From Eutreptiella sp. 'Long Island Sound 2002' (taxonomy: Eukaryota > Protista > Euglenida): a stretch of 64,000 nucleotides of DNA. Made by a program: the position numbers and the translations under genes. Below the pieces are notes generated by a model. That model was not told the origin of the DNA, searched no databases, and worked only from the letters and a program-made list of their open reading frames with translations. Positions 1 to 64,000 of this stretch are shown in pieces; positions within the stretch are counted from its first letter, which is position 1; each line of letters starts with the position of its first letter. The stretch lies in assembly GCA_964036045.1 (NCBI GenBank), contig OZ038379.1, positions 3,100,001 to 3,164,000 of the forward strand. Reading direction: 5' to 3'.

Positions 1-812
1 AACCGGTGCCACTGGCCGGCAACAGTGAGTTCCGGCGGCTCGTGGGTGCCACCAAATCACTCGTGAATGGCTGTGCTGCACCTGCTACCTGTAGCCAAAA
101 GTACTCCAATCGGCCCAAGCTGAGTCTCCGTACTTTTTCAACATACATATTCTCCACCGAAGGGGTCGGATACTTAGTCTCACCTCTCCAGAATGGCCAT
201 GAGTCCACGAGTGGCAGTGCATACACAATGTCATTCCAAGCCTCCCTCCAGGCTACCGGGCAGACGCTGATGGGGTGTCTAGAAACGGCCCCTCGTGGTC
301 CAACGGGCTTCCCACTTTGTTGCTCATGCGCTTTTTTCCGATCCCACAAGTCAGAGGCCACCTTACGGTAACACACAACAGCACCACCATCCTCTCTTGT
401 GCTTTTTGGACTGCCCTCTTGGGTGAACATAAGGCGGCTCAGTGCTGCAAGTCCATGGGTATGGACGACATCCATGGCACATGCTGCCATGTGCCGTGCC
501 AACTTCCTATAATAGATAGCCTCTTGTTCAGGTGGGGCACTCCAACCTGTCTGACCCAGGGCTAGCCGAAAGCTCATTTTCATCTGAGCTGCCTCCATGG
601 TGTCCCTCGGGGGCCATTCACAATGCTCGGCCATCTACAGCAGGCTGCCTCACAACTGTTAAAGGTTGTGGCTTCTTTCGTGGGCCATAAGGTGCAGGTC
701 GGTGGGCACTTGTTGGTGACCACAATTCAGGCGGGCAATCCGGTCCTGGACCCCGATACTCGAAGTGGTAGGCCGCTTCCTGCTTGGGTTCTTGTGCAGG
801 CCCACTTGATGC

Positions 813-1165
813 CAGTGGGTGGGCTTAGAGATGAACAACAACCCCGGTCAAGGCGCAGCGGCCAGGGACCAAGGGCAAACTCCTGTGGCTCGGTGGCCAG
901 CAGTGGGTGGGTTGGGAGATGAACGATGAACCTGGTCGGGGCGCTATGGCCAGGGACCAAGGGTGAACTCCTGCGGCTCGGCGTCCTGCAGTAGGATGGT
1001 TGAGAGATGAGCGACGACCCTGATCGGGGGGCTGTGGCCAGGTACCAGGGGCCAACTCCTGCGGCTCGGCGGCCTGCAGGAGGTGGGTTGGGAGATGGGC
1101 AACGACCCTGATCAAGGCGATGTGGCCAGGGACCAAGGGCCAACTCCTGCAGCTCACTGGCTAGC
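813..1165 (-). repeat. 88-bp tandem repeat (~4 units), inverted relative of the array at 17700-18030
   Basis: GAGATG anchor at 828, 916, 1004, 1092 (exact 88-bp period); unit is the reverse complement of the CCCAACCCACCTACTGC...GAGCCGCAGGAGTTGGCCC unit at 17.7-18.0 kb. Confidence 0.9.
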
Positions 1166-1274
1166 AGAGGAGAGGTACATGGGTCCCAAACGCCGAGGTC
1201 GAGAGCACATATTATTTCTTCACGTGACCGGTGAAGTAGGTGACAGAAAGGGAGCATGGGGCAACAAGGACCAC

Positions 1275-2220
1275 GTATGAGATATTCCACGGAGGGGGTT
1301 AAAAATTCCACGGAGGTACCAAATATTCCACGGAGGGGGTGAAAAATTCAACGGAGGTAATTAATATTCCACGGAGGGGGTTAAACATTCCACGGAGGTA
1401 TCAAATATTCCACGGATGAGGTTCAATATTCCGTGGAGGTATCAAATATTCCACAGAGGGGGTTAAATATTCCACGGTGGTATGAAATATTCCACGGAGG
1501 TACGAAATATTCCACGGAGGGGGTTAAATATTACACGGAGGTATCAAATATTCCACGGAGGGGGAGAAATATTACACGGAGGTATCAAATATTCCACGGA
1601 GGGGGTTAAACATTCCACGAAGGTATCAAAATTTCCACTGAGGGGGTTAAATATTCCACGGAGGTATCAAATATCCCACAGAGGGGGTGAAAGATTCCAC
1701 GGAGGTATGAAATATTCCACGGAGGGGGTGAAATATTCCACGGAGGTATCAAATATTCCACGGAGGGGGTTAAATATTCCACGGAGGTATCAAATATTCC
1801 ACGGAGGTATGAAATATTCCAAGGAGGGGGTTAAATATTCCACGGCAGCATCTAATATTACACCGGGGGGGTGAGATATTCCACGGAGGTATCTAATATT
1901 CCACGGAGGGGGTTAAACATTCCACAGAGGTATGAATTATTCCACGGAGGGGGTTAAATATTCCAAAGAGGTACTTAATATTCCACGGAGGGGGTTAAAT
2001 ATTCAACAGAGGTATCAAATATTCCACGGAAGGGGTGAAATATTCAACGGAGGTATCAAATATTCCACGGAGGGGGTTAAATATTCCACGGAGGCATCTA
2101 ATATTCCACGGAGGGGGTTAAATATTCCAGGGAGGTATGGAATGATCCGAGGAGGGGGTTAAATATTCCACAGGGGTATCAAATATTCCACGGAGGGGGT
2201 TCAATATTCCACGGAGGTAT
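1275..2220. repeat. Satellite block 1, 20/21-bp units AAATATTCCACGGAGGTAT(C/G) and AAATATTCCACGGAGGGGGTT
   Basis: Continuous tandem copies read directly from sequence. Confidence 0.98.
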
Positions 2221-2221
2221 A

Positions 2222-2986
2222 TGCGTCACAAAAAATCCCGGTCACAGATTGAGCCACGCAGGGCACCAGGAGGCAAGCAGGACAACCCTTCCAGAGAGGC
2301 ATTCAATGCAAACCATTGCATACTCCAATAAACAGTTTTTTTTGGGTTCTGGGTAGTCCACCAGGGTTCTTATTCACTGTCACTGTGCACCAGGGTTCTT
2401 ATTCACTGTCACTGTCACTGTCAGTACCACTTTCCTCGTCACTGACAGTGAGGGCGCTTGAGCTGGAGGGATCTGTGGAGATGCTTCCGAAAGAGGACAG
2501 GGAGCTGCCTGAATCTGCAACCTGTCCCAGCCGCAACAACAGCACCAGCACCCACCAGAGCTGCACCCACAGCACCCACAGCCAGAGCAATTGCTGCGGC
2601 GCGACGGGCTGCACGGCTCCTTTTTTGTCGACATGCCGCGGCAGAAACACACGGCGGATCACACTGACATTCCACTTTCTTTCGACCCATGACAGAACTG
2701 TGACAAAGGCTGTCGGAAGGATGCAGCAGACGAATTGTCAGTCTTAGGAGCCTACAGAGAACACAGTGTCAGTTGACACCGCGTCTCATCTCTATGCTGC
2801 GCATGCAATCAGAATGTCACAGAAAACAGCAAGGTTAGAAGCACAGACATGACTATTCAGCAACCTGCCCACATGCCCTCAGAAAATACCACTGCCCTCA
2901 GGAAGTACCACAGAGCCTTTTGGGTGTCACAATATTTTCAGAAAAGCTGTTTTCCCACTATGGCCTATTGTATTTTTTGTGACACG
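2222..2986. mobile_element. Possible non-autonomous TIR element at the left edge of the insert that interrupts the satellite
   Basis: GTCACAAAAAAT at ~2225 and its reverse complement ATTTTTTGTGAC at ~2972; extra GTCACA motifs near both ends; no clean TSD. Confidence 0.4.
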
Positions 2987-5658
2987 TCACAATTCACTAC
3001 CCCCCCCCCCCCTACCCCCACCCCCTGAGTGGCGCACAAATTAGATCCATCCCTGACCGTAACGCGAAATTCTGGGCAAAAAACATGTGTGGCGAATGTG
3101 GCCACACGGTGGGTGGTAAAGGTCTCGGAACCCTTCGAAGAGGGTACGGGTTCCCCTGCACACCCAACAAGTCGTCTCGCTTCCAAATGTGCACGGCAAA
3201 CACGAAACAACCGCACAAACCTCGGCATCGATGAAGTTGTTGCCATCAACTTGCTTGAACCCTCCTCCTTTTCCATTTTGAGGGTTCTTGAACCTACTCT
3301 CGGCGATTTGTCCTGCCGCATGTGGGTAGCATGGGTGAAGTGAAACCAAACCGTCGCATGAGGACAGGATGAAATGTGTCCTCTCGTTCGTAAATTACAC
3401 GTTGCATGCAGCGTAGGTGGGATCGTCGGGCTGTTTTGGAAATTCGGCCAAATGGTTCTCTTCAGCAACCCAACGTGGATGTGAGTAGGTGGCCTCGAAT
3501 GGAATACCCATCCACCAACATTCCAATCCCACATACCTTGAAGGGAGTAGCTGATAGCGAAGTCCTCTTGATCGGTGTTGCATTCATTGAAATTGATGGT
3601 CGTTTCTTAAGGGTAATAGCAATGTTAGGAGCTTCTGTTGAAGCTTGCTTGCCCAATTGCGCAATGGAAGTAGGAGTTTCCGTCGTGGAGCGCCGTGAGG
3701 CTAGCGCCGAAGCCTTTGGGGCCACGGAAGATTTGTTCAAACTCGTCGCGTGTGTTTTGCCTGACGGGGTTTGAGAAACCGGACTTGCCTTTGAGCGGTT
3801 CGTTGGCGTCAAATCGGAACGCCTAAGGAGGGGTTGCAAGAGTATGGAATCCGCGAGTGGGTGGCGAAACATTTGCAAACTGCACCCAACGCAAGGCTCA
3901 CGTGCGGACATTGGCAAATAAAGGTAAAGCATGTCAACGTGTTTCCCATTTGGCAAATGGTAACGGAATGAAGCTGAGACTGCAAGATGCGTGGTGCACA
4001 AACCTTTTGTGTTCATTAGCGTTGGAGCCCGCACCAAGGTGACCCTTCGTTGCCTTGCCCGAAGGTTTCATGTCACATGATGCAGCAGCGGTGGTTGGTC
4101 GAATCGGCTTTCGCAAACTCATGGGAACAAGCAAAAGACATGCAACTGGACGATGAAACCATAAGACTAGCTCACATGCACCAGAGTGCTCGTCACAATC
4201 TGAATAAACACGCGAGGGCACGATAGAGATCAATCTATTTGCACCGCCATCAACGATGCTGGGCTTCACACTGTTTCATGTGTGTCCGGCGCATCTTGCG
4301 TCATAATGAAATCACAACGACGTCAAATACAATAGCTGCATGCATCCCATCGTCCACAATCACATGCGCTCGGATGCCGAGAAGCGCATATTCATGTTGC
4401 ACTCTTCATGGGCTCGACACACAGAGCAACAACCGCGTCGGCGCACATGACAAGGGTGGTGGCTTCTTTATCGACCGTGCATCCAATCCACTTATGAACA
4501 ATCTTGGCGAGCACACAAAGCACAGGCACCAGGCACTTTAATGAACGAAGTGGCAAAGCCCGAGCCGAAGGGGTGCCCACAAAACCCACAAAACACGCAC
4601 ATTGACTGGTTGTCTCAATGCATCACCACGACACCTCGGGAACGACAACACTAAGCGGAAAGTGATCTAGTATGGGTCACCAGGCTTTCCAAAAAATAGC
4701 ATGGCACGGGGGATTTTGCCCCCCCCCCTCCGTCCCCATACCTCCTAGAGCGATGGCTTTTGAAGTATGGAAAATTGCCTAGCAGACAAAGCAAAGGTAC
4801 CTGCACACAAAGAGGCGAAAAAGTTTATGGAAAATTCCTAGTTCGTCAGTGTAAATTGGAGTTCAAAGCATAATCCAAAAGAGGGGACAAAGAGCCATGA
4901 ATGCATATTCGACTATGGCTTCCCTATGTACATTGCAATTGCAAGAGGATTCAACGAGGCCAAAATCACGATTCAAACTCAAGTGTGCATTTCATCGGAA
5001 AAATCATTTGCTAGGTCGTCATGCGATGGCACGACACGCCCCTCCCCCCTTCTTGAGGTGTAGCACGGCACACCTGGGCGCTTTGAGACTCCCACCCCCA
5101 ATCCCGAGCACATAGCGAAGCCCTTTGGCCAAAAACCAAGGCTCATGCCATGCCTAGGACGGCCAAGCCTTGTCGGCTAGGTGGGAACTTCACACAACGA
5201 CGATTGCTTTGTGGGAAACTTGATTAGAACACAAATTTTGGACTTGCTTTGACATTGCAGTCCTGCGCTATTTTCGCATCAAGACAACACAAGTTGGTGT
5301 TACCAACAAATTGGTCCATGAATATGGCAACTTGCCCAAAACGGCAGAATTAGATACTAGAACTACGCTGGTTGATGAAAAAACGCAATGTGCTAACACT
5401 ATCTTAGGCCTAACTTCGGCATCTCCCACAGTTCGCCCAATCAAGAACATGAATACCTTTGCGCATAGCTGCTTGTCAAAGTCGACGTTACATTTGCTAT
5501 TAATGGACACCTTCAACTCATGCCACCAAAACCTGTTTGCAAACTTCAGTGGGATGTGGTGGAAAGATTCCCACGGAAAGATAAGTTTCCTTTCGTTGCT
5601 TGTTATTCGCTACATGAAAACAGGCAACAACGAAAATGCGCCAAGCCGTTTACCAAAG

Positions 5659-8600
5659 TCCACGGAGGTATGAAATATTCCACGAAGGGGGTTAAATATT
5701 CCACAGAGGTATAAAATATTCCACGGAGGGGGTTAAATATTCCACGGAGGTATGAAATATTCCACGGCGGGGGTTAAATATTCCACGGAGGTACGAAATA
5801 TTCCACGGAGGGGGTCAAATATTCCACAGAGGTATCGAATATTCCACGGAGGGGGTGAAAGATTCCACAGAGGTATGAAATATTCCACAGAGGGGGTTAA
5901 ATATTCCACGGAGGTATCAAACTTTCCACGGAGGGGGTTAAATATTCCACGGAGGCATCTAATATTCCACGGAGGGGGTGAAATATTCAACGGAGGTATG
6001 AAATATTCCACGGAGGGGGTGAAATATTCCACGGAGGTATGAAATATTCCACGGTGGGGGTTAAATATTACACGGAGGTATCGATTTTTTCCACAGAGGG
6101 GGTTAAACATTCCACGGAGGTATCAAATATTCCACGCAAAGGGTCAAATATTCCACAGAGGTATCAAATATTCCACGGAGGGAGTGAAAGACTCCACGGA
6201 GGTATGAAATATTCCACGGAGGGGGTTAAATATTCCACAGAGGTATCAAATATTCCATGGAGGTATGAAATATTCCACGGAGGGGGTTAAATATTCCATG
6301 GAGGTATCAAATATTCCACGGAGGGGGTTAAATATTCAACGGAGGCATCTAATATTCCAAGGAGGGGGTTAAATATTACACGGAGGTATCAAACATTCCA
6401 CAGAGGGGGTTAAATATTCCACGGAGGTATCAAATATTCCACGCAGAGGGTCAAATATTCCACAGAGGTATCAAATATTCCACGGAGGGAGTGAAAGATT
6501 CCAAGGAGGTATGAAATATTCCACAGAGGGGGTTAAATATTCCACGGAGGGGATTAAATATTCCACGGAGGTATCAAATATTCCACGGTGGGGGTTAAAT
6601 ATTCCACGGAGGTATGAAATATTCCACGGAGGTATGAAATATTCCACGGAGGGGGTGAAATATTCCACGGAGGGGGTTAAATATTCCACGGAGGGGGTCA
6701 AATATTCCACGGAGGTATGAAATATTCCACGGAGGTATCAAATATTCCACGGAGGGGATTAAATATTCCACGGAGGTATCAAATTTTCCACGGAGGGGTT
6801 TAAATATTCCACGGAGGCATCTAATATTCCACGGAGGGGGTTAAATATTCCGAGGAGGGGGTTAAATATTCCACGAAGGTGTGAAATGTTCCACGCAGGT
6901 ATCAAATATTCCACGGAGGGGATTAAATATTCCACGGAGGTATCAAATTTTCCACGGAGGGGTTTAAATATTCCACGGAGGCATCTAATATTCCACGGAG
7001 GGGGTGAAATATTCCACGGAGGTATCAAATATTCAACAGAGGGGGTTAAACATTCCGCGGAGGTATCAAATATTCCACGCAGAGGGTCAAATATTCCACA
7101 GAGGTATCAAATATTCCACGGAGGGAGTGAAAGATTCCAAGGAGGTATGAAATATTCCACAGAGGGGGTTAAATATTCCACGGAGGGGATTAAATATTCC
7201 ACGGAGGTATCAAATATTCCACGGTGGGGGTTAAATATTCCACGGAGGTATGAAATATTCCACGGAGGTATGAAATATTCCACGGAGGGGGTTAAATATT
7301 CCACGGAGGTATGAAATATTCCACGGAGGGGGTCAAATATTCCACGGAGGTATGAAATATTCCACGGAGGTATCAAATATTCCACGGAGGGGATTAAATA
7401 TTCCACGGAGGTATCAAATTTTCCACGGAGGGGTTTAAATATTCCACGGAGGCATCTAATATTCCACAGAGGGGGTTAAATATTCCGAGGAGGGGGTTAA
7501 ATATTCCACGGAGGGGGTGAAATATTCCACGAAGGTGTGAAATGTTCCACGCAGGTATCAAATATTCCACGGAGGGGATTAAATATTCCACGGAGGTATC
7601 AAATTTTCCACGGAGGGGTTTAAATATTCCACGGAGGCATCTAATATTCCACGGAGGGGGTGAAATATTCCACGGAGGTATCAAATATTCAACAGAGGGG
7701 GTTAAACATTCCGCGGAGGTATCAAATATTCAACGGAGAGGGTCAAATGTTCCACAGAGGTATGAAATATTCCACGGAGGGGGTCAAATAGTCCACAGAG
7801 GTATCGAATATTCCACGGAGGCGGTGAAAGATTCCACAGAGGAGTGAAATATTCCACAGAGGGGGTTAAATATTCCACGAAAGTATCAAACTTTCCACGG
7901 AGGGGGTTAAATATTCCACGGAGGGGGTGAAATATTCCACGGAGGTATCAAATATTCAACGGAGGCGGTGAAATATTCCACGGAGGTATGAAATATTCCA
8001 CGGTGGGGGTTAAATATTACACGGAGGTATCAAATATTCCACAGAGGGGGTTAAATATTCCACGGAGGTATCAAATATTCCACGGAGGGGGTTAAATATT
8101 CCACGGAGGTATCAAATATTCCATGGAGGTATGAAATATTCCACGGAGGGGGTTGAATATTCCATGGAGGTATCAAATATTCCACGGAGGGGGTTAAATA
8201 TTCGACGGAGGCATCTAATATTCCAAGGAGGGGGTTAAATATTACACGGAGGTATCAAATCTTCCACAGAGGGGGTTAAATATTCCACGGAGGTATCAAA
8301 TATTCCACGGAGGGGGTTAAATATTCCACGGAGGTATCAAATATTCCATGGAGGTATGAAATATTCCACGGAGGGGGTTAAATATTCCATGGAGGTATGA
8401 AATATTCCACGGAGGGGGTGAAATATTCCATGGAGGTATCAAATATTCCACGGAGGTATCAAATATTCAACGGAGGGGGTGAAATATTCCACGGAGGTAT
8501 GAAATATTCCACGGAGGGGGTTAAATATTACACGGAGGTATCAAATATTCCACGGAGGGGGTTAAATATTCCACGGAGGTATCAAATATTCCACGGAGGT

Positions 8601-11600
8601 ATCAAATATTCCACAGAGGGGGTTAAAGATTCCACGGAGGTATCAAATATTCCACGCAAAGGGTCAAATATTCCACAGAGGTATCAAATATTCCACGGAG
8701 GGAGTGAAAGACTCCACGGAGGTATCAAATCTTCCACAGAGGGGGTTAAATATTCCACGGAGGTATCAAATATTCCACGGAGGGGGTTAAATATTCCACG
8801 GAGGTATCAAATATTCCATGGAGGTATGAAATATTCCACGGAGGGGGTTAAATATTCCATGGAGGTATGAAATATTCCACGGAGGGATTAAATATTCCAT
8901 GGAGGTATGAAATATTCCACGGAGGGGGTTAAATATTCCACGGAGGTATCAAACATTCCACGGAGGGGGTTAAATATTCCATGGAGGTATCAAATTTTCC
9001 ATGGAGGTATGAAATATTCCACAGAGGGGGTTAAATATTCCACGGAGGTATCAAACATTCCACACAGAGGGTCAATCATTCCACACAGGTATCAAAAATT
9101 CCACGGAGGGAGTGAAAGATTCCAAGGAGGTATGAAATATTCCACGGAGGGGGTTAAATATTCCACGGAGGTATCAAATATTCCACGGAGGGGGTGAAAT
9201 ATTCCACGGAGGTATGAAATATTCCACGGAGGTATCAAATATTCCACGGAGGGGATTAAATATTCCACGGAGGTATCAAATTTTCCACGGAGGGGTTTAA
9301 ATATTCCACGGAGGCATCTAATATTCCACGGAGGGGGTGAAATATTCCACGGAGGTATCAAATATCCCACAGAGGGGGTTAAACATTCCGCAGAGGTATC
9401 AAATATTCCACGGTGAGGGTCAAATGATCCACAGAGGTATGAAATATTCCACGGAGGGGGTTAGATTTTCCACGGAGGTATGAAATATTTCACGCAGGGG
9501 GTTAAATATTCCACGGAGGTATCAAATATCCCACGGAGGGGGTCAAATATTCCACAGAGGTATCGAATATTCCACGGAGGCGGTGAAAGATTCCACAGAG
9601 GTATGAAATATTCCACAGAGGGGGTTAAATATTCCACGAAAGTATCAAACTTTCCACGGAGGGGGTTAAATATTCCACGGAGGGGGTGAAATATTCCACG
9701 GAGGTATCAAATATTCCACGGAGGGGGTTAAATATTCCACGGAGGTATCAAATATTCCACGGAGGGGGTGAAATATTCCACGAAGGTGTGAAATATTCCC
9801 CAGGTATCAAATATTCCACGGAGGGGATTAAATATTCCACGGAGGTATCAAATTTTCCACGGAGGGGTTTAAATATTCCACGGAGGCATCTAATATTCCA
9901 CGGAGGGGGTGAAATATTCCACGGAGGTATCAAATATTCAACAGAGGGAGTTAAACATTCCGCGGAGGTATCAAATATTCCACGGTGAGGGTCAAATGTT
10001 CCACAGAGGTATGAAATATTCCACGGAGGGGGTTAAAAGTTTCCACGGAGGTATGAAATATTTCACGGAGGGGGTTAAATGTTCCACGGAGGTATCAACT
10101 ATTCCACGGATGGGGTCAAATATTCCACAGAGGTATCGAATATTCCACGGAGGCGGTGAAAGATTCCACAGAGGTATGAAATATTCCACAGAGGGGGTTA
10201 GATATTCCACGAAAGTATCAAACTTTCCACGGAGGGGGTTAAATATTCCACGGAGGGGGTGAAATATTCCACGGAGGTATCAAATATTCAACGGAGGGGG
10301 TGGAATATTCCACAGAGGTATGAAATATTCCAAGGTGGGGGTTAAATATTACACGGAGGTATCAAATATTCCACGGAGGGGGTTAAACATTCCACGGAGG
10401 TATCAAATATTCCAAGCAAAGGGTCAAATATTCCACGGAGGTATCAAATATTCCACGGAGGGAGTGAAAGACTCCACGGAGATATGAAATATTCCACAGA
10501 GGGGGTTAAATATACCACGGAGGTATCAAATATTCCACGGAGGGGGTTAAATATTCCACGGAGGTATCAAATATTCCATGGAGGTATGAAATATTCCACG
10601 GAGGGGGTTGAAAATCCCTGGAGGTATCAAATATTCCACGGAGGGGGTTAAATATTCGACGGAGGCATCTAATATTCCAAGGAGGGGGGTCAAAATTACA
10701 CGGAGGTATCAAATATTCCACAGAGGGGGTTAAACATTCCACGGAGGTATCAAACATTCCACACAGAGGGTCAAATATTCCACACAGGTATCAAAAATTA
10801 CACGGAGGGAGTGAAAGATTCCAAGGAGGTATGAAATATTCCACGGAGGGGGTTAAACATTCCACGGAGGTATCAAATATTCCACGGAGGGGGTGAAATA
10901 TTCCACGGAGGTATGAAATATTCCACGGAGGTATCAAATATTCCACGGAGGGGATTAAATATTCCACGGAGGTATCAAATTTTCCGGGGAGGGGTTTAAA
11001 TATTCCACGGAGGCATCTAATATTCCACGGAGGGGGTGAAATATTCCACGGAGGTATCAAATATCGCACAGAGGGGGTCAAATGATCCACGGAGGTATGA
11101 AATATTCCACGGAGGGGGTTAAATATTCCACGGAGGTATGAAATATTTCACGGAGGGGGTTAAATATTCCACGGAGGTATCAAATATTCCACGGAGGGGT
11201 CAAATATTCCACAGAGGTATCGAATATTCCACGGAGGCGGTGAAAGATTCCACAGATGTATGAAATTTTCCACAGAGGGGGTTAAATATTCCACGGAGGT
11301 ATCAAATTTTCCACGGAGGGGGTTAAATATTCCACGGAGGCATCTAATATTCCACGGAGGGGGTGAAATATTCCACGGAGGTATGAAATATTCCACGGAG
11401 GGGGTGAAATATTCCACGGAGGTATGAAATATTCCACGGAGGGGGTGAAATATTCCACGGAGGTATCAAATATTCCACGGTGGGGGTTAAATATTACACG
11501 GAGGTATCAAATATTCCACGGAGGGGGTTAAACATTCCACGGAGGTATCAAAAATTCCACGCAAAGGGTCAAAGGTTCCACAGAGGTATCAAAGATTCCA

Positions 11601-14600
11601 CGGAAGGAGTGAAAGACTCCACGGAGGTATCAAATATTCCACAGAGGGGGTTAAATATTCCACGGAGGTATCAAATATTCCACGGAGGTATCAAATATTA
11701 CACAGAGGGGGTTAAATATTCCACGGAGGTATCAAATATTCCACGGAGGGGGTTAAATATTCGACGTAGGCATCTAATATTCCAAAGAGGGGGTTAAATA
11801 TTACACGGAGGTATCAAATATTCCACGGAGGGGGTTAAACATTCCACGGAGGTATCAAATATTCCACGCAAAGGGTCAAATATTCCACAGAGGTATCAAA
11901 TTTTCCACGGAGGGAGTGAAAGACTCCACGGAGGTATGAAATATTCCACGGAGGGGGTTAAATATTCCACGGAGGTATCAAATATTCCACAGAGGGGGTT
12001 AAATATTCCACGGAGGTATCAAATATTCCATGGAGGTATGAAATATTCCATGGAGGGGGTTAAATATTCCATGGAGGTATCAAATATTCCACGGAGGGGG
12101 TTAAATATTCGACGGAGGCATCTAATGTTCCAAGGGGGGGTTAAATATTACACGGAGGCATCTAATATTCCACGGAGGGCATTAAATTTTCCACAGAGGT
12201 ATCAAACATTCCACACAGAGGGTCAAATATTCCACAGAGGTATCAAAAATTCCACCGAGGGAGTGAAAGATTCCAAGGAGGTATGAAATATTCCACAGAG
12301 GGGGTTAAATATTCCACGGAGGGGATTAAATATTCCACGGAGGTATCAAATTTTCAACGGAGGGGTTTAAATATTCCACGAAGGCATCTAATATTCCACG
12401 GAGGGGGTTAAATATTCCACAGAGGTATCAAATATTCCACGGAGAAGGTTAAATATTCCATGGAGGTATCAAATATTCCACGGAGGGGGTTAAATATTCG
12501 ACGGAGGCATCTAATGTTCCAAGGGGGGGGTTAAATTTTCCACAGAGGTATCAAACATTCCACACAGAGGGTCAAATATTCCACAGAGGTATCAAAATTT
12601 CCACCGAGGGAGTGAAAGATTCCAAGGAGGTATGAAATATTCCACGGAGGGGGTTAAATATTCCACGGAGGTATCAAATATTCCACGGTGGGGGTTAAAT
12701 ATTCCACGGAGGTATGAAATATTCCACGGAGGGGGTTAAATATTCCACGGAGGGGGTAGAATATTCCACGGAGGTATGAAATATTCCACGGAGGTATCAA
12801 ATATTCCACGGAGGGGATTAAATATTGCACAGAGGTATCAAATTTTCCACAGAGGGGTTTAGATATTCCACGGAGGCATCTAATATTCCACGGAGGGGGT
12901 GAAATATTCCACGGAGGTATCAAATATTCCACAGAGGGGGTTAAACATTCCGCGGAGGTATCAAATATTCCACGGAGAGTGTCAAATATTCCATAGAGGT
13001 ATCAAATATTCCACGGAGGGGGTTAAATATTCCATGGAGGTATCAAACTTTCCACGGAGGGGGTTAAATATTCCACGGAGGCATCTAATATTCCACGGAG
13101 GGGGTGAACTATTCCACGGAGGTATGAAATATTCCACGGAGGGGGTGAAATATTCCACGGAGGTATGAAATATTCCACGGTGGGGGTTAAATATTACACG
13201 GAGGTATCAAATATTCCACGGAGGTATCAAACTTTCCACGGAGGGGGTTAAATATTCCACGGAGGCATCTAATATTCCACGGAGGGGGTGAAAGATTCCA
13301 CAGATGTATGAAATATTCCACAGAGAGGGTTAAAAATTCCACGGAGGTATCAAACTTTCCACGGAGGAGGTTAAATATTCCACAGAGGTATCAAATATTC
13401 AACGGAGGGGGTTAAATATTCCATGGAGGTATCAAATATTCCACGGAGGGGGTTAAACATTCCACGCAGGTATCAAATATTCCACGCAAAGGGTCAAATA
13501 TTCCACAGAGGTATCAAATATTCCACGGAGGGAGTGAAAGACTCCACGGAGGTATGAAATATTCCACAGAGGGGGTGAAATATTCCACGGAGGTATCAAA
13601 TATTCCACGGAGGTAGTTAAATATTCCACGGAGGTATCAAATATTCCATGGAGGTATGAAATGTTCCACGGAGGGGGTTAAATATTCCATGGAGGTATCA
13701 AATATTCCACGGAGGGGGTTAAATATTCGACGGAGGCATCTAATACTCCAAGGGGGGGGGTTAAATATTACACGGAGGTATCAAACATTCCAGAGAGGGG
13801 GTTAAATATTCCACGGAGGTATCAAACATTCCACACGGAGGGTCAAATATTCCACAGAGGTATCAAATATTCAACGGAGGGAGTGAAAGATTCCAAGGAG
13901 GTATGAAATATTCCACGGAGGGGGTTAAATATTCCACGGAGGGGGTTAAATATTCCACGGAGGGGTTGAATATTCCACGGAGGGGGTTAAATATTCCACG
14001 GATGGGGTCAAATATTCCACGGAGGTATCAAATATTCCACGGTGGGGGTTCAATATTCCACGGAGGTATGAAATATTCCACGGAGGTATCAAATCTTCCA
14101 CGGAGGGGATTAAATATTCCACGGAGGTATCAAATATTCCACGGTGGGGGTTAAATATTCCACGGAGGGGGTTAAATATTCCACGGAGGGGGTGAAATAT
14201 TCCACGGAGGGGGTTGAATATTCCACGGAGGGGGTTAAATATTCCACGGAGGTATCAAATATTCCACGGAGGTATCAAATATTCCACGGTGGGGGTTAAA
14301 TATTCCACGGAGGTATGAAATATTCCACGGAGGTATCAAATATTCCACGGAGGGGATTAAATATTCCACGGTAGTATCAAATTTTCCACGGAGGGGTTTA
14401 AATATTCCACGGAGGCATCTAATATTCCACGGAGGGGGTTAAATATTCCACGGAGGTATGAAATATTCCACGCTGAGGGTTAAATATTACACGGAGGTAT
14501 CAAATATTCCACAGAGGGGGTTAAACATTCCACGGAGGTATCAAATATTCCACGGAGAGGGTCAAATATTCCACAGAGGTATCAAATATTCCACGGAGGT

Positions 14601-15200
14601 ATGAAATATTCCACGGAGGTATCAAATATTCCACAGAGGGGGTTAAACATTCCACGGAGGTATCAAATATTCCACGGAGAGGGTCAAATATTCCACAGAG
14701 GTATCAAATATTCCACGGAGGGGGTGAAAGATTCCACGGAGGTATGAAATATTCCACGGAGGGGGTTAAATATTCCACGGTATCAAATATTCCACGGAGG
14801 GGGTTAAATATTCCACGGAGGTATCAATCATTCCACGGAGGTATGAAATATTCCACGGACGGGGTTAAACATTCCATGGAGGGGGTTAAATATTCCACGG
14901 AGGGGGTCAAATATTCCACGGAGGTATGAAATATTCCACGGAGGTATCAAATATTCCACGGAGGGGGTTAAATATTCCACGGAGGTATGAAATATTCCAC
15001 GGAGGGGGTTAAATATTTCACGGAGGTACGAAATATTCCACAGAGGTATCTAATATTCCACGGGGGGGGGGTTAAATATTCCATGGAGGTACGAAACATT
15101 CCACGGAGGCATCCAATGTTCCACGGGGGGGGGTAAATATTCCACGAAGGTACAAAATATTACACGGAGAATGCCAAATGTTCTTTGGAGGTGCTAAATG
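5659..15200. repeat. Satellite block 2 (same 20/21-bp family) with higher-order structure; degenerate tail to ~15680
   Basis: ~9.5 kb of tandem units; recurrent variant cassette GGGTCAAATATTCCACAGAGG...GGGAGTGAAAGA(C/T)TCC; near-identical ~636-bp duplication (anchors 6487 and 7123). Confidence 0.98.
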
Positions 15201-16204
15201 TTCCACGGAGACCCTCAAATGTTCCCCGGAGCCCCTACATACGCAATGCAAATTGTCACATGTTCCACGCAGGTGCTAAATATTCCATGGAGACCCTCAA
15301 ACGTTCCATGGACCACCTAAATATTCGACACATACTGTCAAATGTTCTAGGGGTGCAAGTCAATACGCAAAGGCCAGGGCATTGCACTAACTTGGATCAC
15401 CTCAGGCGGATCACGGTTAAGGGGTCGTGGGATTTGGGGGGGGGGGGGTTGTCCATGGAGACCCTGATTTGTTTCATGACACCCTAAAATGTTCCACCGA
15501 ACCAAACGTTGCACAAAGACCCCAAGCATTCCATAGAGACCCACAAATGTTGTGCAGCGACCCATAACGTTCCAAGGTGACCCTCAAATGTTCCGTGCAG
15601 ACCCATAACCTTTCACAGAGACCCTCCAATGTTCCACAGTGCCCCTAAACAATCCATGGAGGCTGTGAAATGTTCCACACAGCCCCTCACCACAAGGGTC
15701 ACGTCAGGGTGTGGTCAGCTTGACTTAGCTGGTGCAGGCTTGTCCTGCATTGCAACCTGGCCAAGGACATACCGCTTGACACGATCCGGCAGTGCCTTCC
15801 AAGCACAGTGCATGGTATGTCCATGGTGAACAGCGTGTGGGGCACACACATCGGCCCCCTAGCACAATGTCCCACCTCATGCAGCAAAGAGGTGACATAC
15901 ACCCCCAAGGGTGCCCCCACCCCACGTATGTAGATGCACGCCTGAGGGCGGAGAACAGAAAGAAACACGGAGCGACACAATGAACCTCAGGAGAGGGAGG
16001 AGCCAATGACCGATTGTTCAAGTGAATGCTGTACGTTTAGAAGAGCTCACTGTACATAAGATTGATGTTGGGGGCATGGAATCTAACGGGATTGAGCTTC
16101 TACGGTTCGAGAACGCTATTGCCTTGCTGTAGAGCCGCTCTATGTCTTGAATGTGTTTGTGGCCCCCCTCTAAGTACCTGACACCTAAATTTTTTGCTGG
16201 TGTT

Positions 16205-17520
16205 TCAGTTTGATTATGCAGAACACCCTTGGCGCCTACAACCATATACCCCTTCAGTGATGAACATGCTGACAACAGCTGAGAAGGGGTTCCAATCACA
16301 ATATGCTGACAATTTGATTATGCAGAACATCGTCGAGGTGTTCTGGTTGTTTGTGGTCTAGGCCTTGGCGCCTATGACCATATACCCCTTCACTGATGAA
16401 CATGTTGACAACAGCTGAGAAGGGGTTGTGACATGTTCGCTTTTGCATCCAATTACAATTTACTGACCACGAGCCCCTTCAACTTCAATGGCAATGCATG
16501 ACACTTGACATATGTTGCCTAGGCCTCTCCGTAGCCCACACCAAGTTTCACGGGATGTGGATTGTGGGCTGTGCATTGTCCAGCATGACACAATGCTCCG
16601 TCACGTGTGGGTCACTGTGCGGACCCCTGCAAGGACCTTTTTTTAGGACCCGTTTTGTGCGGACCGAGCTTTTGAAAATGGAAATAACTTTGCAGCCGAG
16701 GAAAGGGACATCCCCTCATGTCCTCTTCGCCGTTGTCACCATCAAACAGTTTGTCATGGCTGACCAAATGTGCACCATGTCCTCCAATGGCCAACAACCA
16801 TTTTGAAAACCCTTGTTTGTCAATGTCATGTGCAACCAACATACATCTGAGAGAGGGCTTTGTGGTTGAGTTTGAATTTGATTTGCCATTGTGTGATGTT
16901 TTTTTCCCAACCCTCTTACTTACCCTTTGCGGACGATTGCAATCTGCTGCACTTTGCACCCCTCATGGTTTGTTGTTTATTTGCAGGAAGTATGGAAAAG
17001 GATCTGGGAAGGACCATATACGGAGAAACCACACCCCTTGTGCTATGCATGCTCTGTTTTGCTGTGCTTCCCATGTTTACATGCTCTGCTTTCCTTTGTG
17101 CTCTTTTGCTAGGACGTATGGAAATTCATTCGGAAGATACCACAAAGTAGGGAAAACACCGCCCTCCCCCTACCTTGTGCATGAGCATATGCAAAAGCAT
17201 GCCCCCCAAAAACAAGACATTTGAGAAGGGGTTTTGCTATGTGTCACATTTACCTTGAACCTATGTCCCTTCTGTGCTTATCTCTCGTTTGCTGTGCATG
17301 CTTGTCTTCACACAAAGGCAAATGAAATGTTGCACCCCCCCCCCTCTTTGTACCTGAAGTTTGAACTTTTTGGCTATTGTTTCAATGCAGAACACCCTTG
17401 AGGTGTTTAGGTTGTCTATGGTCTAGGCCTTGGAGCCTATGACCATATACCCCTTCATTGAAGGTGCTGACGACATCTCAGAAGGGGTTCGAACATGTTT
17501 GTTTTTGCAATCAATTACAA
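16205..17520. repeat. Three dispersed copies of a ~80-130-bp motif (ATGCAGAACA...CCATATACCCCTTCA...GAGAAGGGGTT)
   Basis: Copies at ~16211-16290, ~16315-16427 and ~17385-17490. Confidence 0.75.
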
Positions 17521-17699
17521 TATGCTTGCTCCCACTTGTGCCTGTGCATTGCATAGGAGGCAGGTGTGCACTGTGCGTCTCTTACACATAGGGCACTCTT
17601 TTATTTTAAACCTCCCCCTTGAGGTGAGAAAGTGAGTCTGGGGTCTAGACCGTCGCGTCTCTGACCCACACATTTGAGTTGGGCTTGCCCCAACACCCA

Positions 17700-18030
17700 C
17701 GCGTTCAACTCCCACGCACTGCGGGCCGCCGAGCCGCAGGAGTTGGCCCTCGGTCCCTGGCCACAGCGCCCCGACCAGGGTTGTCGTTCATCCCCCAACC
17801 CACCTACTGCGGGCCGCTGAGCCGCAGGAGTTGGCCCTCGGTCCCGGGCCACAGCGCCCCGACCAGGGTCGTCTTTCATCTCCCAACCCACCTACTGCAG
17901 GTCACCGAGCCGCAGAAGTTGGCCCTTGGTCCCCGGGCACAGCGCCCCGCCCAGGGTCGTCGTTCATCGCCCAACCCACCTACTGCAGGCCACTGAGCCG
18001 CAGAAGTTTGCCCTTGGTCCCCGGCCGCCG
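17700..18030 (+). repeat. 88-bp tandem repeat (~4 units) upstream of the helicase relic
   Basis: CCCAACC anchor at 17794, 17882, 17970 (88-bp period). Confidence 0.9.
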
Positions 18031-18078
18031 CGCCTCGACCTGGAAAACATGCCGAACACCAGCCGCAAAGGCCCTTCG

Positions 18079-18366
18079 CAGGGCAAAGGCCAAGGCCCTC
18101 CGCAGGGCAAAGGCCAAGGCCCTCCGCAAGGCAAAGGCCAAGGCCCTCAGCAGGGCAAAGGCAAAGGCCCTTCGCAAGGCAAAGGCCAAGGCCCTGCGCA
18201 AGGCAAAGGCCAAGCCCCTCCGCAAGGCAAAGGCCAAGGCCCTCCGCAGGGCAAAGGCCAAGCCCCTCCGCAAGGCAAAAGCGGAGGCCCTCCGCAGGGC
18301 AAAGGTCAAGGCCCTCCGCAAGGCAAAGGCGGAGGCCCTCCGCAGGGCAAAGGTCAAGGCCCTCCG
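18079..18366 (+). repeat. 24-bp tandem repeat x12, probably once coding (QGKGQGPP)n
   Basis: 12 units of CAGGGCAAAGGCCAAGGCCCTCCG; CAG/CAA and GGC/GGT variants are synonymous in the QGKG frame. Confidence 0.92.
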
Positions 18367-18389
18367 CCGGCCAAAGACAAGGCCCTTTG

Positions 18390-20820
18390 GTGACACCCTC
18401 TTCCACGTGGACTATGACATCGACACAAACCCAATAGAGGGATTCACCACCTGTTGGGCCGATCGCGACACGTATGTGCAGAAGGCATCCCTTGTGCACA
18501 CTGTCCGTGAGTGTGCCGCCGCTCGGAAGTGGGCATGGGAGCAATATGCCATTAGGAACCTGTGCTTCGAGAAGGCACAGCGGTAGAAGGAGGACAAGAA
18601 TGGCAACATGGTGCTCATAACAGAGTGGGTTGCTGAGATTGAAGTTTGGGGCAACTATGATCTGACCAATGGGCATTTCATCCATGCATGGGACATGGAT
18701 CGGCCACACTTGGGCGACCACATCGCACTGGCACCGGACTTCATTGGCAAGGTGCATGGTGATGGCACCTTTGGCACCATGGTGACCATAGTCTGTTCGA
18801 ACAAACCGCCCATTGTGCAGGAGCACAAGTATTGGTGCTGTGTCCTGCCCGATGAAGCAGCGCTCCGGTCGTTGCGCGACGAGATACGGACGGGGAAGGC
18901 ATGGAACACGTTGCTCAATGCCACTCGGCAAGAACCACATGTGGCTGCCAGCCTCCCTGACGAGGACTAGCAGATCCTACGCCACCTTGTGGCACATCAT
19001 AACTTGAACCCCTCCCAAGCCTTGGCTGTCCGGCAATGTCTGGATGACGGCGCTGTTGTCTCCTCCATGACTTGTGGAGCCGGCACAGGGAAGTTGGATT
19101 GGTGGCTTGCGTCAAGGCAGTGATGTGGCAGCAGGGTCACTTCGACCCATGCATCCCGGATCTGAAGAAGCCAGGTTTCGTACACACCGGCAGGAAAGGG
19201 GGGGGTGGGGGCACTTTTGACGGTTTCCCCCCTCGGGCATGCATCCGAGTCACTGCCCCGACCAATGCACAGGTTGACAACTTGATGCGGCGGGTGATCC
19301 AGTCGGCTGACCAAGATCCTACATTCAAGCAAGAAGTTCTGAAGGATCACTCAGCACCTTGGATGCGGCTATGTGCCGCAAGGGGCTAAACCCCCACAGA
19401 TTTGCTACCCTACAACCAGCCAACAGTGGAAGTGTCGCTTGCTGATCATCCGGCGTGCAATGGCACATTAGCATGTGCCCTCAACAGCTGCCGCGGCATC
19501 CCCACAAAACATGCACTGTGCCCCAAAAGCGGCCAAGTCCAGACCCAATGGGATGCTGTGCCTCGAGGACTCATCCACAACGCTGAATGCAAGCCAAGTT
19601 TGTGGCTTGCCGGGGGGGCCCCCCAAGCAGCAACTTTCGCCTTGTAGCCGCCATCCCTGTTGTCGCAAACACAACCCGGTCAACTGCGCCCATACAGTGC
19701 CATCACTCTTTTGGCAACGCACATCAGTAAAATGACGTCTAACCAACTTGCTTGGCCACAGAAAGAGCACTTTACCAACGTCGATGTGCTTAGCGACGAA
19801 GGAACCCCAATGCAATATGGTGACTCACAGCGCTTCACCACAAGTATTGTGTTGCAGTTTATTCTGTACCGTACAAGGTGTACCGCTTGTGTCCCGACCC
19901 AGCAGTTCCGCATGGCCCCGCCCTTGGCAATGGTGGTGCGTGGACTGTTCACTGGGGAGTCGTTGGGCTGGTACCCCCCTTCCTCCCCTGCACTACCCCC
20001 CCCCCCCCCGTGTTGGGAGGTCAACACATCCGCATCGTCAGCACAGATAATCCGGATGGGAGACGTGAGCTGACACGGTATGGGATGTCAGAGGAGCGGG
20101 TGCAGGTCCTTAGGAACCAGATTATGAGAGCATGAGACTCCCTTGTCATGGACGAGGACATGCGCCGCCAAGGGAACCTGGGCAGGGATGAGGCTTGTGC
20201 TGCACTTTTTGGAGCATGCATACAGTGCAAATGCGTACCCCCCCAACTTAGTGGCAATCGTCACCACACACTATGCACAGATGCTATGGCTGCCGCACTC
20301 TGTGTGGGTTGTGGGGCACAAACTGCAAGGGGATCAGGGATATGAGTGTGTGCAGGTAATCGCCACCCTGGACCGGTACCAGGGTTGGCAGGCCCCTGTT
20401 GTCCTTGCCCCCTTGGTGTCCTCGGAGCCAAGGATCATGAAGGACGTGGTGCGGGCACACACACTAATCTGCAGGGCCCAGTCTTGGCTCCACTTCTTTT
20501 TGGGCCCTTTCTAGGCTAGGATGAGTCCCCCCTGGCTGCTTGTTGGCTGAATGGGTTGAGGGTGATGGCCGACCAACTGCAGCAAGGAGGAACCCAGGAG
20601 GAAGTACAGACGATGCGGCTTCCAGGGGTGATGCACAAGCAACCTACCCTTGCCAAATCAGAGGCGGGTGTAATTTACAAGTTTAAAGGGCCAGGAGGCA
20701 ACGGATACTGGGCTCGCATACGCCGCCGTGTCACAGGCGCATGGTCATCACCACATAGTTCAGTGTTTTTCCTCGCTGCACTGCAGCGCAGACCAGTTCT
20801 GTACCATCCCGCAGCAACCT
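18390..20820 (+). pseudogene. Degenerate intronless SF1B helicase of the UPF1/DNA2/SETX type (AAA_11 + AAA_12)
   Basis: Motifs in order across in-frame stops and frameshifts: LNPSQALAV (Q motif), GAGTGK (Walker A), VTAPTNAQVDNL (Ia), GQLRPY (III), QQFRMAP (IV), VAIVTTHYAQ, ATLDRYQG (V), RAHTLICRAQ (VI). ORFs 17831-18586 and 18608-18970 share a frame; 19072, 19402 and 19660 share a frame. Confidence 0.85.
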
Positions 20821-23070
20821 GAAAATCCAATAAACGTGGCGTACCAAAATGAAACTTTTTGGCAAAAATATGGAACATCCCCCCCTCAAATTGTCGCCTA
20901 ATGCCTTCCCGGGACCCTGAAGGGGGTGCTGCAATAATTTGACAGAAAGTCTTCAGTTTAATTTTGAGATAATGTGTCGACAAGTTTCAGCGCATTCCGT
21001 TGTGAAAGCACAGAGGTCTGACGCCATGCCATACCACACCATGCCAAGCCAAGACCGCCATGCCTTGGCTTGACAAGACGAGGCGAGCGAGCGCGCGCGC
21101 GGGGGCGGAGGGGGGTGCAATGGCAGTGTGGGTGAGTGATGGCAGTGGTCCAAAGTGAAAATTCCAACGGGTAGGGGCAAAGGTGCCACTTTACGAAGGC
21201 ACGCGTACAGCCGAGGCAACTGTCCCGCAGCAACCTGAAAATCCAATAAACGTGGCGTACCAAAATGAAAGTTTTTGCAAAAATATGGAACATCCCCCCT
21301 CTAAATTGTCGCCCAATGCCTTCCCGGGACCCTGAGTGGGGTACTGCAATAATTTGACAGAACGTCTTCATTTTAAGGTTGGGATATTGTGTCGACAAGT
21401 TTGAGCGCATTGCAAGATGAAAGCACCTAGGTCTGACGCCAAGCCATACCATACCATGCCAAGCCAAGACCGCCATGCCTTGGCTTGACAAGACGAGGCG
21501 AGCGAGCGCGCGCGGGGGGGCGGAGGGGCGGAGGGGGGTGCAATGGCAGTGTGGGTGAGTGATGGCAGTGGTCCAAAGTGAAAATTCCAACGGGTAGGGG
21601 CAAAGGTGCCACTTTACGAAGGCACGCGTACAGCCGAGGCAACCATCCTGCAGCAACCTGAAAATCCAATAAACGTGGAGTACCAAAATGAAACTTTCTT
21701 GCAAAAATATGGAACATCCCCCCTCTAAATTGTCGCCTAATGCCCTCCCGGGACCCTGAAGGGGGTGCTGCAATAATTTGACAGAAAGTCATCAGTTTAA
21801 GTTTCAGATAATGTGTCGACAAGTTTCAGCGCATTCCATTGAGAAGGCACAGAGGTCTGACGCCAAGCCATACCACACCATGCCAAGCCAAGACCGCCAT
21901 GCCTTGGCTTGACAAGACGAGGCGAGCGAGCGCGCGCGCGGGGGCGGAGGGGGGTGCAATGGCAGTGTGGGTGAGTGATGGCAGTGGTCCAAAGTGAAAA
22001 TTCCAACGGGTAGGGGCAAAGGTGCCACTTTACGAAGGCACGCGTACAGCCGAGGCAACTGTCCCGCAGCAACCTGAAAATCCAATAAACGTGGCGTACC
22101 AAAATGAAACTTTCTTGCAAAAATATGGAACATCCCCCCCTCAAATTGTCGCCTAATGCCTTCCCGGCACCCTGAAGGCGGTGCCGCAATAAAGTGACAG
22201 AAAGTCATCAATTTAAGTTTCAGATAATGTGTCGACAAGTTTCAGCGCATTCCGTTGTGAAAGCACAGAGGTCTGACGCCAAGCCATACCATACCATGCC
22301 AAGCCAAGACCGCCATGCCTTGGCTTGACGAGATGAGGTGAGCGAGCGCGCGGGGGGGGGCGGAGGGGCGGAGGGGGGTGCAATGGCAGTGTGGGTGAGT
22401 GATGGCAGTGGTCCAAAGTGAAAATTCCAACGGGTAGGGGCAAAGGTGCCACTTTACGAAGGCACGCGTACAGCCGAGGCAACCGTCCCGCAGCAACCTG
22501 AAAATCCAATAAACGTGGCGTACCAAAATGAAACTTTTTGCAAAAATATGGAACATCCCCCCTCTAAATTGTCGCCTAATGCCTTCCCCGGCACCCTGAA
22601 GACGTGCCGCAATAATTTGACAGAACGTCTTCATTTTAAGGTTGAGATATTGTGTCGACAATTTTTAGCGCTTTCCATTATGAAAGCACAGAGGTCTGAC
22701 GCCATGCCATACCACACCATGCCAAGCCAAGACCGCCATGCCTTGGCTTGACGAGATGAGGTGAGCGAGCGCGCGCGCGGGGGCGGAGGGGGGTGCAATG
22801 GCAGTGTGGGTGAGTGATGGCAGTGGTCCAAAGTGAAAATTCCAACGGGTAGGGGCAAAGGTGCCACTTTACGAAGGCACGCGTACAGCCGAGGCAACCG
22901 TCCCGCAGCAACCTGAAAATCCAATAAACGTGGCGTACCAAAATGAAACTTTTTGCAAAAATATGGAACATCCCCCCTCTAAATTGTCGCCTAATGCCTT
23001 CTCGGGACCCTGAATGGGGTACTGCAATAATTTGACAGAAAGTCTTCAGTTTAAGGTTGGGATATTGTGT
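20805..23070. repeat. ~420-bp tandem array, 5 full units plus a partial, alternating short/long units
   Basis: GCAGCAACCTGAAAATCC anchor at 20811, 21227, 21650, 22066, 22490, 22905 (spacings 416, 423, 416, 424, 415). Confidence 0.97.
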
Positions 23071-24929
23071 CTTTAGTAACCACGCGAATCGTTCCCTGTT
23101 GTGGATAACCAAAATTCACAATGAAACGTGCAACTGACCCTTAGGCCCTTCCATCTAGAAGCGCAACTAGCTGTGCACTGTTGTGAGCTGTAGAAGTATT
23201 ATATAGAGTCTCAAAGAGACCTTTCGTTTTGCCTTCAGATACCTCGCAATTTGCTTACCTTAACCTATAAAAGAACATGTGCACTTGAAGTTCATGTCCT
23301 TGCGTTGTTGACCATAGCAGCACATTTCAGGAGCTGAAGCCCACCCGGCTTTTCAAGTCAGGATTGGTCATTGGGCGCTAACGTGCACGAGTGCTGTGTA
23401 CCATGCATACCAGCCATCCCCACATGCACAAGAAAAGATGCCCCAAAAAACAACCAACGTCATGAACAACCCACACACCCCATTCCCACAAGGCACAGCC
23501 CGATTGCGTGACACACCAAAGCCGCAAACACCACCGCTCCACGCACCGTGCCTCCACGCAGAACAATCTCACCCCGGAGGTCCACACATGAAAGCCCAAC
23601 GCACCAGAGGCCTATGCACTACAACCTTACATGCCACAACCCCCCCACCACAATCATGCGGCATTTGATATGTGAGCTATAGCTCATTGTCCATGTTTGG
23701 TTAAAATCCTGCGCAGCAAAAGACCGCAGTCTGGGTCATGGCTTGTGTTGTGGCAAACGTCACCATACATGCAAATGGAAAGGCAAACTCAAAGAGGCAT
23801 CATCCGGGGGGTGTATTGGCTCCATTGCCTCGGTCTGCTTTGCATCAGCGGGGACTGTTTGAGGATAACTGGGTCATTGAAATGCACGGGCAGTGCGGTC
23901 ATGTCACCCGTTTGGGACAATGGGTCATGTATTTGAGGTGGGTGTTGTTCAGCGCATCGCCGGCTGCAGGTCAGCCCCGCCACACAGCGCAAGGAGCCCC
24001 TCAGGGACCCCATCCTGTTTGGAAGCAGGGCCGCTGACCTAACGAGGCCAGCAAACTGGGGGAGGGTCCCTGTTCAAGGCGAGGGATGCTGGTACATTCG
24101 GGTGGGTGGCCCTTCGTCATGGCAGTCGTGCGCCGCCCCCTCCACTGACTAACAAACCGGTCCTGCGGACCACGGGCAGCGCATATAACGTCATCCGGAC
24201 GCATGGCTGAGCTGGACACAACAACGGCGGCCTTTCTACGGGCCCAGACAGACAATTGCCGTGGAAGAGGGAGCTGTGCCCCAGGCGACTGGCACAATCC
24301 ATCCCCACCACTGTCGCACGGTGCAGGTAGTGCATGTCAAATATGTTGACTGAGAATCCGGCATCTCAGCCCTCTACCCATATCCGTGTGATCTTACAGG
24401 CGCTCTCTATGTTTCTCCGTTTCTTGTCACGGGCTTGGGAGGACCGCAGCAAATTTGGGGAGGGTGGGGGTTCAACCGCATAAACACCAGAAGGTCGCAC
24501 GCCGCTGAGGAGCCACCTCCAGTGGCCCACCAATACGGTCCCCAGCAACATGGAGCTGTGCCTTGAGGCAATGGGACTGGTGAGACTGAATTGTGCACTA
24601 ACGGGGGCCAATACAGCAACGCCGGTCCTCAAACGAACCCTCCCCGACACTCTGCAAGAGCACTGCGGCCGTTCATAGGAGAGAAACAGCGGACGGGCCA
24701 CTGCAAAAACGGGATGCCCCATGTTTTTGGGCCTGTCTGAACACATACAAAACAGCACCATTGGGGGAATGTTTGCCCGGCGCGCTACTTTTCTATTTAC
24801 TATCCCGAGTTCAGCCCCAGATTTACCCTCTCCTGGAGAAGCCCCCCAAGTAGACCACATTGCACTGCACACCTTCCCTACAAAACAAGTTGCATAATAA
24901 AGCAATATCTGTGAATTCAGCAACTCCAA

Positions 24930-25480
24930 CTGTCATCTGTATTGTACTGAACAAACAACATTGGTCCCACAGGTGTGGGTGTCAATACATTCAGTACAAT
25001 AGTGCTCCTTACACTCATCACAAACTGCGACGGTGGAGCGCTTCTGGCAACACAACACACACACTTCTGCCTCATCCTCTGCCTCATCTTGCGTGCCACA
25101 ACCGAGCAAACAGCTGCTCAATGCGTGCCCTATACCACCCGTGCACGTCATTGTAACATTGTTGGCGGGCTGTCAAAGTGCCATTCTTTCTTCATATGAG
25201 AGGCACAATGACATGAATCCGGCCTTCATAAGCACCATCATGGCCCCCAACTTCGAAATCAAAGAAATCACCTCGGGTACGAGAAAATCCATACCCATCC
25301 CAAATCAAAACATCTGCTGACGTCCCGGGGGCCAAGGGGCAAATCCATATAATGTTGCCCAACATATCAACGGCAACAGTCCACCGGTAGGGCACGGGTC
25401 ACAAAAGATGCCCGGCGCGCGCCCGGCGCGCTAACGTTCCCCCATTGGGGGGGATTGCCACGAACATGGATTTCTGGAAC
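24930..25480 (-). pseudogene. PIF/Harbinger/ISL2EU-type DDE transposase relic (DDE_Tnp_4-like) followed by a B-box-like Cys/His cluster
   Basis: WTVAVDMLGNIIWICPLAPGTSADVLIW...GGHDGAYEGRIHVIVP, then in the same frame past a stop, LTARQQCYNDVHGWYRARIEQLFARLWH; downstream CVLCCQKRSTVAVCDECKEHYCTECIDTH. Confidence 0.8.
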
Positions 25481-27287
25481 CGGCGGCAGAGAATACCTTC
25501 AGGGGCTTTGGGCAGAGGAGCCTTTGTGCCGCGCACTGCACTGCACTGCACTGCACAACACTGCACTGCGCTCGGATCGTAGGACGCCAGGGAGGGACCG
25601 CAGCACGGGCCTTGGGGGTCATTGCTAGAAACCATCAACTTCTGCCACAGCTGCTACCCACCAATATCAACCCCCCTCCCCCCTCGTGGTGTCACTCTGC
25701 CTGTGACCCATGGGTCATGCAATGCAAGTGGTCCCACACAGCCTCAGCATTCTTCACTCCTGCACTCAGACAGCTCCGAGGCGCAGCAGTCATGATGAAA
25801 ACAGGTCCCTGCAAGACTGGTGCAAAGGAGGTATCACACTCCCTGTTGCCCCCCCGCCCCCCCTCCACCAGAGGAAACCTCTGCTACGTCAGTGCAGAGC
25901 ATACCGCAAAAGAAAAGCTCGGAAGTGACCATACATGACCATACGTACCTTTCAATGGGTACCCCCCTCCCGCGCGCCAATGGCAAAAATGCCTGGAAAC
26001 ACCACACACCACCAATGGGTAACACTGCGCGGTCTGGAACCCCGGCCCCGTGATACATTTCCCACATCACATGTGGGCACTCTCCGTATTTCACTGTCGT
26101 GCGAACGATTCAGTGTGCTACCTTGCCGACGCCGGTGTGGGAGGGACGCCAAGGGGCAGAAGCAGCATTTGTGGGCAGAGGGACAACTCTCACCCACCAA
26201 AGTACTGTTCCCCAGTGGCTTGCAGACAATTCCCTCCTGAAAACTCAAACCAGTGCGTACACCCGGAAGTACCAACCAGCACACCTCCTAAGCCTTTGTG
26301 GCACCGCCCCCCCTCCCCCGCGTGCAGGCCACAGCAACATGTGCACTTGCATGGTGCTTGGCAGTCCTGCAACTTGCTTCGAACTCCTCCAGTCCGATCC
26401 GCCCGTATTGTCTGTTTTCGCCGCTGGGCCGGGAAACAGGACAGGTCTTGACTCGGCTTACACCCCCCGGTCAGATGCATTGGGTCAAGAGGGGGGAGGG
26501 GGGGGTCACTCCTCCCCCCACAGATGCAGAAATTGTGGAGGGAAAGTTTGTGTCAAGCCCACGAATACCTTCCGCCATCAACCAACAGCTGCCATATTAA
26601 GTTGCACAATGGGGGGGGGGGGTTCCAGGACTGTTTCGAAACTGTGGCAAAGCAGCAAAAAGACCGCAGCGGTGGTCACAGCGTAAAAGTGAAAAACGAC
26701 AGACAGACAGCAGCATACCCAACCACCTACACACAGCAGAGGAAACTTTTGGGGTAGAAGGGGCGTTTGGGGGGGGGGGCATTTTGGGGGGTTTAAGGGT
26801 GCAAACGGTCAGGGTGCAATGTCCGCTTGCCAACCCAAAGTCGGAAGGTGCAATAACCTCCCATGATACAAGGAAATCAACGCCGGTTCAGTAGAGTCAC
26901 AGCTGTTTCCTACGGTCTGGGCTTGGTGTGGCTGGAGGCCAACCGGGGGGCGACTTTGGCCAAAAGAGACCAAAACTGTGTGGGAGGCTCGACGCACAGT
27001 TTGCAGCCGGCACGGTGTGTCGAACTCTCCGCCCCCCCAAGGAGAAGGCTGCTTATGACAGAGCGCAAACACGCGTCAGCACATGAAGCAGCGAAGAAGA
27101 GGCTCGTCAGCGGCAACTTAAATACCATCGGCACCTTTCCGCAGCAAAAAAAAAAGACGGGTGTTGAGCTGTTGTGAAGTGGAACTCCCACTTGAAGGGG
27201 AGGGCAGCAGGGAAGTGCCGCAGACGCTGAATGGCCGTGGGTGGGAAAAAAGGTTAGAGGGAGCAGGCGGCGGCGGTTACAAACCGT

Positions 27288-28445
27288 TGCAGCGGCAGTT
27301 GGAGTTGGACGGATGCGGCTGGGGCGTAACTGACTTGCTGTTGGGTGTGGGACCTCCCCGCGCTTCACGCGCAGCCCTGCTGACTGTTAGGGGCCTTTGC
27401 GAGACAAACGTGATCGTGCACCGCCACAACGTGGACCGAGTTGCTTGAGATGTCGGGAGGGATGTATCAGAAGAGAGGAAGGGGGGGGCGGATTTGGCAG
27501 CCAAATGTGTGTGTACCCAAAATGGCCCGACAAGATTTTCCCAATGGTAAATTTCGGTTTTTTCCACTGTGGTCACTTTGGTCGGGGGGGGGGGGGGGTG
27601 AGGTTCCAGGGGGGGGGGGGGGCATTCTAAGATGTCCCTGGACGTCGGGAAATGCCAGTTTCAAGCCAATCAGAAAAAAAAGCCCCGAATGTGCAGAATG
27701 GGCCAGGCCTACTCTCTACATGACCCTGAGCTACGGCTTGGAGTGAATGCTCGGTTCCTTCATGAACTCCTTCATTCGAAGCAGGTCGATGTCGTCGGGC
27801 ATCTGCCCTTTGACCCCGGGCATGGTGAGGGAGGACCAGCCTCTCTCGCGGATCATGCGCAGCCACTGGTTGTACACCACGTCCTTGACCTCGGCACTGG
27901 GCCCCACTTTGTCGTCCAGGGCCTTCAGCACTTGCCGGTTTCTCTGCTCCAAGTGCCTCATGGTGAACTCGTGCACGGCGCGCTCCACGGCGAGCTGCTT
28001 GGCCGACAGCGCGACGGCGGGGGCGACTTTGGGCTTCGTGTCGCGGATGGTCACATCCACCTTGACGTCCTCGGTGGGCTGCTGCTTCGGCACCGTGTGC
28101 TTCGGCGTCTCATGGAACACGAGGCGCCGGGTCATCTGCTTCCAAGCATCTCTTCCATGCTTCGAGGCCATATCCCAGATACAGTGGCTATGGCAAAGGA
28201 ACAAAGAGCGGGGGGGGCTTGCCCGGGCGCCGGGAAAAGCGGTCACAACAGTGCCTGGCGTCGCAGGGTCTCCCCAGAGACTGAAGGCGGCATCAGTCGC
28301 AGTGGGTTGTGTCGCTCGTTTGACATGCACCAACTAGGTTGGCGCCACATGCACACACACCCATGTACGTCCAATCGTCAACTCCAGAAGACATTTCCCC
28401 ATTCAACACATTCAGGCACGTAGATAGGCAGGCACATGCGCATAC
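27288..28445. repeat. Block A (1158 bp), left copy of the direct duplication flanking the retroelement
   Basis: Starts TGCAGCGGCAGTTGG, ends GCACATGCGCATAC; matches 36319-37477; ORF-track translations identical; only difference noticed is one G in a homopolymer. Confidence 0.97.
27731..28150 (-). CDS. Putative host exon or gene fragment of unknown function (left copy)
   Basis: QMTRRLVFHETPKH...MKEFMKEPSIHSKP shows a strong G/C third-position bias (gtc, gcc, aag, ctg) unlike its flanks; helical, charged sequence; boundaries uncertain. Confidence 0.5.
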   Translation of the reverse strand, partial: DAWKQMTRRLVFHETPKHTVPKQQPTEDVKVDVTIRDTKPKVAPAVALSAKQLAVERAVHEFTMRHLEQRNRQVLKALDDKVGPSAEVKDVVYNQWLRMIRERGWSSLTMPGVKGQMPDDIDLLRMKEFMKEPSIHSKP

Positions 28446-28879
28446 GCTGCAAGGGGCGAGCACAAGTACAAAAACTCCTCAGACAAACACGGCCATGCCC
28501 ATGAGGCTAGTGCAAACAAACAATGCAACAGTAGACAGGATGTTCTGGTGGCCCAAAGTCGGGCTGATTGCCCTCGGCACGCAAATACATAATGACAACA
28601 ACGACATTTCATCATCGGTAGGCATCTGTGGTCCCGGGCACACACCATATTCGACCCCTGGCGCCCATGGATCCTGTCCACTCTCGTTTTGTGTGGCACC
28701 AGACCCGCCTTTCGTTTCCATACCAAACTCAACCTGATTTATGTCAAAAATACACTGACTATGCGTTCACACAGGGCCTTACGTCCAGTATATGTGTCGC
28801 TCGCCACAGAGCACTCACACTGGCACCACAAATCAATGGTACTGCACAGCATGCGCAGAAACATCCTGAGATGAAACCA
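28446..28879 (-). repeat. Block B, 3' terminal repeat (pseudo-LTR), 434 bp
   Basis: GCTGCAAGGGGCGAG...GAGATGAAACCA, same as 35885-36318; includes the last 15 codons and stop of ORF2. Confidence 0.96.
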
Positions 28880-31800
28880 CTCCCGAGCCGCTGGTCGCTG
28901 CCGCCCGTTTGCCCTCCCGAACCCACGTGGTAACAGATCCCAGGGAAAACACCTCTAGAAGGTTATACTTCCGCAGAAAGCGTGTGAGACAGGGCAACCA
29001 CCAATGTTTGGGGTAAGAGTGCCAGCCTACGCCCCAGAGGAGGGAGCGAAAATTAGCCTGCACATCTGCAGTGGAACCCGCATACCACAGTGATTTGAGA
29101 AACAGGGACGGCAGCATAGACGCCAGCGTAAAGCTCGCGTTGGCTGAGCGGGCTGGGACCCACCTGAGCCACTCACCCAGCTCAGCGCCCTCAGCGATGT
29201 CCCAGATGACCCCTTTCCTGGTCAAAGAGAAGCCCAGGGGGAGGGGTTTCCATGAACACTCTCCCCAGGACACCCGTAAATCTGTAGGTTCCCATTTCAG
29301 GGGAACTCCATACAAACAGTCCAGGAAATGCTTCGCCGCATGGCGAACGCGAGGGAACAGGGCAGGATGGATGTTCATAAAAATTATGTAGATGTTATCA
29401 CGAAAACGTGAGAAAAGAATGCCTGGGCTGGTGGATATGGGGACAGCCGGGTCGGATGGGCGCGTCGCCCACCCCCACCACCCTCGACGGGCCTCGCTCA
29501 CCACAAAGTCCATGGGATCCAGTTCCCGAAAGAACTCTCGAAGCCGCGCCCTGTCTCGGGGGGGTGCACTCGCAATAACAGTACCCATGCGCCCATCCGG
29601 CGCTCCGTCCCAGAGGGAGGTCACCAGCAGGTCAACCCGCACCCCGTCCACGTCGAGGTACCCGAAGGAGGCATCAGTAGGCCCCCACCACCCTCCGAAC
29701 CCATCAGTACGCAAAGTACTGCTGTGCAAAAAGGGTCGGTCTGTGCTCCCGAGTACCCTGCCCAGTTTCTGTGACCCCCTGCAGGACGGGTGACAAACTT
29801 CGATAGGTTCCCGGACACACAGACGGATATCGGCCAGGGACGCTGGTGCACCCTCCTCACCTTTACGTACTGTCTGATCCCACGTCTTGACAAGACCAGA
29901 CCGGTGCTTACCAAAAATATACTTAAGCTCACGGGCAAGTGCCCAGAGTTCAGCAAGTTGCGCTGACAAATGTCCACCAATCGGGACACCCCGATCGCCT
30001 TGTTTCAGCAATAGCGGGCCCAGCACCAGCCCTGTGTTGTGGTGCAGGTCCCAGGAAACAAAGTCCAGCAATTCCTGCCGGGAGATAACCCTGAAGTCAG
30101 CACTACTCGCTGTACCCAGGCGATCAAGGGCCTTCTCCCCAGACTTATGCAGTGCAAAAAACTCCGCACATCCGCGCCTCTCTCCCTCCAAAAGCTCAAA
30201 CAGTTCATGCAGGGCCGGCACAACATCGCCCTTGGGGATATTCCAGAACATATCCGTCATGTCCGCCTCATCAGGGCGGACACTGGCCCAGACCGGGTTG
30301 AACCTGCCCAAGGACCCCAGTAAATCACGTACTCCTACCATACTCGGCATGCCCAATGTCTGGAACTGCCGGTACACTTCGCTGACAATGAGCTGTAGTG
30401 ATCTGCTCATGAGGCGTGCATACGAGCGCAGGATGTGGAGCTTAAAGGACACAATATCGCGCCATTTAACAATGGCCTGTGCCCCACGTTCAACCGTCTT
30501 CCATTTCAAAATGGAAAAAATCGAGGGCGCACCAAAAAGTGGCCGCTGATGCTGGCGTTGGGGGCCTGGGTCTAAATCTACAGTGTCTCCAGGGGAAGGT
30601 GGAGGTTCCGGGTCGGTATAGACCGAATTAATGTGAGTTGCAGCCCAAGAAAGATCTGCATACCCTTTACGCAGGAGATTGTGATGAATCGCACAGTCCA
30701 CAATCCCATGTGCTTGGGCAGAGGTCAGTGTATCATACACATTCGCTGCTTGGGCAGCAGCTTTGGACTCTGCCACGCCCCACAAAATAAAGCGGTCCCC
30801 TCCCAAGTAGGATCCCACCACATGGTCCTCTTCCAACACCCTGCATGCACCGGACATCCTGTGGAGCTGTTTGTCCCAAATCCCTGCGCGAAAGCGAAGG
30901 TCCCAGATGCGTTTAGAGAGCCCGGAAACATGCTCGCTGCCCAATGTGGGGCACTCCAGTGTATACGCAGAGATGTCCGCAAGACAAAAATTATGCACCC
31001 ATTCAACAATAGGTGCTATATCGTCTCCGGAAAGCAAGGAACTCGCTGACACAGGCGGGTATAGCGCAGAGGAAGAGGACGCAGGGGTCGTGGGGAGCGA
31101 GGGAGGGATTTGGGAGAGGGAGAGAGAGGCAGAAGCCAGAGAGGGAGAGATGCCAGACGCGGAGGGAAGAAAACCCTCTGCGGGTACAGTCATGCGTTGC
31201 AGGGACGTCTGGAACAGCTCCATCTGAGCTGCCAGCACATCTATGGAAGGAATGACGCACTGACGCGCATTGCTGCTGAGGGTATCAGCCCCTTCGTCAC
31301 TGAAAAGACACGCCCATTGTGATCTAGTGCGCAGGACAACATGTCCCAGATCGTTCCGTAGGGCAGGATGCTGTCGCATCAATGCAGCACATGTGCATCG
31401 TCGCCCTTGCCTTCGCGCGAGCTGTCGTTGTATCTCTTGCACTACACGCGGCTGAACTTCAGAGGGTTCTTTGAAGACCCATGCTCGCTGCTGCCCCCCC
31501 ACAAGGAAAGGCGACGCGTCGTAGGTTCCAAGTTTAATACCAGAGACCAGCTCGTCTGCAGTCATGCGAACAGTACGTAAGGCAGCCCCTCCCCTGAATA
31601 CATCTTTAAGTTTATGGGCTTGCAAAGGTAGAACAGACAATGCACGGGAAAGCCATGCCTTGAGGGTTTGCGGTACATCATGCTGCGCAATCTGTGACCT
31701 GAGGCTCCTCTTAATGCCATTGATGGTATGCCTGTGGTAGGTAGGAACCCGTACGATAAAACGACGTTGCAATTCAACACCCCACGTGCGTTTCACTACA

Positions 31801-33824
31801 CCCTGGACTGCGCGAAAGAAGGAATCAAACAGGCGGCCTGGGATTTTCCCCAATGAAGAGGTTAGTAGATCAAGCAGATCCTCTACTCCCTGGTCGGTAT
31901 CCTTACTGCTCCTCACTTTCCAGAGTACATCGTTCACACGCTGGGACAGTGTTTTGGCTTCAGATGAAGTCTCCTCCCGCAGGCTCCACCGCCACCGCAG
32001 TTCGCCTATCCCCCACCCTCTCGCTGGGTCAATTTGATTCAGGGTGGGGGCCAGTACACTGTCAAAGTGCGACTCGACATTAAACGCTTCTCGTGGCGGG
32101 TCCACCTTCTGCAGCAGTACCATCGAGGCTTGGTGACCCCCCACTCTGGCTAGCACTCTAGACAGGGAGGGTGTTTTTCCAAACCCCAACTGACATCTCA
32201 TTCGTCTGTGTCTGTTGCCCAGGAACAGGTTCCTGAGTGATTTGGCTCTGGACAGATGTTCCTTATAGCGCTCCAGAGGTGCCCTCGGACCCTGCAGAAA
32301 ACCAACTTGACCTACATACGGCAGGAAGGCTCCCACCATAACATAGATCCATGTGTCTTCTATCGTCAGTGGTGTATCCAAGGGGAGGCGTGACAGGCGC
32401 ACAGCTCGTCTCAGTCGGGCATCAGGGCAGTCCTTGAGCAGCTGGTTGCTGCGCATAAGAGACTCCGCAACCATGTCCCATTTCACACATCGGGATTTTA
32501 GAAGTTGTGCACGCACATCGGCTTCTTCATCCCAGGCCGCCCAGAATTCTGAAAGCAAGGCCAGTTGCTCTTCCCTGGTAGGAAAGGGTGAATCTGAACC
32601 CACCAGACCCGGTAGAGGCCCGTACCATGCTCCTGAGCCTGTGGACTTAATGATGTTCTTCACAGCCACACCAAACCTCCTGGCATCCACACCGCACCCT
32701 ACTTCTGCCGTACCTCCATCTATCAACCACCATTCCCATATACCCTTCTGCCAGTACCAGACTTCTTGGCCTGTTGCGCTCTGGTCGAACGCACGAACCT
32801 TTAATCTGGATTGTGCACCGAATTGTACAGCACGGCCGTCATTGGCCCATTTTTCTAAAACACCATTCCATCCACGATTGTGTTCCCTGTTATGTAAAAC
32901 GCACAGTCGAAAATTCGGATCGTGTAGGCGATCCTCCACCTTTGCAGAGAATTCAAAGGGTGCAACATCGGATCTCAGGAAAAACTTCCTCGTCGAGTCG
33001 GACATTGCAAAAACATTATCTAGAACACCGTCAAAGTATAGACACTCCGGAATATCCGTTGCATACATCGGCAGGCCTGCAGACCAGGGGCTCCCAAATA
33101 GCATGCAGTTGATTCCCAGAACGTCACGCAGAAAATCTTCTGCTCCGCCTGTCAATCTACATCCTAAGCCTCGTCTACTATGCATAATTTCCACAAGGAT
33201 AATGGCGTATTCGCAAAACTGCTGGACTTCAGCCGGCGTCACTTCAGACCATGTCCTCACTCCATTGGTCGCCGCATAGCCGTCCCATAGAGGTCGCAGG
33301 GATCTGTTCCTGGCCAAGACGCTGGCAAATGTATCAACAGTAGCGCATTCTTGTAGAAACCGCAAAATGGGAAGACATACACTCTTCTGACCCGCAAACA
33401 GATTTTCTGATTGAGTAGAGGACATATCGGCTCTATCACTATCTTCCGATGGATCCACACTCCGTTGCGTCGAAGAAGAGGAAGAGGAGAGTGGGGAGAA
33501 TGGGTCAGAGTCCAGAGTAGCGTTGCTCTGTAACCCTGCCTCTAAGCAAACAGCCTCTGATGGTGCCTGGGGATCTGCTCGTCCACTGTGATTGTCGCTC
33601 ATGTAGGCAATACAGGTCCCAGGAGCCATCGGAGGTTCGTCGATCTCAGTAGTAGGCATTTCTAGTATTCGCTGATCGTCACAAATAGTGGAGCGCAGAA
33701 AGGTAGCGGCTTGCTCCAGGTCATTGATAGCTCGCGCCCTCTCCAAATCTTCTCGTGCGTGTTGTAGAAGAAGTTCACGCAGTGTCGGAGAGAGCACAGA
33801 AAACGAAGTCCCTGTACTCGTCAT
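28833..33824 (-). CDS. ORF2 polyprotein, 1663 aa: putative MTase-like domain, GIY-YIG endonuclease, reverse transcriptase
   Basis: GIY-YIG: WIY-x8-YVG, ERYKEH, VESHF, PTLN (aa ~492-596). CTC...GHVV linker. RT: DMTDMFWNIP (D1188), GVPIGGHLSAQLA (aa 1279), RFRDN (D1476). No stops over 5 kb. Confidence 0.93.
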   Translation of the reverse strand: MTSTGTSFSVLSPTLRELLLQHAREDLERARAINDLEQAATFLRSTICDDQRILEMPTTEIDEPPMAPGTCIAYMSDNHSGRADPQAPSEAVCLEAGLQSNATLDSDPFSPLSSSSSSTQRSVDPSEDSDRADMSSTQSENLFAGQKSVCLPILRFLQECATVDTFASVLARNRSLRPLWDGYAATNGVRTWSEVTPAEVQQFCEYAIILVEIMHSRRGLGCRLTGGAEDFLRDVLGINCMLFGSPWSAGLPMYATDIPECLYFDGVLDNVFAMSDSTRKFFLRSDVAPFEFSAKVEDRLHDPNFRLCVLHNREHNRGWNGVLEKWANDGRAVQFGAQSRLKVRAFDQSATGQEVWYWQKGIWEWWLIDGGTAEVGCGVDARRFGVAVKNIIKSTGSGAWYGPLPGLVGSDSPFPTREEQLALLSEFWAAWDEEADVRAQLLKSRCVKWDMVAESLMRSNQLLKDCPDARLRRAVRLSRLPLDTPLTIEDTWIYVMVGAFLPYVGQVGFLQGPRAPLERYKEHLSRAKSLRNLFLGNRHRRMRCQLGFGKTPSLSRVLARVGGHQASMVLLQKVDPPREAFNVESHFDSVLAPTLNQIDPARGWGIGELRWRWSLREETSSEAKTLSQRVNDVLWKVRSSKDTDQGVEDLLDLLTSSLGKIPGRLFDSFFRAVQGVVKRTWGVELQRRFIVRVPTYHRHTINGIKRSLRSQIAQHDVPQTLKAWLSRALSVLPLQAHKLKDVFRGGAALRTVRMTADELVSGIKLGTYDASPFLVGGQQRAWVFKEPSEVQPRVVQEIQRQLARRQGRRCTCAALMRQHPALRNDLGHVVLRTRSQWACLFSDEGADTLSSNARQCVIPSIDVLAAQMELFQTSLQRMTVPAEGFLPSASGISPSLASASLSLSQIPPSLPTTPASSSSALYPPVSASSLLSGDDIAPIVEWVHNFCLADISAYTLECPTLGSEHVSGLSKRIWDLRFRAGIWDKQLHRMSGACRVLEEDHVVGSYLGGDRFILWGVAESKAAAQAANVYDTLTSAQAHGIVDCAIHHNLLRKGYADLSWAATHINSVYTDPEPPPSPGDTVDLDPGPQRQHQRPLFGAPSIFSILKWKTVERGAQAIVKWRDIVSFKLHILRSYARLMSRSLQLIVSEVYRQFQTLGMPSMVGVRDLLGSLGRFNPVWASVRPDEADMTDMFWNIPKGDVVPALHELFELLEGERRGCAEFFALHKSGEKALDRLGTASSADFRVISRQELLDFVSWDLHHNTGLVLGPLLLKQGDRGVPIGGHLSAQLAELWALARELKYIFGKHRSGLVKTWDQTVRKGEEGAPASLADIRLCVREPIEVCHPSCRGSQKLGRVLGSTDRPFLHSSTLRTDGFGGWWGPTDASFGYLDVDGVRVDLLVTSLWDGAPDGRMGTVIASAPPRDRARLREFFRELDPMDFVVSEARRGWWGWATRPSDPAVPISTSPGILFSRFRDNIYIIFMNIHPALFPRVRHAAKHFLDCLYGVPLKWEPTDLRVSWGECSWKPLPLGFSLTRKGVIWDIAEGAELGEWLRWVPARSANASFTLASMLPSLFLKSLWYAGSTADVQANFRSLLWGVGWHSYPKHWWLPCLTRFLRKYNLLEVFSLGSVTTWVREGKRAAATSGSGVVSSQDVSAHAVQYH

Positions 33825-35764
33825 GGTGCTGCAGTCCCAGAGGTAGAAGCAGTTCCATCAGTGAGGCAAGGGCGTTTCAGAGGTTTACCCGCGTTCAACT
33901 CGTCCGCTGCTACGTGTGCAGCTTCTTCCCAAAAGAAGACCTTGTCGAAGGTGTTCATTTCCCACGTGTCAAAAGGGCATGCCTCAGCACTCTCCAGAGC
34001 CGGTTCCAGCGGGTTCTGGATGGTCACAGCGCTGGAAGGTCCCAGTACCAAGTGCCCCGCAGGTCGCAGTCCAACAGACCTCACTGTGACGACCTGGTGA
34101 GTCCTCTCTGGGGGTCCATCCGACACTGCAGCAGGCCCCGGCGCTAGGACCACCATATGCAGTCCCTGACCAGTATGGCTAAGGGCGTGCACTCCTTCGT
34201 TCCTCCTCTTAATTGCGGGCGGCGTCAGCAAAGAACCCCTGCATTGCAGGAGCGCCGCCATATCGACCATTTTCCACTCCTGTGCAGGACGCCACCCAAG
34301 CTGCCATTCCCTCAGCTCATTCGCTTTAGGGGTAGCGCCCTGATTTTCTGTCGCAGTCGGAGCGTCCGAGTGGTCCATCATCGTCAAGTCTTCAGAAAAG
34401 GCGGACACTCGGTTGTCATCCGATGAGTTGGAAATAGAAATGCGTCCTGAATGTAGAGGCATGTCAGCGCCCATAGTAAGCAGACTCTCAGCCGTGGGTG
34501 CTGCAGGTCCCGACTTGGTGTCCTCGAGGGTCGCAAGCCGCATCTTCTCCTCGATCTGGGGATCGAGACTCGGGGGCAGCTCAGCCAGGGCCGCTTCTTT
34601 TGCCTGCTGCATCAGGGCATTCACCTCGTCCGGGGAGACACCGCCGACCTTGACCAGAAGTGTGCCCATCAAACTCTGGGAGACACTGGTGGAGCGCTTC
34701 AGATCCGTCACAGACTGATCGATACGGCCCAGCTGCTGCCAAATGTGTTTGCGGTCCTCGGTCAGGGTTTTTAACGACTCTTCAGCATCCTGCACTCGGG
34801 CGTTCAGGGCGTGCGCGGGAAGGCCGACGATAGCGGGCTGCATTCTCGAGCTGGGCGGTGTTTTCGCTAGCGATAGGCTCGGAGTGGAGGTCGACGGGTT
34901 CAGGGCGATCTGAAAGGAGTTGTTCGGTCCGTTCAGTGCAGTGGCCACCAGATCTGTAGCAGGGTCACCCGCGCGATCCCGTTTGCCCCGTTTCGGTTTC
35001 AACTTCTTCTTCCCCTTCCCCTTCGAGGACGAGACGTCACGGGGCTGAAAAGCAAAACCCTGTGCCTGACCAGCAGTGCCTGGTGGTGCAGGCAACGCCA
35101 GCACATTCGAGTCGTTCACTGGTGGCGCACTCGCTGGTAGCAGTGAATGCTGAAAGAACTCAGCAGTAGGCGCGTCCTTCACAGGTTGCGGGGGTGTGGT
35201 CTTCGGATCGGTTCCGTCGTCCCATCGCGGAAGCCCAGTGGCTGCCTCCATCACTGCAGCCAGGAACTCTCGATCCGACATCCGGGGCCACCTGGAAGTA
35301 TCCACCTCCAAATTCTCAGCGATCTGGTACCGGGTGTAGCGCTTCTCCCGTACATCACGCAGAATTTTGTGCCAATAATCACGGTTCGAGGTCCAGCGAT
35401 CAGAGTCAGCCTGGCACCATCTGTGATTCGTTGGAAAATGAACGCCTGAAAGATGTCCAAACTTCTTACAGAGATAGCACGGATTTCCCATTTTGTGTTC
35501 GGCCTTACCCAGCGCTTCAGAGTTGCTGTGGTCCACTTGTTTGAGGTCAAACCGCGGCAAGACGTCGTCAGTGTGGGACCCACCTTGGCGAGGTTCTTTA
35601 GTCGGAGAGGATCGCGGAGGAGAACGTCGCTGTTTCCGACTCCCATTTCCTTTCCTCTGTTTTTGCTGCACTTGTTGCCCGTCAGCCATTAGAGAGCGCA
35701 CTGCATGCGCAGTAGCATCGCCAATGAGCTTGGCCATTTTATCGGATGGAACGAAGGAAGACAT
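33821..35764 (-). CDS. ORF1, gag-like protein with CX2CX4HX4H knuckle and coiled coil (first ATG 35764; frame open to 35830)
   Basis: CYLCKKFGHLSGVH; basic N-terminal stretch (KQRKGNGSRKQRR); heptad-like RVQDAEESLKTLTEDRKHIWQQLGRIDQSVTDL; stop overlaps the ORF2 start (ATGA). Confidence 0.85.
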   Translation of the reverse strand: MSSFVPSDKMAKLIGDATAHAVRSLMADGQQVQQKQRKGNGSRKQRRSPPRSSPTKEPRQGGSHTDDVLPRFDLKQVDHSNSEALGKAEHKMGNPCYLCKKFGHLSGVHFPTNHRWCQADSDRWTSNRDYWHKILRDVREKRYTRYQIAENLEVDTSRWPRMSDREFLAAVMEAATGLPRWDDGTDPKTTPPQPVKDAPTAEFFQHSLLPASAPPVNDSNVLALPAPPGTAGQAQGFAFQPRDVSSSKGKGKKKLKPKRGKRDRAGDPATDLVATALNGPNNSFQIALNPSTSTPSLSLAKTPPSSRMQPAIVGLPAHALNARVQDAEESLKTLTEDRKHIWQQLGRIDQSVTDLKRSTSVSQSLMGTLLVKVGGVSPDEVNALMQQAKEAALAELPPSLDPQIEEKMRLATLEDTKSGPAAPTAESLLTMGADMPLHSGRISISNSSDDNRVSAFSEDLTMMDHSDAPTATENQGATPKANELREWQLGWRPAQEWKMVDMAALLQCRGSLLTPPAIKRRNEGVHALSHTGQGLHMVVLAPGPAAVSDGPPERTHQVVTVRSVGLRPAGHLVLGPSSAVTIQNPLEPALESAEACPFDTWEMNTFDKVFFWEEAAHVAADELNAGKPLKRPCLTDGTASTSGTAAP

Positions 35765-35884
35765 CGAAGGAGCTTGAACGATATCGAGGTAATACCGCGA
35801 ATGTCGAAAGTGAACTTGTACTTGAATCAACGGAGGACAATGGAAGGTACACGCGTTTCAGTCGCACGCGTGTTAGAGCCACAG

Positions 35885-36318
35885 GCTGCAAGGGGCGAGC
35901 ACAAGTACAAAAACTCCTCAGACAAACACGGCCATGCCCATGAGGCTAGTGCAAACAAACAATGCAACAGTAGACAGGATGTTCTGGTGGCCCAAAGTCG
36001 GGCTGATTGCCCTCGGCACGCAAATACATAATGACAACAACGACATTTCATCATCGGTAGGCATCTGTGGTCCCGGGCACACACCATATTCGACCCCTGG
36101 CGCCCATGGATCCTGTCCACTCTCGTTTTGTGTGGCACCAGACCCGCCTTTCGTTTCCATACCAAACTCAACCTGATTTATGTCAAAAATACACTGACTA
36201 TGCGTTCACACAGGGCCTTACGTCCAGTATATGTGTCGCTCGCCACAGAGCACTCACACTGGCACCACAAATCAATGGTACTGCACAGCATGCGCAGAAA
36301 CATCCTGAGATGAAACCA
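35885..36318 (-). repeat. Block B', 5' terminal repeat (pseudo-LTR), 434 bp
   Basis: Same sequence as 28446-28879; abuts block A' directly. Confidence 0.96.
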
Positions 36319-37477
36319 TGCAGCGGCAGTTGGAGTTGGACGGATGCGGCTGGGGCGTAACTGACTTGCTGTTGGGTGTGGGACCTCCCCGCGCTTCACG
36401 CGCAGCCCTGCTGACTGTTAGGGGCCTTTGCGAGACAAACGTGATCGTGCACCGCCACAACGTGGACCGAGTTGCTTGAGATGTCGGGAGGGATGTATCA
36501 GAAGAGAGGAAGGGGGGGGCGGATTTGGCAGCCAAATGTGTGTGTACCCAAAATGGCCCGACAAGATTTTCCCAATGGTAAATTTCGGTTTTTTCCACTG
36601 TGGTCACTTTGGTCGGGGGGGGGGGGGGGGTGAGGTTCCAGGGGGGGGGGGGGGCATTCTAAGATGTCCCTGGACGTCGGGAAATGCCAGTTTCAAGCCA
36701 ATCAGAAAAAAAAGCCCCGAATGTGCAGAATGGGCCAGGCCTACTCTCTACATGACCCTGAGCTACGGCTTGGAGTGAATGCTCGGTTCCTTCATGAACT
36801 CCTTCATTCGAAGCAGGTCGATGTCGTCGGGCATCTGCCCTTTGACCCCGGGCATGGTGAGGGAGGACCAGCCTCTCTCGCGGATCATGCGCAGCCACTG
36901 GTTGTACACCACGTCCTTGACCTCGGCACTGGGCCCCACTTTGTCGTCCAGGGCCTTCAGCACTTGCCGGTTTCTCTGCTCCAAGTGCCTCATGGTGAAC
37001 TCGTGCACGGCGCGCTCCACGGCGAGCTGCTTGGCCGACAGCGCGACGGCGGGGGCGACTTTGGGCTTCGTGTCGCGGATGGTCACATCCACCTTGACGT
37101 CCTCGGTGGGCTGCTGCTTCGGCACCGTGTGCTTCGGCGTCTCATGGAACACGAGGCGCCGGGTCATCTGCTTCCAAGCATCTCTTCCATGCTTCGAGGC
37201 CATATCCCAGATACAGTGGCTATGGCAAAGGAACAAAGAGCGGGGGGGGCTTGCCCGGGCGCCGGGAAAAGCGGTCACAACAGTGCCTGGCGTCGCAGGG
37301 TCTCCCCAGAGACTGAAGGCGGCATCAGTCGCAGTGGGTTGTGTCGCTCGTTTGACATGCACCAACTAGGTTGGCGCCACATGCACACACACCCATGTAC
37401 GTCCAATCGTCAACTCCAGAAGACATTTCCCCATTCAACACATTCAGGCACGTAGATAGGCAGGCACATGCGCATAC
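36319..37477. repeat. Block A' (1159 bp), right copy of the flanking duplication
   Basis: Matches 27288-28445; continues without a break into the CAGACAGG-rich tract at 37478+. Confidence 0.97.
36763..37182 (-). CDS. Second copy of the putative host exon
   Basis: Translation identical to the 27731-28333 ORF. Confidence 0.5.
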   Translation of the reverse strand, partial: DAWKQMTRRLVFHETPKHTVPKQQPTEDVKVDVTIRDTKPKVAPAVALSAKQLAVERAVHEFTMRHLEQRNRQVLKALDDKVGPSAEVKDVVYNQWLRMIRERGWSSLTMPGVKGQMPDDIDLLRMKEFMKEPSIHSKP

Positions 37478-37640
37478 ATCAGCCGATAGGTACATAGACG
37501 GGCAGACAGGCACATAGGTATGCACCGGCACATAGACAGGCCGGCAGGCACATACAGGCACACAGACCACGTAGACAGGCAGTAGACAGGCAGACAGGCA
37601 GACGGACAGGACCAGACAGCCACACAGACAGGACTGGGGA
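37478..37640. repeat. Low-complexity CAGACAGGCA-like tract
   Basis: Degenerate short repeats visible in sequence. Confidence 0.8.
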
Positions 37641-38579
37641 TGGATTTCAAGAAGTCATTAGCACGAGTAATCAATGAGTGACTGCACAGACAGGCAGCAG
37701 AACCCCTTCAGTCATTCGCCATGGGTAGCACTCCGAAGCATGCTTTCAGCCCACAGCATCTGCAGTCTATGCGACTCGGATTACGAGGTGACAGAAAGTA
37801 CGTTCGGTCAACTTGAGGGGTTGCATTGCAACCAAACGTCGTTTTGATTTTCCCCAGGACCAATACCTATTGCATGAGGGTGCCTGAGGTCGCGGGCAGG
37901 TCGCGGGGCAGGTCGCGGGGCGGACGCGGGGCGCGGTCATTGAAGGGGGCACCAGAAATTGGCCACTTACCAGCCCCTTTGGCCCCAAAATGCACAATTT
38001 ACCCCCAAGGGCGGACGCGGGGCAGGCACCCTCCATGGTCAAGGGTCAAGCAACGTGACTTTCTCGATGCCCAAATCCCTGTGCTTGTCCTTGTCCTCGT
38101 GCCAACTGGCATAATTGATTGATTGTCAACCACACCGGTTGGCCCTCTAGGGACTGCGTTGTCGGTCGACAGTACGATGCAAGGATGGAGAGAAGAGCAA
38201 GAAGAGCAGGGAGGGGGAGGTTTTAGGCGGATATTTGCACACGGCACCTGCACAGCACTTGGTTAGGGTTAGGGTTATCCCATCCAGTTACAATTTAGCA
38301 GGGTAGAATGGTTTTCGCTCTGTTCTCAACAACATGAAATAGCCTCATCATGGACAAACCAGCCCCCAATAGCTTCTTCAACACTAGGGCATACCGACAC
38401 TACAACTAGGACTTTTCTCGAGCATAGACGGACAGACAAACAAAAAGCAGACAAACAGATGGAGTGAGTCTAGCTACAAATTAGCAACTTGTTGTCGTTG
38501 AGGCAGTCCAATGCAACTATTCGAACACGCCCAAGCTATTCAAAGCCCACTGAGAGGGCGAAAGTGCAGATCGCGCAAT

Positions 38580-39097
38580 TATATCCGGGGCATGGGCCCG
38601 AGGATATCGGCAGATATCCGGGGCATATGACCCGGGATACAGCAGCGGTGATATCCTGGTGTGTACCATGTGTCTTGTGCCAAGCTCAGGTTTCCTCCGA
38701 AGTTTGGTTCCTGGGCCTGCGAATCTTGTGTCACCAACATGATTGGCTCCCAATAAGAATTGGGCCTAATGCCCCGGATATCTGTGCTGTGTCCCGGGGC
38801 ATATTCCGCTTTTACCTCACCTTCCTCCTTGTCAGGGTCGTGGTAGCGCGAAAGAATGTGGGCAGCCTTTTCAACCCTCTCCTTGTCTTTGCGGTGATTT
38901 TGGGTAGAATAGCGGTTTTTTCGGTTAAAAAGTGGAAATCGTTGCTAACAGGCTCATTGGAACCGCCTCGGAAAGGCGGCTTCATTGATTGGTCACAACC
39001 CTAGGTGATTTTGTTGTTCGCGGTGGTTAAATCTACAAGTTTGATGATTTGCTACATGCCCCGGGGATATCAGCAGATATCCGGGGCATATGACCGT
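38580..39097. repeat. Cluster of GATATCCGGGGCAT(A) motifs, possibly subterminal repeats of a decayed element
   Basis: GATATC..GCAGATATCCGGGGCATATGACC at ~38603 and ~39068; inverted copy near 38770. Confidence 0.55.
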
Positions 39098-39589
39098 TTG
39101 CCACCAACTGCATTCTTCTTAATGGCATAATCATAACGATAACATTGCATTTCCTTTTTCACTTGCACTTCCTTTTTCACCTTTTTTTGGGTTGCTCTTC
39201 AAATGCAGCCGAGATGAGATCAATGATCATCTTTGCAGAGGATGGAGAGGGTGTCCCATCCTTCCGTTTCTTCTCTGCTTAAACAAGATTGAGGGAAACT
39301 TCACAATTTTGCTACTGACACCCTTTTTTCATGTTCACGTTTTTTTTGCATCGTATGCATTGTATGCATGACATCACCAGCCACAACGATGACATCAGCA
39401 CTTCAAAAAAAGGTTCGGGTAAAAACCATTTTTGATGAAAAAAGGGTTGATTGCGACAAGCTTTTTGCGACCAGGCACACCATTTTGGAAAGTTGACATG
39501 GGATATCCGCACACATCCATGGGATATGCCACAAGATATCACGGCTGCGATATCCTGTGGCTTATACCATGGATATCTGCGGCCTCATG

Positions 39590-40290
39590 CCTATGCCATG
39601 TGAAGGTGACCGGCTTGTGTCCAGGCACGGGACATCTTTCGGTTGGTAAGACTTTCATGATGGCACTGGCCATCTTGGCATCTGCCAGAATACCATCAAT
39701 TCTGGTTGGTTTCTGTTTGATGGAGCCATTGTGGTACGAGCACTGGCAGTCTTGTCCCGTGGTCCGTGCATGCAAGAGGTCGACATCCACAATGCGCCCC
39801 GACAGCAGCTCTGGATAAAAAGTGCCACTGCCCCCCCACCCCGTGCACCACCACCAAAAACTATGTAGGTGCACCACGTTGCAACGTTTCTCGCGGTTCC
39901 CTGGGATGGGAATGAAGGACACAGAAAGTGCACCAAAATCGTCACCTCCGACAACCCCTCCACAAGAACCTAACAACAAAATTCCATTCCAATGCCACAA
40001 CTACAATTCAAAGCAAATACTTTGGGCGTTTGGACAGTCCTCTTGACTACTCAATGCCACGCTGAGGTGCCGTGTTAAGGAGGAAAAGCCCCTTGAGTTC
40101 TCTTTGCCACCCAATAGTGACAACTCCTCACTAGTTTTCTTGGGATTGCTTTTGGACTTTTTAGCCATAACAACACTAGACTTGATTGAGCCCACACTTG
40201 ATCAATGGGTTTGGTTTCATGCCACTGGTTTACGCCTATCCGTTTGTTTTGCAGCTTAGTTGCATGAGCACAAGTCCAAGCTGCAAAACG
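39590..40290 (-). pseudogene. Degenerate APE-type endonuclease of a non-LTR retrotransposon
   Basis: Motifs in correct order: IGVNQWHETK (~QET), NSRGFSSL (~SRGVA), GGDDFGA (~GDFNA), TRIDGIL (~SRID), GHKPV (~SDHxPV); frameshifted. Confidence 0.65.
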
Positions 40291-41244
40291 CAAGAGGAAG
40301 GTTGCACCATTTGCCCGACGTGGGCCCATAGGGACCAAGTTCAGACATTTTGTTAGAGACTCTTGGTCGCCTTTTGCATGGGAAATTGTGTGCCCGGCAC
40401 TGCAAGTGCCACATGCTTTGGTCCCCATTCCAATAGTAGGGACTTGAAGAAGCCCAACATACTTGTCAAAGGAGTCGGTGTGTCCCGACTTAAGGTAATA
40501 CGTGCCAGCAAGACAAAAATCGTATGAATGGAGCAATCCTTTTTGCTAGCTAGGAAACATGAACCGCTTGTTGGTGGCTCCTCTTTGGCTAAAAAACGAT
40601 TTTTGACGTGCGTGATTTCCCTCGAACCGTAACCGGGCGCCAGATGACCCATTGTGTACACTATGCAAAGCAAGACAAGCATGGGCTCAGCAGTGTCAAG
40701 ATAGCATAATCTCTAGAACAATGCAGGTGTGTGGGACACAAACACACTCCCCACACTCCACACACTTCCATCAAAAAGCAACACATTTGAATGCAACCTA
40801 CAAAGGTGATCGAGGGAGGTCGATGATGGAGCAAAATGGCGTTGTGCTCAACGTGTGCCAAAATGTGTGGAATCGCACTTTGACATGTCCGCCAAAAGTG
40901 GACATCACGAATTGCCAATTGTTGTCCATTGTGGTGTTAGTGTTACCATGGCGCAAACCACATTGTTCATGAGCGGCTTGACATGTCACCCGACAACGTT
41001 TATGGGAACTGCAGTGTGGCATGGGATGCAGTTTGGGAGGAGAGCTTATTACGGAGCCTATTCAACCTTTTCACGACCTTGCCTTTGTGACCCTTCGTTG
41101 ATGCAACGATTACTTGCACGAGCATAATCTCGGTTGTGCTCCCAACTCGGGCGATGGTCTAACCACTGTTGTCACTTATCACACCACACTTCCTCGGGTG
41201 CGAAGAGCACCTTTGCTGGGCCCATGACCCACCCGGCTTTTCCA

Positions 41245-41310
41245 ATCAAAAAAATTTTCCAATCAAAAGTTTTTTTCCAATCAAAAAATTTTTCCAATCA
41301 AAAATTTTCC
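41245..41310. repeat. Short tandem repeat TTTTCCAATCAAAA x4
   Basis: Read directly from sequence. Confidence 0.85.
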
Positions 41311-41611
41311 CCACAGTGTTCAGTGCACTCGGTATCCAGGTAGAAGCAAGGAATGGCCTTAAATCCCCTTGGCCAGCAAACACGGAGCTACTGATGTGCT
41401 ACAAAAGCACGCGTTCCGGTGCCACAAGCGCCCTCATCAGCTCTGCATTGTACACCAGAATATGCAGAAGAGCCACAGAATATTCATAGGGCAAAAATCG
41501 AAAGGAAATCGCAAAGAACGAACGAGTCACATTTCAAAAGCTACATTCGCTCCATCAATTACCCACGGCACACAATGGTCTATGCGACAGACGTCTTCGC
41601 GGTAGGGCCTA

Positions 41612-42403
41612 CTCTAGTGTCCAAAATACAAGACCGGTAACTAATAAGAGACCGGGGTGGGTTTTGGGAGGCCTTGCACGCGCACCTCATGTTGGCAACC
41701 GGGTTCCTAATAAGAGACCGGGTGGTCACCGAAGGAGAGACGAGCACCCAAGCATGGAAGGCATGAGCAACAACACAAGAAACAACGATTCGTGAAACTA
41801 CATCAACCTCGGCCGCTTGGCGGAGTTCTCATCTTGCACGTGACCTTGAGAAAATAGAGCAAACACATCCGGAGGCAATATGAATCCGGGAGGAAGCGGA
41901 GGCAACTCCGGCAAGGGAGAGAAGTGGTTATTGATAGGTACCATGGAACCCATAGCCCGGGGCTTGGGCTTGCCTCTACCAAGTCTAGGACTTGGCTTTG
42001 GTTTTGGCTTTGGGGCCACATTGGCGGGGGGTCGCGCAAGGTCGCTTGAGCTTGAGGAAGCAACATCTTGTGATGCTTGTGCATTCACTAGAGTGGATGC
42101 CTCCCCCGTAGCGCGCTCATACTTTATAAGCTTGACATAGCCATCACGCAATACTTGCTGCAACTTGTGAGCGCATCCAACCATATAAAAAGGCAATTTA
42201 TTCCTCGTTTGGATTGCAAAGCGAGACAATCGCCAGATCGATCTGGCAGCGCAGCGCAGCGCACAGCGTCAAGGTTTGGGGCCACCGGGAATCGAACCGG
42301 TGAAGCCTCGGATCGGCGACCAGGTTCCCAATAAGAGACCAGGGCCGGCTCAAAACCCCAAAATCGTGTATCAGACCAGGGACTTGTATTTTGGACACTG
42401 GGG
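41612..42403. mobile_element. Non-autonomous TIR element, TA TSD (Tc1/mariner/pogo-like), 792 bp
   Basis: TA|CTCTAGTGTCCAAAATACAAG ... CTTGTATTTTGGACACTGGGG|TA (21-bp TIR, 2 mismatches); AATAAGAGACC subterminal repeats x3. Confidence 0.85.
41798..42229 (-). CDS. Small cargo ORF (143 aa) with PK-rich linker and C-terminal KRPR (NLS-like)
   Basis: Uninterrupted ORF inside the TIR element; no recognisable family. Confidence 0.35.
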   Translation of the reverse strand: MSRFAIQTRNKLPFYMVGCAHKLQQVLRDGYVKLIKYERATGEASTLVNAQASQDVASSSSSDLARPPANVAPKPKPKPSPRLGRGKPKPRAMGSMVPINNHFSPLPELPPLPPGFILPPDVFALFSQGHVQDENSAKRPRLM

Positions 42404-43474
42404 TAGCGCAAATTTTTGTCGTTCAGCAAAAATTGACAAATTTTCTGGAAGATTTTAACATCGTAACCATCACCAAACTAATTGTCCAGCGATCTATTAT
42501 CCAGTTCATGGTCGAATGCCGTTATGTCGCTTGATTTCACTAATCTATGTATGTTGATTTGTCGAGTTCATCATGAACTGTGGGACGAAGCCTTTGGGAC
42601 CTGTCTCCTTGGCACCTTGTAATGCTAAATGCTAGCACAATCATGGTGCATTGCAACATTGGGTTGCATAAAAAAAAAGTTGGCGACACATTTCACACAC
42701 TTGGTCACTTATGTATAGCTGTGCCATGAAATCCTAATTGGGACATTCAATGTTTAGGTTTTGCTCTGGTGGACCGTTGTTCTATGTTCTCGTAGCCACA
42801 AAGAGGCAAAAAGTGGCCTAGTACATGTGCTTGACTCTTTCTTCTTCAACATTGAAATCAATGCACTTCTTTTGAATGGTTTTGGTGCTTTCCTATGTGT
42901 GTTGATGTTGCCTTGGTAAGTCACTGACACCTTGAGCCACACTTTCAGCAGCAGTTTGCACTGTTTTTTGTGGGTCCCCTCCCAAGTGCCGTAGCGCAAA
43001 ACTGGGGCCGTTTTGGGCCCAAGTGTGGGAGGGGGCCAAAATTCTCTCGGAGTGGAGCTGCGCTTTGCAAAAAAAAAACGAACATGTTACGAGACGGTGG
43101 CGGGGCCCTACAAACCTTGGGGTCCACTTAGGCCCAAGCGTGCCTTCGTGCAGCCGTTGCGTTATCTGCGGTCCCGTTGAGCACCGCATGCGTCAGAAAT
43201 CTGAAAGCTTAATTATTTCAAACCCTGCATTGCACAAGAAGGTTGTGTATGCACTCGAATTGCCGTTTATACCCCAAGAAATACCGAGCCTTAGACTAAA
43301 GCATGAGATCAAAGGTATGAAGCTTTACTCTGAGCGCATGTAGATAAACTTCCAGAAATGAAGCCGAGATTGCGCCCAAAAAGTGGGAAGAGGGCAATGG
43401 CCTTCATAAGCTCGTAACATATATGGCGCCCAAAGAGGCGGGGTTCTCATTTTTAAGCACTCGGCGTGGTGATA

Positions 43475-44906
43475 CCCCCCCCCCCCGTGACTGTAGACCC
43501 GGGTCTTATAATTTTTTTCCCCTGAGCAATGTCAGGTGGGTCGTATATAGTGGTCCTTTTGAAGTGGGTCTTATACTTCATTGATCCGGAGCACACTGTG
43601 ACCTGTTTTCCCAGCCACCAAAGAATGCCGGTTTCGGTGAGGCAACTTTTATCCATTTTTATATTTTTCAACCGAAAAAAACTGTTTTTGGGGGCAATGA
43701 CATCATCATTATGTCACCACAAGTTTTCACATAATGAATTGAAACATTGATTCCAGAATGGCGCGCAGATTTTTTGGACGGACATCAACGTGGCCGAATG
43801 GAATTTCTTGTGTTGTGGCACAGCCTTGAGGGGAGATTGCCGTTGGATGACGATAGCGAGGAATCCGAGCATCCGGATGAGGGAGATGATACGGATGGTG
43901 ATGGTGATGATGAAGATGATAATGAAGACAATGCCAATGCAGAAATTGACATTCAAAGTGCCAATGAGAGTAACGATGACTCCGATGGCGCTGCTATGGA
44001 TCCCGAGCACCGTGAAAAGCCTGATGGCATTCTATTTAAGAAAGCAATGGAGTTGAATGGGCAAGCGGGAAGTCCTCGCTTGCAAGCTTGCTTGAAGCGC
44101 TACGTTCGCCTGAAGGAAAATGAAAATAAGGTGAAGGTTCGCCGTCTTGATCCACCTTCCGAGGTTCCCAATGTTGTTGATTCAGAACTTGATATCCAAC
44201 CAAACCCTTTTCCTCTAGATCCAAGGCCTAATATCCATTCAAGCGCAATGGACCTTGAGTAAGAATTAGAGGTGGCCGCGGTTGAGGATGGCGATGGGGG
44301 TGGGGATGAGGATGGGGTAGAGGATGAGGATGAAGAGTACGAAGCAGAGCAGATTGTTTCGAAGAAGGTTCATCGTGGCAAAGCATTGTATTTGGTTCGT
44401 TGGAAGGGCTATGGTGAGGACGATGATTCTTGGGAGCCCCTTGAACAGTTGACAAGTTGTCGAGAGTTGGTGGCGGCTTTCGAAGAACGCGGGCGAGATC
44501 GCTCTTTGTCGCGAACCATCGGTCTTGGGCTGCGGCACTTTTAATGTGATGCCTCTCGATATTTATTCATCCATTGTGTTTGATATGCCCCCGCGGCATG
44601 TGGTATATTAATGTGTGATACTCTCGTCTCGCAAGCATTTGAGGCCAATTTGGCAAGTCAGATGACACCATCCCATCACGCAAAGCATCCAATGAATGTA
44701 TTTTGTCATTTTTTTGGGTTGGGGGTGAGGTTGAGGACAATTTAGCTTCATTTCCTTGTGCTCTGCAAAATTTTCCCGGGTGAGTCTTATATAGAGGTCT
44801 TTTTGAAGTGGGTCTTATAGCTGTCTTTGCCGAGGAGGGGTTCAAAAAAGGGGTGGGTCTTATAAATGGGGGGTTCTGGGTGGGTCTACAGTCACGGAGG
44901 GGAGAG
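43475..44906. mobile_element. Non-autonomous TIR element with poly-C tip, carrying a chromodomain ORF, ~1.43 kb
   Basis: TA|C12-GTGACTGTAGACCC ... GGGTCTACAGTCAC-GGAGGGGAGAG|TG; GGGTCTTATA-type motif ~6x in direct orientation at both ends. Confidence 0.82.
43747..44544 (+). pseudogene. Acidic protein with C-terminal chromodomain, interrupted by one in-frame TAA (44260)
   Basis: EEYEAEQIVSKKVHRGKALYLVRWKGYGEDDDSWEPLEQLTSCRELVAAFEE is a canonical chromodomain; ORFs 43747 and 44272 are in the same frame. Confidence 0.85.
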
Positions 44907-47899
44907 TGCTCTCCTCACCCCGGATTGAAAAACGCCGAAAAGTGAAATAATATGAGTTAAGATTCACCAAAGAGTATAAAGTTGCAAAACTACTCCATGG
45001 TTAGGGTAGGGCACAAGTAGGCACAAAGTCAGGACGGATGCGGTGACACCGCCGGATAAAGGGATGCTGCACAACGCATCGTATGCAGTTCAAGATTGTC
45101 AACAAAGTGAAGGAAAAAATCCGGATATCAGGAAGGTTCAAACTGTGAAATGCAGCCATTTTAGCCTGAAAACCAGCTTGGTCGCGCCATTACTACCTCA
45201 ACGCATCTTGCGCAGTGTATGGCACCAAGCGTGTGCGAGTCCATGACAGTCGAAATTTAGGTTGAAGGTCAAGTTTCCAGTTATGTATAAGCCCCTTAAA
45301 ACACTTTTTCTATGAAAACTATTCGCACATTGGATGTCACATTAGGTTGTGTATTGGTGTGTGCTTTGGTTTGGCGTCCAAAAGATGCGCAGCAGCATCC
45401 AAGCTAGAAATTAAAGTTTCAATGGTTCAAACTTGTAAAACTTTAAAAAATCGAGAGATATAGATTCAAAATTTGCCATAGGATGAGGCCACATCGACAT
45501 CCGTCGCTTGTGCACACAGACAAAAAATAGAGATCTTCAAGTTACAAGCTTATATTTCCGGAAGAAATAAAGTATGATTGGTCCGTTTTGGCCTTATCGT
45601 AGATTATACTACACCCGGAGCCCCGCCTTCGTTTTTGGAAATAAATGGCGACCGAAACACGAACAACGTAGATGGTGCCAACCGATTCTGGCCTTATTTA
45701 ACTAGCTGTCAGACTTTCACCGGGCCGAGCCAACCCCTGAACCAGTCGGTGTGTAAAGATGATTTGAAAACTGTCAGACTTTCGGCGCTTCACAAAATAG
45801 ACTGCTTTTTTTCCTCGTGGAATATCACTTCTTATTTGCCGAAAGTAGTAAGTCTGCAACGGAGGAATGTCGTGGTTTGCAAGTGCTAAGAACTGTTTTG
45901 TAGTGTTCACATGTTCCTCATAATATGGTTAGTATCGATTTTGGCTTGTTTCGAGTTTTCGACATGTGCCATTGTGCTTGCAACCAAAACTTGATGTCTC
46001 TTATCTTTTAGCTTGTTAGCATGTAAAAAGAGTTTTGTCGTGAACTGAAGCGCCACGAAGAATTTGCATGCTTTTTGGTATGTCCGAAAGGAATCGGTTA
46101 TAATTTTGAATGGCTCTTGTTTTGCATGATTCGCAGTCGTGGTTCCAATTGTAGTTTTTTAAAAACGTCGCAAATTTTTCAACGCGTGTTGAAGTGTTGG
46201 AGCATCATACGTTCGAAAATATTTACAATGCCGTTTACCCAGAGGGACACCTAGAGGCACTGAAGGCGCCACAGCTTTACCTACACGTACTTGAGGATAG
46301 TTAAATAGTTTTGGGCACCATGGGGTAAGTGTGGGTTGGATACAGAGTGCTGCGAAAAGTTGTTGGAGTAGAAATAGTTTACGTGTAAGACTTCATAAAG
46401 CCACCAAGCGACCAGGTAACCTAGGATGCGGCTCTGGAAGAAGAAAAAAGAAGAAAAAATAGCGCCGAAGGTCAGAAAAATAAAATCGACCATTCGAAAG
46501 TGATTGACAAGAACGGACTAAAGTTGTATGATGACCAAGAAAATGTCCTAGAAGCTCAAAATGAGCGAATCATTTCGTGTAGCCTTGGATCACCCAAAGT
46601 ACACAGATGGTGTTAGACTTAAAGGAACAGCCTACTGTTCATTCATGACACTCTTTTGTGCACTCTTCCCAATTGCAAGTTTTAAGGGGGGTGTTTGCAC
46701 GGTGCGCGCCTAACGCGCTACTTTTGTATTTAACCATCCCGGCTTTAATCTCACATTTACTCTACCTCATAGACTCCTAGCCGCCGCAGTTAAGCAGAGT
46801 GGACTGCAAACCTTCCGTACAAAGCACGTTGCATCAGTGTAAATAGCTAGACTCAACATCAATGTATGTCCATCATGTATTGCCGAATAAACAACTTGCT
46901 ACCTACAAGTGTGGACATCAATACATTTGCCCGATTTCCTTAATAGCACCGAAAGGTTGAATCAACGACAAAAGGTGGTTAGATTCCTCGTAGGTACCGA
47001 GACAACCGAAACGGAGCTCAGGATTCACGCTCTTGGTTGCACCTGGAGACATCATGTCACTACTACCAACAAGATTGCCTGATGCCATAGTGCAGATGGC
47101 CTAGCACTTTCCAATCGTGCTGTTGTAGTAGACTTTACACTAGGTGAAGATCATGGATTGCTACCCATTTGATGGCATGGGAACTTGCACTGTGCAACTG
47201 ATGCACAAGACGCCTTGCTTGTGGACAAGGGCTGGAGTCCCGTAGATTTTTGAACATGACCGAAACAAATTCAAAACAAGTATCTGTCCGTGTGTGCACC
47301 ATGGTCGGCCTATGTCGACCCACCATCTGAAAACATTTGAAAACAGCAACCGTTGAGCATGAAATGATGAGCCAAATTGTGCAGCCACCGAATCATGCTT
47401 GAAAACTCCCTCTCAGAGGCAAAACCACTCGTCTTTGTGCACCAAATAATGCTCGTAAACAAAGTCGGGCCCAGGAATCTGGAACTTGGGATTGACTGGG
47501 CAGGCCGCGAACGCCGCAAAAAATGAGCACTTAATGTAAGAATGGATGCGTTGGGATGGCTCATTTGTTGATCACTATGGCTGTCGGACACTGCAGCATA
47601 GGCATCTAGGTGGCACGTTATATTGTACAGAAAACGAGCAGAAAAAACCTAGCTAGATCACTCTGTGTCTCGGTTTTTTCCGCAGCAGTTGAGCGTAGGC
47701 ACGTTTTTGGGTCAGTAGCTTGGTGGTCAGACTCGAAATAAAAATGGGCCTCTGATGCACTATCAGAACTTGGAAAAAAACATGTGTAATAAGATGGGAA
47801 CTAGGATTCTTATCTGTCTGCCACTTAACCGTACACTTAGAACCCCCCACTGCGACCACCTTACGCCAATGCAAATAACCTTTGAAATTATACCCCTGG

Positions 47900-48290
47900 G
47901 CTCTAGCCAAAGTGGCTCAGTAGCCTACTTCACAAAATCTAGCAATATGTATGATCCATTCAAATGACCTCTCTGCATAGGTCTCCCAGCGAAGGAAGAC
48001 CCCTGTTCTCCGAACAGATGAAACTGTGTACATAGCCTCTCGCCAAAGTGGTTGGGTACCCTACTTTACAACATTCGGATAGTACCTGTGGTCCTTTGCG
48101 ATGAACTTTGTGCAAAGGTCTCCAAGCCAAGGAAGACCCCTGTTCTATGAAGAGATGAAATCGCGCACGTGGGCTTTGGCCAAAGTGGTTGAGTACCCTA
48201 CTTTACAACGTTGAGATAATACGTGTGATCCTTTGTGATGAACTCTCTACATAGGTCCTCCGGCTTCAAAAAAGATCCCTGCTCTTGGCA
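47900..48290. repeat. Degenerate ~138-bp tandem repeat x3
   Basis: CCAAAGTGG and AGGTCTCC/AGGTCCTCC anchors recur at ~135-138 bp. Confidence 0.75.
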
Positions 48291-49974
48291 TCATTGTCAT
48301 CCCAAGATGATGTACACCACTTGATGACGTCAGAAAATGCCTCTGTGCAAATGATGCACAATACGCCTCCTTCATGGTGCACGGTGGCGTTCTGATATGA
48401 CCACCTGCATCCCCAAACAAAATTGCGGCCATACATTGCTACGCTTTGTCTGCAACGAGAAAGTGGGGGAGGGGGGGGGGGGGGGGGGCAAAAAAGATTG
48501 GTCCATAGAATGCTGTGCACTGGATGGAGTTAGCGAAACAATTCAAAAAGTCTACTCAAGTCAACCACTTTTCAAAACCACGAACGAAAATGCATGTTAA
48601 CCGATCACCGTTCACAGTGACCTCAGTGACCTCAATGTCGTGCACGGCAACAACGTGTCCTTTATGTACAAAGTCTTTGCACCAAATGGTGCACATAAAC
48701 AGCCCAAGGTCTTAGGGTTGCCAAACCTTATCCACGGCACCCATGAAAGAATCACTGCTGCCCTTGTGTCTACGCCCCTCGCCTTCCCGCAGCCCTTCAT
48801 CTTGGAAAACAAAGATAGACAACGCCTCTTTTCTGCCAACTCCTTTTTTGAGCCCCATGTATTCGATGCTTTCTTCGACCCGTTAAACAAATACACACCC
48901 TCTTCCTGCTACCCCCCCCCCCTTCGCTGCGCTTTCCCCCTCCAAAACGTTGACCTCGGCCTCGTTCGCCCCCCCCCCACCCCAAAGCCCCGGTGTCCCT
49001 CTCCTGGACCCCCCGCCCTCAGCTCTGCCCCCCCCCCCCCCCACAAGAGATGACTGCCCCGGTGCCTCCTTAGTCGGTGCCTCCTTAGTCGTGTGTAGTA
49101 TAGGATATCCCTCCCTCCTGCAATTGCGCCGCCACAGCACAACCCACGGCCCTTGCCTGTGGTACTGCCCGCCCCCGGTAATTTCTGGCGTCTCCGAACG
49201 CCAGACAGTTAGTGCGCATCTGTCCTCCCTCCCTAGGGGACCTTTATACAGTATCTCTTCATACAGTTTTGCACCTCAACTGGCACAGCGTTTCTTTTTT
49301 CTTTTTTTTCCCTTTTCTTTTCAAAACCTGTGTTTTCCTCACGCCCCTCCAGCGGGCCCTCAAGGGCTGGGGTGACAGTACTTTTGTCTACTATCCCTAT
49401 TCAATAGTGCTGTACATACTTCAGGTTCAGCCTTGGGTGTTTTAGCAGAGGTGCACTGTGTATGCGCTGGGCTTATAGTATTCCTCCCACAGGGGGTAGT
49501 CGGTCGCTTACGGCGCGAGCGGGCCGCGCCAGCCGCGATCAGCCAGGGTGACCCACACCAGCCCGCAGGTAGCCATACTCAACCCCCCACACTGTCCATA
49601 GTGTCATCGCATGCGGACTACACGAGACTCTGAAGATGTTGAAATGGTTAAAAAAATAAACAAATACACCTGAAAGTGGAACACATCCCTATGTAGGCAC
49701 CGCAAAGATTTTGGGCTTTGAAATTGACCTTCAAGAAAAAACAAGGAAAACCGGCCCAACCCATCCCAGACGCATGCAAGCCCCTTGTCAGACATTTTAT
49801 GGTTTTATGAGCTATATGTCAAACGGGGCAGGGTGGGGTGGGAAATAGGAAACTAAAGTACACTATGGTTGAGTAGCCTACAGTAAAAGCCCGTAGACCA
49901 ACCCCTTGTATCATATTCGGCACACATGGCCACACAAAGCAATGCAACACAAAAACGGTACTACGAATGACCCC

Positions 49975-50290
49975 GTTTCCCGAATCCGTATCCCTAACTC
50001 AAAAGGCCACACTGAAGCGTGGGAGTCCATCGACCCAACTAAAGAGGCCACACCAAAGCATGGGAGTCCATCACCCCAACTCAAAAGGCCCCGCCAAAGC
50101 GCGGGAGTCCGTATCCCCAACTCAAAGGGCCACGCCAAAGCGTGTAAATCCAAATCCCCATTTCAAAGGGCCACACTGAAGTGTGGGAGTCCATCACCCC
50201 AACTCAAGAGGCCACACCAAAGCGTGGGAGTCCATATTCCCAACTCAAGGGCCACGCCAAAGCGTGGGAGTCCGTATTCCCAACTCAAAG
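49975..50290. repeat. ~41-bp minisatellite x~8 (CCCCAACTCAAAAGGCCACACCAAAGCGTGGGAGTCCATCA)
   Basis: GGGAGTCC anchor at ~41-bp spacing. Confidence 0.88.
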
Positions 50291-50568
50291 GCACAGGAGC
50301 TTGATATCTGACCTTCTGAGTAAATTTGCAAAACGGAAAGTGACGGTTCCCTCGCCCCCCCCGGCTTACTATGCAGGGGCAATTACTATGCAGGGGGTGG
50401 GGTGGGTGCAACGGAGGAGCCATGATGGAAATATCAAGGAGGAACATTGAGGAATGCGGGTCATGGCTGGCCCCGCGGTGTCTGCATGATCAAGGCTTCG
50501 TTCTGGACTGGGAGAGACAGTCCCCCCCCCCCCAATAAAGCATCGCCTGTGATACGATACGAACGATA

Positions 50569-51445
50569 CCCCCCCCCCCTGCAAACTCCCGGGCTAGCGT
50601 GCGACGGTCTCCCGGTGGGGGGGGGGGTCGCCAAGTGACGGTCTCCCAAGGGGGGGGGGGATTGCAAGGGTATTTCAAGGCAAACTGTGGTACCCTACAC
50701 TGATGCAAGCAAAGAGAACACATGTGAAGCAACTTTTGCGCTGATGCGGTGCCAATGTGTTTCATCCAACACAAATGTCACTGAGGATCCAAAGGAACGG
50801 TAAAGAACTTCTGGGTACGAGAATAACACACTTTGAACTGTTGCACACGCTCAGTTTGCCAAGGGGGTAGGAACACACTGCACCAAATCAGGACAATTCA
50901 TGTAACTCAGACTGGGTGTGCATGACAGGCACGGGGTGTGTTGCACTGGCTGATGAGGAGGAGGCAATGGCGCACGGGGCTGGTTTGGCAGCCGGTTTAG
51001 CGCCCGCTTGCACAGCCAGACCAGTCCGTTTGGCGGCTGGCTTTGCTCTTGGCTGGAGGGCAGCCTTTGCTCTTGCCTTGGGGGCAGCCACCGAATGTAC
51101 CGAATGTGGCAAAACTGTGTCCCATTTGGTGAAGGGCCCACAACAGTGGCCAACACATGTGTACCAAGTGTGCGTGAGTGGCGCCGTACATGGTCACCGG
51201 GAGAAAACATCTTGGTTCTGAAGTAGCAACACAACACACCCATACAACACATTTGGAGAGAGAATATCACAGAACACACACAGGTGCTTGATTTGAAGTC
51301 ATGGGAAAGCAATGCAAGGCCATGCGTAAAGCAGATGGGCAACACAAACCAGCACAATACATGTTTAACTAGAAAAACATGGAAGTGACGGTCTCCCGGG
51401 GGGGGGGGGGGGTTGCAAGGGGTGAGAGTTTGCAAGGGGGGGGGG
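50569..51445. mobile_element. Non-autonomous TIR element with poly-C/G tips, TA TSD, 877 bp
   Basis: TA|C11-TGCAAACTC ... GAGTTTGCAA-G10|TA; GACGGTCTCCC subterminal motif x3 in direct orientation. Confidence 0.85.
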
Positions 51446-52165
51446 TAAGGCATATGCATCCAATGGGACAGAACACAGTGGACACTCTATGCAACTACAA
51501 GTAGCACGAGGCGGAGCGGCAAGGCGTGCCCCGGGACCCCCTGAACTGAAGAGCCACCACTGACACACTGGTGTATCTGGTCCAGAGAGAAGGGAACTGC
51601 GGGCAGGGCAGACCACACAGGGCTAAGGACAGGCATAGGGTTAGGGGCAGGGCCCAAATCTACCTTCCCAAGGGTAAGACATCCCGGCCAAGCATCACTG
51701 TTACAGCGCCTCTAGCATGGAACCACATGTCACAGCCCAGCGTGAAAGAGTGCACTGCTTGGATCAGATATCTGGAAGAGGACAACATCCGGCCACACTA
51801 TGCTGGGCAAATGCCGAACAAGAAGGCACCAATCCAGTGTCCAGCATGACCCAAGTCTCATTGCCACACAACACCAACCACATGCGTATCAGTGAATTTA
51901 TGTTCCACCGAATGGTCCCTGTGAAGCAGGCATGTTTGGAATTGATGATGCAATACATCGGACAGCTTGCTGCACCTCCGGACAGAGAGAATTTGGCTGT
52001 GCGTATTGTTGATGTTGGGGAGGAGTCCTGATGTCGGTGGTGGTCCACAGAGGGGTGTGGACTGCTGTGGAATGCTGCAAAAGTGCTGCATGGTGGTTGG
52101 GCATTGGAGGGGGTTGGCGGGGGGTGAGAGCATTGCGGAGGGCTGTGAAAACATGCGGACCACGC

Positions 52166-55100
52166 TTTTTTATACATCAGGCCTGTGCTGAGTAGCAATA
52201 CGGCGCTTGGGCTGACTGCCCGGTCTCTGCACCAGTGCTGCAGGGCACCGTGGAGTCACACGATGAATCGTGTGCCCAGTGGAGTCACATGATGAATCGT
52301 GTGTCGCGCGGGGAAAACCTGGACCTGTGCCTGCAGGTCTGGTGCTGGTGCATGGTAGTGCAGTGGGTACTGCCCCGCCGAAGCAACCCAAGATCAATCA
52401 CCCTGCGTTTAGGAACTGCAGGCTAGTATATAGTCGATAGTGAATAGTGCCCCCATTACAACAAGAAGGCGTTATCACCCTGTGCTTAGGAATTGCTGGC
52501 TATGAGAAGGTTTCGAATAGTGCCCCCAATCTGTTGCGCATATAGTCGAGAAGACGAGATGTCACAGTTTTAGTGAAAAAGCTACGTCATAACTAGTGTA
52601 AAAAAATTCGCAAAGTCAGGCAGGGTGGCTGACCAACATGTCTCCTACAGAGGTGTGGCGCGCTTGCGCGTGTGCGGCGTGTTTCGCTTACGTGCACAAT
52701 CGGAGGGTGGTGCTGCAGGCAGCCTGTGAAAGCGTGTGGACTATTGCAAGGGGTTGTTTAGGGTTGTACGGGGCTTGAGCTGATTGTCAGCGCCGCAGGT
52801 GGTTCTGATCTTCAGACCACTTCGTGCGCATCCACCCATTCCTTTGGGCTCCTTAAATTTTTTTGGGGGGGTTTCTGGGTGTTTGGGGATTCTTACTTCT
52901 TCGGCTCCTTTTGCAGGATCGTGCTAGGCGCCGCGCCATCTGGCCCCAAGGCCTGGATTGGCGCCGTCTGCATGACGGCCTGCCAGCCTGAACTTGTACA
53001 CCCTGACCTGGGAGACACCTCAAACTCGAATCCGGCAGAGCTCGAGGCCCGGAAAAGTCATGGGGCACGGTGGGTGCTGTCCGGTATGAGGGAATCCCGA
53101 ATCATTATTAGAAAAGAAAAGCCATGCAGCTGAATAGTGGCCGCATCGGAAAGGAATACCCTGTACATCCCATGCATCCCAATGACAATGCCCATGGCAC
53201 ACATCACAAATGCGTTATGCAACCGCCCCCTGCCTCCTTGCACAGCAGAACATCTCCGCATATTATTATGGAACCCTTCTGGGGCACGTGTGTGCCCATC
53301 GAAGGCGTGGGCCCGCAGAGAGTATGACATTTTGCCCCCCCCCCCCCCCTCCCCGTGACGCAAACACGCTGAAAGCCAGGAAAATGACGGTCCGACGGGC
53401 TCCCGTGCCTCGACAAGCCCGTGCTGGCGCGCAGCGCGCGGTACCAAAAGAATGTGTGTCGCCAAAATCCTGCCCATACCTCACCCTAAGCACAAGTGTC
53501 GCAACAGGGCACCAGAACACAATGTGTAGGTAAGTTTCAGCGTGTGGTAAATGCAATACGGCACGCCAGCATCCGTGGTGGCAAGCTCCCAGCCGAAAGG
53601 CAAAGCGGCAGCCGGGGCTGGGTTAGCACGTACCGGGCGCGATGCGCGGCGTGTTGCTGACAGCCCTCGTGTTGGCGAGGCGTCTGAAGGTTCTGGAGAA
53701 GGGCTGCGGATTGGGAAAAAAACACGGTCGAAAGCAGCATGATGCTCAAGCTTATGCCCATTCCGCACTTCACACCCCACAAGTAGAAAGACCAATAATT
53801 GTGGTGGGCACGTGTTCACCGGTGGACCGGATATACGTAGCAGCCATGCCAGCGATAGCAACATCAGCCATGGCTGAAAATCACATCAAAACAGACAGCA
53901 TTGGGGGGCAGTTGCAAGCAGAATGTGGGTATGAGCAGGAGGGCCTACCAAAAGCATGGTCCAGCCCCCCCTTTCTCTCTGCAATCGCAGCACAACTGTG
54001 CCACGTTGCATTTCTGACCGCAAAATCCGCGATCAGACAAAACCAGGAAAACCGCGGGCTGACGGGCTCCTTGCTTGGACAAGGCAGTGTTGGCACAAGG
54101 GGTGGTGGGGGGTATGGGGAATATTGAGCTTTACAGGAACTGCAGCAGACAGTACACCAACCGCTGTGGGTTGGGCGCACAAAGGCCCTCTTCTGTGTCA
54201 GTGCAACAGGGTGTCGTGGGATGTTGGTCTTTTTTTTATACATCAGGCCTGAGTAGCAGCACAGCGCTTGGGCTGACTACCCGGTCTCTGCACCAGTGCT
54301 GCAGGGCACAGTGGAGTCACACAATGAATTGTGTGTCCCGTGCGGAGAACCTGGACCTGTGCCTGCAGGTTACCCTGGTGCATGGTAGTGCAGTGGGTAC
54401 TGCCCCACCGAAGCAACCCAAGATCAATCTGTTGCACATATAGTCGAGAAAACGAGATGTCACAGTTGTGGTGAAAAAGCTACCCCCCCCCCCCTTGTAT
54501 AAGCTACGCCAAAGTCCCAAATTAATACGGTCCCTACGCCTACTGTAGCTTGGACACGGGCGTAGCTTGCGCGCGACACATACAACTACCGACACACACG
54601 TAAGTGAGCGCATAGTATGAGTGCACCTGAACCTCCACCCATGTTCCCAAAGGCATGCAAACACAAGAAAGTGTTTGAAACATGGAATTTCAGGCTCACA
54701 CCCATGTTCTCACGAGCAATGAAGCATGAGAAGCCTACAAATATTCGGATTAGAAACCCTTCTTGCGATCATACACCATGCGGAACAACTGCACATGCTC
54801 ACCACTTGAAGATGCCTTTGGAGATGCCTTTGCTTGAGGTTTAGGGGCTGGTTTGGGCTGAGGCAACTTCAAGTTCTTGGGAATGAAATTGCCTTGCATG
54901 TGGTCTCTTGTAAAATACAACTTCCCATCAAAGACATGGGCTATTCCCCACACACCTTGGGCAGCCTTAGCCCGAACAAATTCAGTGGGGGCATCGTCGG
55001 AGTAACTAGAATCATCACTTGAAGAAGAGGACTCAGAAATGGGGTGGGTTCAAGTGGGCAAATACTCACAACAAATGTGTCCATGACTCTATGTGACTGG

Positions 55101-55348
55101 CAAATTCGTCAAACCCATGTCTTATGTGGCTGCACTACGTTTGGTACCGAAATAATATTAGGTACCAAATTAATACGGTCCCTACGCCTACTGTAGCTTG
55201 GACAAGGGCGTAGCTTATACAAGGGGGGGGGGGGGTAGTGCAAAAAAAATTTGCAAAGTCAGGAAGTGTGGCTGACCGGCATGTCTCCTACAGAGGTGTG
55301 GGGCGCCTGCGCGTGTGCGGCGTGTTTCGCTTGCGTGCACAGTCGGAG
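52166..55348. repeat. Pair of diverged direct repeats, 52166-52706 and 54233-55348; the second is interrupted by a TIR element
   Basis: TTTATACATCAGGCCTG...CAAGATCAATC...GTCACAG...GCAAAGTCAGG...GTGCACA shared in the same order. Confidence 0.9.
54483..55235. mobile_element. Non-autonomous TIR element with poly-C/G tips, TA TSD, 753 bp
   Basis: TA|C12-TTGTATAAGCTACGCC ... GGCGTAGCTTATACAA-G13|TA; ATTAATACGGTCCCTACGCCTACTGTAGC present at both ends in direct orientation; absent from the paralogous site at 52583. Confidence 0.93.
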
Positions 55349-58300
55349 TATACGACGGCGTGTTGTGGGATATTGCTTGTGTGCAACACCAGGGCTGTCA
55401 ACTTGACACTCTTGGTCAGCCCTGCAGCACAGCCTGAAGCCGACGGCAGTTGGAAGATGACTGACGGCGGTCGGAGGGTATTCGATGGTGGTTGAAGGGT
55501 GCGGATGTGGAGACAGGGGGAACAGGGGTAGTTTGGTCAGGCTGCGAAACGCGCAGAAACAGGACTGGGCTGAGAATGCGGTCCAAACGACAACAGGGGT
55601 GTGCAGAAAGGAGTCTTTGGGTTGGTCAGGAATCGGTCATGCACAAAAACCCTCAAAGGCACAGAGCCAGCGGGTCACATCGAACATCTTGGGATACATT
55701 GCAACGTGTGGTTTACTTGAGGGTACGAAAGTTACACGGTGTGCCCCGGGCATGGGACATCCTCTCCCCCCCCCAAAAGGCTTCTCTGCCGTGCCCCAGA
55801 CTGCCCTCTTGGGGGAGATGGGCGGGAAAGATTGTGGACAAAGGCCCTCGTGGAACAAGGGGGTGTTTTGGTGGACCAGGGGGCTGGGCCTGCACTGCGT
55901 GCGCACCAGGCCATTGTGGAGTGACCCCGAGGGGGGGGGGGCGTCCCCCCAACACGGTGGTGTTGTGGGCTCAGTAGGTTTATACCTGGCACTAGGACAC
56001 TATCCTGGTACCCGAGGGGCCCCGAGGGGTGGTAGGCAGGGCAGGCTAGCGGGGGGCAGGGGAGGAGAGGAAGAAAAGGCGAATCGACGCTAGCGTGTGG
56101 CCACCTATCCTCAAGCAATGGAGGCGCACACACAAAAGGGTGTGGATTCTAGCTTCATAAACCCTGCCGTATTGGGGCCCAACATCGATTCACCAATTCT
56201 CACTGAAGTCTGAGGCCTTGTTTTTGCTCCCCCCTTTTTTGGAATTTCCAATTTACAATTTAGCCATGGCTACAAAAAGATTGTGAATGTGGGATGGCCC
56301 AAGGATCCTCCAAATGCAATGCAAGAGTGCAAGAGGAGCCAGAGGCATCACCATTTCTTGGAAGCCAGGAGGAACAAGGGCAAGGAGAAGGCTGCAAGGT
56401 TGGCGGTAGACCAAGCTCTGTGAACCCCCTTGCCCTGGTACATGGGTGGGTGGTGGGTCTGACGGTGGGTGGCTGGTTGAGCCAAAATCCCCCCGTGCGG
56501 AGTCCCATCTGGCTTGCGGGGTCAACGGGGCATTCCTGCCCCTGCCCATGTTCGAACTGGGCCGAAACGTGGCTGAACAGACCCGGGACCGGGCCAGGGG
56601 CGTTCATTTCAGTTTCCTACAGACCAAAAGGCGTGCAGATCTTTTGTTGCGCTGTGCTTGAGTGCCCTTGGTCCCTTGAGGCCTGCGTTGTCAATACATT
56701 CCTGAACGGGGGCGAACGGAATTCATTCATTCCAGTGCGGTGCCCCCACCGTCTTTCTTAGCAGAGGGTCGAACAAGATGGGCTTGGTGAAGGAAAGGGT
56801 GGTTGATGGTGAAGCACAAGCAAGCGGCTTTTAACCGCCAGGGTTTGGCGGTCAGCTGACGTTTTTTGGTGGCCTACTGCAAAAGCAAGGGACAACGTGC
56901 TTCCGTTGTTCGTTTTCAGTTGGGGCAAGCCGGGAGCAGAGCCCATGCTTTACAGTGTGGAGATGGGGTGCTCTGCAAAGTCCAATTGTGGTGCCGATGG
57001 AGGAGGTGGCGGGTGGCATGGGCGGAGCAGACAATCAGTAAAAAGAGATCTTGTGCCCACAGAGCGCAGCTGTTTTTGTGGTGTGCTCGAGAGAACAGCC
57101 ATCATCATAGCTTGGACAAGGCGTGGCTTGGCCAATGATGTTGAAGAAACCGAGCCTGGAAGTGGAGGCACTCCCAATGACAACGAGGGAATGTCCGAGA
57201 CAAGCCCCGGCTTTGCGGATACTGCAGGGAACGGGGGTGAAAGGGTTTAGGGACCGATGTGGAGTGCAAACAAATGTCCAAATGGTCAAACTTGCAAATT
57301 CAATGGGAGCAGGAGCAGTAGCGGGAGCATCAGGGCCAGCCCCAGGAGCAGGAGCAGGAGCAGTAGCCGGAGCTGCAGTGGTAGCAGGGGTTACAAACAG
57401 TGCTTTGAAGGAAGTCTGGACCTGCAAATCCCTGGCCCGTGTGTATTGTGTAGGTATCCTTGGGACACAATGTGTTCGTATACATGTGTGTTGCCTCGGC
57501 TTTCGCGTTTCGACGAAACCCAACGTACACCTTCTTGTCAGAACTGCAGGCCCTGTTTGATGCTGTATGCCCAGACCAAAGAGGCACCAGGTCACCTGAC
57601 GCCGCGAAGTGGGATATTGGAATCATATTTGTCCGTTCAGTTTGGGGTTAGTGCCGGGCCGTCGGGGGGTCTAGCCCTGGGGATTCAGGTCCGCAGACCA
57701 CCGACGAGGCAGGCTTGAACTCGTATGCCACGCTTCGGGTGCAGCGGGGGCTCCACTGCAAATGAGCGGGCTGCACGAATCACGGAACATGTGCAGTGGA
57801 CCCCGCGCCCTCGGAGGTGGCAAGAGACCCCTTGCGCCCATCCGGGGTTGCCGGGTCGAGCCCATTTGGGGTTGCTGTGCTGCTCTTGGAACTGACACTC
57901 GCATAGATCGCGTGAGGGAGCACGTCCGGTCGCGGCGACGACAGCGTGACGACGTGCAATGGGCTGATGGGGTCCTCCTGCTCGGTTTTGGCCGAGCCCT
58001 CCGGCGTCTGCGTTTTGGAAAAACTGTCCTCCTGCGCAATGTGGGTCGCGTTGGACGGGGACCGTGGGGGTGAGTCCATTGGTTTCCACAGCTTCCAGCG
58101 CTCCGACATGCTGCGGGAGGACATGGGGGCATGGTCCGCCTCTGTGTGGGCCTCCATTCGTGCAGAGGTCCGCACCAACCGCTTTCCCCCGGTGGCGGAT
58201 CTTGAGAGGCTTGCTCTTGTTGCTGGCGGGCGCTCTGGCTGGCGGGGGCTCTGGGTTGGCGACAGCAGCCCTGAGACTCGTGGTCTGAAATGAGGAGGTG

Positions 58301-58433
58301 CTGTGAGGTGAAAAGGCTGCGTGGCAAGAGGCTTTGCAGAGTGGCGTGAAGATAAAGAAGGGGCATTACAGGAACATTTAGATGTGGTGTGGCGGCGCCT
58401 GCAGAAAACTTCTCAAAATGCCCTACATACATA

Positions 58434-58547
58434 TCCCTCCCCCCCCCCCCCCCCTTTGTAATAGCTACGCCAAAGTACGGAATTAATACGGTCCCTACGC
58501 CTACTGTAGCTATTACAAGGGCGTAGCTATTACAAAGGGGGGGGGGG
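58434..58547. mobile_element. 114-bp minimal MITE of the 54483-55235 family
   Basis: TA|TCCCT-Cn-TTTGTAATAGCTACGCC ... GGCGTAGCTATTACAAA-G11|TA with a single ATTAATACGGTCCCTACGCCTACTGTAGC core. Confidence 0.9.
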
Positions 58548-58784
58548 TACATACATCACCACTTCATCATAAGGGCACTAGAACCTGTCACATTAGTCAC
58601 CCCGGACACTTTTGGGTCCCATTGTGTACTCTATGGAAAACCTTTGCTATGGGGGGCACTCAACCGCAATCCATACATACACCGACACTCCCCAACAAGT
58701 TTTTGGCCCTCTTGAGAAGGGGGGGGGGGGGGCTGGGGAGGGGGGGGTTCCAGGTACCCCAACATACACCAAAATGAGCCAAGT

Positions 58785-59720
58785 CGCATGGTGGGGCAGA
58801 AGGCGCCTTCCTGTACCTCCTCGTCACACTGCCCCTGGCTCTTGAGGACCAGGCATACACACCATACCCACTACGCTTCCCCTTGCTCAACTGCAGCGAC
58901 GACAACCTCTTGACCACAGCCACACGACACCAAGACCAGATAGACCCTGGACTACCCACCACCTCCGACCATGCGGACGCCATCGTCGAACTCACCATCA
59001 GTTACCACAACGCCTGCGGACTCCTCGTGCACCCCCGCAAGTCAGTTGACCTAGCCACTGAAGGGGCCAACACCCCACACTTACGCCCGGGGAAGCCCAT
59101 CCAAATGATGGACACCACCGTGCACCTTGGGGTCACACAAGCCATCCACCACCAAGGAGTCGCCCTACCCACAAAACTGGAAGGGCGAATCGCCCGGCTA
59201 CCACAATTCGCCAAACAGGACCTCCTCTGCAAGCAAGGCATGGCATACTTAATGGAGGCGGTTGTCAACGCAGCCATTGGCTTCCAAGCGCTGCACCTCC
59301 CCATACCCATAGGACCCTCCCAATTGCATGGCAACAAGTCACCAAGGCCGGGCACAACATGGGGGATGGCCCACCTCATTCCATGAGGAGGCCATGATGG
59401 CCCACTGGCAGTTATACGGCGACAGCATAGGCGCGCGAGTCGGCACCGCATACACCAAACACACCGCCCACCTCATCCACCGCATGACGCACAACCACCA
59501 ACCAACCGTCAAGGAAGCGGCGGCCACTCGCATCAAGGGGAACCCACAGAAGTGGGCACTGGCATCTAGAACCAACTGCAGCCCCTGCAAAACGGGCCCA
59601 TCGTGGCCACCCATAAAGACATACACTGGCACCCAGCACAGACAGTTGACACCCTGAAGCTCGCCCTGAGGCTCGTGGGGGCCACCATCACCGTTGTGTA
59701 CATCACACCAACACAAATGA
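58785..59720 (+). pseudogene. 5'-truncated non-LTR (LINE) reverse transcriptase relic
   Basis: GGAEGAFLYLLVTLPLA (motif B region), NCSDDNLL (~YADD), GLLVHPRKS (motif D), HLGV (motif E); frameshifts. Confidence 0.8.
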
Positions 59721-61479
59721 CCATGGCCCGGTACGGAGCCCACCATGCGCCCTGTTGCTGGCCCCCAACAACAACAACCACGCTACCCGCACGGTAGTGC
59801 ATCACCACACCCGCTGCACCATACCCAAGCACAACGTCACGACGGCGGTCTGTTGCGACAACCCCCACAACCCCCCCCCCCAAAGCATTGGCCCCTACTG
59901 CCCCGACACCCCTTGGCCCCTACTGCACCTCCTCCCCACACACTACCACACCTTGACGGCAGCCGTGGCCCCGGACGAGCAAGCATGGCTTAAACCATAC
60001 AGATAGTCAAGCACCCATGGGACAAACATAGTGTCCATAGGCCCATGTAGCCCGGGCCATGCCCCCCCCGAAAGCCGTTGTTTGGCTTGTTTCGTGGCAC
60101 CTGAGAATTTTCGAAATTTTGACTCTTTCTGAAACCCGTCTCCCGCCGTTGGGATGGGTCTTGGTGATCGTTTGGTGACCATGTGGGTGCTGGAGCACCC
60201 ATGGGGTCCCACGTAGTGGCCGCTAGGCTAGTGAAGGTGAGCCCAAAGAGATTTTGGTCTCCAAGATTCCAAGAGTACGCCACCTACATCCCCACCAAGG
60301 GAGCAAAGGAAGAAATTCAGGGTCACTAGATCTCCATTGATAGTTTGCCTTAAGGGTTGGTGTTGACCTCGGAGAAGAAACTCTTGGCTCAAGGTACGGG
60401 ACTCACCCCCAAGAAGTTTTGCACTACAAATCCTGGGTATATGCCCTCTCATATCAAGATGCTCATGAGTGTGAGTGTGCAAATGCTTAGATATAAGGAT
60501 GGTTGAGTTGCGGAGGCACCGTGCTTCATTCCACCTTGTGGAGGTAGCAACATAACCTCAAAGAGGTATTTTGTCTCTTGGAGGAGAGGGCAGAAATTGC
60601 TCTTGAAGGAGCAGACTCCATGTCGATGAAAAATCTTTCTCCCTTTGTCAATTTTGCACTCTTCCTAGTATGCACTGGCGCCATTTCTCATACCACTTAC
60701 AATCACATATTCCTAGACTCGGACAAAGAGTTGCTTCAACAATGGCGAGAGTTCAGGTATGAGAAGGAGGGAAGACACTCAGAAAGTGGTCCCAGGGGTA
60801 CTTCCCTCAATCCTTCAAAGGTAAATTCAAACTGCAATGACCCTTCAAAATCCAAAACTCAATCTTCTACTCCAACATATCCATCAAAGCAACAACCCCC
60901 AAGGAGAGCGGAGTGGTCCTACCGGCTTCATTCCTCACATCACCTTCAAACCCCAATCCTCGAGCCTGAGCCAACCAAACCCACACCCAACCACCAAATC
61001 CTCAAGCCACCAAGGCGGCCCGAAGCCCTTTATGTGGGTACACCCACAGCTCCGGGAAAGGAACACCCAACAGTGGTAAGCATGTAGCTTGGACGATGGG
61101 CCCCCCAAACGCCCCAAATCGGTGTTTGTGAGCCAAATTGGTGGCACCTGAAAATGTTCCAACTTCTCATTTTTCCGAAACCCTTCCGTCAGCCGTGGGA
61201 TGGATATGGGTAATAGTGCACCCATGGGACGAGCCCGGGCCATGGAGGAGGGGCATCACTCCCTTAGTCAAAAAAATCAGAACCGGAATACTACCAGCGT
61301 CCAACTGATCAAGCATTGAAAGAGTGTGCAAGACAAGCTTAAAGAAAATAAAACATGCAAAGATGGCAACAATAGGTGCAATCACAATATCAAGGCCCAA
61401 CAAAAATATGTTTCCTTCGGCAAGGCATCTCGCAGGGGGAAGAGGCAAGCAGGCTGTTGGTCATGTAGCCTATCAATCA

Positions 61480-61700
61480 TGCAGTCCGTCAATCATGCAG
61501 TCCGTCAATCAGACAGGCAAGCAGTCAACCATGTGGGCAGCCGATCAAGCAAGTTAGTTCGTCTACCAATCAATCAACCAACCAATCAATTAATTAGCCA
61601 GTCGGTTGGTCGGTGAATCTGTCAGCAATCGGTCAGTCAATCAGCCAGGCATTTAGGCAAGTAGACCAAAAGGCAGGTAGACCAATAGGCAATCAAGGAG
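61480..61700. repeat. Degenerate (CAAT/CCAA/CAGT)n microsatellite tract
   Basis: Read directly from sequence. Confidence 0.8.
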
Positions 61701-61779
61701 GCAGTCAAAAACACCCCATTGGGGTTTTTTGCTAGTATGCTACATCTATCACCGATGAGCAACTTCCTTTCTTCCAGCA

Positions 61780-61850
61780 GGCGAGATGGCCGAATGGGTA
61801 GCGCGCAAGTTTGCCATTCCTACCTAGGTTCGATTCCCGGTAGGTGTAAA
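61780..61850 (+). mobile_element. tRNA-derived SINE head / tRNA pseudogene (possibly Gly-GCC-derived)
   Basis: Box A TGGCCGAATGG (61787), box B GGTTCGATTCC (61827), TTGCCAT loop; acceptor stem does not pair. Confidence 0.65.
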
Positions 61851-63866
61851 CCAAATGGCGGTCTGCACCACACATTGTCGTTTTGCAGCCCAGGTTCGAA
61901 TCTTGCTGTGCACAAAGTTTTGAACCCCCCACACCCACCTCCACCCATAAAACCCATAAAGGGGTGCTCAACTATGGGGCGTAGGGTGGTCAAAATCCAA
62001 AAATTTATTCGGGGATCATTTTGCCTCCCAAAATGATGATTTTACAAGTGGTTAGACATCTAATACCATACCTTGGGGCATGCTACGTGAATGACCCCGA
62101 AAAAAGGGGGCGCATATGGCGCCGGCACCCGCGCTTGATCTAACAACCCTCTTCGAAGTGACTTATAAAGCGCCCCACCTTGCCCAATCCGGCGCTCTGT
62201 GGTGCCCACAACAACAAATTGAATGACAAAAATTGCCAACAACACACAAAGATTCTTTAAGAATTGCAGTGGGCTTCAAGCTTAACAGCGCACAACCTAC
62301 AATATTCCTTAGTTAAATGGGGTTCCCTTTTTGCACGCAGCAAAGTGCACTGCAGAAAGCAATCTCACAGAGGGGGGGGACTTGTAGGGGTTCCCAATCA
62401 CAAACAAAGAGTAAAATGAAACGTTTGCAAAATCCATCAAAGGGATTCAATCAATGCTCAAGCTGTGAGGGCCACCATATTTGCAACAAACCATTTGTCC
62501 ATAACCAAGGTCCATTACTAAGCATTCTCGCGATCAATAACACTACTGGATCCCCTGCGGGGAGAACGCATTCAGGTGCGGTGCACAACTTGGATTTCAC
62601 TGTTTGGCCTCTAATCACTGCACTGTTTTCAACGCTCAAAACAAAAGGAGAATGGTGGTGTTTTGAATGTATCCAAGGGGCCTTGCCGTGTTGTTGTTAC
62701 AACTTTGTGTTAGAGGCACGGGGGGGGGGGGGGGCAACGGGCCACACCCGTACCCCAACATATTTGGCTTAAAGTGACCGTCTCGTCGCGCTGATCATTT
62801 TGCGGTATATCTTTCAGGGTGAAAGAACTTTCAAAGCATGGGGGGGCGGGATGGTAGGTGGTATTTTTGTTTCAGGGCATAGCACCCCCGAGTCAATTCC
62901 CGGCCACTGTTGCCAGTGGCGCCCCACCCAGGACAAACATGCTTTTGTTTCAAGACGGAGTTGATATACGCTTCGAAACCCCTTGACAAAGGGGACAAAA
63001 TCAGAATTGGCTGCCTAACCCTGCCTTCTCAAGGGCCCACAAGTGGGCGGAAATGCTACATAACCCCTGCATTCTCAGGGTCCCCAACATGAGCCTTGAG
63101 AATGCTTTTCTTGTGACGACTGTAGCACGCCCTTCGGCACGCTTGTAAGAGGCTATGCAAGGAAATGGTACACTCCGTTTTTTTATGGATGTCATCATAG
63201 TTGTGTGACGTGGGAATTTCGTTTTTTTTTGTTGGTTTGTGGCATCCTAGTGCTGGTTGGAGCTTTTAGTTCCACATTTTCGACAAGAGTTGGCATTTTT
63301 TTGTTTTTATGTAGCAAAACTGGAACACATCCACACACAATAGCAAATTCACAAAAGACCTATGCATGCACGCACGGGAACCCCAAGTGTAAAGGAACCC
63401 TCTGTCCCCTTGGTAGACATTTAGTTGTCCCTTTTTGTATGGCATCATTGCCACCACACCCATCAAATGATGAGGGGTAGAAGGAGATCCCGCTATGCTT
63501 GGAGAGGCAAATTCAAAGATAGGGAAGCAACACATCACCTCAAGTTCTCCCCAAGCCAATCCCAGGGTTCCAAGGCCATTGACTGTGCCTCTAACCACCG
63601 GGGGGAGGGGGCAGGTCAGGGCCCTTGACGCCGACCCCCCCCCCCCCTGGGAAATTGGCAGGGATTGCCGGACCATTGATTGCAAAGGCGTCATGAGGAA
63701 ATTTCGCCCAGTGTGGCACAGGGTAAAAAGCCGTGTTTCCACCCCATGTATGTAGAGTATACTCGACATACTTGGAATTTGCTAGAGAGTCCAAAAAATG
63801 GACAAAAATGGGCATTTTCAAAGCCCAAAATAGGTATCCCATCCCCGAGCAGTATTTAGCAGAGTT

Positions 63867-63940
63867 GGCTAGTGTCCTAATGGGTAGCACACTGGACTTG
63901 CATTTGGAAAATCTTGGGTTCAATTCCCGGGGGTGTCAAA
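63867..63940 (+). mobile_element. Second, more diverged tRNA-derived SINE head
   Basis: AATGGGTAGCACA...GGTTCAATTCCCGG...GTGTCAAA parallels 61780-61850. Confidence 0.55.
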
Positions 63941-64000
63941 TATGTGCCACAAGGCAAAAGAGGTGGAGCTGCTTCCCCCCCCCTTTTTTGCCAACCCTCA

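Follow-up and report, generated by a model that had tools for sequence, protein, structure and literature searches.

Penelope-like elements of the Chlamys and Naiad types carry an N-terminal GIY-YIG endonuclease (EN), which a CxC domain joins to the reverse transcriptase (RT) (Craig, Yushenova, Rodriguez and Arkhipova 2021, PMC8557442). Canonical Penelope elements with a C-terminal EN, such as those of Adineta vaga, leave target-site duplications (TSDs) of 8–10 bp or none (PMC3846280). De novo insertions of the LINE Dualen-4b_cRei in Chlamydomonas mutation-accumulation lines are accompanied by duplications of the adjoining host sequence, the median length being 900 bp, which the authors read as exceptionally long TSDs from distant nicks and credit to the pair of endonucleases, RLE and APE, that Dualen carries; that study found the Chlamys insertions to be short and reported no comparable duplications at them (Lopez-Cortegano et al. 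2023, PMC9977147). The same paper cites a 126-bp TSD for the R9 LINEs of bdelloid rotifers (Gladyshev and Arkhipova 2009). A sequence-only reading of the DNA studied here had taken TSDs below ~30 bp as normal for retroelements; given Dualen, and R9 as cited in that paper, this does not hold as a firm rule.

The stretch that we analysed, referred to below as the window, comprises 64,000 nt of Eutreptiella sp. 'Long Island Sound 2002' (GCA_964036045.1, contig OZ038379.1, 3,100,001–3,164,000 of the forward strand). Taking the assembly as it stands, we consider it very likely that a recent, intact and very divergent N-terminal-EN Penelope-like insertion lies here between two copies of its own target. 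In target-primed insertion, the length of the TSD records the distance between the two openings of the target strands, and the opening of the second strand is the least understood step. We found no report of kilobase TSDs for Penelope-like elements in the literature, the phenomenon being known for the LINE Dualen in Chlamydomonas. The present locus would extend it to a Penelope-like element with neither RLE nor APE, the dual endonucleases invoked for Dualen, and would make retroelement insertion itself a route to kilobase tandem duplications of host DNA.

Nested direct repeats at the locus

Comparisons within the window by self-BLAST, MAFFT and direct string comparison were all concordant, and they bore out the A-B-core-B-A layout with base-precise junctions that the sequence-only reading had described. 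The parts of the layout are as follows.

27288–28445, no strand: A, left copy of the duplicated host segment, 1158 bp (self-BLAST, MAFFT, string comparison)
27731–28333, minus strand: orphan ORF within A
28446–28879, minus strand: B, 3' terminal repeat (pseudo-LTR, pLTR), 434 bp (self-BLAST, string comparison)
28880–35884, minus strand: core (element body), 7005 bp (self-BLAST, comparison with other copies)
35885–36318, minus strand: B', 5' pseudo-LTR, 434 bp (self-BLAST, string comparison)
36319–37477, no strand: A', right copy of the duplicated host segment, 1159 bp (self-BLAST, MAFFT, string comparison)
37445–37635 (roughly), no strand: degenerate CA/GA-rich low-complexity tract, from the end of A' into the right flank

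The sole difference between A and A' is a run of G that is 15 long in one (27584) and 16 in the other (36615), the one-G homopolymer difference that had been noticed earlier, and B and B' are 100% identical over their 434 bp. Two nested repeat pairs that are perfect over 1.16 and 0.43 kb cannot have arisen by chance. In MAFFT and string comparison, similarity ends exactly at the outer and inner junctions, four in all, the exception being a 5-nt likeness, AAACC, immediately left of both copies of A. Self-BLAST found no further copy of A within the 64-kb window. The ORF in A retrieved itself only from a protein database search and belongs to no Pfam family. Ten flanking ORFs in the window likewise gave no Pfam match that hinted at the host, and there was no sign of an origin in humans or an animal virus.

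The element, B-core-B', is 7.9 kb long, intact and on the minus strand, and no inverted pLTRs were seen at it; its body length is within the 3.3–8.2 kb given for Chlamys (PMC8557442). Relative to its sense strand, A lies downstream of the element's 3' end, which reads ...CTTGCAGC and is at 28446. B contains the final 45 nt of ORF2 together with the stop. A tract of CAGGCA/GACAGG type begins ~30 bp inside the end of A and continues, for ~160 bp more, beyond A' only, as the sequence-only reading had it; after the left A it is interrupted by B. Because the tract runs on from A' into the right flank (R), A'-R is native DNA.

Coding capacity and class of the element

Two ORFs occupy the element, and three regions of the second could be assigned from motifs or models.

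33821–35764, minus strand: ORF1, 647 aa from the first ATG, gag-like, with a CX2CX4HX4H knuckle
28833–33824, minus strand: ORF2, 1663 aa, intact, a polyprotein with putative endonuclease, CxC linker and RT-like part
32025–32357, minus strand: putative GIY-YIG-type endonuclease core, ORF2 residues about 490–600 (motifs, predicted topology)
31305–31409, minus strand: CxC linker motif, ORF2 residues about 806–840 (motif-level only)
28875–30437, minus strand: RT-like domain, ORF2 residues about 1130–1650 (AF2 model, Foldseek, motif conservation)

The stop of ORF1 overlaps the start of ORF2 (ATGA). Relatives of ORF1 include a 647-aa gene call at locus L004 and a protein at L001 that is 55% identical, while 1663-aa versions of ORF2 in the same 90%-identity cluster are found on other contigs (P0010, P0011). 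A zinc-knuckle ORF also lies upstream in Chlamys-2_cBra.

ORF2 residues Y494, Y503-V-G505, R514, H523, E584 and N596 form a putative GIY-YIG set. Their spacing fits GIY-YIG, their column shares are 85–100% across 20–26 relatives, and the core around them has the predicted order beta-beta-alpha-alpha-beta-alpha and, like the GIY-YIG core of Chlamys, has no Cys residues. On these motifs and this predicted topology, ORF2 carries a candidate GIY-YIG-type endonuclease. Pfam gave no GIY-YIG match for ORF2 or for any member of profiles A2 and A3, and Foldseek returned nothing significant for a model of the 761 N-terminal residues of ORF2, probably because that model is multidomain (pTM 0.47). Between the putative EN and the RT-like domain, motif-level evidence suggests a CxC linker, with C810-x-C812 and conserved N824, H828 and R832.

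In the RT-like domain, motif A is represented by D1188, motif B by residues 1279–1294 and motif C by F-R-D-N at 1474–1477, which replaces the Y-x-D-D of catalytically standard reverse transcriptases; among relatives, both the D and the N of motif C are present in 38 of 43. Motifs B and C are about 180 aa apart. The AF2 model of the domain (pLDDT 85.5) finds telomerase RTs as its best Foldseek matches (E 7e-5 to 9e-4, probability score 1.0, with a TM of only 0.3), and a group II intron RT ranks after them. At the sequence level, the domain had no RT match in Pfam, PDB or hhalign. Pfam gave nothing meaningful for ORF1, ORF2 and the ORFs in A and nothing relevant over all members of the A2 and A3 profiles, a PDB sequence search with ORF2 and both profiles gave no match, and hhalign detected no similarity between the RT profile and a LINE RT from L001. 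Matches to the A3 profile were limited to ENA proteins without names. The proteins of this element escape Pfam-based annotation.

From its architecture, motifs and predicted fold, the element is best placed among Penelope-like elements with an N-terminal EN, of the Chlamys/Naiad type, and B is a Penelope-type pseudo-LTR. This placement follows from the putative GIY-YIG set, the CxC motif, the telomerase-RT-like predicted fold, 5' truncation of copies, the variable terminal repeat and the lack of a hammerhead ribozyme, for which Rfam was blank over the window at the gathering score and over B at E≤1. With Chlamys/Naiad the element shares terminal pseudo-LTRs, the 5' truncation of many copies, partial tandems (here at L011) and the lack of a canonical hammerhead ribozyme. 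It resembles them, too, in the order of EN (putative here), CxC linker and RT-like domain, in the telomerase-like predicted fold of that domain and the long distance from its motif A to motif B, and, for the window copy and a distant relative at L004, in an insertion at CA-rich simple repeats. It differs in that its RT and EN are invisible to Pfam, PDB sequence search and hhalign, in the F-R-D-N of motif C and the long stretch that separates it from motif B, and in the clear TSDs of 40, 361, 540 and 1158 bp among its family and relatives, whereas those of Chlamys/Naiad are mostly not discernible in PMC8557442. Canonical Penelope elements likewise have pLTRs and partial tandems, show microhomology at their 5' junctions and lack a TSD in some copies (PMC3846280), but they have a C-terminal EN, hammerhead ribozymes and common inverted pLTRs, none of which was seen here.

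With its gag-like and pol-like ORFs enclosed by direct terminal repeats, the element also recalls LTR retrotransposons and endogenous retroviruses, and layouts of this kind risk being annotated as LTR elements with composite repeats. We rejected an LTR element: copies are 5'-truncated, the 5' repeat is variable, the TSD is not of fixed length, and the element has no Pfam domain for integrase, protease or RNase H, nor for a recombinase.

Other copies of the family and long flanks in relatives

Ten other loci of the same family (L002–L011) were compared with the window copy, and both ends of the element are visible in eight of them. The copies are near-identical (99.7–99.8%). The same 3' end is common to L002–L005, L007 and L009–L011, with 3' ends in the family running 0–4 nt into the following unit, and 5' truncation occurs at differing points in L002, L003, L007 and L010. 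The 5' repeat is 434, 431, 430 or 145 bp long according to the copy, and L011, which represents the family in JGI metagenome 3300040751, has a long partial tandem. The flanking repeat, whose length at other copies had been proposed as a check, is likewise variable, being about 40 bp at L002, 2 bp at L004 and undetectable at L003, L005, L007, L009 and L010. This family behaves like a target-primed retroelement, with a constant 3' end, 5' truncations and flanking repeats that differ between copies. Most copies have no detected TSD, and the 1158 bp of the window are the extreme of the distribution, not its norm. The window copy and the L004 relative have CA-rich tracts at their 3' junctions; the other copies show none.

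The sequence-only reading had also asked whether A travels with the element. It does not: A was found at none of the ten loci, and A is therefore host DNA. The full-length copies L004, L005 and L009 consist of B-core-B without it. We accordingly give almost no credence to A as a part of the element, whether as a composite or split terminal repeat of DIRS/Ngaro type or as an LTR of an outer element, in spite of the nested direct repeats and the ORF inside A that invite such a reading. The order of split direct repeats in DIRS elements also differs from A-B...B-A, and no recombinase, integrase or other Pfam domain was detected. The DIRS/Ngaro and LTR ideas were both abandoned because other copies lack A and show 5' truncation.

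The ten loci also bear on a 3' transduction combined with a partial tandem, in which read-through RNA would have brought A along from beside a source copy, and a second, 5'-truncated template would account for the upstream A'. Partial tandems and the capture of host DNA are known from Penelope-like elements (PMC8557442, PMC3846280), and the short 3' extensions into the next unit are in keeping with read-through. However, this calls for an upstream copy whose truncation falls precisely on the B|A boundary, the tract marks A'-R as native, and A is carried by no other copy; we regard this origin as highly improbable.

Long flanks recur independently outside the window. At L012, which belongs to a sister family (63% amino-acid identity), the whole layout is repeated as T-B2-body-B2-T', with a T of 540 bp; T and T' are 98.2% identical (10 mismatches in 543) and B2 and B2' 99.1%. 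Neither L013 nor L001 has T beside it. At L004, a distant, 5'-truncated relative (L004:15643–17006) is flanked by a perfect repeat of 361 bp. Overall, the flanks measure 1158 bp in the window, 540 bp at L012, 361 bp at the L004 relative, 40 bp at L002, and 2 bp or none elsewhere, so that three among the dozen or so insertions compared have a TSD of at least 361 bp. Since the nested layout recurs at L012 and a 361-bp flank at the L004 relative, a long TSD is far likelier than a one-off rearrangement.

This recurrence weighs on three further explanations. The first is unequal crossing-over, in which two homologues carried insertions arranged as L-A-E-R and L-E-A-R (L, left flank; E, element) and an exchange inside E produced L-A-E-A-R. 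It would give the exact order observed with no additional element copies, and exchange is feasible in a young family whose copies are nearly identical. Still, it needs two insertions in the same orientation 1158 bp apart and then an exchange, all of them recent, and the same coincidence three times over (window, L012, L004 relative). Moreover, A and A' would then stem from different alleles, but a single homopolymer length is all that distinguishes them. We think that such an exchange is very unlikely.

An assembly artefact, in which A was traversed twice through, for example, a haplotype switch inside the element or a misresolved repeat graph, seems to us very unlikely as well, if slightly less so. 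The contig names give us the impression of a long-read metagenome assembler, there are many near-identical element copies, and A differs from A' in nothing but the length of a homopolymer, as is typical of read or polishing errors. Against this, the novel junctions A|B and B'|A' would both need read support, the 10.2-kb unit is expected to fall within the span of single long reads, and the same assembler resolved the ten other copies with unique flanks. The older flanks of L012 have diverged, which is impossible from a double traversal of one A.

Finally, the element could have inserted at the junction of a pre-existing A-A tandem duplication. Nothing specific speaks for this. The insertion would have had to hit a single position in more than 1 kb, with the same coincidence at L012 and L004, and A matches A' as closely as B matches B'. 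We find this extremely hard to believe.

The reading of A and A' as a TSD, by comparison, is supported by the lack of A at the other family loci, by the variable flanks and by the recurrence in relatives, and it is likewise supported that this group of elements makes unusually long, variable TSDs. As with Dualen, duplicated host sequence adjoins both ends of a retroelement insertion, its length and sequence here varying by insertion. R9, so far as it is described where PMC9977147 cites it, is alike in a TSD far above the usual length for a target-primed element and different in its fixed length and site-specific insertion; lengths here run from 0 to 1158 bp at dispersed sites.

A possible course of the insertion

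The ends of A and A' coincide exactly at both sides, as a staggered break predicts. On the reading of A and A' as a TSD, the plus strand would have been nicked within the CA/GA-rich tract, after the base with which A ends (28445) and before the one now numbered 37478. A, its 3' end free, could then have primed reverse transcription of an RNA template with B at both ends. The opposite strand would have been opened at the L|A boundary, at a distance of 1158 nt, and filling in of both single-stranded stretches of A would give L-A-[B-core-B']-A'-R. We infer this order of nicks, a second-strand cleavage ~1.2 kb from the first, as had been suggested from the letters alone; the element's endonuclease may or may not have made the second break. 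TSDs of 0 to 1158 bp within one family imply that this endonuclease does not position the second break. An identical product would result if a single nick were followed by a template switch that microhomology guided, be it in repair or in replication. The empty site, with a single A, was not found when JGI metagenomes were scanned with 23–24-mers of A.

It is tempting to go further and to see here a separate, undescribed lineage near the telomerase/Penelope branch, with an F-R-D-N RT, a large insert separating motif B from motif C, and an integration that routinely opens the strands hundreds to more than 1000 bases apart, each such insertion duplicating its target in tandem. We hold this to be possible but rather doubtful. 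If true, each long-stagger insertion would leave a tandem segmental duplication able to copy a whole small gene, such as the ORF in A.

One other locus caught our attention. The mosaic repeats at L001 looked like a further odd case, and were resolved as a 5' pseudo-LTR interrupted by an ordinary insertion of LTR type.

Layout of the duplicated locus

The A-B-core-B-A arrangement that the sequence-only reading had proposed is borne out, with coordinates and junctions as it described them.

Segments of the host duplication and of the element (window positions)
27288-28445: A, left copy of the host segment
28446-28879: B, terminal repeat of the element
35885-36318: B', terminal repeat at the opposite end of the element
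36319-37477: A', right copy of the host segment

The core between the terminal repeats is 7005 bp long. B and B' show no differences, and A and A', which share both boundaries exactly, differ solely in a run of 15 versus 16 Gs. At every junction sequence likeness stops abruptly, and no further copy of A occurs anywhere in the window. A degenerate CAGGCA/GACAGG-type tract sets in about 30 bp inside the end of A and runs on, for about 160 bp, past A' only. The continuation of this low-complexity tract from A' into the right outer flank shows that junction to be native. The same continuity contradicts a transduction combined with a partial tandem, which would also require the truncation to fall precisely where B meets A.

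One ORF of 200 codons (146 aa from the first ATG) lies wholly within A and is hence duplicated (27731-28333 and 36763-37365, both minus strand); a protein-database search turned up nothing related to it, and it belongs to no Pfam family.

Other copies and their flanking repeats

Except for one short JGI contig, every relative comes from a single ENA assembly (ERZ25074135), and the family comparison covered ten further loci, 93.9–99.8% identical. Three hold full-length B-core-B copies (L004, L005, L009) and four hold copies 5'-truncated at differing points, each with B at its end (L002, L003, L007, L010); the truncated copy of L010 is also the one found at L011. At L006, ORF2 is split by one nested insertion and the 5' end lies beyond the locus, while the L008 copy carries one internal deletion and no longer has its 3' part. 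A was absent on both sides at all ten loci, which refutes the idea that it is part of the element: A is host DNA, duplicated at insertion.

The 5' repeat measures 434 bp in the window and at L008, 431 bp at L004, 430 bp at L005 and 145 bp at L009, and at L011 another body begins immediately after the truncated copy and its B. Given these variable lengths and the partial tandem, B behaves as a pseudo-LTR rather than an LTR. L010:5752-8412 (ENA assembly) and L011:9-2706 (JGI metagenome 3300040751) are truncated at the same point and agree in their 8 flanking bases; after the 3' repeat the JGI contig enters the other body, whereas the ENA contig enters unique DNA. This difference could be due to loss of a tandem by recombination between repeats, or to polymorphism. 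CT or CTG, the first body bases after the 5' repeat (window 35882-35884), often follows the element's 3' end (L002, L003, L007, L009, L012), as though templates extended 0–4 nt into the next tandem unit before ending.

Direct repeats abutting the element ends were compared in the eight copies that show both ends. The repeat is 1158 bp in the window, about 40 bp at L002 and 2 bp at L004, and none was detectable at L003, L005, L007, L009 or L010. The whole nested architecture recurs in a sister-family copy, L012 (ORF2 63% identical), in the order T (~540 bp), 347-bp pseudo-LTR, body with one nested insertion, pseudo-LTR, T'.

Host repeat outside the pseudo-LTRs of the L012 copy (540 bp)
L012:330-869: T
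L012:13208-13747: T'

The pseudo-LTR pair is 99.1% identical. The flanks are 98.2% identical, so the L012 event is older and independent; T was not found beside the sister-family copies at L013 and L001. In addition, a perfect 361-bp repeat (L004:7413-7512 plus 15380-15642 versus L004:17007-17367) lies on either side of a distant 5'-truncated relative at L004:15643-17006, whose RT region is 29% identical; the downstream repeat opens with an (ACAAC)n tract. One copy of this repeat was later the target of the L004 insertion of the window family, which has the 2-bp target-site duplication (TSD). L012 (540 bp) and the L004 relative (361 bp) are two independent long-repeat cases, and flanking repeats in the family range from none to >1 kb.

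The diverged L012 flanks, and the fact that the other copies were resolved cleanly, make misassembly of the A-B-core-B-A unit less likely. The same order of parts would also result if two allelic insertions recombined, but this calls for a pair of insertions plus an exchange, should leave allelic differences between the two A copies, and would need to have happened three times. With A absent elsewhere, flanking repeats variable and long cases at L012 and L004, the earlier interpretation of A and A' as a TSD is supported, and we consider it probable.

Coding regions and class of the element

The element lies on the minus strand, and the ORF1 stop overlaps the ORF2 start.

Coding features of the element (window positions)
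33821-35764, minus strand: ORF1, gag-like, 647 aa from the first ATG, with a CX2CX4HX4H knuckle
28833-33824, minus strand: ORF2, 1663 aa, intact
28875-30437, minus strand: RT-like domain of ORF2, motif C F-R-D-N family-wide (residues 1474-1477)

Neither as a single sequence nor as a family profile did ORF2 match Pfam or PDB sequences; an exhaustive HMMER search found 734 relatives, mostly fragments. Using an alignment of 69 of these, its C-terminal 614 aa were predicted to fold confidently (pLDDT 85.5). The best Foldseek matches to this model were telomerase RTs of Candida, Tetrahymena and yeast (E 7e-5 to 7e-3, probability 0.99–1.0) and, more weakly, of human (E 0.014, probability 0.75), ahead of a group II intron RT; TM-scores were low (~0.3), and hhalign showed no likeness between the RT-like region and a LINE RT. 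Motif A falls near D1188 and motif B at residues 1279-1294, with 91 aa from A to B and ~180 aa from B to C. At motif C, a beta-hairpin reads F-R-D-N where RTs have Y-x-D-D; D and N are each present in 38/43 relatives. Despite this motif, the family has been active recently, since copies are 99.7–99.8% alike and inserted at many sites.

Upstream of the RT, Y494, Y503-V-G505, R514, H523, E584 and N596, which we take to be the catalytic set of GIY-YIG nucleases, are 85–100% conserved among relatives and sit in a predicted beta-beta-alpha-alpha-beta-alpha unit. This putative nuclease gave no HMM or fold match. Between it and the RT, the alignment of relatives contains a conserved C-x-C...N...H...R motif. 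No hammerhead ribozyme was found.

Naiad and Chlamys Penelope-like elements have the order endonuclease (EN), CxC linker and telomerase-like RT, with pseudo-LTRs, 5' truncation, no hammerhead ribozymes and insertion in simple repeats (PMC8557442). The window family shares their pseudo-LTRs, truncation and lack of hammerheads and, judging from motifs and predicted fold, putatively their domain order; CA-rich tracts occur at the 3' junctions of the window copy and of the L004 relative, and none at those of the other copies. We would therefore reclassify the window element as a very divergent Chlamys-like Penelope element, not a generic or LTR-like retroelement.

Proposed insertion mechanism and surrounding repeats

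Penelope TSDs are reported to be short (8–10 bp) or absent (PMC3846280), and in Naiad/Chlamys they can often not be made out (PMC8557442). For de novo Dualen-4b LINE insertions in Chlamydomonas the median flanking duplication is 900 bp; the authors regard these as the longest known TSDs, exceeding the former maximum of 126 bp, for R9 (PMC9977147). Kilobase TSDs are thus not new for retroelements; our literature search turned up none described for Penelope-like elements. For Dualen a pair of endonucleases is invoked, a pair that the window element does not have.

The simplest mechanism would be target-primed reverse transcription from a plus-strand nick after 28445, with an opening in the opposite strand 1158 nt from the nick, where the left outer flank meets A, and fill-in of both single-stranded A copies. 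AAACC is common to the sequences left of both A copies, near the junction, and may be due to chance or to 5'-junction microhomology of the kind described for LINEs and Penelope (PMC3846280). The distant break could be due to the element's nuclease or to another cause, for instance a nick already present or template switching during replication; the sequence does not discriminate among these.

The window is very rich in repeats, and the flanking ORFs tested gave no Pfam matches. A 41-bp satellite (~84% matches between units) forms arrays of 0.9 kb (1275-2220) and 9.5 kb (5659-15231), and this region is bracketed by 88-bp-unit arrays (813-1155 and 17711-18040) that are mutual reverse complements at 83–85% identity. 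Further tandem arrays lie at 20803-23071, 18068-18386, 47897-48257 and 49985-50292, with units of 415, 24, 137 and 41/123 bp. At L001:13547-21936, the sister-family ORF2 is split by one nested block that contains a LINE (Exo_endo_phos + RVT_1) and an ORF weakly matching 2OG-Fe(II) oxygenase, and one small LTR-type insertion, with repeats of 164 bp, sits in the 5' pseudo-LTR of this copy.

Follow-up and report, generated by a model that had tools for sequence, protein, structure and literature searches.

Of all mobile elements, Penelope-like elements (PLEs) are those most closely related to telomerase, and how they retrotranspose is poorly understood; to our knowledge, an in vitro PLE system is lacking in the field. 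The canonical PLEs (Penelope/Poseidon, Neptune, Nematis and Hydra) combine a reverse transcriptase (RT) related to that of telomerase (TERT) with a GIY-YIG nickase, which is a C-terminal endonuclease (EN) with a CCHH motif, and they have a single ORF and hammerhead ribozymes in their pseudo-LTRs (pLTRs). In other PLEs the EN is N-terminal. Among them, Chlamys elements occur in green algae, Chara, Selaginella, Physarum and Ectocarpus (Craig et al., 2021, PMC8557442; PMC12477816). Their units span 3.3-8.2 kb, Chlamys-2_cBra has an upstream gag-like ORF with a zinc knuckle, and the ORFs of Chlamys-1_cBra reach about 1,800 aa (PMC8557442; PMC12477816). Naiad elements, known from invertebrates, are characterised by CCHH and CX2-5CxxC, a DKA motif, a length of 3.4-4.4 kb with a single ORF and a (TA)n target (PMC8557442), and BLAST searches with their RTs find those of canonical PLEs (Craig et al., PMC8557442). 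A CxC linker is diagnostic of Naiad and Chlamys (PMC8557442).

Then, could an element whose RT matches no sequence profile belong among these PLEs? Here, we describe such an element on the minus strand of the window, that is, the whole stretch of 64,000 nt that was analysed, in which positions 28446-36318 hold a retroelement unit of 7,439 nt and, upstream of it, a pLTR of 434 nt that repeats the 3' end of the unit in part. It is probably an autonomous, recently active PLE of the N-terminal-endonuclease (Chlamys-like) type. The family it represents is best read as a variant within the N-terminal-endonuclease PLEs, very divergent, and not as a new kind of element. Its features are listed in Table 1.

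Table 1. Features of the element and its flanks, in the order of the element's sense (positions in the window).
Feature	Position	Strand	Description
Target DNA 'A', upstream in element sense	36319..37477	.	1,158-1,159 bp, outside the element
Upstream pLTR	35885..36318	-	partial tandem copy, 5'-truncated, covering the unit's final 434 nt
Full-length unit, 7,439 nt	28446..35884	-	120-nt leader, ORF1, ORF2, 387-nt 3' UTR
ORF1, 647 aa + stop	33821..35764	-	intact; gag-like, with zinc knuckle, central helical region and conserved C-terminal block
ORF1 zinc knuckle CX2CX4HX4H (CYLCKKFGHLSGVH)	35438..35479	-	CCHH variant of the retroviral CCHC knuckle
ORF2, 1,663 aa + stop	28833..33824	-	ATG start, no internal stops
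Conserved part of N-terminal extension, ORF2 aa ~210-470	32415..33197	-	blocks kept in deep relatives
GIY-YIG-like endonuclease, ORF2 aa 492-596	32037..32351	-	without CCHH or CX2-5CxxC zinc motifs
CxC linker, ORF2 aa 810-840	31305..31397	-	C-x-C ... HP-x-L-x-N-x-x-GH-V-x-LR ... QW
WDK motif, ORF2 aa 983-985	30870..30878	-	corresponds to the PLE 'DKG/DK' motif
RT core, ORF2 aa ~1095-1545	29190..30542	-	from family alignment and AF2
Folded insertion between motifs B and C, ~165 aa, ORF2 aa ~1303-1467	29424..29918	-	mixed alpha/beta, confident AF2
Motif C hairpin R-D-N, ORF2 aa 1475-1477	29394..29402	-	usual form x-D-D
All-helical C-terminal region (thumb/CTE-like), ORF2 aa ~1546-1650	28875..29189	-	AF2 helices, model residues 594-697
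3' terminal repeat, template of the pLTR	28446..28879	-	end of ORF2 and 3' UTR
Target DNA 'A', downstream in element sense	27288..28445	.	1,158 bp, abuts the element end

The boundaries of the unit were set by seven independent copies with unrelated flanks. The 3' terminus reads ...CCCCTTGCAGC and lacks poly(A); neither a simple-repeat nor a poly(A) tail was found at the 3' end of the copies in the assembly, and a distant copy (L002) also keeps the 3'-most ~75 nt of the unit (~85%). The first-pass annotation had described a ~5-kb stop-free ORF2, a separate ORF1 of 648 aa and two identical 434-bp terminal direct repeats with the ORF2 stop inside. ORF2 is indeed intact from its ATG, and the repeats at 28446-28879 and 35885-36318 are 100% identical over 434 bp, the stop (28833-28835) lying within the former, so that the pLTR comprises 47 nt from the end of ORF2, with its stop, and the 3' UTR. 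ORF1 is present too, with its length corrected: from the first ATG (35764) it has 647 aa, matching the public gene call, 648 being reached only if the stop is counted; from a TTG it would span 33821-35830 and 669 aa. The stop of ORF1 and the start of ORF2 share the overlap ATGA. The variable start of the upstream repeat, and the end of ORF2 within it, identify it as a partial tandem copy rather than an LTR. For hammerhead ribozymes, there was no Rfam match at E<=1 and no HHR core pattern in the element.

Copies were sought in the metagenome assembly ENA ERZ25074135, in which at least six full-length ones occur, the window unit included. Identity to the window unit is 99.66-99.81% for four of them (L005, L006, L007 and L008) and 96-97% for L012; two more (L004 and L011) are 5'-truncated and end at the same 3' position as the full-length copies. 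That is, five copies are 99.66-100% identical and four of the five are fully intact, which bears out the earlier description of the element as very young and active. Among the young copies, nonsynonymous and synonymous substitutions number 15:16, where ~0.73 nonsynonymous is expected under neutrality (P = 0.001-0.007), the changes in ORF2 are 9 nonsynonymous to 11 synonymous with no frameshifts, and the sole ORF indel among the copies is in-frame; these changes indicate purifying selection on the ORFs. Copia and gypsy elements with RT co-reside in the genome. Several intact, near-identical source copies with both ORFs would be a good start for an in vitro PLE system.

All six full-length copies carry a pLTR of 417-434 nt, which begins at unit positions 7006-7023. 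Because six independent full-length insertions start within the same 17 nt, a fixed 5' end of the RNA is favoured over random truncation, and the clustered 5' ends thereby bear on how pLTRs are inherited. We infer the steps of transcription, translation coupling and target-primed reverse transcription (TPRT) as follows. Transcription would start from an internal promoter close to the 5' edge of the upstream pLTR and run to the end of the downstream repeat, and the one RNA would encode ORF1 as well as ORF2, translation of the latter probably being reinitiated after termination at the AUGA overlap. The target DNA would be nicked by the GIY-YIG domain, and the RT would prime on the 3'-OH and copy the RNA, which has no poly(A) tail, beginning at ...UUGCAGC. 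Incomplete copying may give rise to the 5'-truncated copies, and the 5' end could be joined via microhomology. For the window copy, the second-strand break would have occurred 1,158 bp from the first, leaving an unusually long target duplication.

This duplication, the pair of 'A' repeats in Table 1, is absent from the first-pass annotation. The two repeats are 99.9% identical, with one internal indel in 1,158 bp, and adjoin both ends of the element to the base. Just past 'A', host DNA at 27281-27285 shares a 5-nt microhomology (AAACC, plus strand) with the 5' terminus of the element, as expected of 5'-end joining in TPRT. 'A' was found nowhere else in the DNA examined, nor at the flanks of the seven other copies. 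These observations support the reading of 'A' as a target duplication as young as the insertion, which would bear on the possible distance between the two target nicks, here 1.16 kb. Could the repeats instead be an assembly artefact, or stem from an older tandem duplication or a subsequent rearrangement? The contig is metagenome-derived, a long target duplication occurs in only one of the eight copies, most having none at all, and the empty site of L007 shows a different local duplication that is unexplained. However, the exact abutment on both ends, the single indel, the microhomology beyond 'A' and the lack of dispersed 'A' copies in the DNA examined make such an origin of the flanks less likely.

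ORF2 is arranged as an N-terminal extension, a GIY-YIG-like EN, the CxC linker, the DK motif and a telomerase-like RT. Its relatives number 734 at E<=1e-3 among 1.84 billion representative proteins, all of them unnamed fragments. In the EN, the motif string IY...YVGQ...R...EH...E...N is kept in 84-100% of family members: Y494 in 19/19, Y503 in 20/20, G505 in 19/20, R514 in 20/20, H523 in 21/21, E584 in 22/24 and N596 in 21/25. The core and the stretch from GIY to YIG are free of Cys, and a single Cys lies upstream. The AF2 model shows a b-b-a-a-b-a topology (pLDDT ~85-95), which is the order of GIY-YIG domains. In a Foldseek search of BFVD with the N-terminal model, at least 13 of the top 50 matches were GIY-YIG or intron endonucleases, individually weak (E 8e-3 to 8e-2) and including proteins of iridoviruses and PBCV-1, the groups closest to PLE ENs according to the literature. 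No GIY-YIG was found with the profiles of Pfam, NCBIfam, PHROG and PDB, none of the 23 family members covering the EN matched Pfam GIY-YIG even at E<=1, and the top 50 of the PDB Foldseek search contained none. The support is thus consistent and weak per match, and favours a GIY-YIG-type nuclease at aa 492-596. Upstream of it, the Foldseek matches of the N-terminal model to Alba-fold RNA/DNA-binding proteins and PCIF1/MT-A70-like methyltransferases were weak (E 3.5e-3 to 0.1, the region aligned not being reported), and the extension may bear a faint resemblance to such proteins.

The RT core, in which motifs A, B and C lie at aa 1188, 1275 and 1474, displays motifs 1/2 (LKWK...KWRDIVSF), A (E-x-DM-x-DMFW-x-IP), B (QG..GVPIGG.LSAQ), C, D (PLKWE) and E, with the Asp of A conserved in 31/35 members, the Gln of B in 41/42, the Asp of C in 47/51 and the Lys of D in 53/56. 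None of the 112 members covering the RT matched a Pfam RT model at E<=1, searches of NCBIfam, PHROG or PDB sequences detected no RT, and a profile search of 5.8 billion proteins returned unnamed family members only, with no annotated RT. With the AF2 model of this region (pLDDT 88.2, pTM 0.88), the top eight Foldseek matches in PDB were all TERTs (E 6e-5 to 7e-3, probability 0.99-1.00), including 6zd1 (6.3e-5), 6zdq, 7lma, 9swn and 7trd; the alignments cover ~640 columns with low TM-scores (~0.3). The first non-TERT RT appeared at E 2e-2, and the RTs of R2/LINE, group II introns, DRT and retrons ranked two to three orders of magnitude below the TERTs. A grouping with LINE or group II RTs, which would have counted against the first-pass reading, is therefore not suggested by this structural comparison, and the RT is predicted to be nearest to that of telomerase, by structure only. 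Unlike TERT, to whose IFD the spacer between motifs A and B may correspond, the protein has no telomerase-specific function; it is encoded by an element that occurs in multiple dispersed copies and also carries a nuclease and ORF1, and has Asp-Asn in motif C and an extra insertion between motifs B and C.

The position of the element among PLEs rests on clade markers. The EN precedes the RT, opposite to the canonical C-terminal order. In the CxC linker, C810 and C812 are kept in 11/15 and 12/15 members and H828 in 14/14, and the order is retained in the 32%-identical P0184. D and K of the WDK motif are found in 13/13 members, and P0184 has the same motif. The spacer between motifs A and B has 87 aa, an IFD length, with a conserved helix-strand-strand-helix block, and in length and predicted structure it is consistent with an IFD. 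The first-pass annotation had placed the GIY-YIG domain upstream of the RT and compared this order with Naiad and Chlamys. The invariant residues, predicted topology and repeated BFVD matches agree with the former, and the CxC and DK motifs, IFD-length spacing, pLTRs, 5' truncation and lack of a hammerhead with the latter (PMC8557442). Its further description, a structurally unusual lineage with a ~490-aa N-terminal extension and an RT insertion, is largely borne out: the extension is real and conserved in deep relatives, and so is the insertion, B and C lying 199 aa apart in this element and 186-202 aa apart in its relatives P0183, P0184 and P0186; however, Chlamys elements with two ORFs and with ORFs of ~1,800 aa had been published before, which makes these two features less unusual than supposed.

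Compared with Chlamys, the element shares a GIY-YIG domain before the RT, an EN without CCHH and CX2-5CxxC, the CxC linker, DK without a fixed third residue, the IFD-length spacer, pLTRs from partial tandems, 5' truncation, the lack of a canonical hammerhead and a unit size within the published range. It differs in that its RT escapes Pfam and every sequence profile, motif C is Asp-Asn, ~165 aa are inserted between motifs B and C, a ~260-aa region upstream of the EN is conserved, the ORF1 knuckle is CCHH rather than CCHC, and ORF1 is kept clade-wide. The bias of Chlamys for (CA)n/(C)n targets is not evident either: no shared flanking microsatellite was found around the eight copies, a small sample, and only L007 adjoins a (CAACA)n tract. 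With Naiad it shares the N-terminal EN, CxC motif, IFD-length spacer, pLTRs and lack of a hammerhead, whereas none of the CCHH/CX2-5CxxC, DKA, 3.4-4.4 kb single ORF, (TA)n target and BLAST-findable RT applies. The TERT-related RT with a GIY-YIG nickase, the pLTR partial tandems, variable target duplications and a TPRT-type mechanism, as inferred here, are common to the canonical PLEs, whose C-terminal CCHH EN, hammerheads and single ORF are not found. Because whole PLE clades escape Pfam-based RT annotation, surveys of transposable elements in protist and metagenomic genomes undercount PLEs.

How deep, then, is this divergence? Tentatively, the family might form a superfamily-level branch of retroelements with GIY-YIG and a telomerase-like RT, in which the Asp-Asn RT with its inserted domain would be active and the N-terminal module (Alba-like and/or methyltransferase-like), with an obligatory CCHH-knuckle ORF1, would add life-cycle steps absent from described PLEs. 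We regard this as possible but rather unlikely; if true, a lineage invisible to current RT and nuclease profiles would be widespread in environmental eukaryote data, in view of the 734 relatives. An independent origin is improbable, namely a separate, unrecognised class with a telomerase-like RT that gained GIY-YIG independently and lies sister to or outside the known PLE clades. The extreme divergence, with no Pfam or PDB profile match in any member and a search of 5.8 billion proteins that returned the family only, would suit such a class, and so would the unique traits (Asp-Asn, the 165-aa insertion, the conserved N-terminal extension and the obligatory ORF1). However, the non-catalytic markers common to Naiad and Chlamys (CxC position, DK, IFD-length spacer, CCHH-less EN, pLTRs and no hammerhead) are unlikely to have converged jointly, and two-ORF and ~1,800-aa forms exist among published Chlamys.

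Motif C, whose unusual form the first-pass annotation had not noticed, is located at a beta-hairpin turn in the AF2 model and has D in 47/51 and N in 48/52 family representatives. The second Asp of this motif is essential in HIV-1 RT and TERT, and one may ask whether R-D-N marks a catalytically impaired enzyme, with the copies mobilised in trans by the RT of another element, such as the copia or gypsy elements of the same genome. This is very improbable. The retention of N in 48 of 52 diverged representatives, together with the other RT motifs, is not expected of a dead enzyme; the young copies keep ORF2 free of frameshifts at 9 nonsynonymous to 11 synonymous changes; and the 3' end, pLTR and 5'-truncation pattern are PLE-like, unlike the products of LTR elements. 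In addition, activity is known from RNA-virus polymerases whose motif C reads GDN. Because the family is mobile and under purifying selection, its RT presumably functions with the Asp-Asn pair. Such a natural RT, apparently active although Asp-Asn replaces the supposedly indispensable Asp-Asp, would allow a direct test of the metal-binding requirement.

It is barely conceivable that the element is a LINE-like (non-LTR) one with two ORFs, or is of the LTR or DIRS type with LTRs of 434 bp, even with the gag-like ORF1, large ORF2, 5'-truncated copies and flanking direct repeats, because R2/LINE RT structures match far worse than TERT, no APE, RLE nuclease, RNase H, integrase, protease or tyrosine recombinase domain was found in the element, there is no poly(A) or simple-repeat tail, and the upstream repeat, with its variable start, holds the end of ORF2. 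The element does share with two-ORF LINEs (e.g. L1) a nucleic-acid-binding ORF1, an EN-RT ORF2, 5' truncation, microhomology at the 5' junction and an inferred internal promoter, but it has GIY-YIG rather than APE/RLE, an RT structurally closer to TERT than to R2, no poly(A) and pLTRs.

ORF1 had been called gag-like in the first reading, and this description extends to its relatives. No match was found in a Pfam search of ORF1, and its architecture is common to relatives at 61%, 57%, 51% and 23% identity. In the knuckle, all seven aligned relatives, the 23%-identical protein of L009 included, have the second Cys and the two His, and six of them have the first Cys. L009 represents a sister family, at 32% identity in ORF2 and 23% in ORF1, with the same two-ORF design and 466-bp repeats that are 100% identical.

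The element on the minus strand of the window is real, and its interpretation as a Penelope-like retrotransposon (PLE) in the first-pass annotation is supported. It has the structure by which the PLEs with an N-terminal endonuclease (EN) are defined, and its structural markers fit Chlamys rather than Naiad, so that it may belong inside or beside Chlamys. The annotated span, 28446-36318, coincides exactly with B-internal-B, where B is the repeat found at both ends of the element. Self-BLAST bore out the identity of the two terminal repeats, the ORF2 stop codon lies within B as annotated, and the expected stop-free ORF2 and separate ORF1 are both present. As for ORF1, the separate frame stands, and the annotated length of 648 corresponds to 647 aa from the first ATG plus the stop. 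The start of ORF2 overlaps the stop of ORF1 in ATGA. A second direct repeat, A, consists of non-element DNA and abuts both element ends to the base, and the overall order at the locus is A-B-[internal]-B-A.

Coordinates of the element, its flanks and other features (window positions unless a locus is named; L007-L009 are other loci of the same assembly)
Feature	Position	Strand	Description
ORF2	28833-33824	minus	1,663 aa from ATG, stop-free
ORF1	33821-35830	minus	669 aa from TTG; 647 aa from first ATG at 35764
Repeat pair B	28446-28879 = 35885-36318		434 bp, 100% identical (self-BLAST)
Repeat pair A, raw alignment	27281-28445 ~ 36313-37477		1,166 aligned bp, 99.7% identical (self-BLAST)
Repeat pair A, true homology	27288-28445, 36319-37477		1,158 bp, direct; one internal 1-nt indel
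Leader before ORF1 ATG	35765-36318	minus	554 nt (pseudo-LTR + 120 nt); 12 upstream ATGs
ORF2 N-terminal module	32415-33197	minus	aa ~210-470
Nested insertion	L008:13028-16323		3.3 kb
Sister family	L009:6488-14007		466-bp repeats, 100% identical
T1/T2 sites	L007:9353-9452, 17320-17582, 18947-19307		
41-bp satellite arrays	1275-2220, 5659-15231		large; unit itself a ~20-bp sub-repeat
88-bp repeat arrays	813-1155, 17711-18040		short, inverted
24-bp array	18068-18386		
415-bp tandem array	20803-23071		5.4 copies, ~92-95% identity
271-aa ORF	20958-21773	minus	no Pfam match
Small tandem arrays and scattered direct repeats	47897-48257, 49985-50292, 52166-58528		137-bp, 41/123-bp

The window is part of contig ctg9654_29x_l (422 kb) in ENA assembly ERZ25074135. 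The boundaries were defined with other copies, obtained via their proteins from the same assembly. The 3' terminus ...CCCCTTGCAGC, without poly(A), is common to all copies, with only the last base deviating in L012, the flanks are mutually unrelated among all copies, and each full-length copy has a partial copy of the unit 3' end directly before it. Consequently, the upstream B is a pseudo-LTR (pLTR), formed by an incomplete tandem copy on the upstream side, and A lies outside the element. In L002, a less closely related copy (62% aa identity), homology likewise stops at the B/A boundary. An LTR or DIRS/Ngaro-type split-repeat structure, which the A-B-X-B-A order might suggest, is therefore rejected, since independent copies stop at this boundary and their flanks are unrelated; moreover, A has no TG...CA ends, and no short duplication flanks it. 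Inverted 5'-truncated partner copies are common in PLEs, and none was found at the window locus.

A GIY-YIG domain at ORF2 aa 492-596, before the reverse transcriptase (RT), as had been annotated, is supported by observations that agree with one another although each is weak. The family alignment reads IY...PYVGQ...R-x-P-x-x-R-x-x-EH...PSL...E...LAPTLN, with Y494 present in 19/19 family members, Y503 in 20/20, G505 in 19/20, R514 in 20/20, H523 in 21/21, E584 in 22/24 and N596 in 21/25. The AlphaFold2 (AF2) model of aa 150-960 comprises several domains (pLDDT 69, pTM 0.40); in it, aa 492-596 are confident and show beta-beta-alpha-alpha-beta-alpha, the order in GIY-YIG catalytic domains. When this model was searched against PDB with Foldseek, no GIY-YIG protein occurred among the best 50 matches, which are led by weak Alba-fold and methyltransferase matches. 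Against BFVD, at least 13 of the best 50 are annotated GIY-YIG or intron-associated endonucleases, one of them a 91-aa protein (prob 1.00, TM 0.69, rmsd 3.2 Å). The BFVD matches include GIY-YIG proteins of iridoviruses and PBCV-1, groups named in the literature as the nearest to PLE ENs. Between the EN and the RT, the CxC motif C810-x-C812 ... HP-x-L-x-N-x-x-GH and a WDK motif (aa 983-985) are family-wide, even in P0184, a related protein 32% identical to ORF2; a CxC linker and a DK-type motif are diagnostic for Naiad/Chlamys (Craig et al., 2021; PMC8557442).

For the RT (ORF2 aa 950-1663), AF2 with a 112-sequence family alignment gave a model with pLDDT 88.2 and pTM 0.88. The annotation had proposed AlphaFold as a check, and in structure matching the model is nearest to telomerase RTs (TERTs): ranks 1-8 in Foldseek against PDB are those of Candida, Tetrahymena, yeast and human (E 6e-5 to 7e-3, prob 0.99-1.00, ~640 aligned columns), and DRT2, R2, group II intron RT, retron RTs and Prp8 trail at E>=2e-2. 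The TM-scores are low (~0.3), which fits the extra inserted domain and a differing domain orientation. The family alignments show motifs 1/2 (LKWK...KWRDIVSF; K 22/22, R 23/25), A (E-x-DM-x-DMFW-x-IP; D 31/35), B (QG-x-x-GVPIGG-x-LSAQ; Q 41/42), C (S-R-[FY]-[RK]-D-N-x-Y-I; D 47/51, N 48/52), D (PLKWE; K 53/56) and E, after which comes RKG. The R-D-N of motif C is located where the predicted catalytic beta-hairpin turns. Another candidate for motif C, a YLDVDG hairpin in the insertion between B and C, is neither family-conserved nor at a hairpin turn, and R-D-N is preferred because canonical motifs D and E come after it. The wide B-to-C spacing (199 aa) is due to an alpha/beta domain of ~165 aa, confidently folded by AF2, and P0184 and two other related proteins (P0183, P0186) keep the RDN with a spacing of 186-202 aa; the RT insertion annotated earlier is thus confirmed. 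Motifs A and B are 87 aa apart, and a conserved helix-strand-strand-helix block in this spacer is consistent with what would be expected of an IFD.

Sequence searches named none of these domains. No RT, GIY-YIG or zinc-knuckle (zf-CCHC) match to Pfam was found in ORF1 or ORF2, and with the family members scanned singly at E<=1, RT was matched by 0/112 RT-region and GIY-YIG by 0/23 EN-region sequences. NCBIfam and PHROGs gave no RT or GIY-YIG match. The only match in these scans, Secretin_N (E 0.004-0.008), is below the cutoff and was regarded as noise. Nothing relevant was found among PDB sequences by phmmer and profile searches. Among 1.84 billion representative proteins, HMMER recovered 734 relatives, of which 54 reach E<=1e-30; every one is a short fragment without a name from ENA and JGI assemblies. 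Searching 5.8 billion proteins with a profile returned family members only, none named or with a Pfam domain.

The gag-like nature ascribed to ORF1 agrees with a CX2CX4HX4H knuckle common to relatives at 61%, 57%, 51% and 23% identity, whose second Cys and two His never vary and whose first Cys is present in 6/7 aligned proteins; the relatives also share a helical block in the middle of the protein and a block at its C terminus. ORF1 is ancestral to the clade, since the sister family at L009 has the same two-ORF design. The N-terminal extension of ORF2 was likewise recognized, and blocks of its module are conserved in deep relatives. In structure, the module weakly resembles Alba-fold proteins (Pop6/Pop7, Rpp20/Rpp25), known also as subunits of telomerase/RNase P, as well as PCIF1/MT-A70-like methyltransferases. 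With GSPW/NPF in place of the MT-A70 DPPW, an MT-A70-like module would probably be degenerate.

Compared with the published groups, the element resembles Chlamys and differs from Naiad in that its EN core has no Cys, and hence no CCHH, and the upstream CX2-5CxxC finger is also absent. As in Chlamys, the third residue of its DK motif is not fixed, and its unit length is inside the published range of 3.3-8.2 kb. Two-ORF and ~1,800-aa Chlamys forms have already been published (Craig et al., 2021; PMC8557442), and therefore the two-ORF, long-ORF2 architecture is not as exceptional as the annotation suggested. However, unlike Chlamys, the element has an extremely divergent RT, an Asp-Asn motif C, a domain inserted between B and C, a conserved N-terminal module in ORF2 and a CCHH knuckle in ORF1, and no microsatellite targeting is visible. 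Chlamys is now known from green algae, Chara, Selaginella, Physarum and Ectocarpus. A literature search turned up no account of a lineage with these features, and the element may concern both transposon and telomerase-RT specialists.

The annotation of a very young, active copy is upheld by identical terminal repeats, near-identical intact copies and substitutions skewed to synonymous. Full-length copies at L005, L006 and L007 are 99.66%, 99.79% and 99.76% identical to the window unit (28446-35884), and that at L008, split by a nested insertion, is 99.4-99.8% identical. An older full-length copy (L012) shows 96-97%, and two 5'-truncated copies show 96.7% (L004) and ~96% (L011). Over 7.4 kb, five copies (window, L005-L008) are separated by substitutions at no more than 34 sites, and both ORFs are intact in 4/5. 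Of the ORF changes, 15 are nonsynonymous and 16 synonymous, where neutrality would make 71-76% of them nonsynonymous (binomial P = 0.001-0.007), and the sole indel in an ORF removes 9 nt without shifting the frame. Seven of the nine private changes of the window copy are synonymous, so it derives from a slightly different source lineage, itself under selection.

The sister family, with 32% (ORF2) and 23% (ORF1) aa identity, has the same pLTR, ORF1 and ORF2 design and is young beside the window family, so one genome currently contains at least two young, deeply diverged lineages of the clade. Two further relatives, L001 and L002, show 55-65% identity. A conserved PP1 phosphatase gene adjoins a relative; clustered at 90% identity, its protein is a singleton, no relative at >=90% being found among 15 billion proteins, and none of its relatives has a name. 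The same genome also carries copia, gypsy and piggyBac-like elements. At the edges of the nested insertion in L008, unit positions 3138-3147 (10 nt) overlap, and its final 711 bp are 96% identical to L001:66-767, beside a piggyBac-like (DDE_Tnp_1_7) gene. The insertion is thus probably a different mobile element resident in this genome.

A is as young as the insertion and was not found at any other fetched locus. It is rather likely to be an unusually long target-site duplication; PLE target duplications vary in length because nick spacing varies, and none was detectable in the other seven copies. Five nt (AAACC, + strand) are common to the element 5' terminus and the host DNA just beyond A, a pattern expected for microhomology joining of the cDNA end. 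Each A copy contains a 263-aa ORF on the + strand without a Pfam match. At L007, the element sits precisely between T1, which begins in a (CAACA)n tract, and T2, and an intact 363-bp uninterrupted T1T2 empty site, 100% identical, occurs 1.6 kb downstream.

The architecture, the copy structure, the 3' end common to all copies, the clustering of the pLTR 5' ends and the 5'-truncated copies were observed directly, and a mechanism may be proposed. The pLTRs start at unit positions 7006 (window), 7009, 7010, 7010, 7012 and 7023; since six independent insertions begin within 17 nt of one another, a fixed start of the full-length RNA near 7006, in the upstream pLTR, is probable. Such a start would imply that the promoter is internal and downstream, like the one reported for Penelope, and the RNA would end at the downstream repeat. 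The ATGs of the leader may point to a 5'-UTR intron, as occurs in Penelope and Chlamys-3_cRei, or to transcription that starts downstream of the pLTR edge. The AUGA overlap suggests that ORF2 may be reached by termination-reinitiation, and integration would proceed by a GIY-YIG nick followed by target-primed reverse transcription. No ribozyme or RNA gene was found by an Rfam scan of 26000-39000 at E<=1, by a gathering-threshold Rfam scan of the whole window or by a hammerhead-core regex; the hammerhead is likewise absent from Naiads and most Chlamys. No tRNAs were found in the window.

The window is repeat-rich throughout, and no ORF has a Pfam domain. The 88-bp arrays bracket the 41-bp satellite region, the second of them adjoining the 24-bp array, and the 271-aa ORF overlaps the 415-bp array. 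Scattered 85-125-bp direct repeats (88-90% identity) accompany the small tandem arrays in the three ranges listed between 47897 and 58528. The 9.5-kb array of the 41-bp satellite comprises about 230 copies, with ~84% identity between units and a strong GC and AT skew.

Follow-up and report, generated by a model that had tools for sequence, protein, structure and literature searches.

The retroelement described here carries, in front of its putative endonuclease and reverse transcriptase (RT), a domain of ~245 aa that is predicted to adopt the class I methyltransferase (MTase) fold of the PCIF1/CAPAM type and that lacks the catalytic motif of these enzymes throughout its family. The domain occupies aa ~150-394 of the second open reading frame (ORF2) of the element, at 32643-33377 of the window, i.e. 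of the whole 64-kb stretch of Eutreptiella DNA analysed here; this and all other features of the element lie on the minus strand. The first-pass annotation had suspected an N6-adenine MTase-like domain at 32715-33140. The residues on which it relied are located as described (aa 229-370 = nt 33140-32715; aa 241-248 read MLFGSPWS, and aa 280-290 KFFLRSDVAPF), and the span does cover the core of the domain, but the true domain is larger. Structure prediction and fold comparison returned a Rossmann-like class I MTase fold for this segment with PCIF1/CAPAM as its closest match, and these models support the view that 32715-33140 is the core of a class I MTase-fold domain whose nearest structural kin is PCIF1/CAPAM.

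PCIF1/CAPAM is the writer of cap-adjacent m6Am, and its MTase domain corresponds to Pfam PF12237 and to the PDB entries 6IRV-6IS0. The AlphaFold2 model of the element domain, obtained with no templates (pLDDT 87.1, pTM 0.84), has strands at model residues 101-103, 114-117, 141-145, 167-173, 193-207 and 215-230, an F-x-S-P loop after strand 1, a long hairpin of strands 6 and 7, and helices of only ~70 aa ahead of the core. The helices near strand 3 are short or absent in the model, which is a mark of the M.EcoKI/M.TaqI/PCIF1 group (PMC4738411) and fits with a place of the domain in that group. In a Foldseek search of the PDB, all six matches at E<=1e-3 were PCIF1/CAPAM chains (E 4.5e-6 to 4.9e-4, TMq 0.43-0.55, RMSD 4-7 Å), and the next-ranked MTases had E>1e-3 and TMq<=0.34. 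Giant-virus proteins named PCIF1 ranked first in BFVD, from E 1.7e-7, and made up seven of the ten matches at E<=1e-3, with three unnamed or uncharacterised proteins as the remainder; phage Dam-like MTases were weak structural matches in this library, at E 3.6e-3 and worse, below the PCIF1 proteins. In both of these independent libraries, PCIF1 leads other MTases by a factor of 100 to 1000 in E-value and has about twice their TM-score. The domain thus resembles PCIF1/CAPAM and the giant-virus PCIF1 proteins in its class I fold, degenerate strand-3 helices, N-terminal helices, F-x-S-P loop and 6-7 hairpin. Unlike PCIF1/CAPAM, it has no PF12237 match, no WW domain, no NPPF and a much smaller helical part, and it sits inside a retroelement polyprotein.

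At the sequence level, searches of Pfam and of the PDB (phmmer and hmmsearch) with the domain were blank, both with single sequences and with family profiles, and PF12237 matched none of 29 family members at E<=0.1. The comparison set for hhalign consisted of seven PF12237-positive giant-virus PCIF1 proteins, collected from giant-virus contigs with a short degenerate motif search; an initial motif pattern for viral PCIF1 gave chance matches only. The domain family aligned with these seven proteins at E 0.12-0.2, which is not significant. The best register, likewise non-significant, sets FGSPWS over ECFASPLN, as the first-pass annotation had done, and coincides with the structural one. The homology of the domain to PCIF1 is thus a prediction from modelled structure. 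An exhaustive phmmer search with the domain retrieved 29 related proteins, the majority being short fragments of gene models. Four of them continue into the GIY-YIG-like block described below, and Pfam showed no RT, recombinase or PCIF1 domain in any of the 29.

The element copy in the window measures 7.87 kb (28446-36318) and has the order pseudo-LTR, ORF1, ORF2, pseudo-LTR. Its bounds derive from a comparison of three copies. Copy L011 has only 36315-28446 in common with it and the 5'-truncated copy L010 only 35050-28446, and all three copies end at the same 3' terminal base in unrelated flanks. The upstream pseudo-LTR (35885-36318, 434 bp) is 100% identical over 434 bp to the downstream one (28446-28879) in self-BLAST; the latter starts ~41-44 nt ahead of the ORF2 stop, and L011 carries the same repeat pair. 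The insertion is bracketed by a 1165-bp direct duplication of flanking host DNA (27281-28445 and 36313-37477, 99.7% identical, to which no strand applies), which lies outside the element and is missing from the flanks of L010 and L011. A reading of the A-B...B-A repeats as the split direct repeats of DIRS/PAT elements was rejected, since true split repeats run A1-B1-A2-B2 (PMC4157794) and since the copy comparison identifies 'A' as flanking host DNA. Inverted partial copies of the element occur, and no hammerhead ribozyme was found in it even at E<=1.

The retroelement is recently active. ORF2 (28833-33824, 1663 aa) is intact, with an uninterrupted translation, and three full-length versions on different contigs are 2-5 aa apart; it is these near-identical versions, the 34 cluster members of this multi-copy family, the 5'-truncated copy and the common 3' end that argue for recent activity. 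Elsewhere in the 64-kb window, no tRNA or Rfam gene was found, and the other long ORFs contain no Pfam domain. A search for the dinoflagellate spliced leader was negative. Relatives of the element were not detected in JGI metagenome contigs with alignment A3 as query, and a word-indexed protein search returned nothing beyond this element and a single subfamily. The host is the organism of the ENA assembly ERZ25074135, and its transcripts are also present in the MMETSP-type JGI sets 3300017334 and 3300017366.

ORF1 (33821-35764, counted from its first ATG) is gag-like and is preceded by the 5' UTR of the element (35765-36318). It has no match in Pfam, contains a zinc-knuckle-like CX2CX4HX4H at 35453-35485 in a region that is kept in ORF1 of a related transcript, L005, and ends in a stop codon that shares the sequence ATGA with the start codon of ORF2. 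ORF2 begins with a helix and a low-complexity stretch, followed by the PCIF1-like domain, a conserved helical linker (FWxxWD ... RLRRxxRL, 32379-32549; alignments A2 and A3), GIY-YIG-like motifs, a CxC motif and a telomerase (TERT)-like RT; no RNase H, tyrosine recombinase or WW signal was seen in it with Pfam. In the putative nuclease block (aa 492-597, 32034-32351), IYV, YVGQ, R/H, E and N follow one another at the distances of the GIY-YIG type, and CCHH is absent. The Y..Y-V-G..R..H..E..N motifs are conserved in five lineages, and the block has no match in Pfam or the PDB, profile included; from the motifs, we infer a nuclease of the GIY-YIG type. The CxC motif R-R-C-T-C-A-A-L-M-R-Q-H-P (aa 808-820, 31365-31403) is kept in L005 as RRCKCARLMRQHP, and also in the related protein P0001, the respective versions being RRCTCAAL (window), RRCKCARL (L005) and LCRCSSL (P0001). 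This motif is diagnostic of the Naiad/Chlamys Penelope-like elements (PLEs; PMC8557442). The RT-like polymerase (aa ~1107-1569, 29118-30506; alignment A4) displays motif A as DMxDMFW, B as GVPIGGxLSAQ and C as RxxDNxY (29379-29414), with DN in motif C and ~180 aa inserted between B and C. It has no Pfam (RVT_1) or PDB match at the sequence or profile level. Its AlphaFold2 model reaches pLDDT 78-90 in the palm core and 57.5 overall; Foldseek with this pLDDT 57.5 model put telomerase RTs on top (E 8e-4 to 5e-2), and the matches are to TERTs, not to retroviral or Ty3 RTs. Motifs and model suggest that ORF2 may provide both endonuclease and RT activities.

The label 'Penelope-like', already given in the first-pass annotation, agrees with the CxC motif, the pseudo-LTRs and the 5' truncation, but the putative endonuclease and RT are recognized only from motifs and from a weak structural match. 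A very divergent PLE is a plausible identity for the element. It shares with Naiad and Chlamys, the PLEs with an N-terminal endonuclease (Craig et al. 2021, PMC8557442), pseudo-LTRs, 5' truncation, inverted partial copies and the lack of a hammerhead, and its putative endonuclease, CxC motif and RT-like region follow in the order known from these elements. As in Chlamys, the putative endonuclease has no CCHH, and Chlamys-2_cBra possesses an upstream gag-like zinc-knuckle ORF as well (PMC8557442). However, a BLAST search with Naiad RTs recovers canonical RTs of PLEs (PMC8557442), whereas the RT of our element is beyond the reach of Pfam RVT_1 and PDB profiles, and its motif C is DN, not DD. An MTase-like domain is not mentioned for any PLE.

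The position of the domain ahead of the putative endonuclease, as originally proposed, is a stable trait. It lies upstream of the GIY-YIG-type motif block and RT in the window, and the same order is found in L005, which is 29% identical. It also precedes the YVGQ block in P0003, P0007, P0015 and P0024, and all relatives with a complete 5' part have it ahead of the GIY-YIG-like block.

That a retroelement may carry a PCIF1-like domain has been proposed before, as the MTase of DIRS elements has been placed in the PCIF1 clade (PMC4738411), and DIRS elements were the only carriers of a PCIF1-type fold previously known among retroelements. The earlier label 'Dam-like' for this MTase therefore needs correction, and the enzyme is regarded as inactive: in DIRS1, its catalytic and substrate residues are substituted, it is considered 'likely inactive', and binding of the template transcript was proposed as its role (PMC4738411). 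Going by the published description, the DIRS1 domain and ours are alike in being retroelement-borne, of the PCIF1 type and without the catalytic motif. The same kind of comparison sets the elements themselves apart. In DIRS, the MTase follows RT/RNase H and is accompanied by a tyrosine recombinase and inverted or A1-B1-A2-B2 split repeats (PMC4157794), whereas the present element has the domain at the N-terminal side, ahead of GIY-YIG-type motifs and a TERT-like RT, the pseudo-LTRs are plain direct repeats, some copies are 5'-truncated, and no RNase H or recombinase was seen in the element.

The catalytic loop (N/D)PP(F/Y/W) is absent from all lineages of the domain family. In the first-pass annotation, VAPF had been read as the counterpart of NPPF and an alignment of homologues proposed as a check; in this alignment NPP(F/Y/W) is kept nowhere, and VAPF is confined to the closest relatives and unconserved, so that this reading has to be abandoned. 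The segment concerned, K-F-F-L-R-S-D-V-A-P-F (aa 280-290, 32955-32987), comprises strand 4 (aa 280-284 in the model) and the loop at the motif IV position. F282, R284 and D286 are conserved across the family and V-A-P-F is not, the family pattern being F-x-R-[ST]-D followed by variable residues. Column conservation over ~27 relatives shows D286 in 18 of 26 sequences, with V287-F290 variable; the remaining eight, among them the transcribed L005 lineage, have Y, H, Q, T or G in place of D286. Four lineages read D-L-W-E-P at the motif IV position, and an aromatic residue and Pro are frequent 2-4 positions after the Asp. N-P-P is invariant in the seven viral PCIF1 proteins, at 22-28% identity.

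Other parts of the domain are well conserved. The motif-I-like loop M-L-F-G-S-P-W-S (aa 241-248, 33081-33104), which aligns non-significantly with ECFASP(F/L)N of PF12237 proteins, retains P246 in 19 of 21 sequences. The block C-R-L-T-G-G-x-E-x-F-L (aa 222-237, 33114-33161), recognized by column conservation, lies over 'FWGLxP' of viral PCIF1 in hhalign; it is likely the counterpart of the PCIF1 active-site loop, its equivalence to the human loop being drawn from spacing. A by-eye alignment was also made to what we take to be the human PCIF1 sequence, and was checked only against the published residue numbers N553, E558, W588, P591/592, P612 and Y618. By strand position and spacing only, D286 is assigned to the position of N553, and the conserved blocks to three substrate-pocket loops of PCIF1. 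The conserved positions R284, D286, R313, W319, R344, E354, W356, W363 and E364 are rich in Arg and Trp and, as placed by spacing, line up with the substrate cleft. The usual ribose ligand of MTases is an acidic residue at the end of strand 2; no conserved one was seen in the family, whose alignment is poor there. The domain is under purifying selection, judging from a dN of 0.27, compared with 0.245 for the RT, at saturation of synonymous sites.

The absence of a catalytic loop, combined with conserved blocks at pocket-loop positions and purifying selection, leads us to lean, by a modest degree, towards a module that binds nucleic acid and has no catalytic activity, or at most a non-canonical one. 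Two roles had been put forward in the first-pass annotation; the evidence favours that of a dead binding module and disfavours that of an active, self-marking MTase, as N/D-PP-F/Y/W is missing across the family. Most probably, the domain would grip the element's own RNA, at the capped 5' end or elsewhere. Such a grip could hold the ORF2 protein to its template while target-primed reverse transcription proceeds, and also through the template jump that rebuilds the pseudo-LTR. This putative RNA or cap binding would be akin to the role put forward for the DIRS1 domain, which is likewise of the PCIF1 clade and inactive. Cellular precedents exist. METTL14, a pseudo-methyltransferase, has lost the catalytic tetrapeptide and keeps its fold for binding. 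Drosophila Pcif1 has no catalytic activity either (PMC9916840). As in these two proteins, an MTase fold would have stayed under selection after loss of the tetrapeptide; unlike them, it is part of a mobile-element polyprotein, whereas the cellular proteins act with, or instead of, an active paralogue.

Alternatively, the domain could be an active SAM-dependent MTase with a non-canonical motif IV that methylates the element's own RNA (at a cap-adjacent or internal A) or its cDNA. The confidently predicted PCIF1-type fold, the acidic D286 at the end of strand 4 in 18 of 26 sequences, the retention of P246, the conserved blocks at the canonical cleft and purifying selection as strong as on the RT are all compatible with this, and an Asp after strand 4, with a frequent aromatic residue or Pro 2-4 positions on, could still support catalysis. 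Nevertheless, we regard an active enzyme as rather unlikely: equally divergent true PCIF1 proteins keep N-P-P where all lineages of the family lack N/D-PP-aromatic, D286 itself is substituted in eight of 26 sequences including L005, and the acidic residue at the end of strand 2 was not seen, albeit in a poorly aligned region. Moreover, PCIF1 is no longer active when N and F in this motif are replaced so that NPPF becomes APPA or SPPG (bioRxiv 10.1101/485862). The more specific proposal of a working MTase in which F-x-R-[ST]-D forms a new catalytic loop in place of NPPF, and which marks the element's own capped RNA or nascent cDNA, is slightly less likely still. A third possibility, which we consider improbable, is that the domain mimics PCIF1 through protein contacts, docking the ORF2 protein on the transcription/capping machinery or displacing host PCIF1. 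PCIF1 contacts Pol II via its WW domain, and Pfam detected no WW domain in ORF2, whose N-terminus is made of the helix and low-complexity stretch noted above; the conserved Arg/Trp-rich cleft positions are also more typical of nucleotide binding. A role of this kind was nonetheless among the two put forward for the DIRS1 domain (PMC4738411), and methyltransferase-independent roles of PCIF1 are documented (PMC9916840). Finally, that the likeness to PCIF1 is no more than that between Rossmann folds in general, or is produced by the modelling, with the domain being family-specific and without kinship to MTases, would agree with the non-significant sequence and profile comparisons and with the moderate TM-scores (0.43-0.55) and RMSD (4-7 Å), but is very hard to reconcile with the first rank of PCIF1 by a wide margin in both libraries, with the template-free modelling and with a best hhalign register that equals the structural one.

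Two unrelated retroelement orders, DIRS, with a tyrosine recombinase and an LTR-type RT, and the present family with its GIY-YIG motifs and telomerase-like RT, would each carry a fold of the PCIF1 clade without the catalytic motif. Repeated capture and retention under selection argues that this fold is useful to retroelements, most plausibly as a means of holding the template RNA by its capped 5' end. If the proposal of a working MTase with a new catalytic loop were true, the element would be a retrotransposon that marks itself, and it would stand as founder of a deep PLE branch of its own in marine protists. The case is tractable, with an intact recent copy, a domain of ~245 aa, a confident model and conserved positions that can be mutated. 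The family probably goes unannotated in protist genomes because of its divergence beyond standard RT and endonuclease profiles, and its recognition as a PLE would widen both the domain repertoire and the host range of these elements.

The uninterrupted 1663-aa ORF2, obtained by translation of the minus strand at 28833-33824, encodes a domain with a predicted methyltransferase fold. The first-pass annotation had flagged window positions 32715-33140, corresponding to ORF2 aa 229-370, and the residues it quoted, MLFGSPWS (aa 241-248) and KFFLRSDVAPF (aa 280-290), are indeed present in the translation. Pfam searches gave no match for either the whole ORF2 or the excised segment, and phmmer found none for this segment in the PDB. 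An exhaustive phmmer search with aa 140-430 against 1.84 billion representatives (E<=1e-3) recovered 29 proteins, mostly short gene-model fragments, four of which (P0003, P0007, P0015 and P0024) run into a 'YVGQ' block, as is seen downstream of the domain in the window. An AlphaFold2 model built without templates from the domain-family alignment (A1) reached a pLDDT of 87.1 and a pTM of 0.84; the full domain lies at nt 32643-33377 of the minus strand (aa ~150-394). In the PDB, the first six Foldseek ranks are all PCIF1/CAPAM entries (6irv, 6irw, 6irx, 6irz, 6is0 and 6iry; E 4.5e-6 to 4.9e-4, probability 1.00, ~235 aligned columns, TM-score on query 0.43-0.55), whereas the best other methyltransferase reached only E 1.2e-3 (TM 0.25-0.34). 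In BFVD, a second library independent of the PDB, the top match is a PCIF1-annotated protein of the giant virus Pithovirus LCPAC101 (E 1.7e-7, TMq 0.55), the next PCIF1-annotated ones being from Bodo saltans virus, CroV, Hokovirus and Tetraselmis virus 1. Seven of the ten BFVD matches at E<=1e-3 are named PCIF1, the other three being unnamed or uncharacterised, and phage Dam-like N6-adenine methyltransferases rank lower (E 3.6e-3 and worse). The proposal of a PCIF1/CAPAM- or Dam-like domain, which depended on a Rossmann-like class I methyltransferase match or fold, thus survived, with PCIF1 first in both libraries. In the predicted topology, strand 3 is flanked only by short helices or coil, a hallmark of the M.EcoKI/M.TaqI/PCIF1 group according to Iyer, Zhang and Aravind (PMC4738411).

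Column statistics over A1 show that the canonical catalytic machinery is absent from this domain. The tetrapeptide V287-A288-P289-F290, previously read as the NPPF counterpart, is confined to the closest relatives of the window copy; other lineages have L-Y-T-T, L-W-E-P, L-C-C-V, G-L-S-K, I-S-P-S and others at this position, and no NPP(F/Y/W) motif is retained among the aligned relatives. For a fair comparison at the same divergence depth, we used seven PCIF1 family members from giant-virus contigs, found by a short degenerate motif search (five confirmed as PF12237 by Pfam, E 1e-36 to 8.6e-13), in which E-C-F-A-S-P and N-P-P are invariant at 22-28% mutual identity. PCIF1 loses its activity when the N and F of NPPF are mutated (bioRxiv 10.1101/485862). 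Conservation in the retroelement family falls on R174, L179, W180, W192 and F203, on L224, T225, G226, G227, E229, L232, L236, P246 and C261, on F282, R284 and D286 (the latter in 18/26) in the strand 4 region, on R313, W319, G330, R331 and R344, and on G352, E354, W356, G361, W363, E364 and G371. Profile-profile comparison of the two families was not significant (E 0.2 with full alignments, 0.12 with cores); its best, non-significant register is the structural one, in which F-G-S-P-W-S aligns with E-C-F-A-S-P-L-N, and R-L-T-G-G-x-E with the viral 'FWGLxP' block. Strand 4 comprises aa 280-284 in the model, and by strand position D286 would occupy the place of PCIF1 N553. The best-conserved blocks, RLTGGxE, FxR[ST]D and LxxRxY...GxExW, are ~59 and ~57 residues apart. 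In human PCIF1, the active-site loop (P494), the catalytic loop (N553) and the substrate-binding loop (P612) are similarly spaced, and we infer from this that the blocks are their counterparts.

Directly upstream on the minus strand lies the gag-like ORF1 (33821-35830, 669 codons, first ATG at 35764), with a zinc-knuckle-like CX2CX4HX4H. Its stop and the ORF2 start overlap as ATGA at 33821-33824. The same overlap occurs at 2220-2223 in L005, a 29%-identical transcript relative, and this conservation in sequence suggests termination-reinitiation coupling of the two ORFs. Two further copies delimit the element: that in L011 is common to the window only over 36315..28446 and the 5'-truncated one in L010 over 35050..28446, all three sharing an identical 3' end base with unrelated flanks. 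The element therefore spans 28446-36318 (7.87 kb). It carries identical 434-bp direct repeats (pseudo-LTRs), the downstream one beginning ~41-44 nt before the ORF2 stop. Outside it, direct 1165-bp repeats (27281-28445 and 36313-37477, 99.7% identical) bracket this single insertion exactly, with AAACC microhomology at the junction with the element 5' end and a (GGC)n run at the outer left edge (~27265-27275); they are missing from the L010 and L011 flanks. These repeats are duplicated host DNA: the insertion either produced a target-site duplication of exceptional length or landed at the junction of a tandem duplication that was already there. A DIRS/PAT layout was rejected, since split direct repeats are ordered A1-B1-A2-B2 (PMC4157794) and the 'A' repeats here are flanking host DNA.

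Downstream of the methyltransferase-like domain, ORF2 encodes a conserved helical linker, a GIY-YIG-like block (I-Y-V, Y-V-G-Q, R/H, E and N at GIY-YIG-type spacing, without CCHH), a CxC motif and polymerase motifs A (DMxDMFW), B (GVPIGGxLSAQ) and C. Motif C (29379-29414, minus strand, aa 1471-1482) reads R-x-x-D-N-x-Y, with DN rather than the usual DD, in 5/5 lineages of the RT-region alignment (A4), and is separated from B by a ~180-aa insertion with conserved WWxP and WDxxxxGR blocks. None of these modules matched Pfam or the PDB, even with profiles. A weak AlphaFold2 model of the RT (pLDDT 57.5 overall, 78-90 in the palm core) retrieved telomerase RTs first (Foldseek E 8e-4 to 5e-2), followed by group II intron RTs. 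The Naiad/Chlamys Penelope-like elements (PLEs; Craig et al., 2021, PMC8557442) have the EN-CxC-RT order that the motifs suggest here, with an endonuclease lacking CCHH as in Chlamys, and likewise pseudo-LTRs, 5' truncation, inverted partial copies (one relative of our element is present as head-to-head inverted halves) and no hammerhead ribozyme, which a search of the present element also failed to find; one described family shares the gag-like upstream ORF. Our element thus matches PLEs with an N-terminal endonuclease by its sequence features; membership is not proven, because both putative enzymatic domains lie beyond profile detection. In agreement with the earlier annotation, our literature searches turned up no methyltransferase in PLEs, and Craig et al. 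(2021) mention none.

The window ORF2 belongs to a cluster of 34 members at 90% identity, among them three distinct full-length 1663-aa versions, 2-5 residues apart, each from a different contig of ENA assembly ERZ25074135. Members of 1627 and 1637 aa that retain an intact domain also occur in the second subfamily. When the window copy is compared with the 63-68%-identical subfamily in locus L001, synonymous sites are saturated, and dN is 0.27 for the methyltransferase-like domain (0.21 for the flagged span), 0.245 for the RT and 0.07 for the nuclease block. The 7.3-kb L005 contig, from an MMETSP-type data set, keeps the same layout at 23-29% identity: ORF1 with the same knuckle, the ATGA overlap, the methyltransferase-like domain, the linker and YVGQ block, RRCKCARLMRQHP and the RT. 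The proposed position of the domain ahead of the putative endonuclease block recurs there and in the four phmmer relatives. Intact in the subfamilies and identically placed in L005, the domain is an ancient module that the family has kept.

In L001, a LINE (13626-21612; 1589-aa APE and RVT_1 ORF) splits ORF2 at ~aa 1195. The ORF upstream within this LINE (951 aa) has an AlkB-like 2OG-Fe(II) oxygenase domain at its end (Pfam E 1.8e-7); to find a domain of demethylase type as a LINE ORF1 partner is notable beside the methyltransferase-like domain of the other element. Halves of an ORF2 relative (5' aa ~310-824, 3' aa ~821-1649) lie head-to-head on opposite strands at L002 746-4609 and L008 7814-11677, in the genome and in a transcript contig, resembling inverted partial copies described for PLEs. 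L011 carries a Ty1/copia-type RT (RVT_2) ORF (1-1902, minus) 8 kb upstream of its element copy, and L004 ends in a DDE_Tnp_1_7 transposase; other mobile elements are abundant in the host genome. The window also contains a very large satellite array (1275-2220 and 5659-15231; ~41-bp register, copies 80-88% alike, ~10.5 kb covered), a tandem repeat of 5-6 ~420-bp units (20803-23071, 93-95% identical) and two 202-aa ORFs without Pfam match (50851-51459, minus; 55485-56093, plus), which may be an inverted duplication, with short 88-90% identical matches nearby (52166-52705 versus 54232-55348).

In PCIF1, the methyltransferase and helical domains hold the m7G cap and first transcribed nucleotide. 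The present domain retains the fold, lacks the catalytic tetrapeptide and is conserved mainly at Arg/Trp/Glu positions around the canonical cleft. We therefore lean towards a module that would bind RNA 5' ends or caps without catalysis and so tether ORF2p to its own RNA while target-primed reverse transcription proceeds and the pseudo-LTR is regenerated. Of the two options first put forward, the catalytically dead binding module is thus favoured. For the DIRS1 'MT' domain, a PCIF1-clade member judged inactive, either binding of the template transcript or PCIF1 mimicry has been suggested (PMC4738411), and Drosophila Pcif1 offers a dead precedent (PMC9916840). An active marking or protecting enzyme using a non-canonical loop seems unlikely given the absent tetrapeptide. 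Protein-level mimicry of PCIF1 is more doubtful still. A spurious fold match, to which the blank sequence methods and the profile-profile E of 0.12-0.2 could point, is very improbable with PCIF1 topping two independent libraries.

DIRS elements already provide a case of a PCIF1-clade domain that is carried by a retroelement and is probably inactive. Such a domain at the N-terminus of an element with a GIY-YIG-like nuclease and TERT-like RT is new within the literature searched. The element family as a whole is missed by standard profiles.
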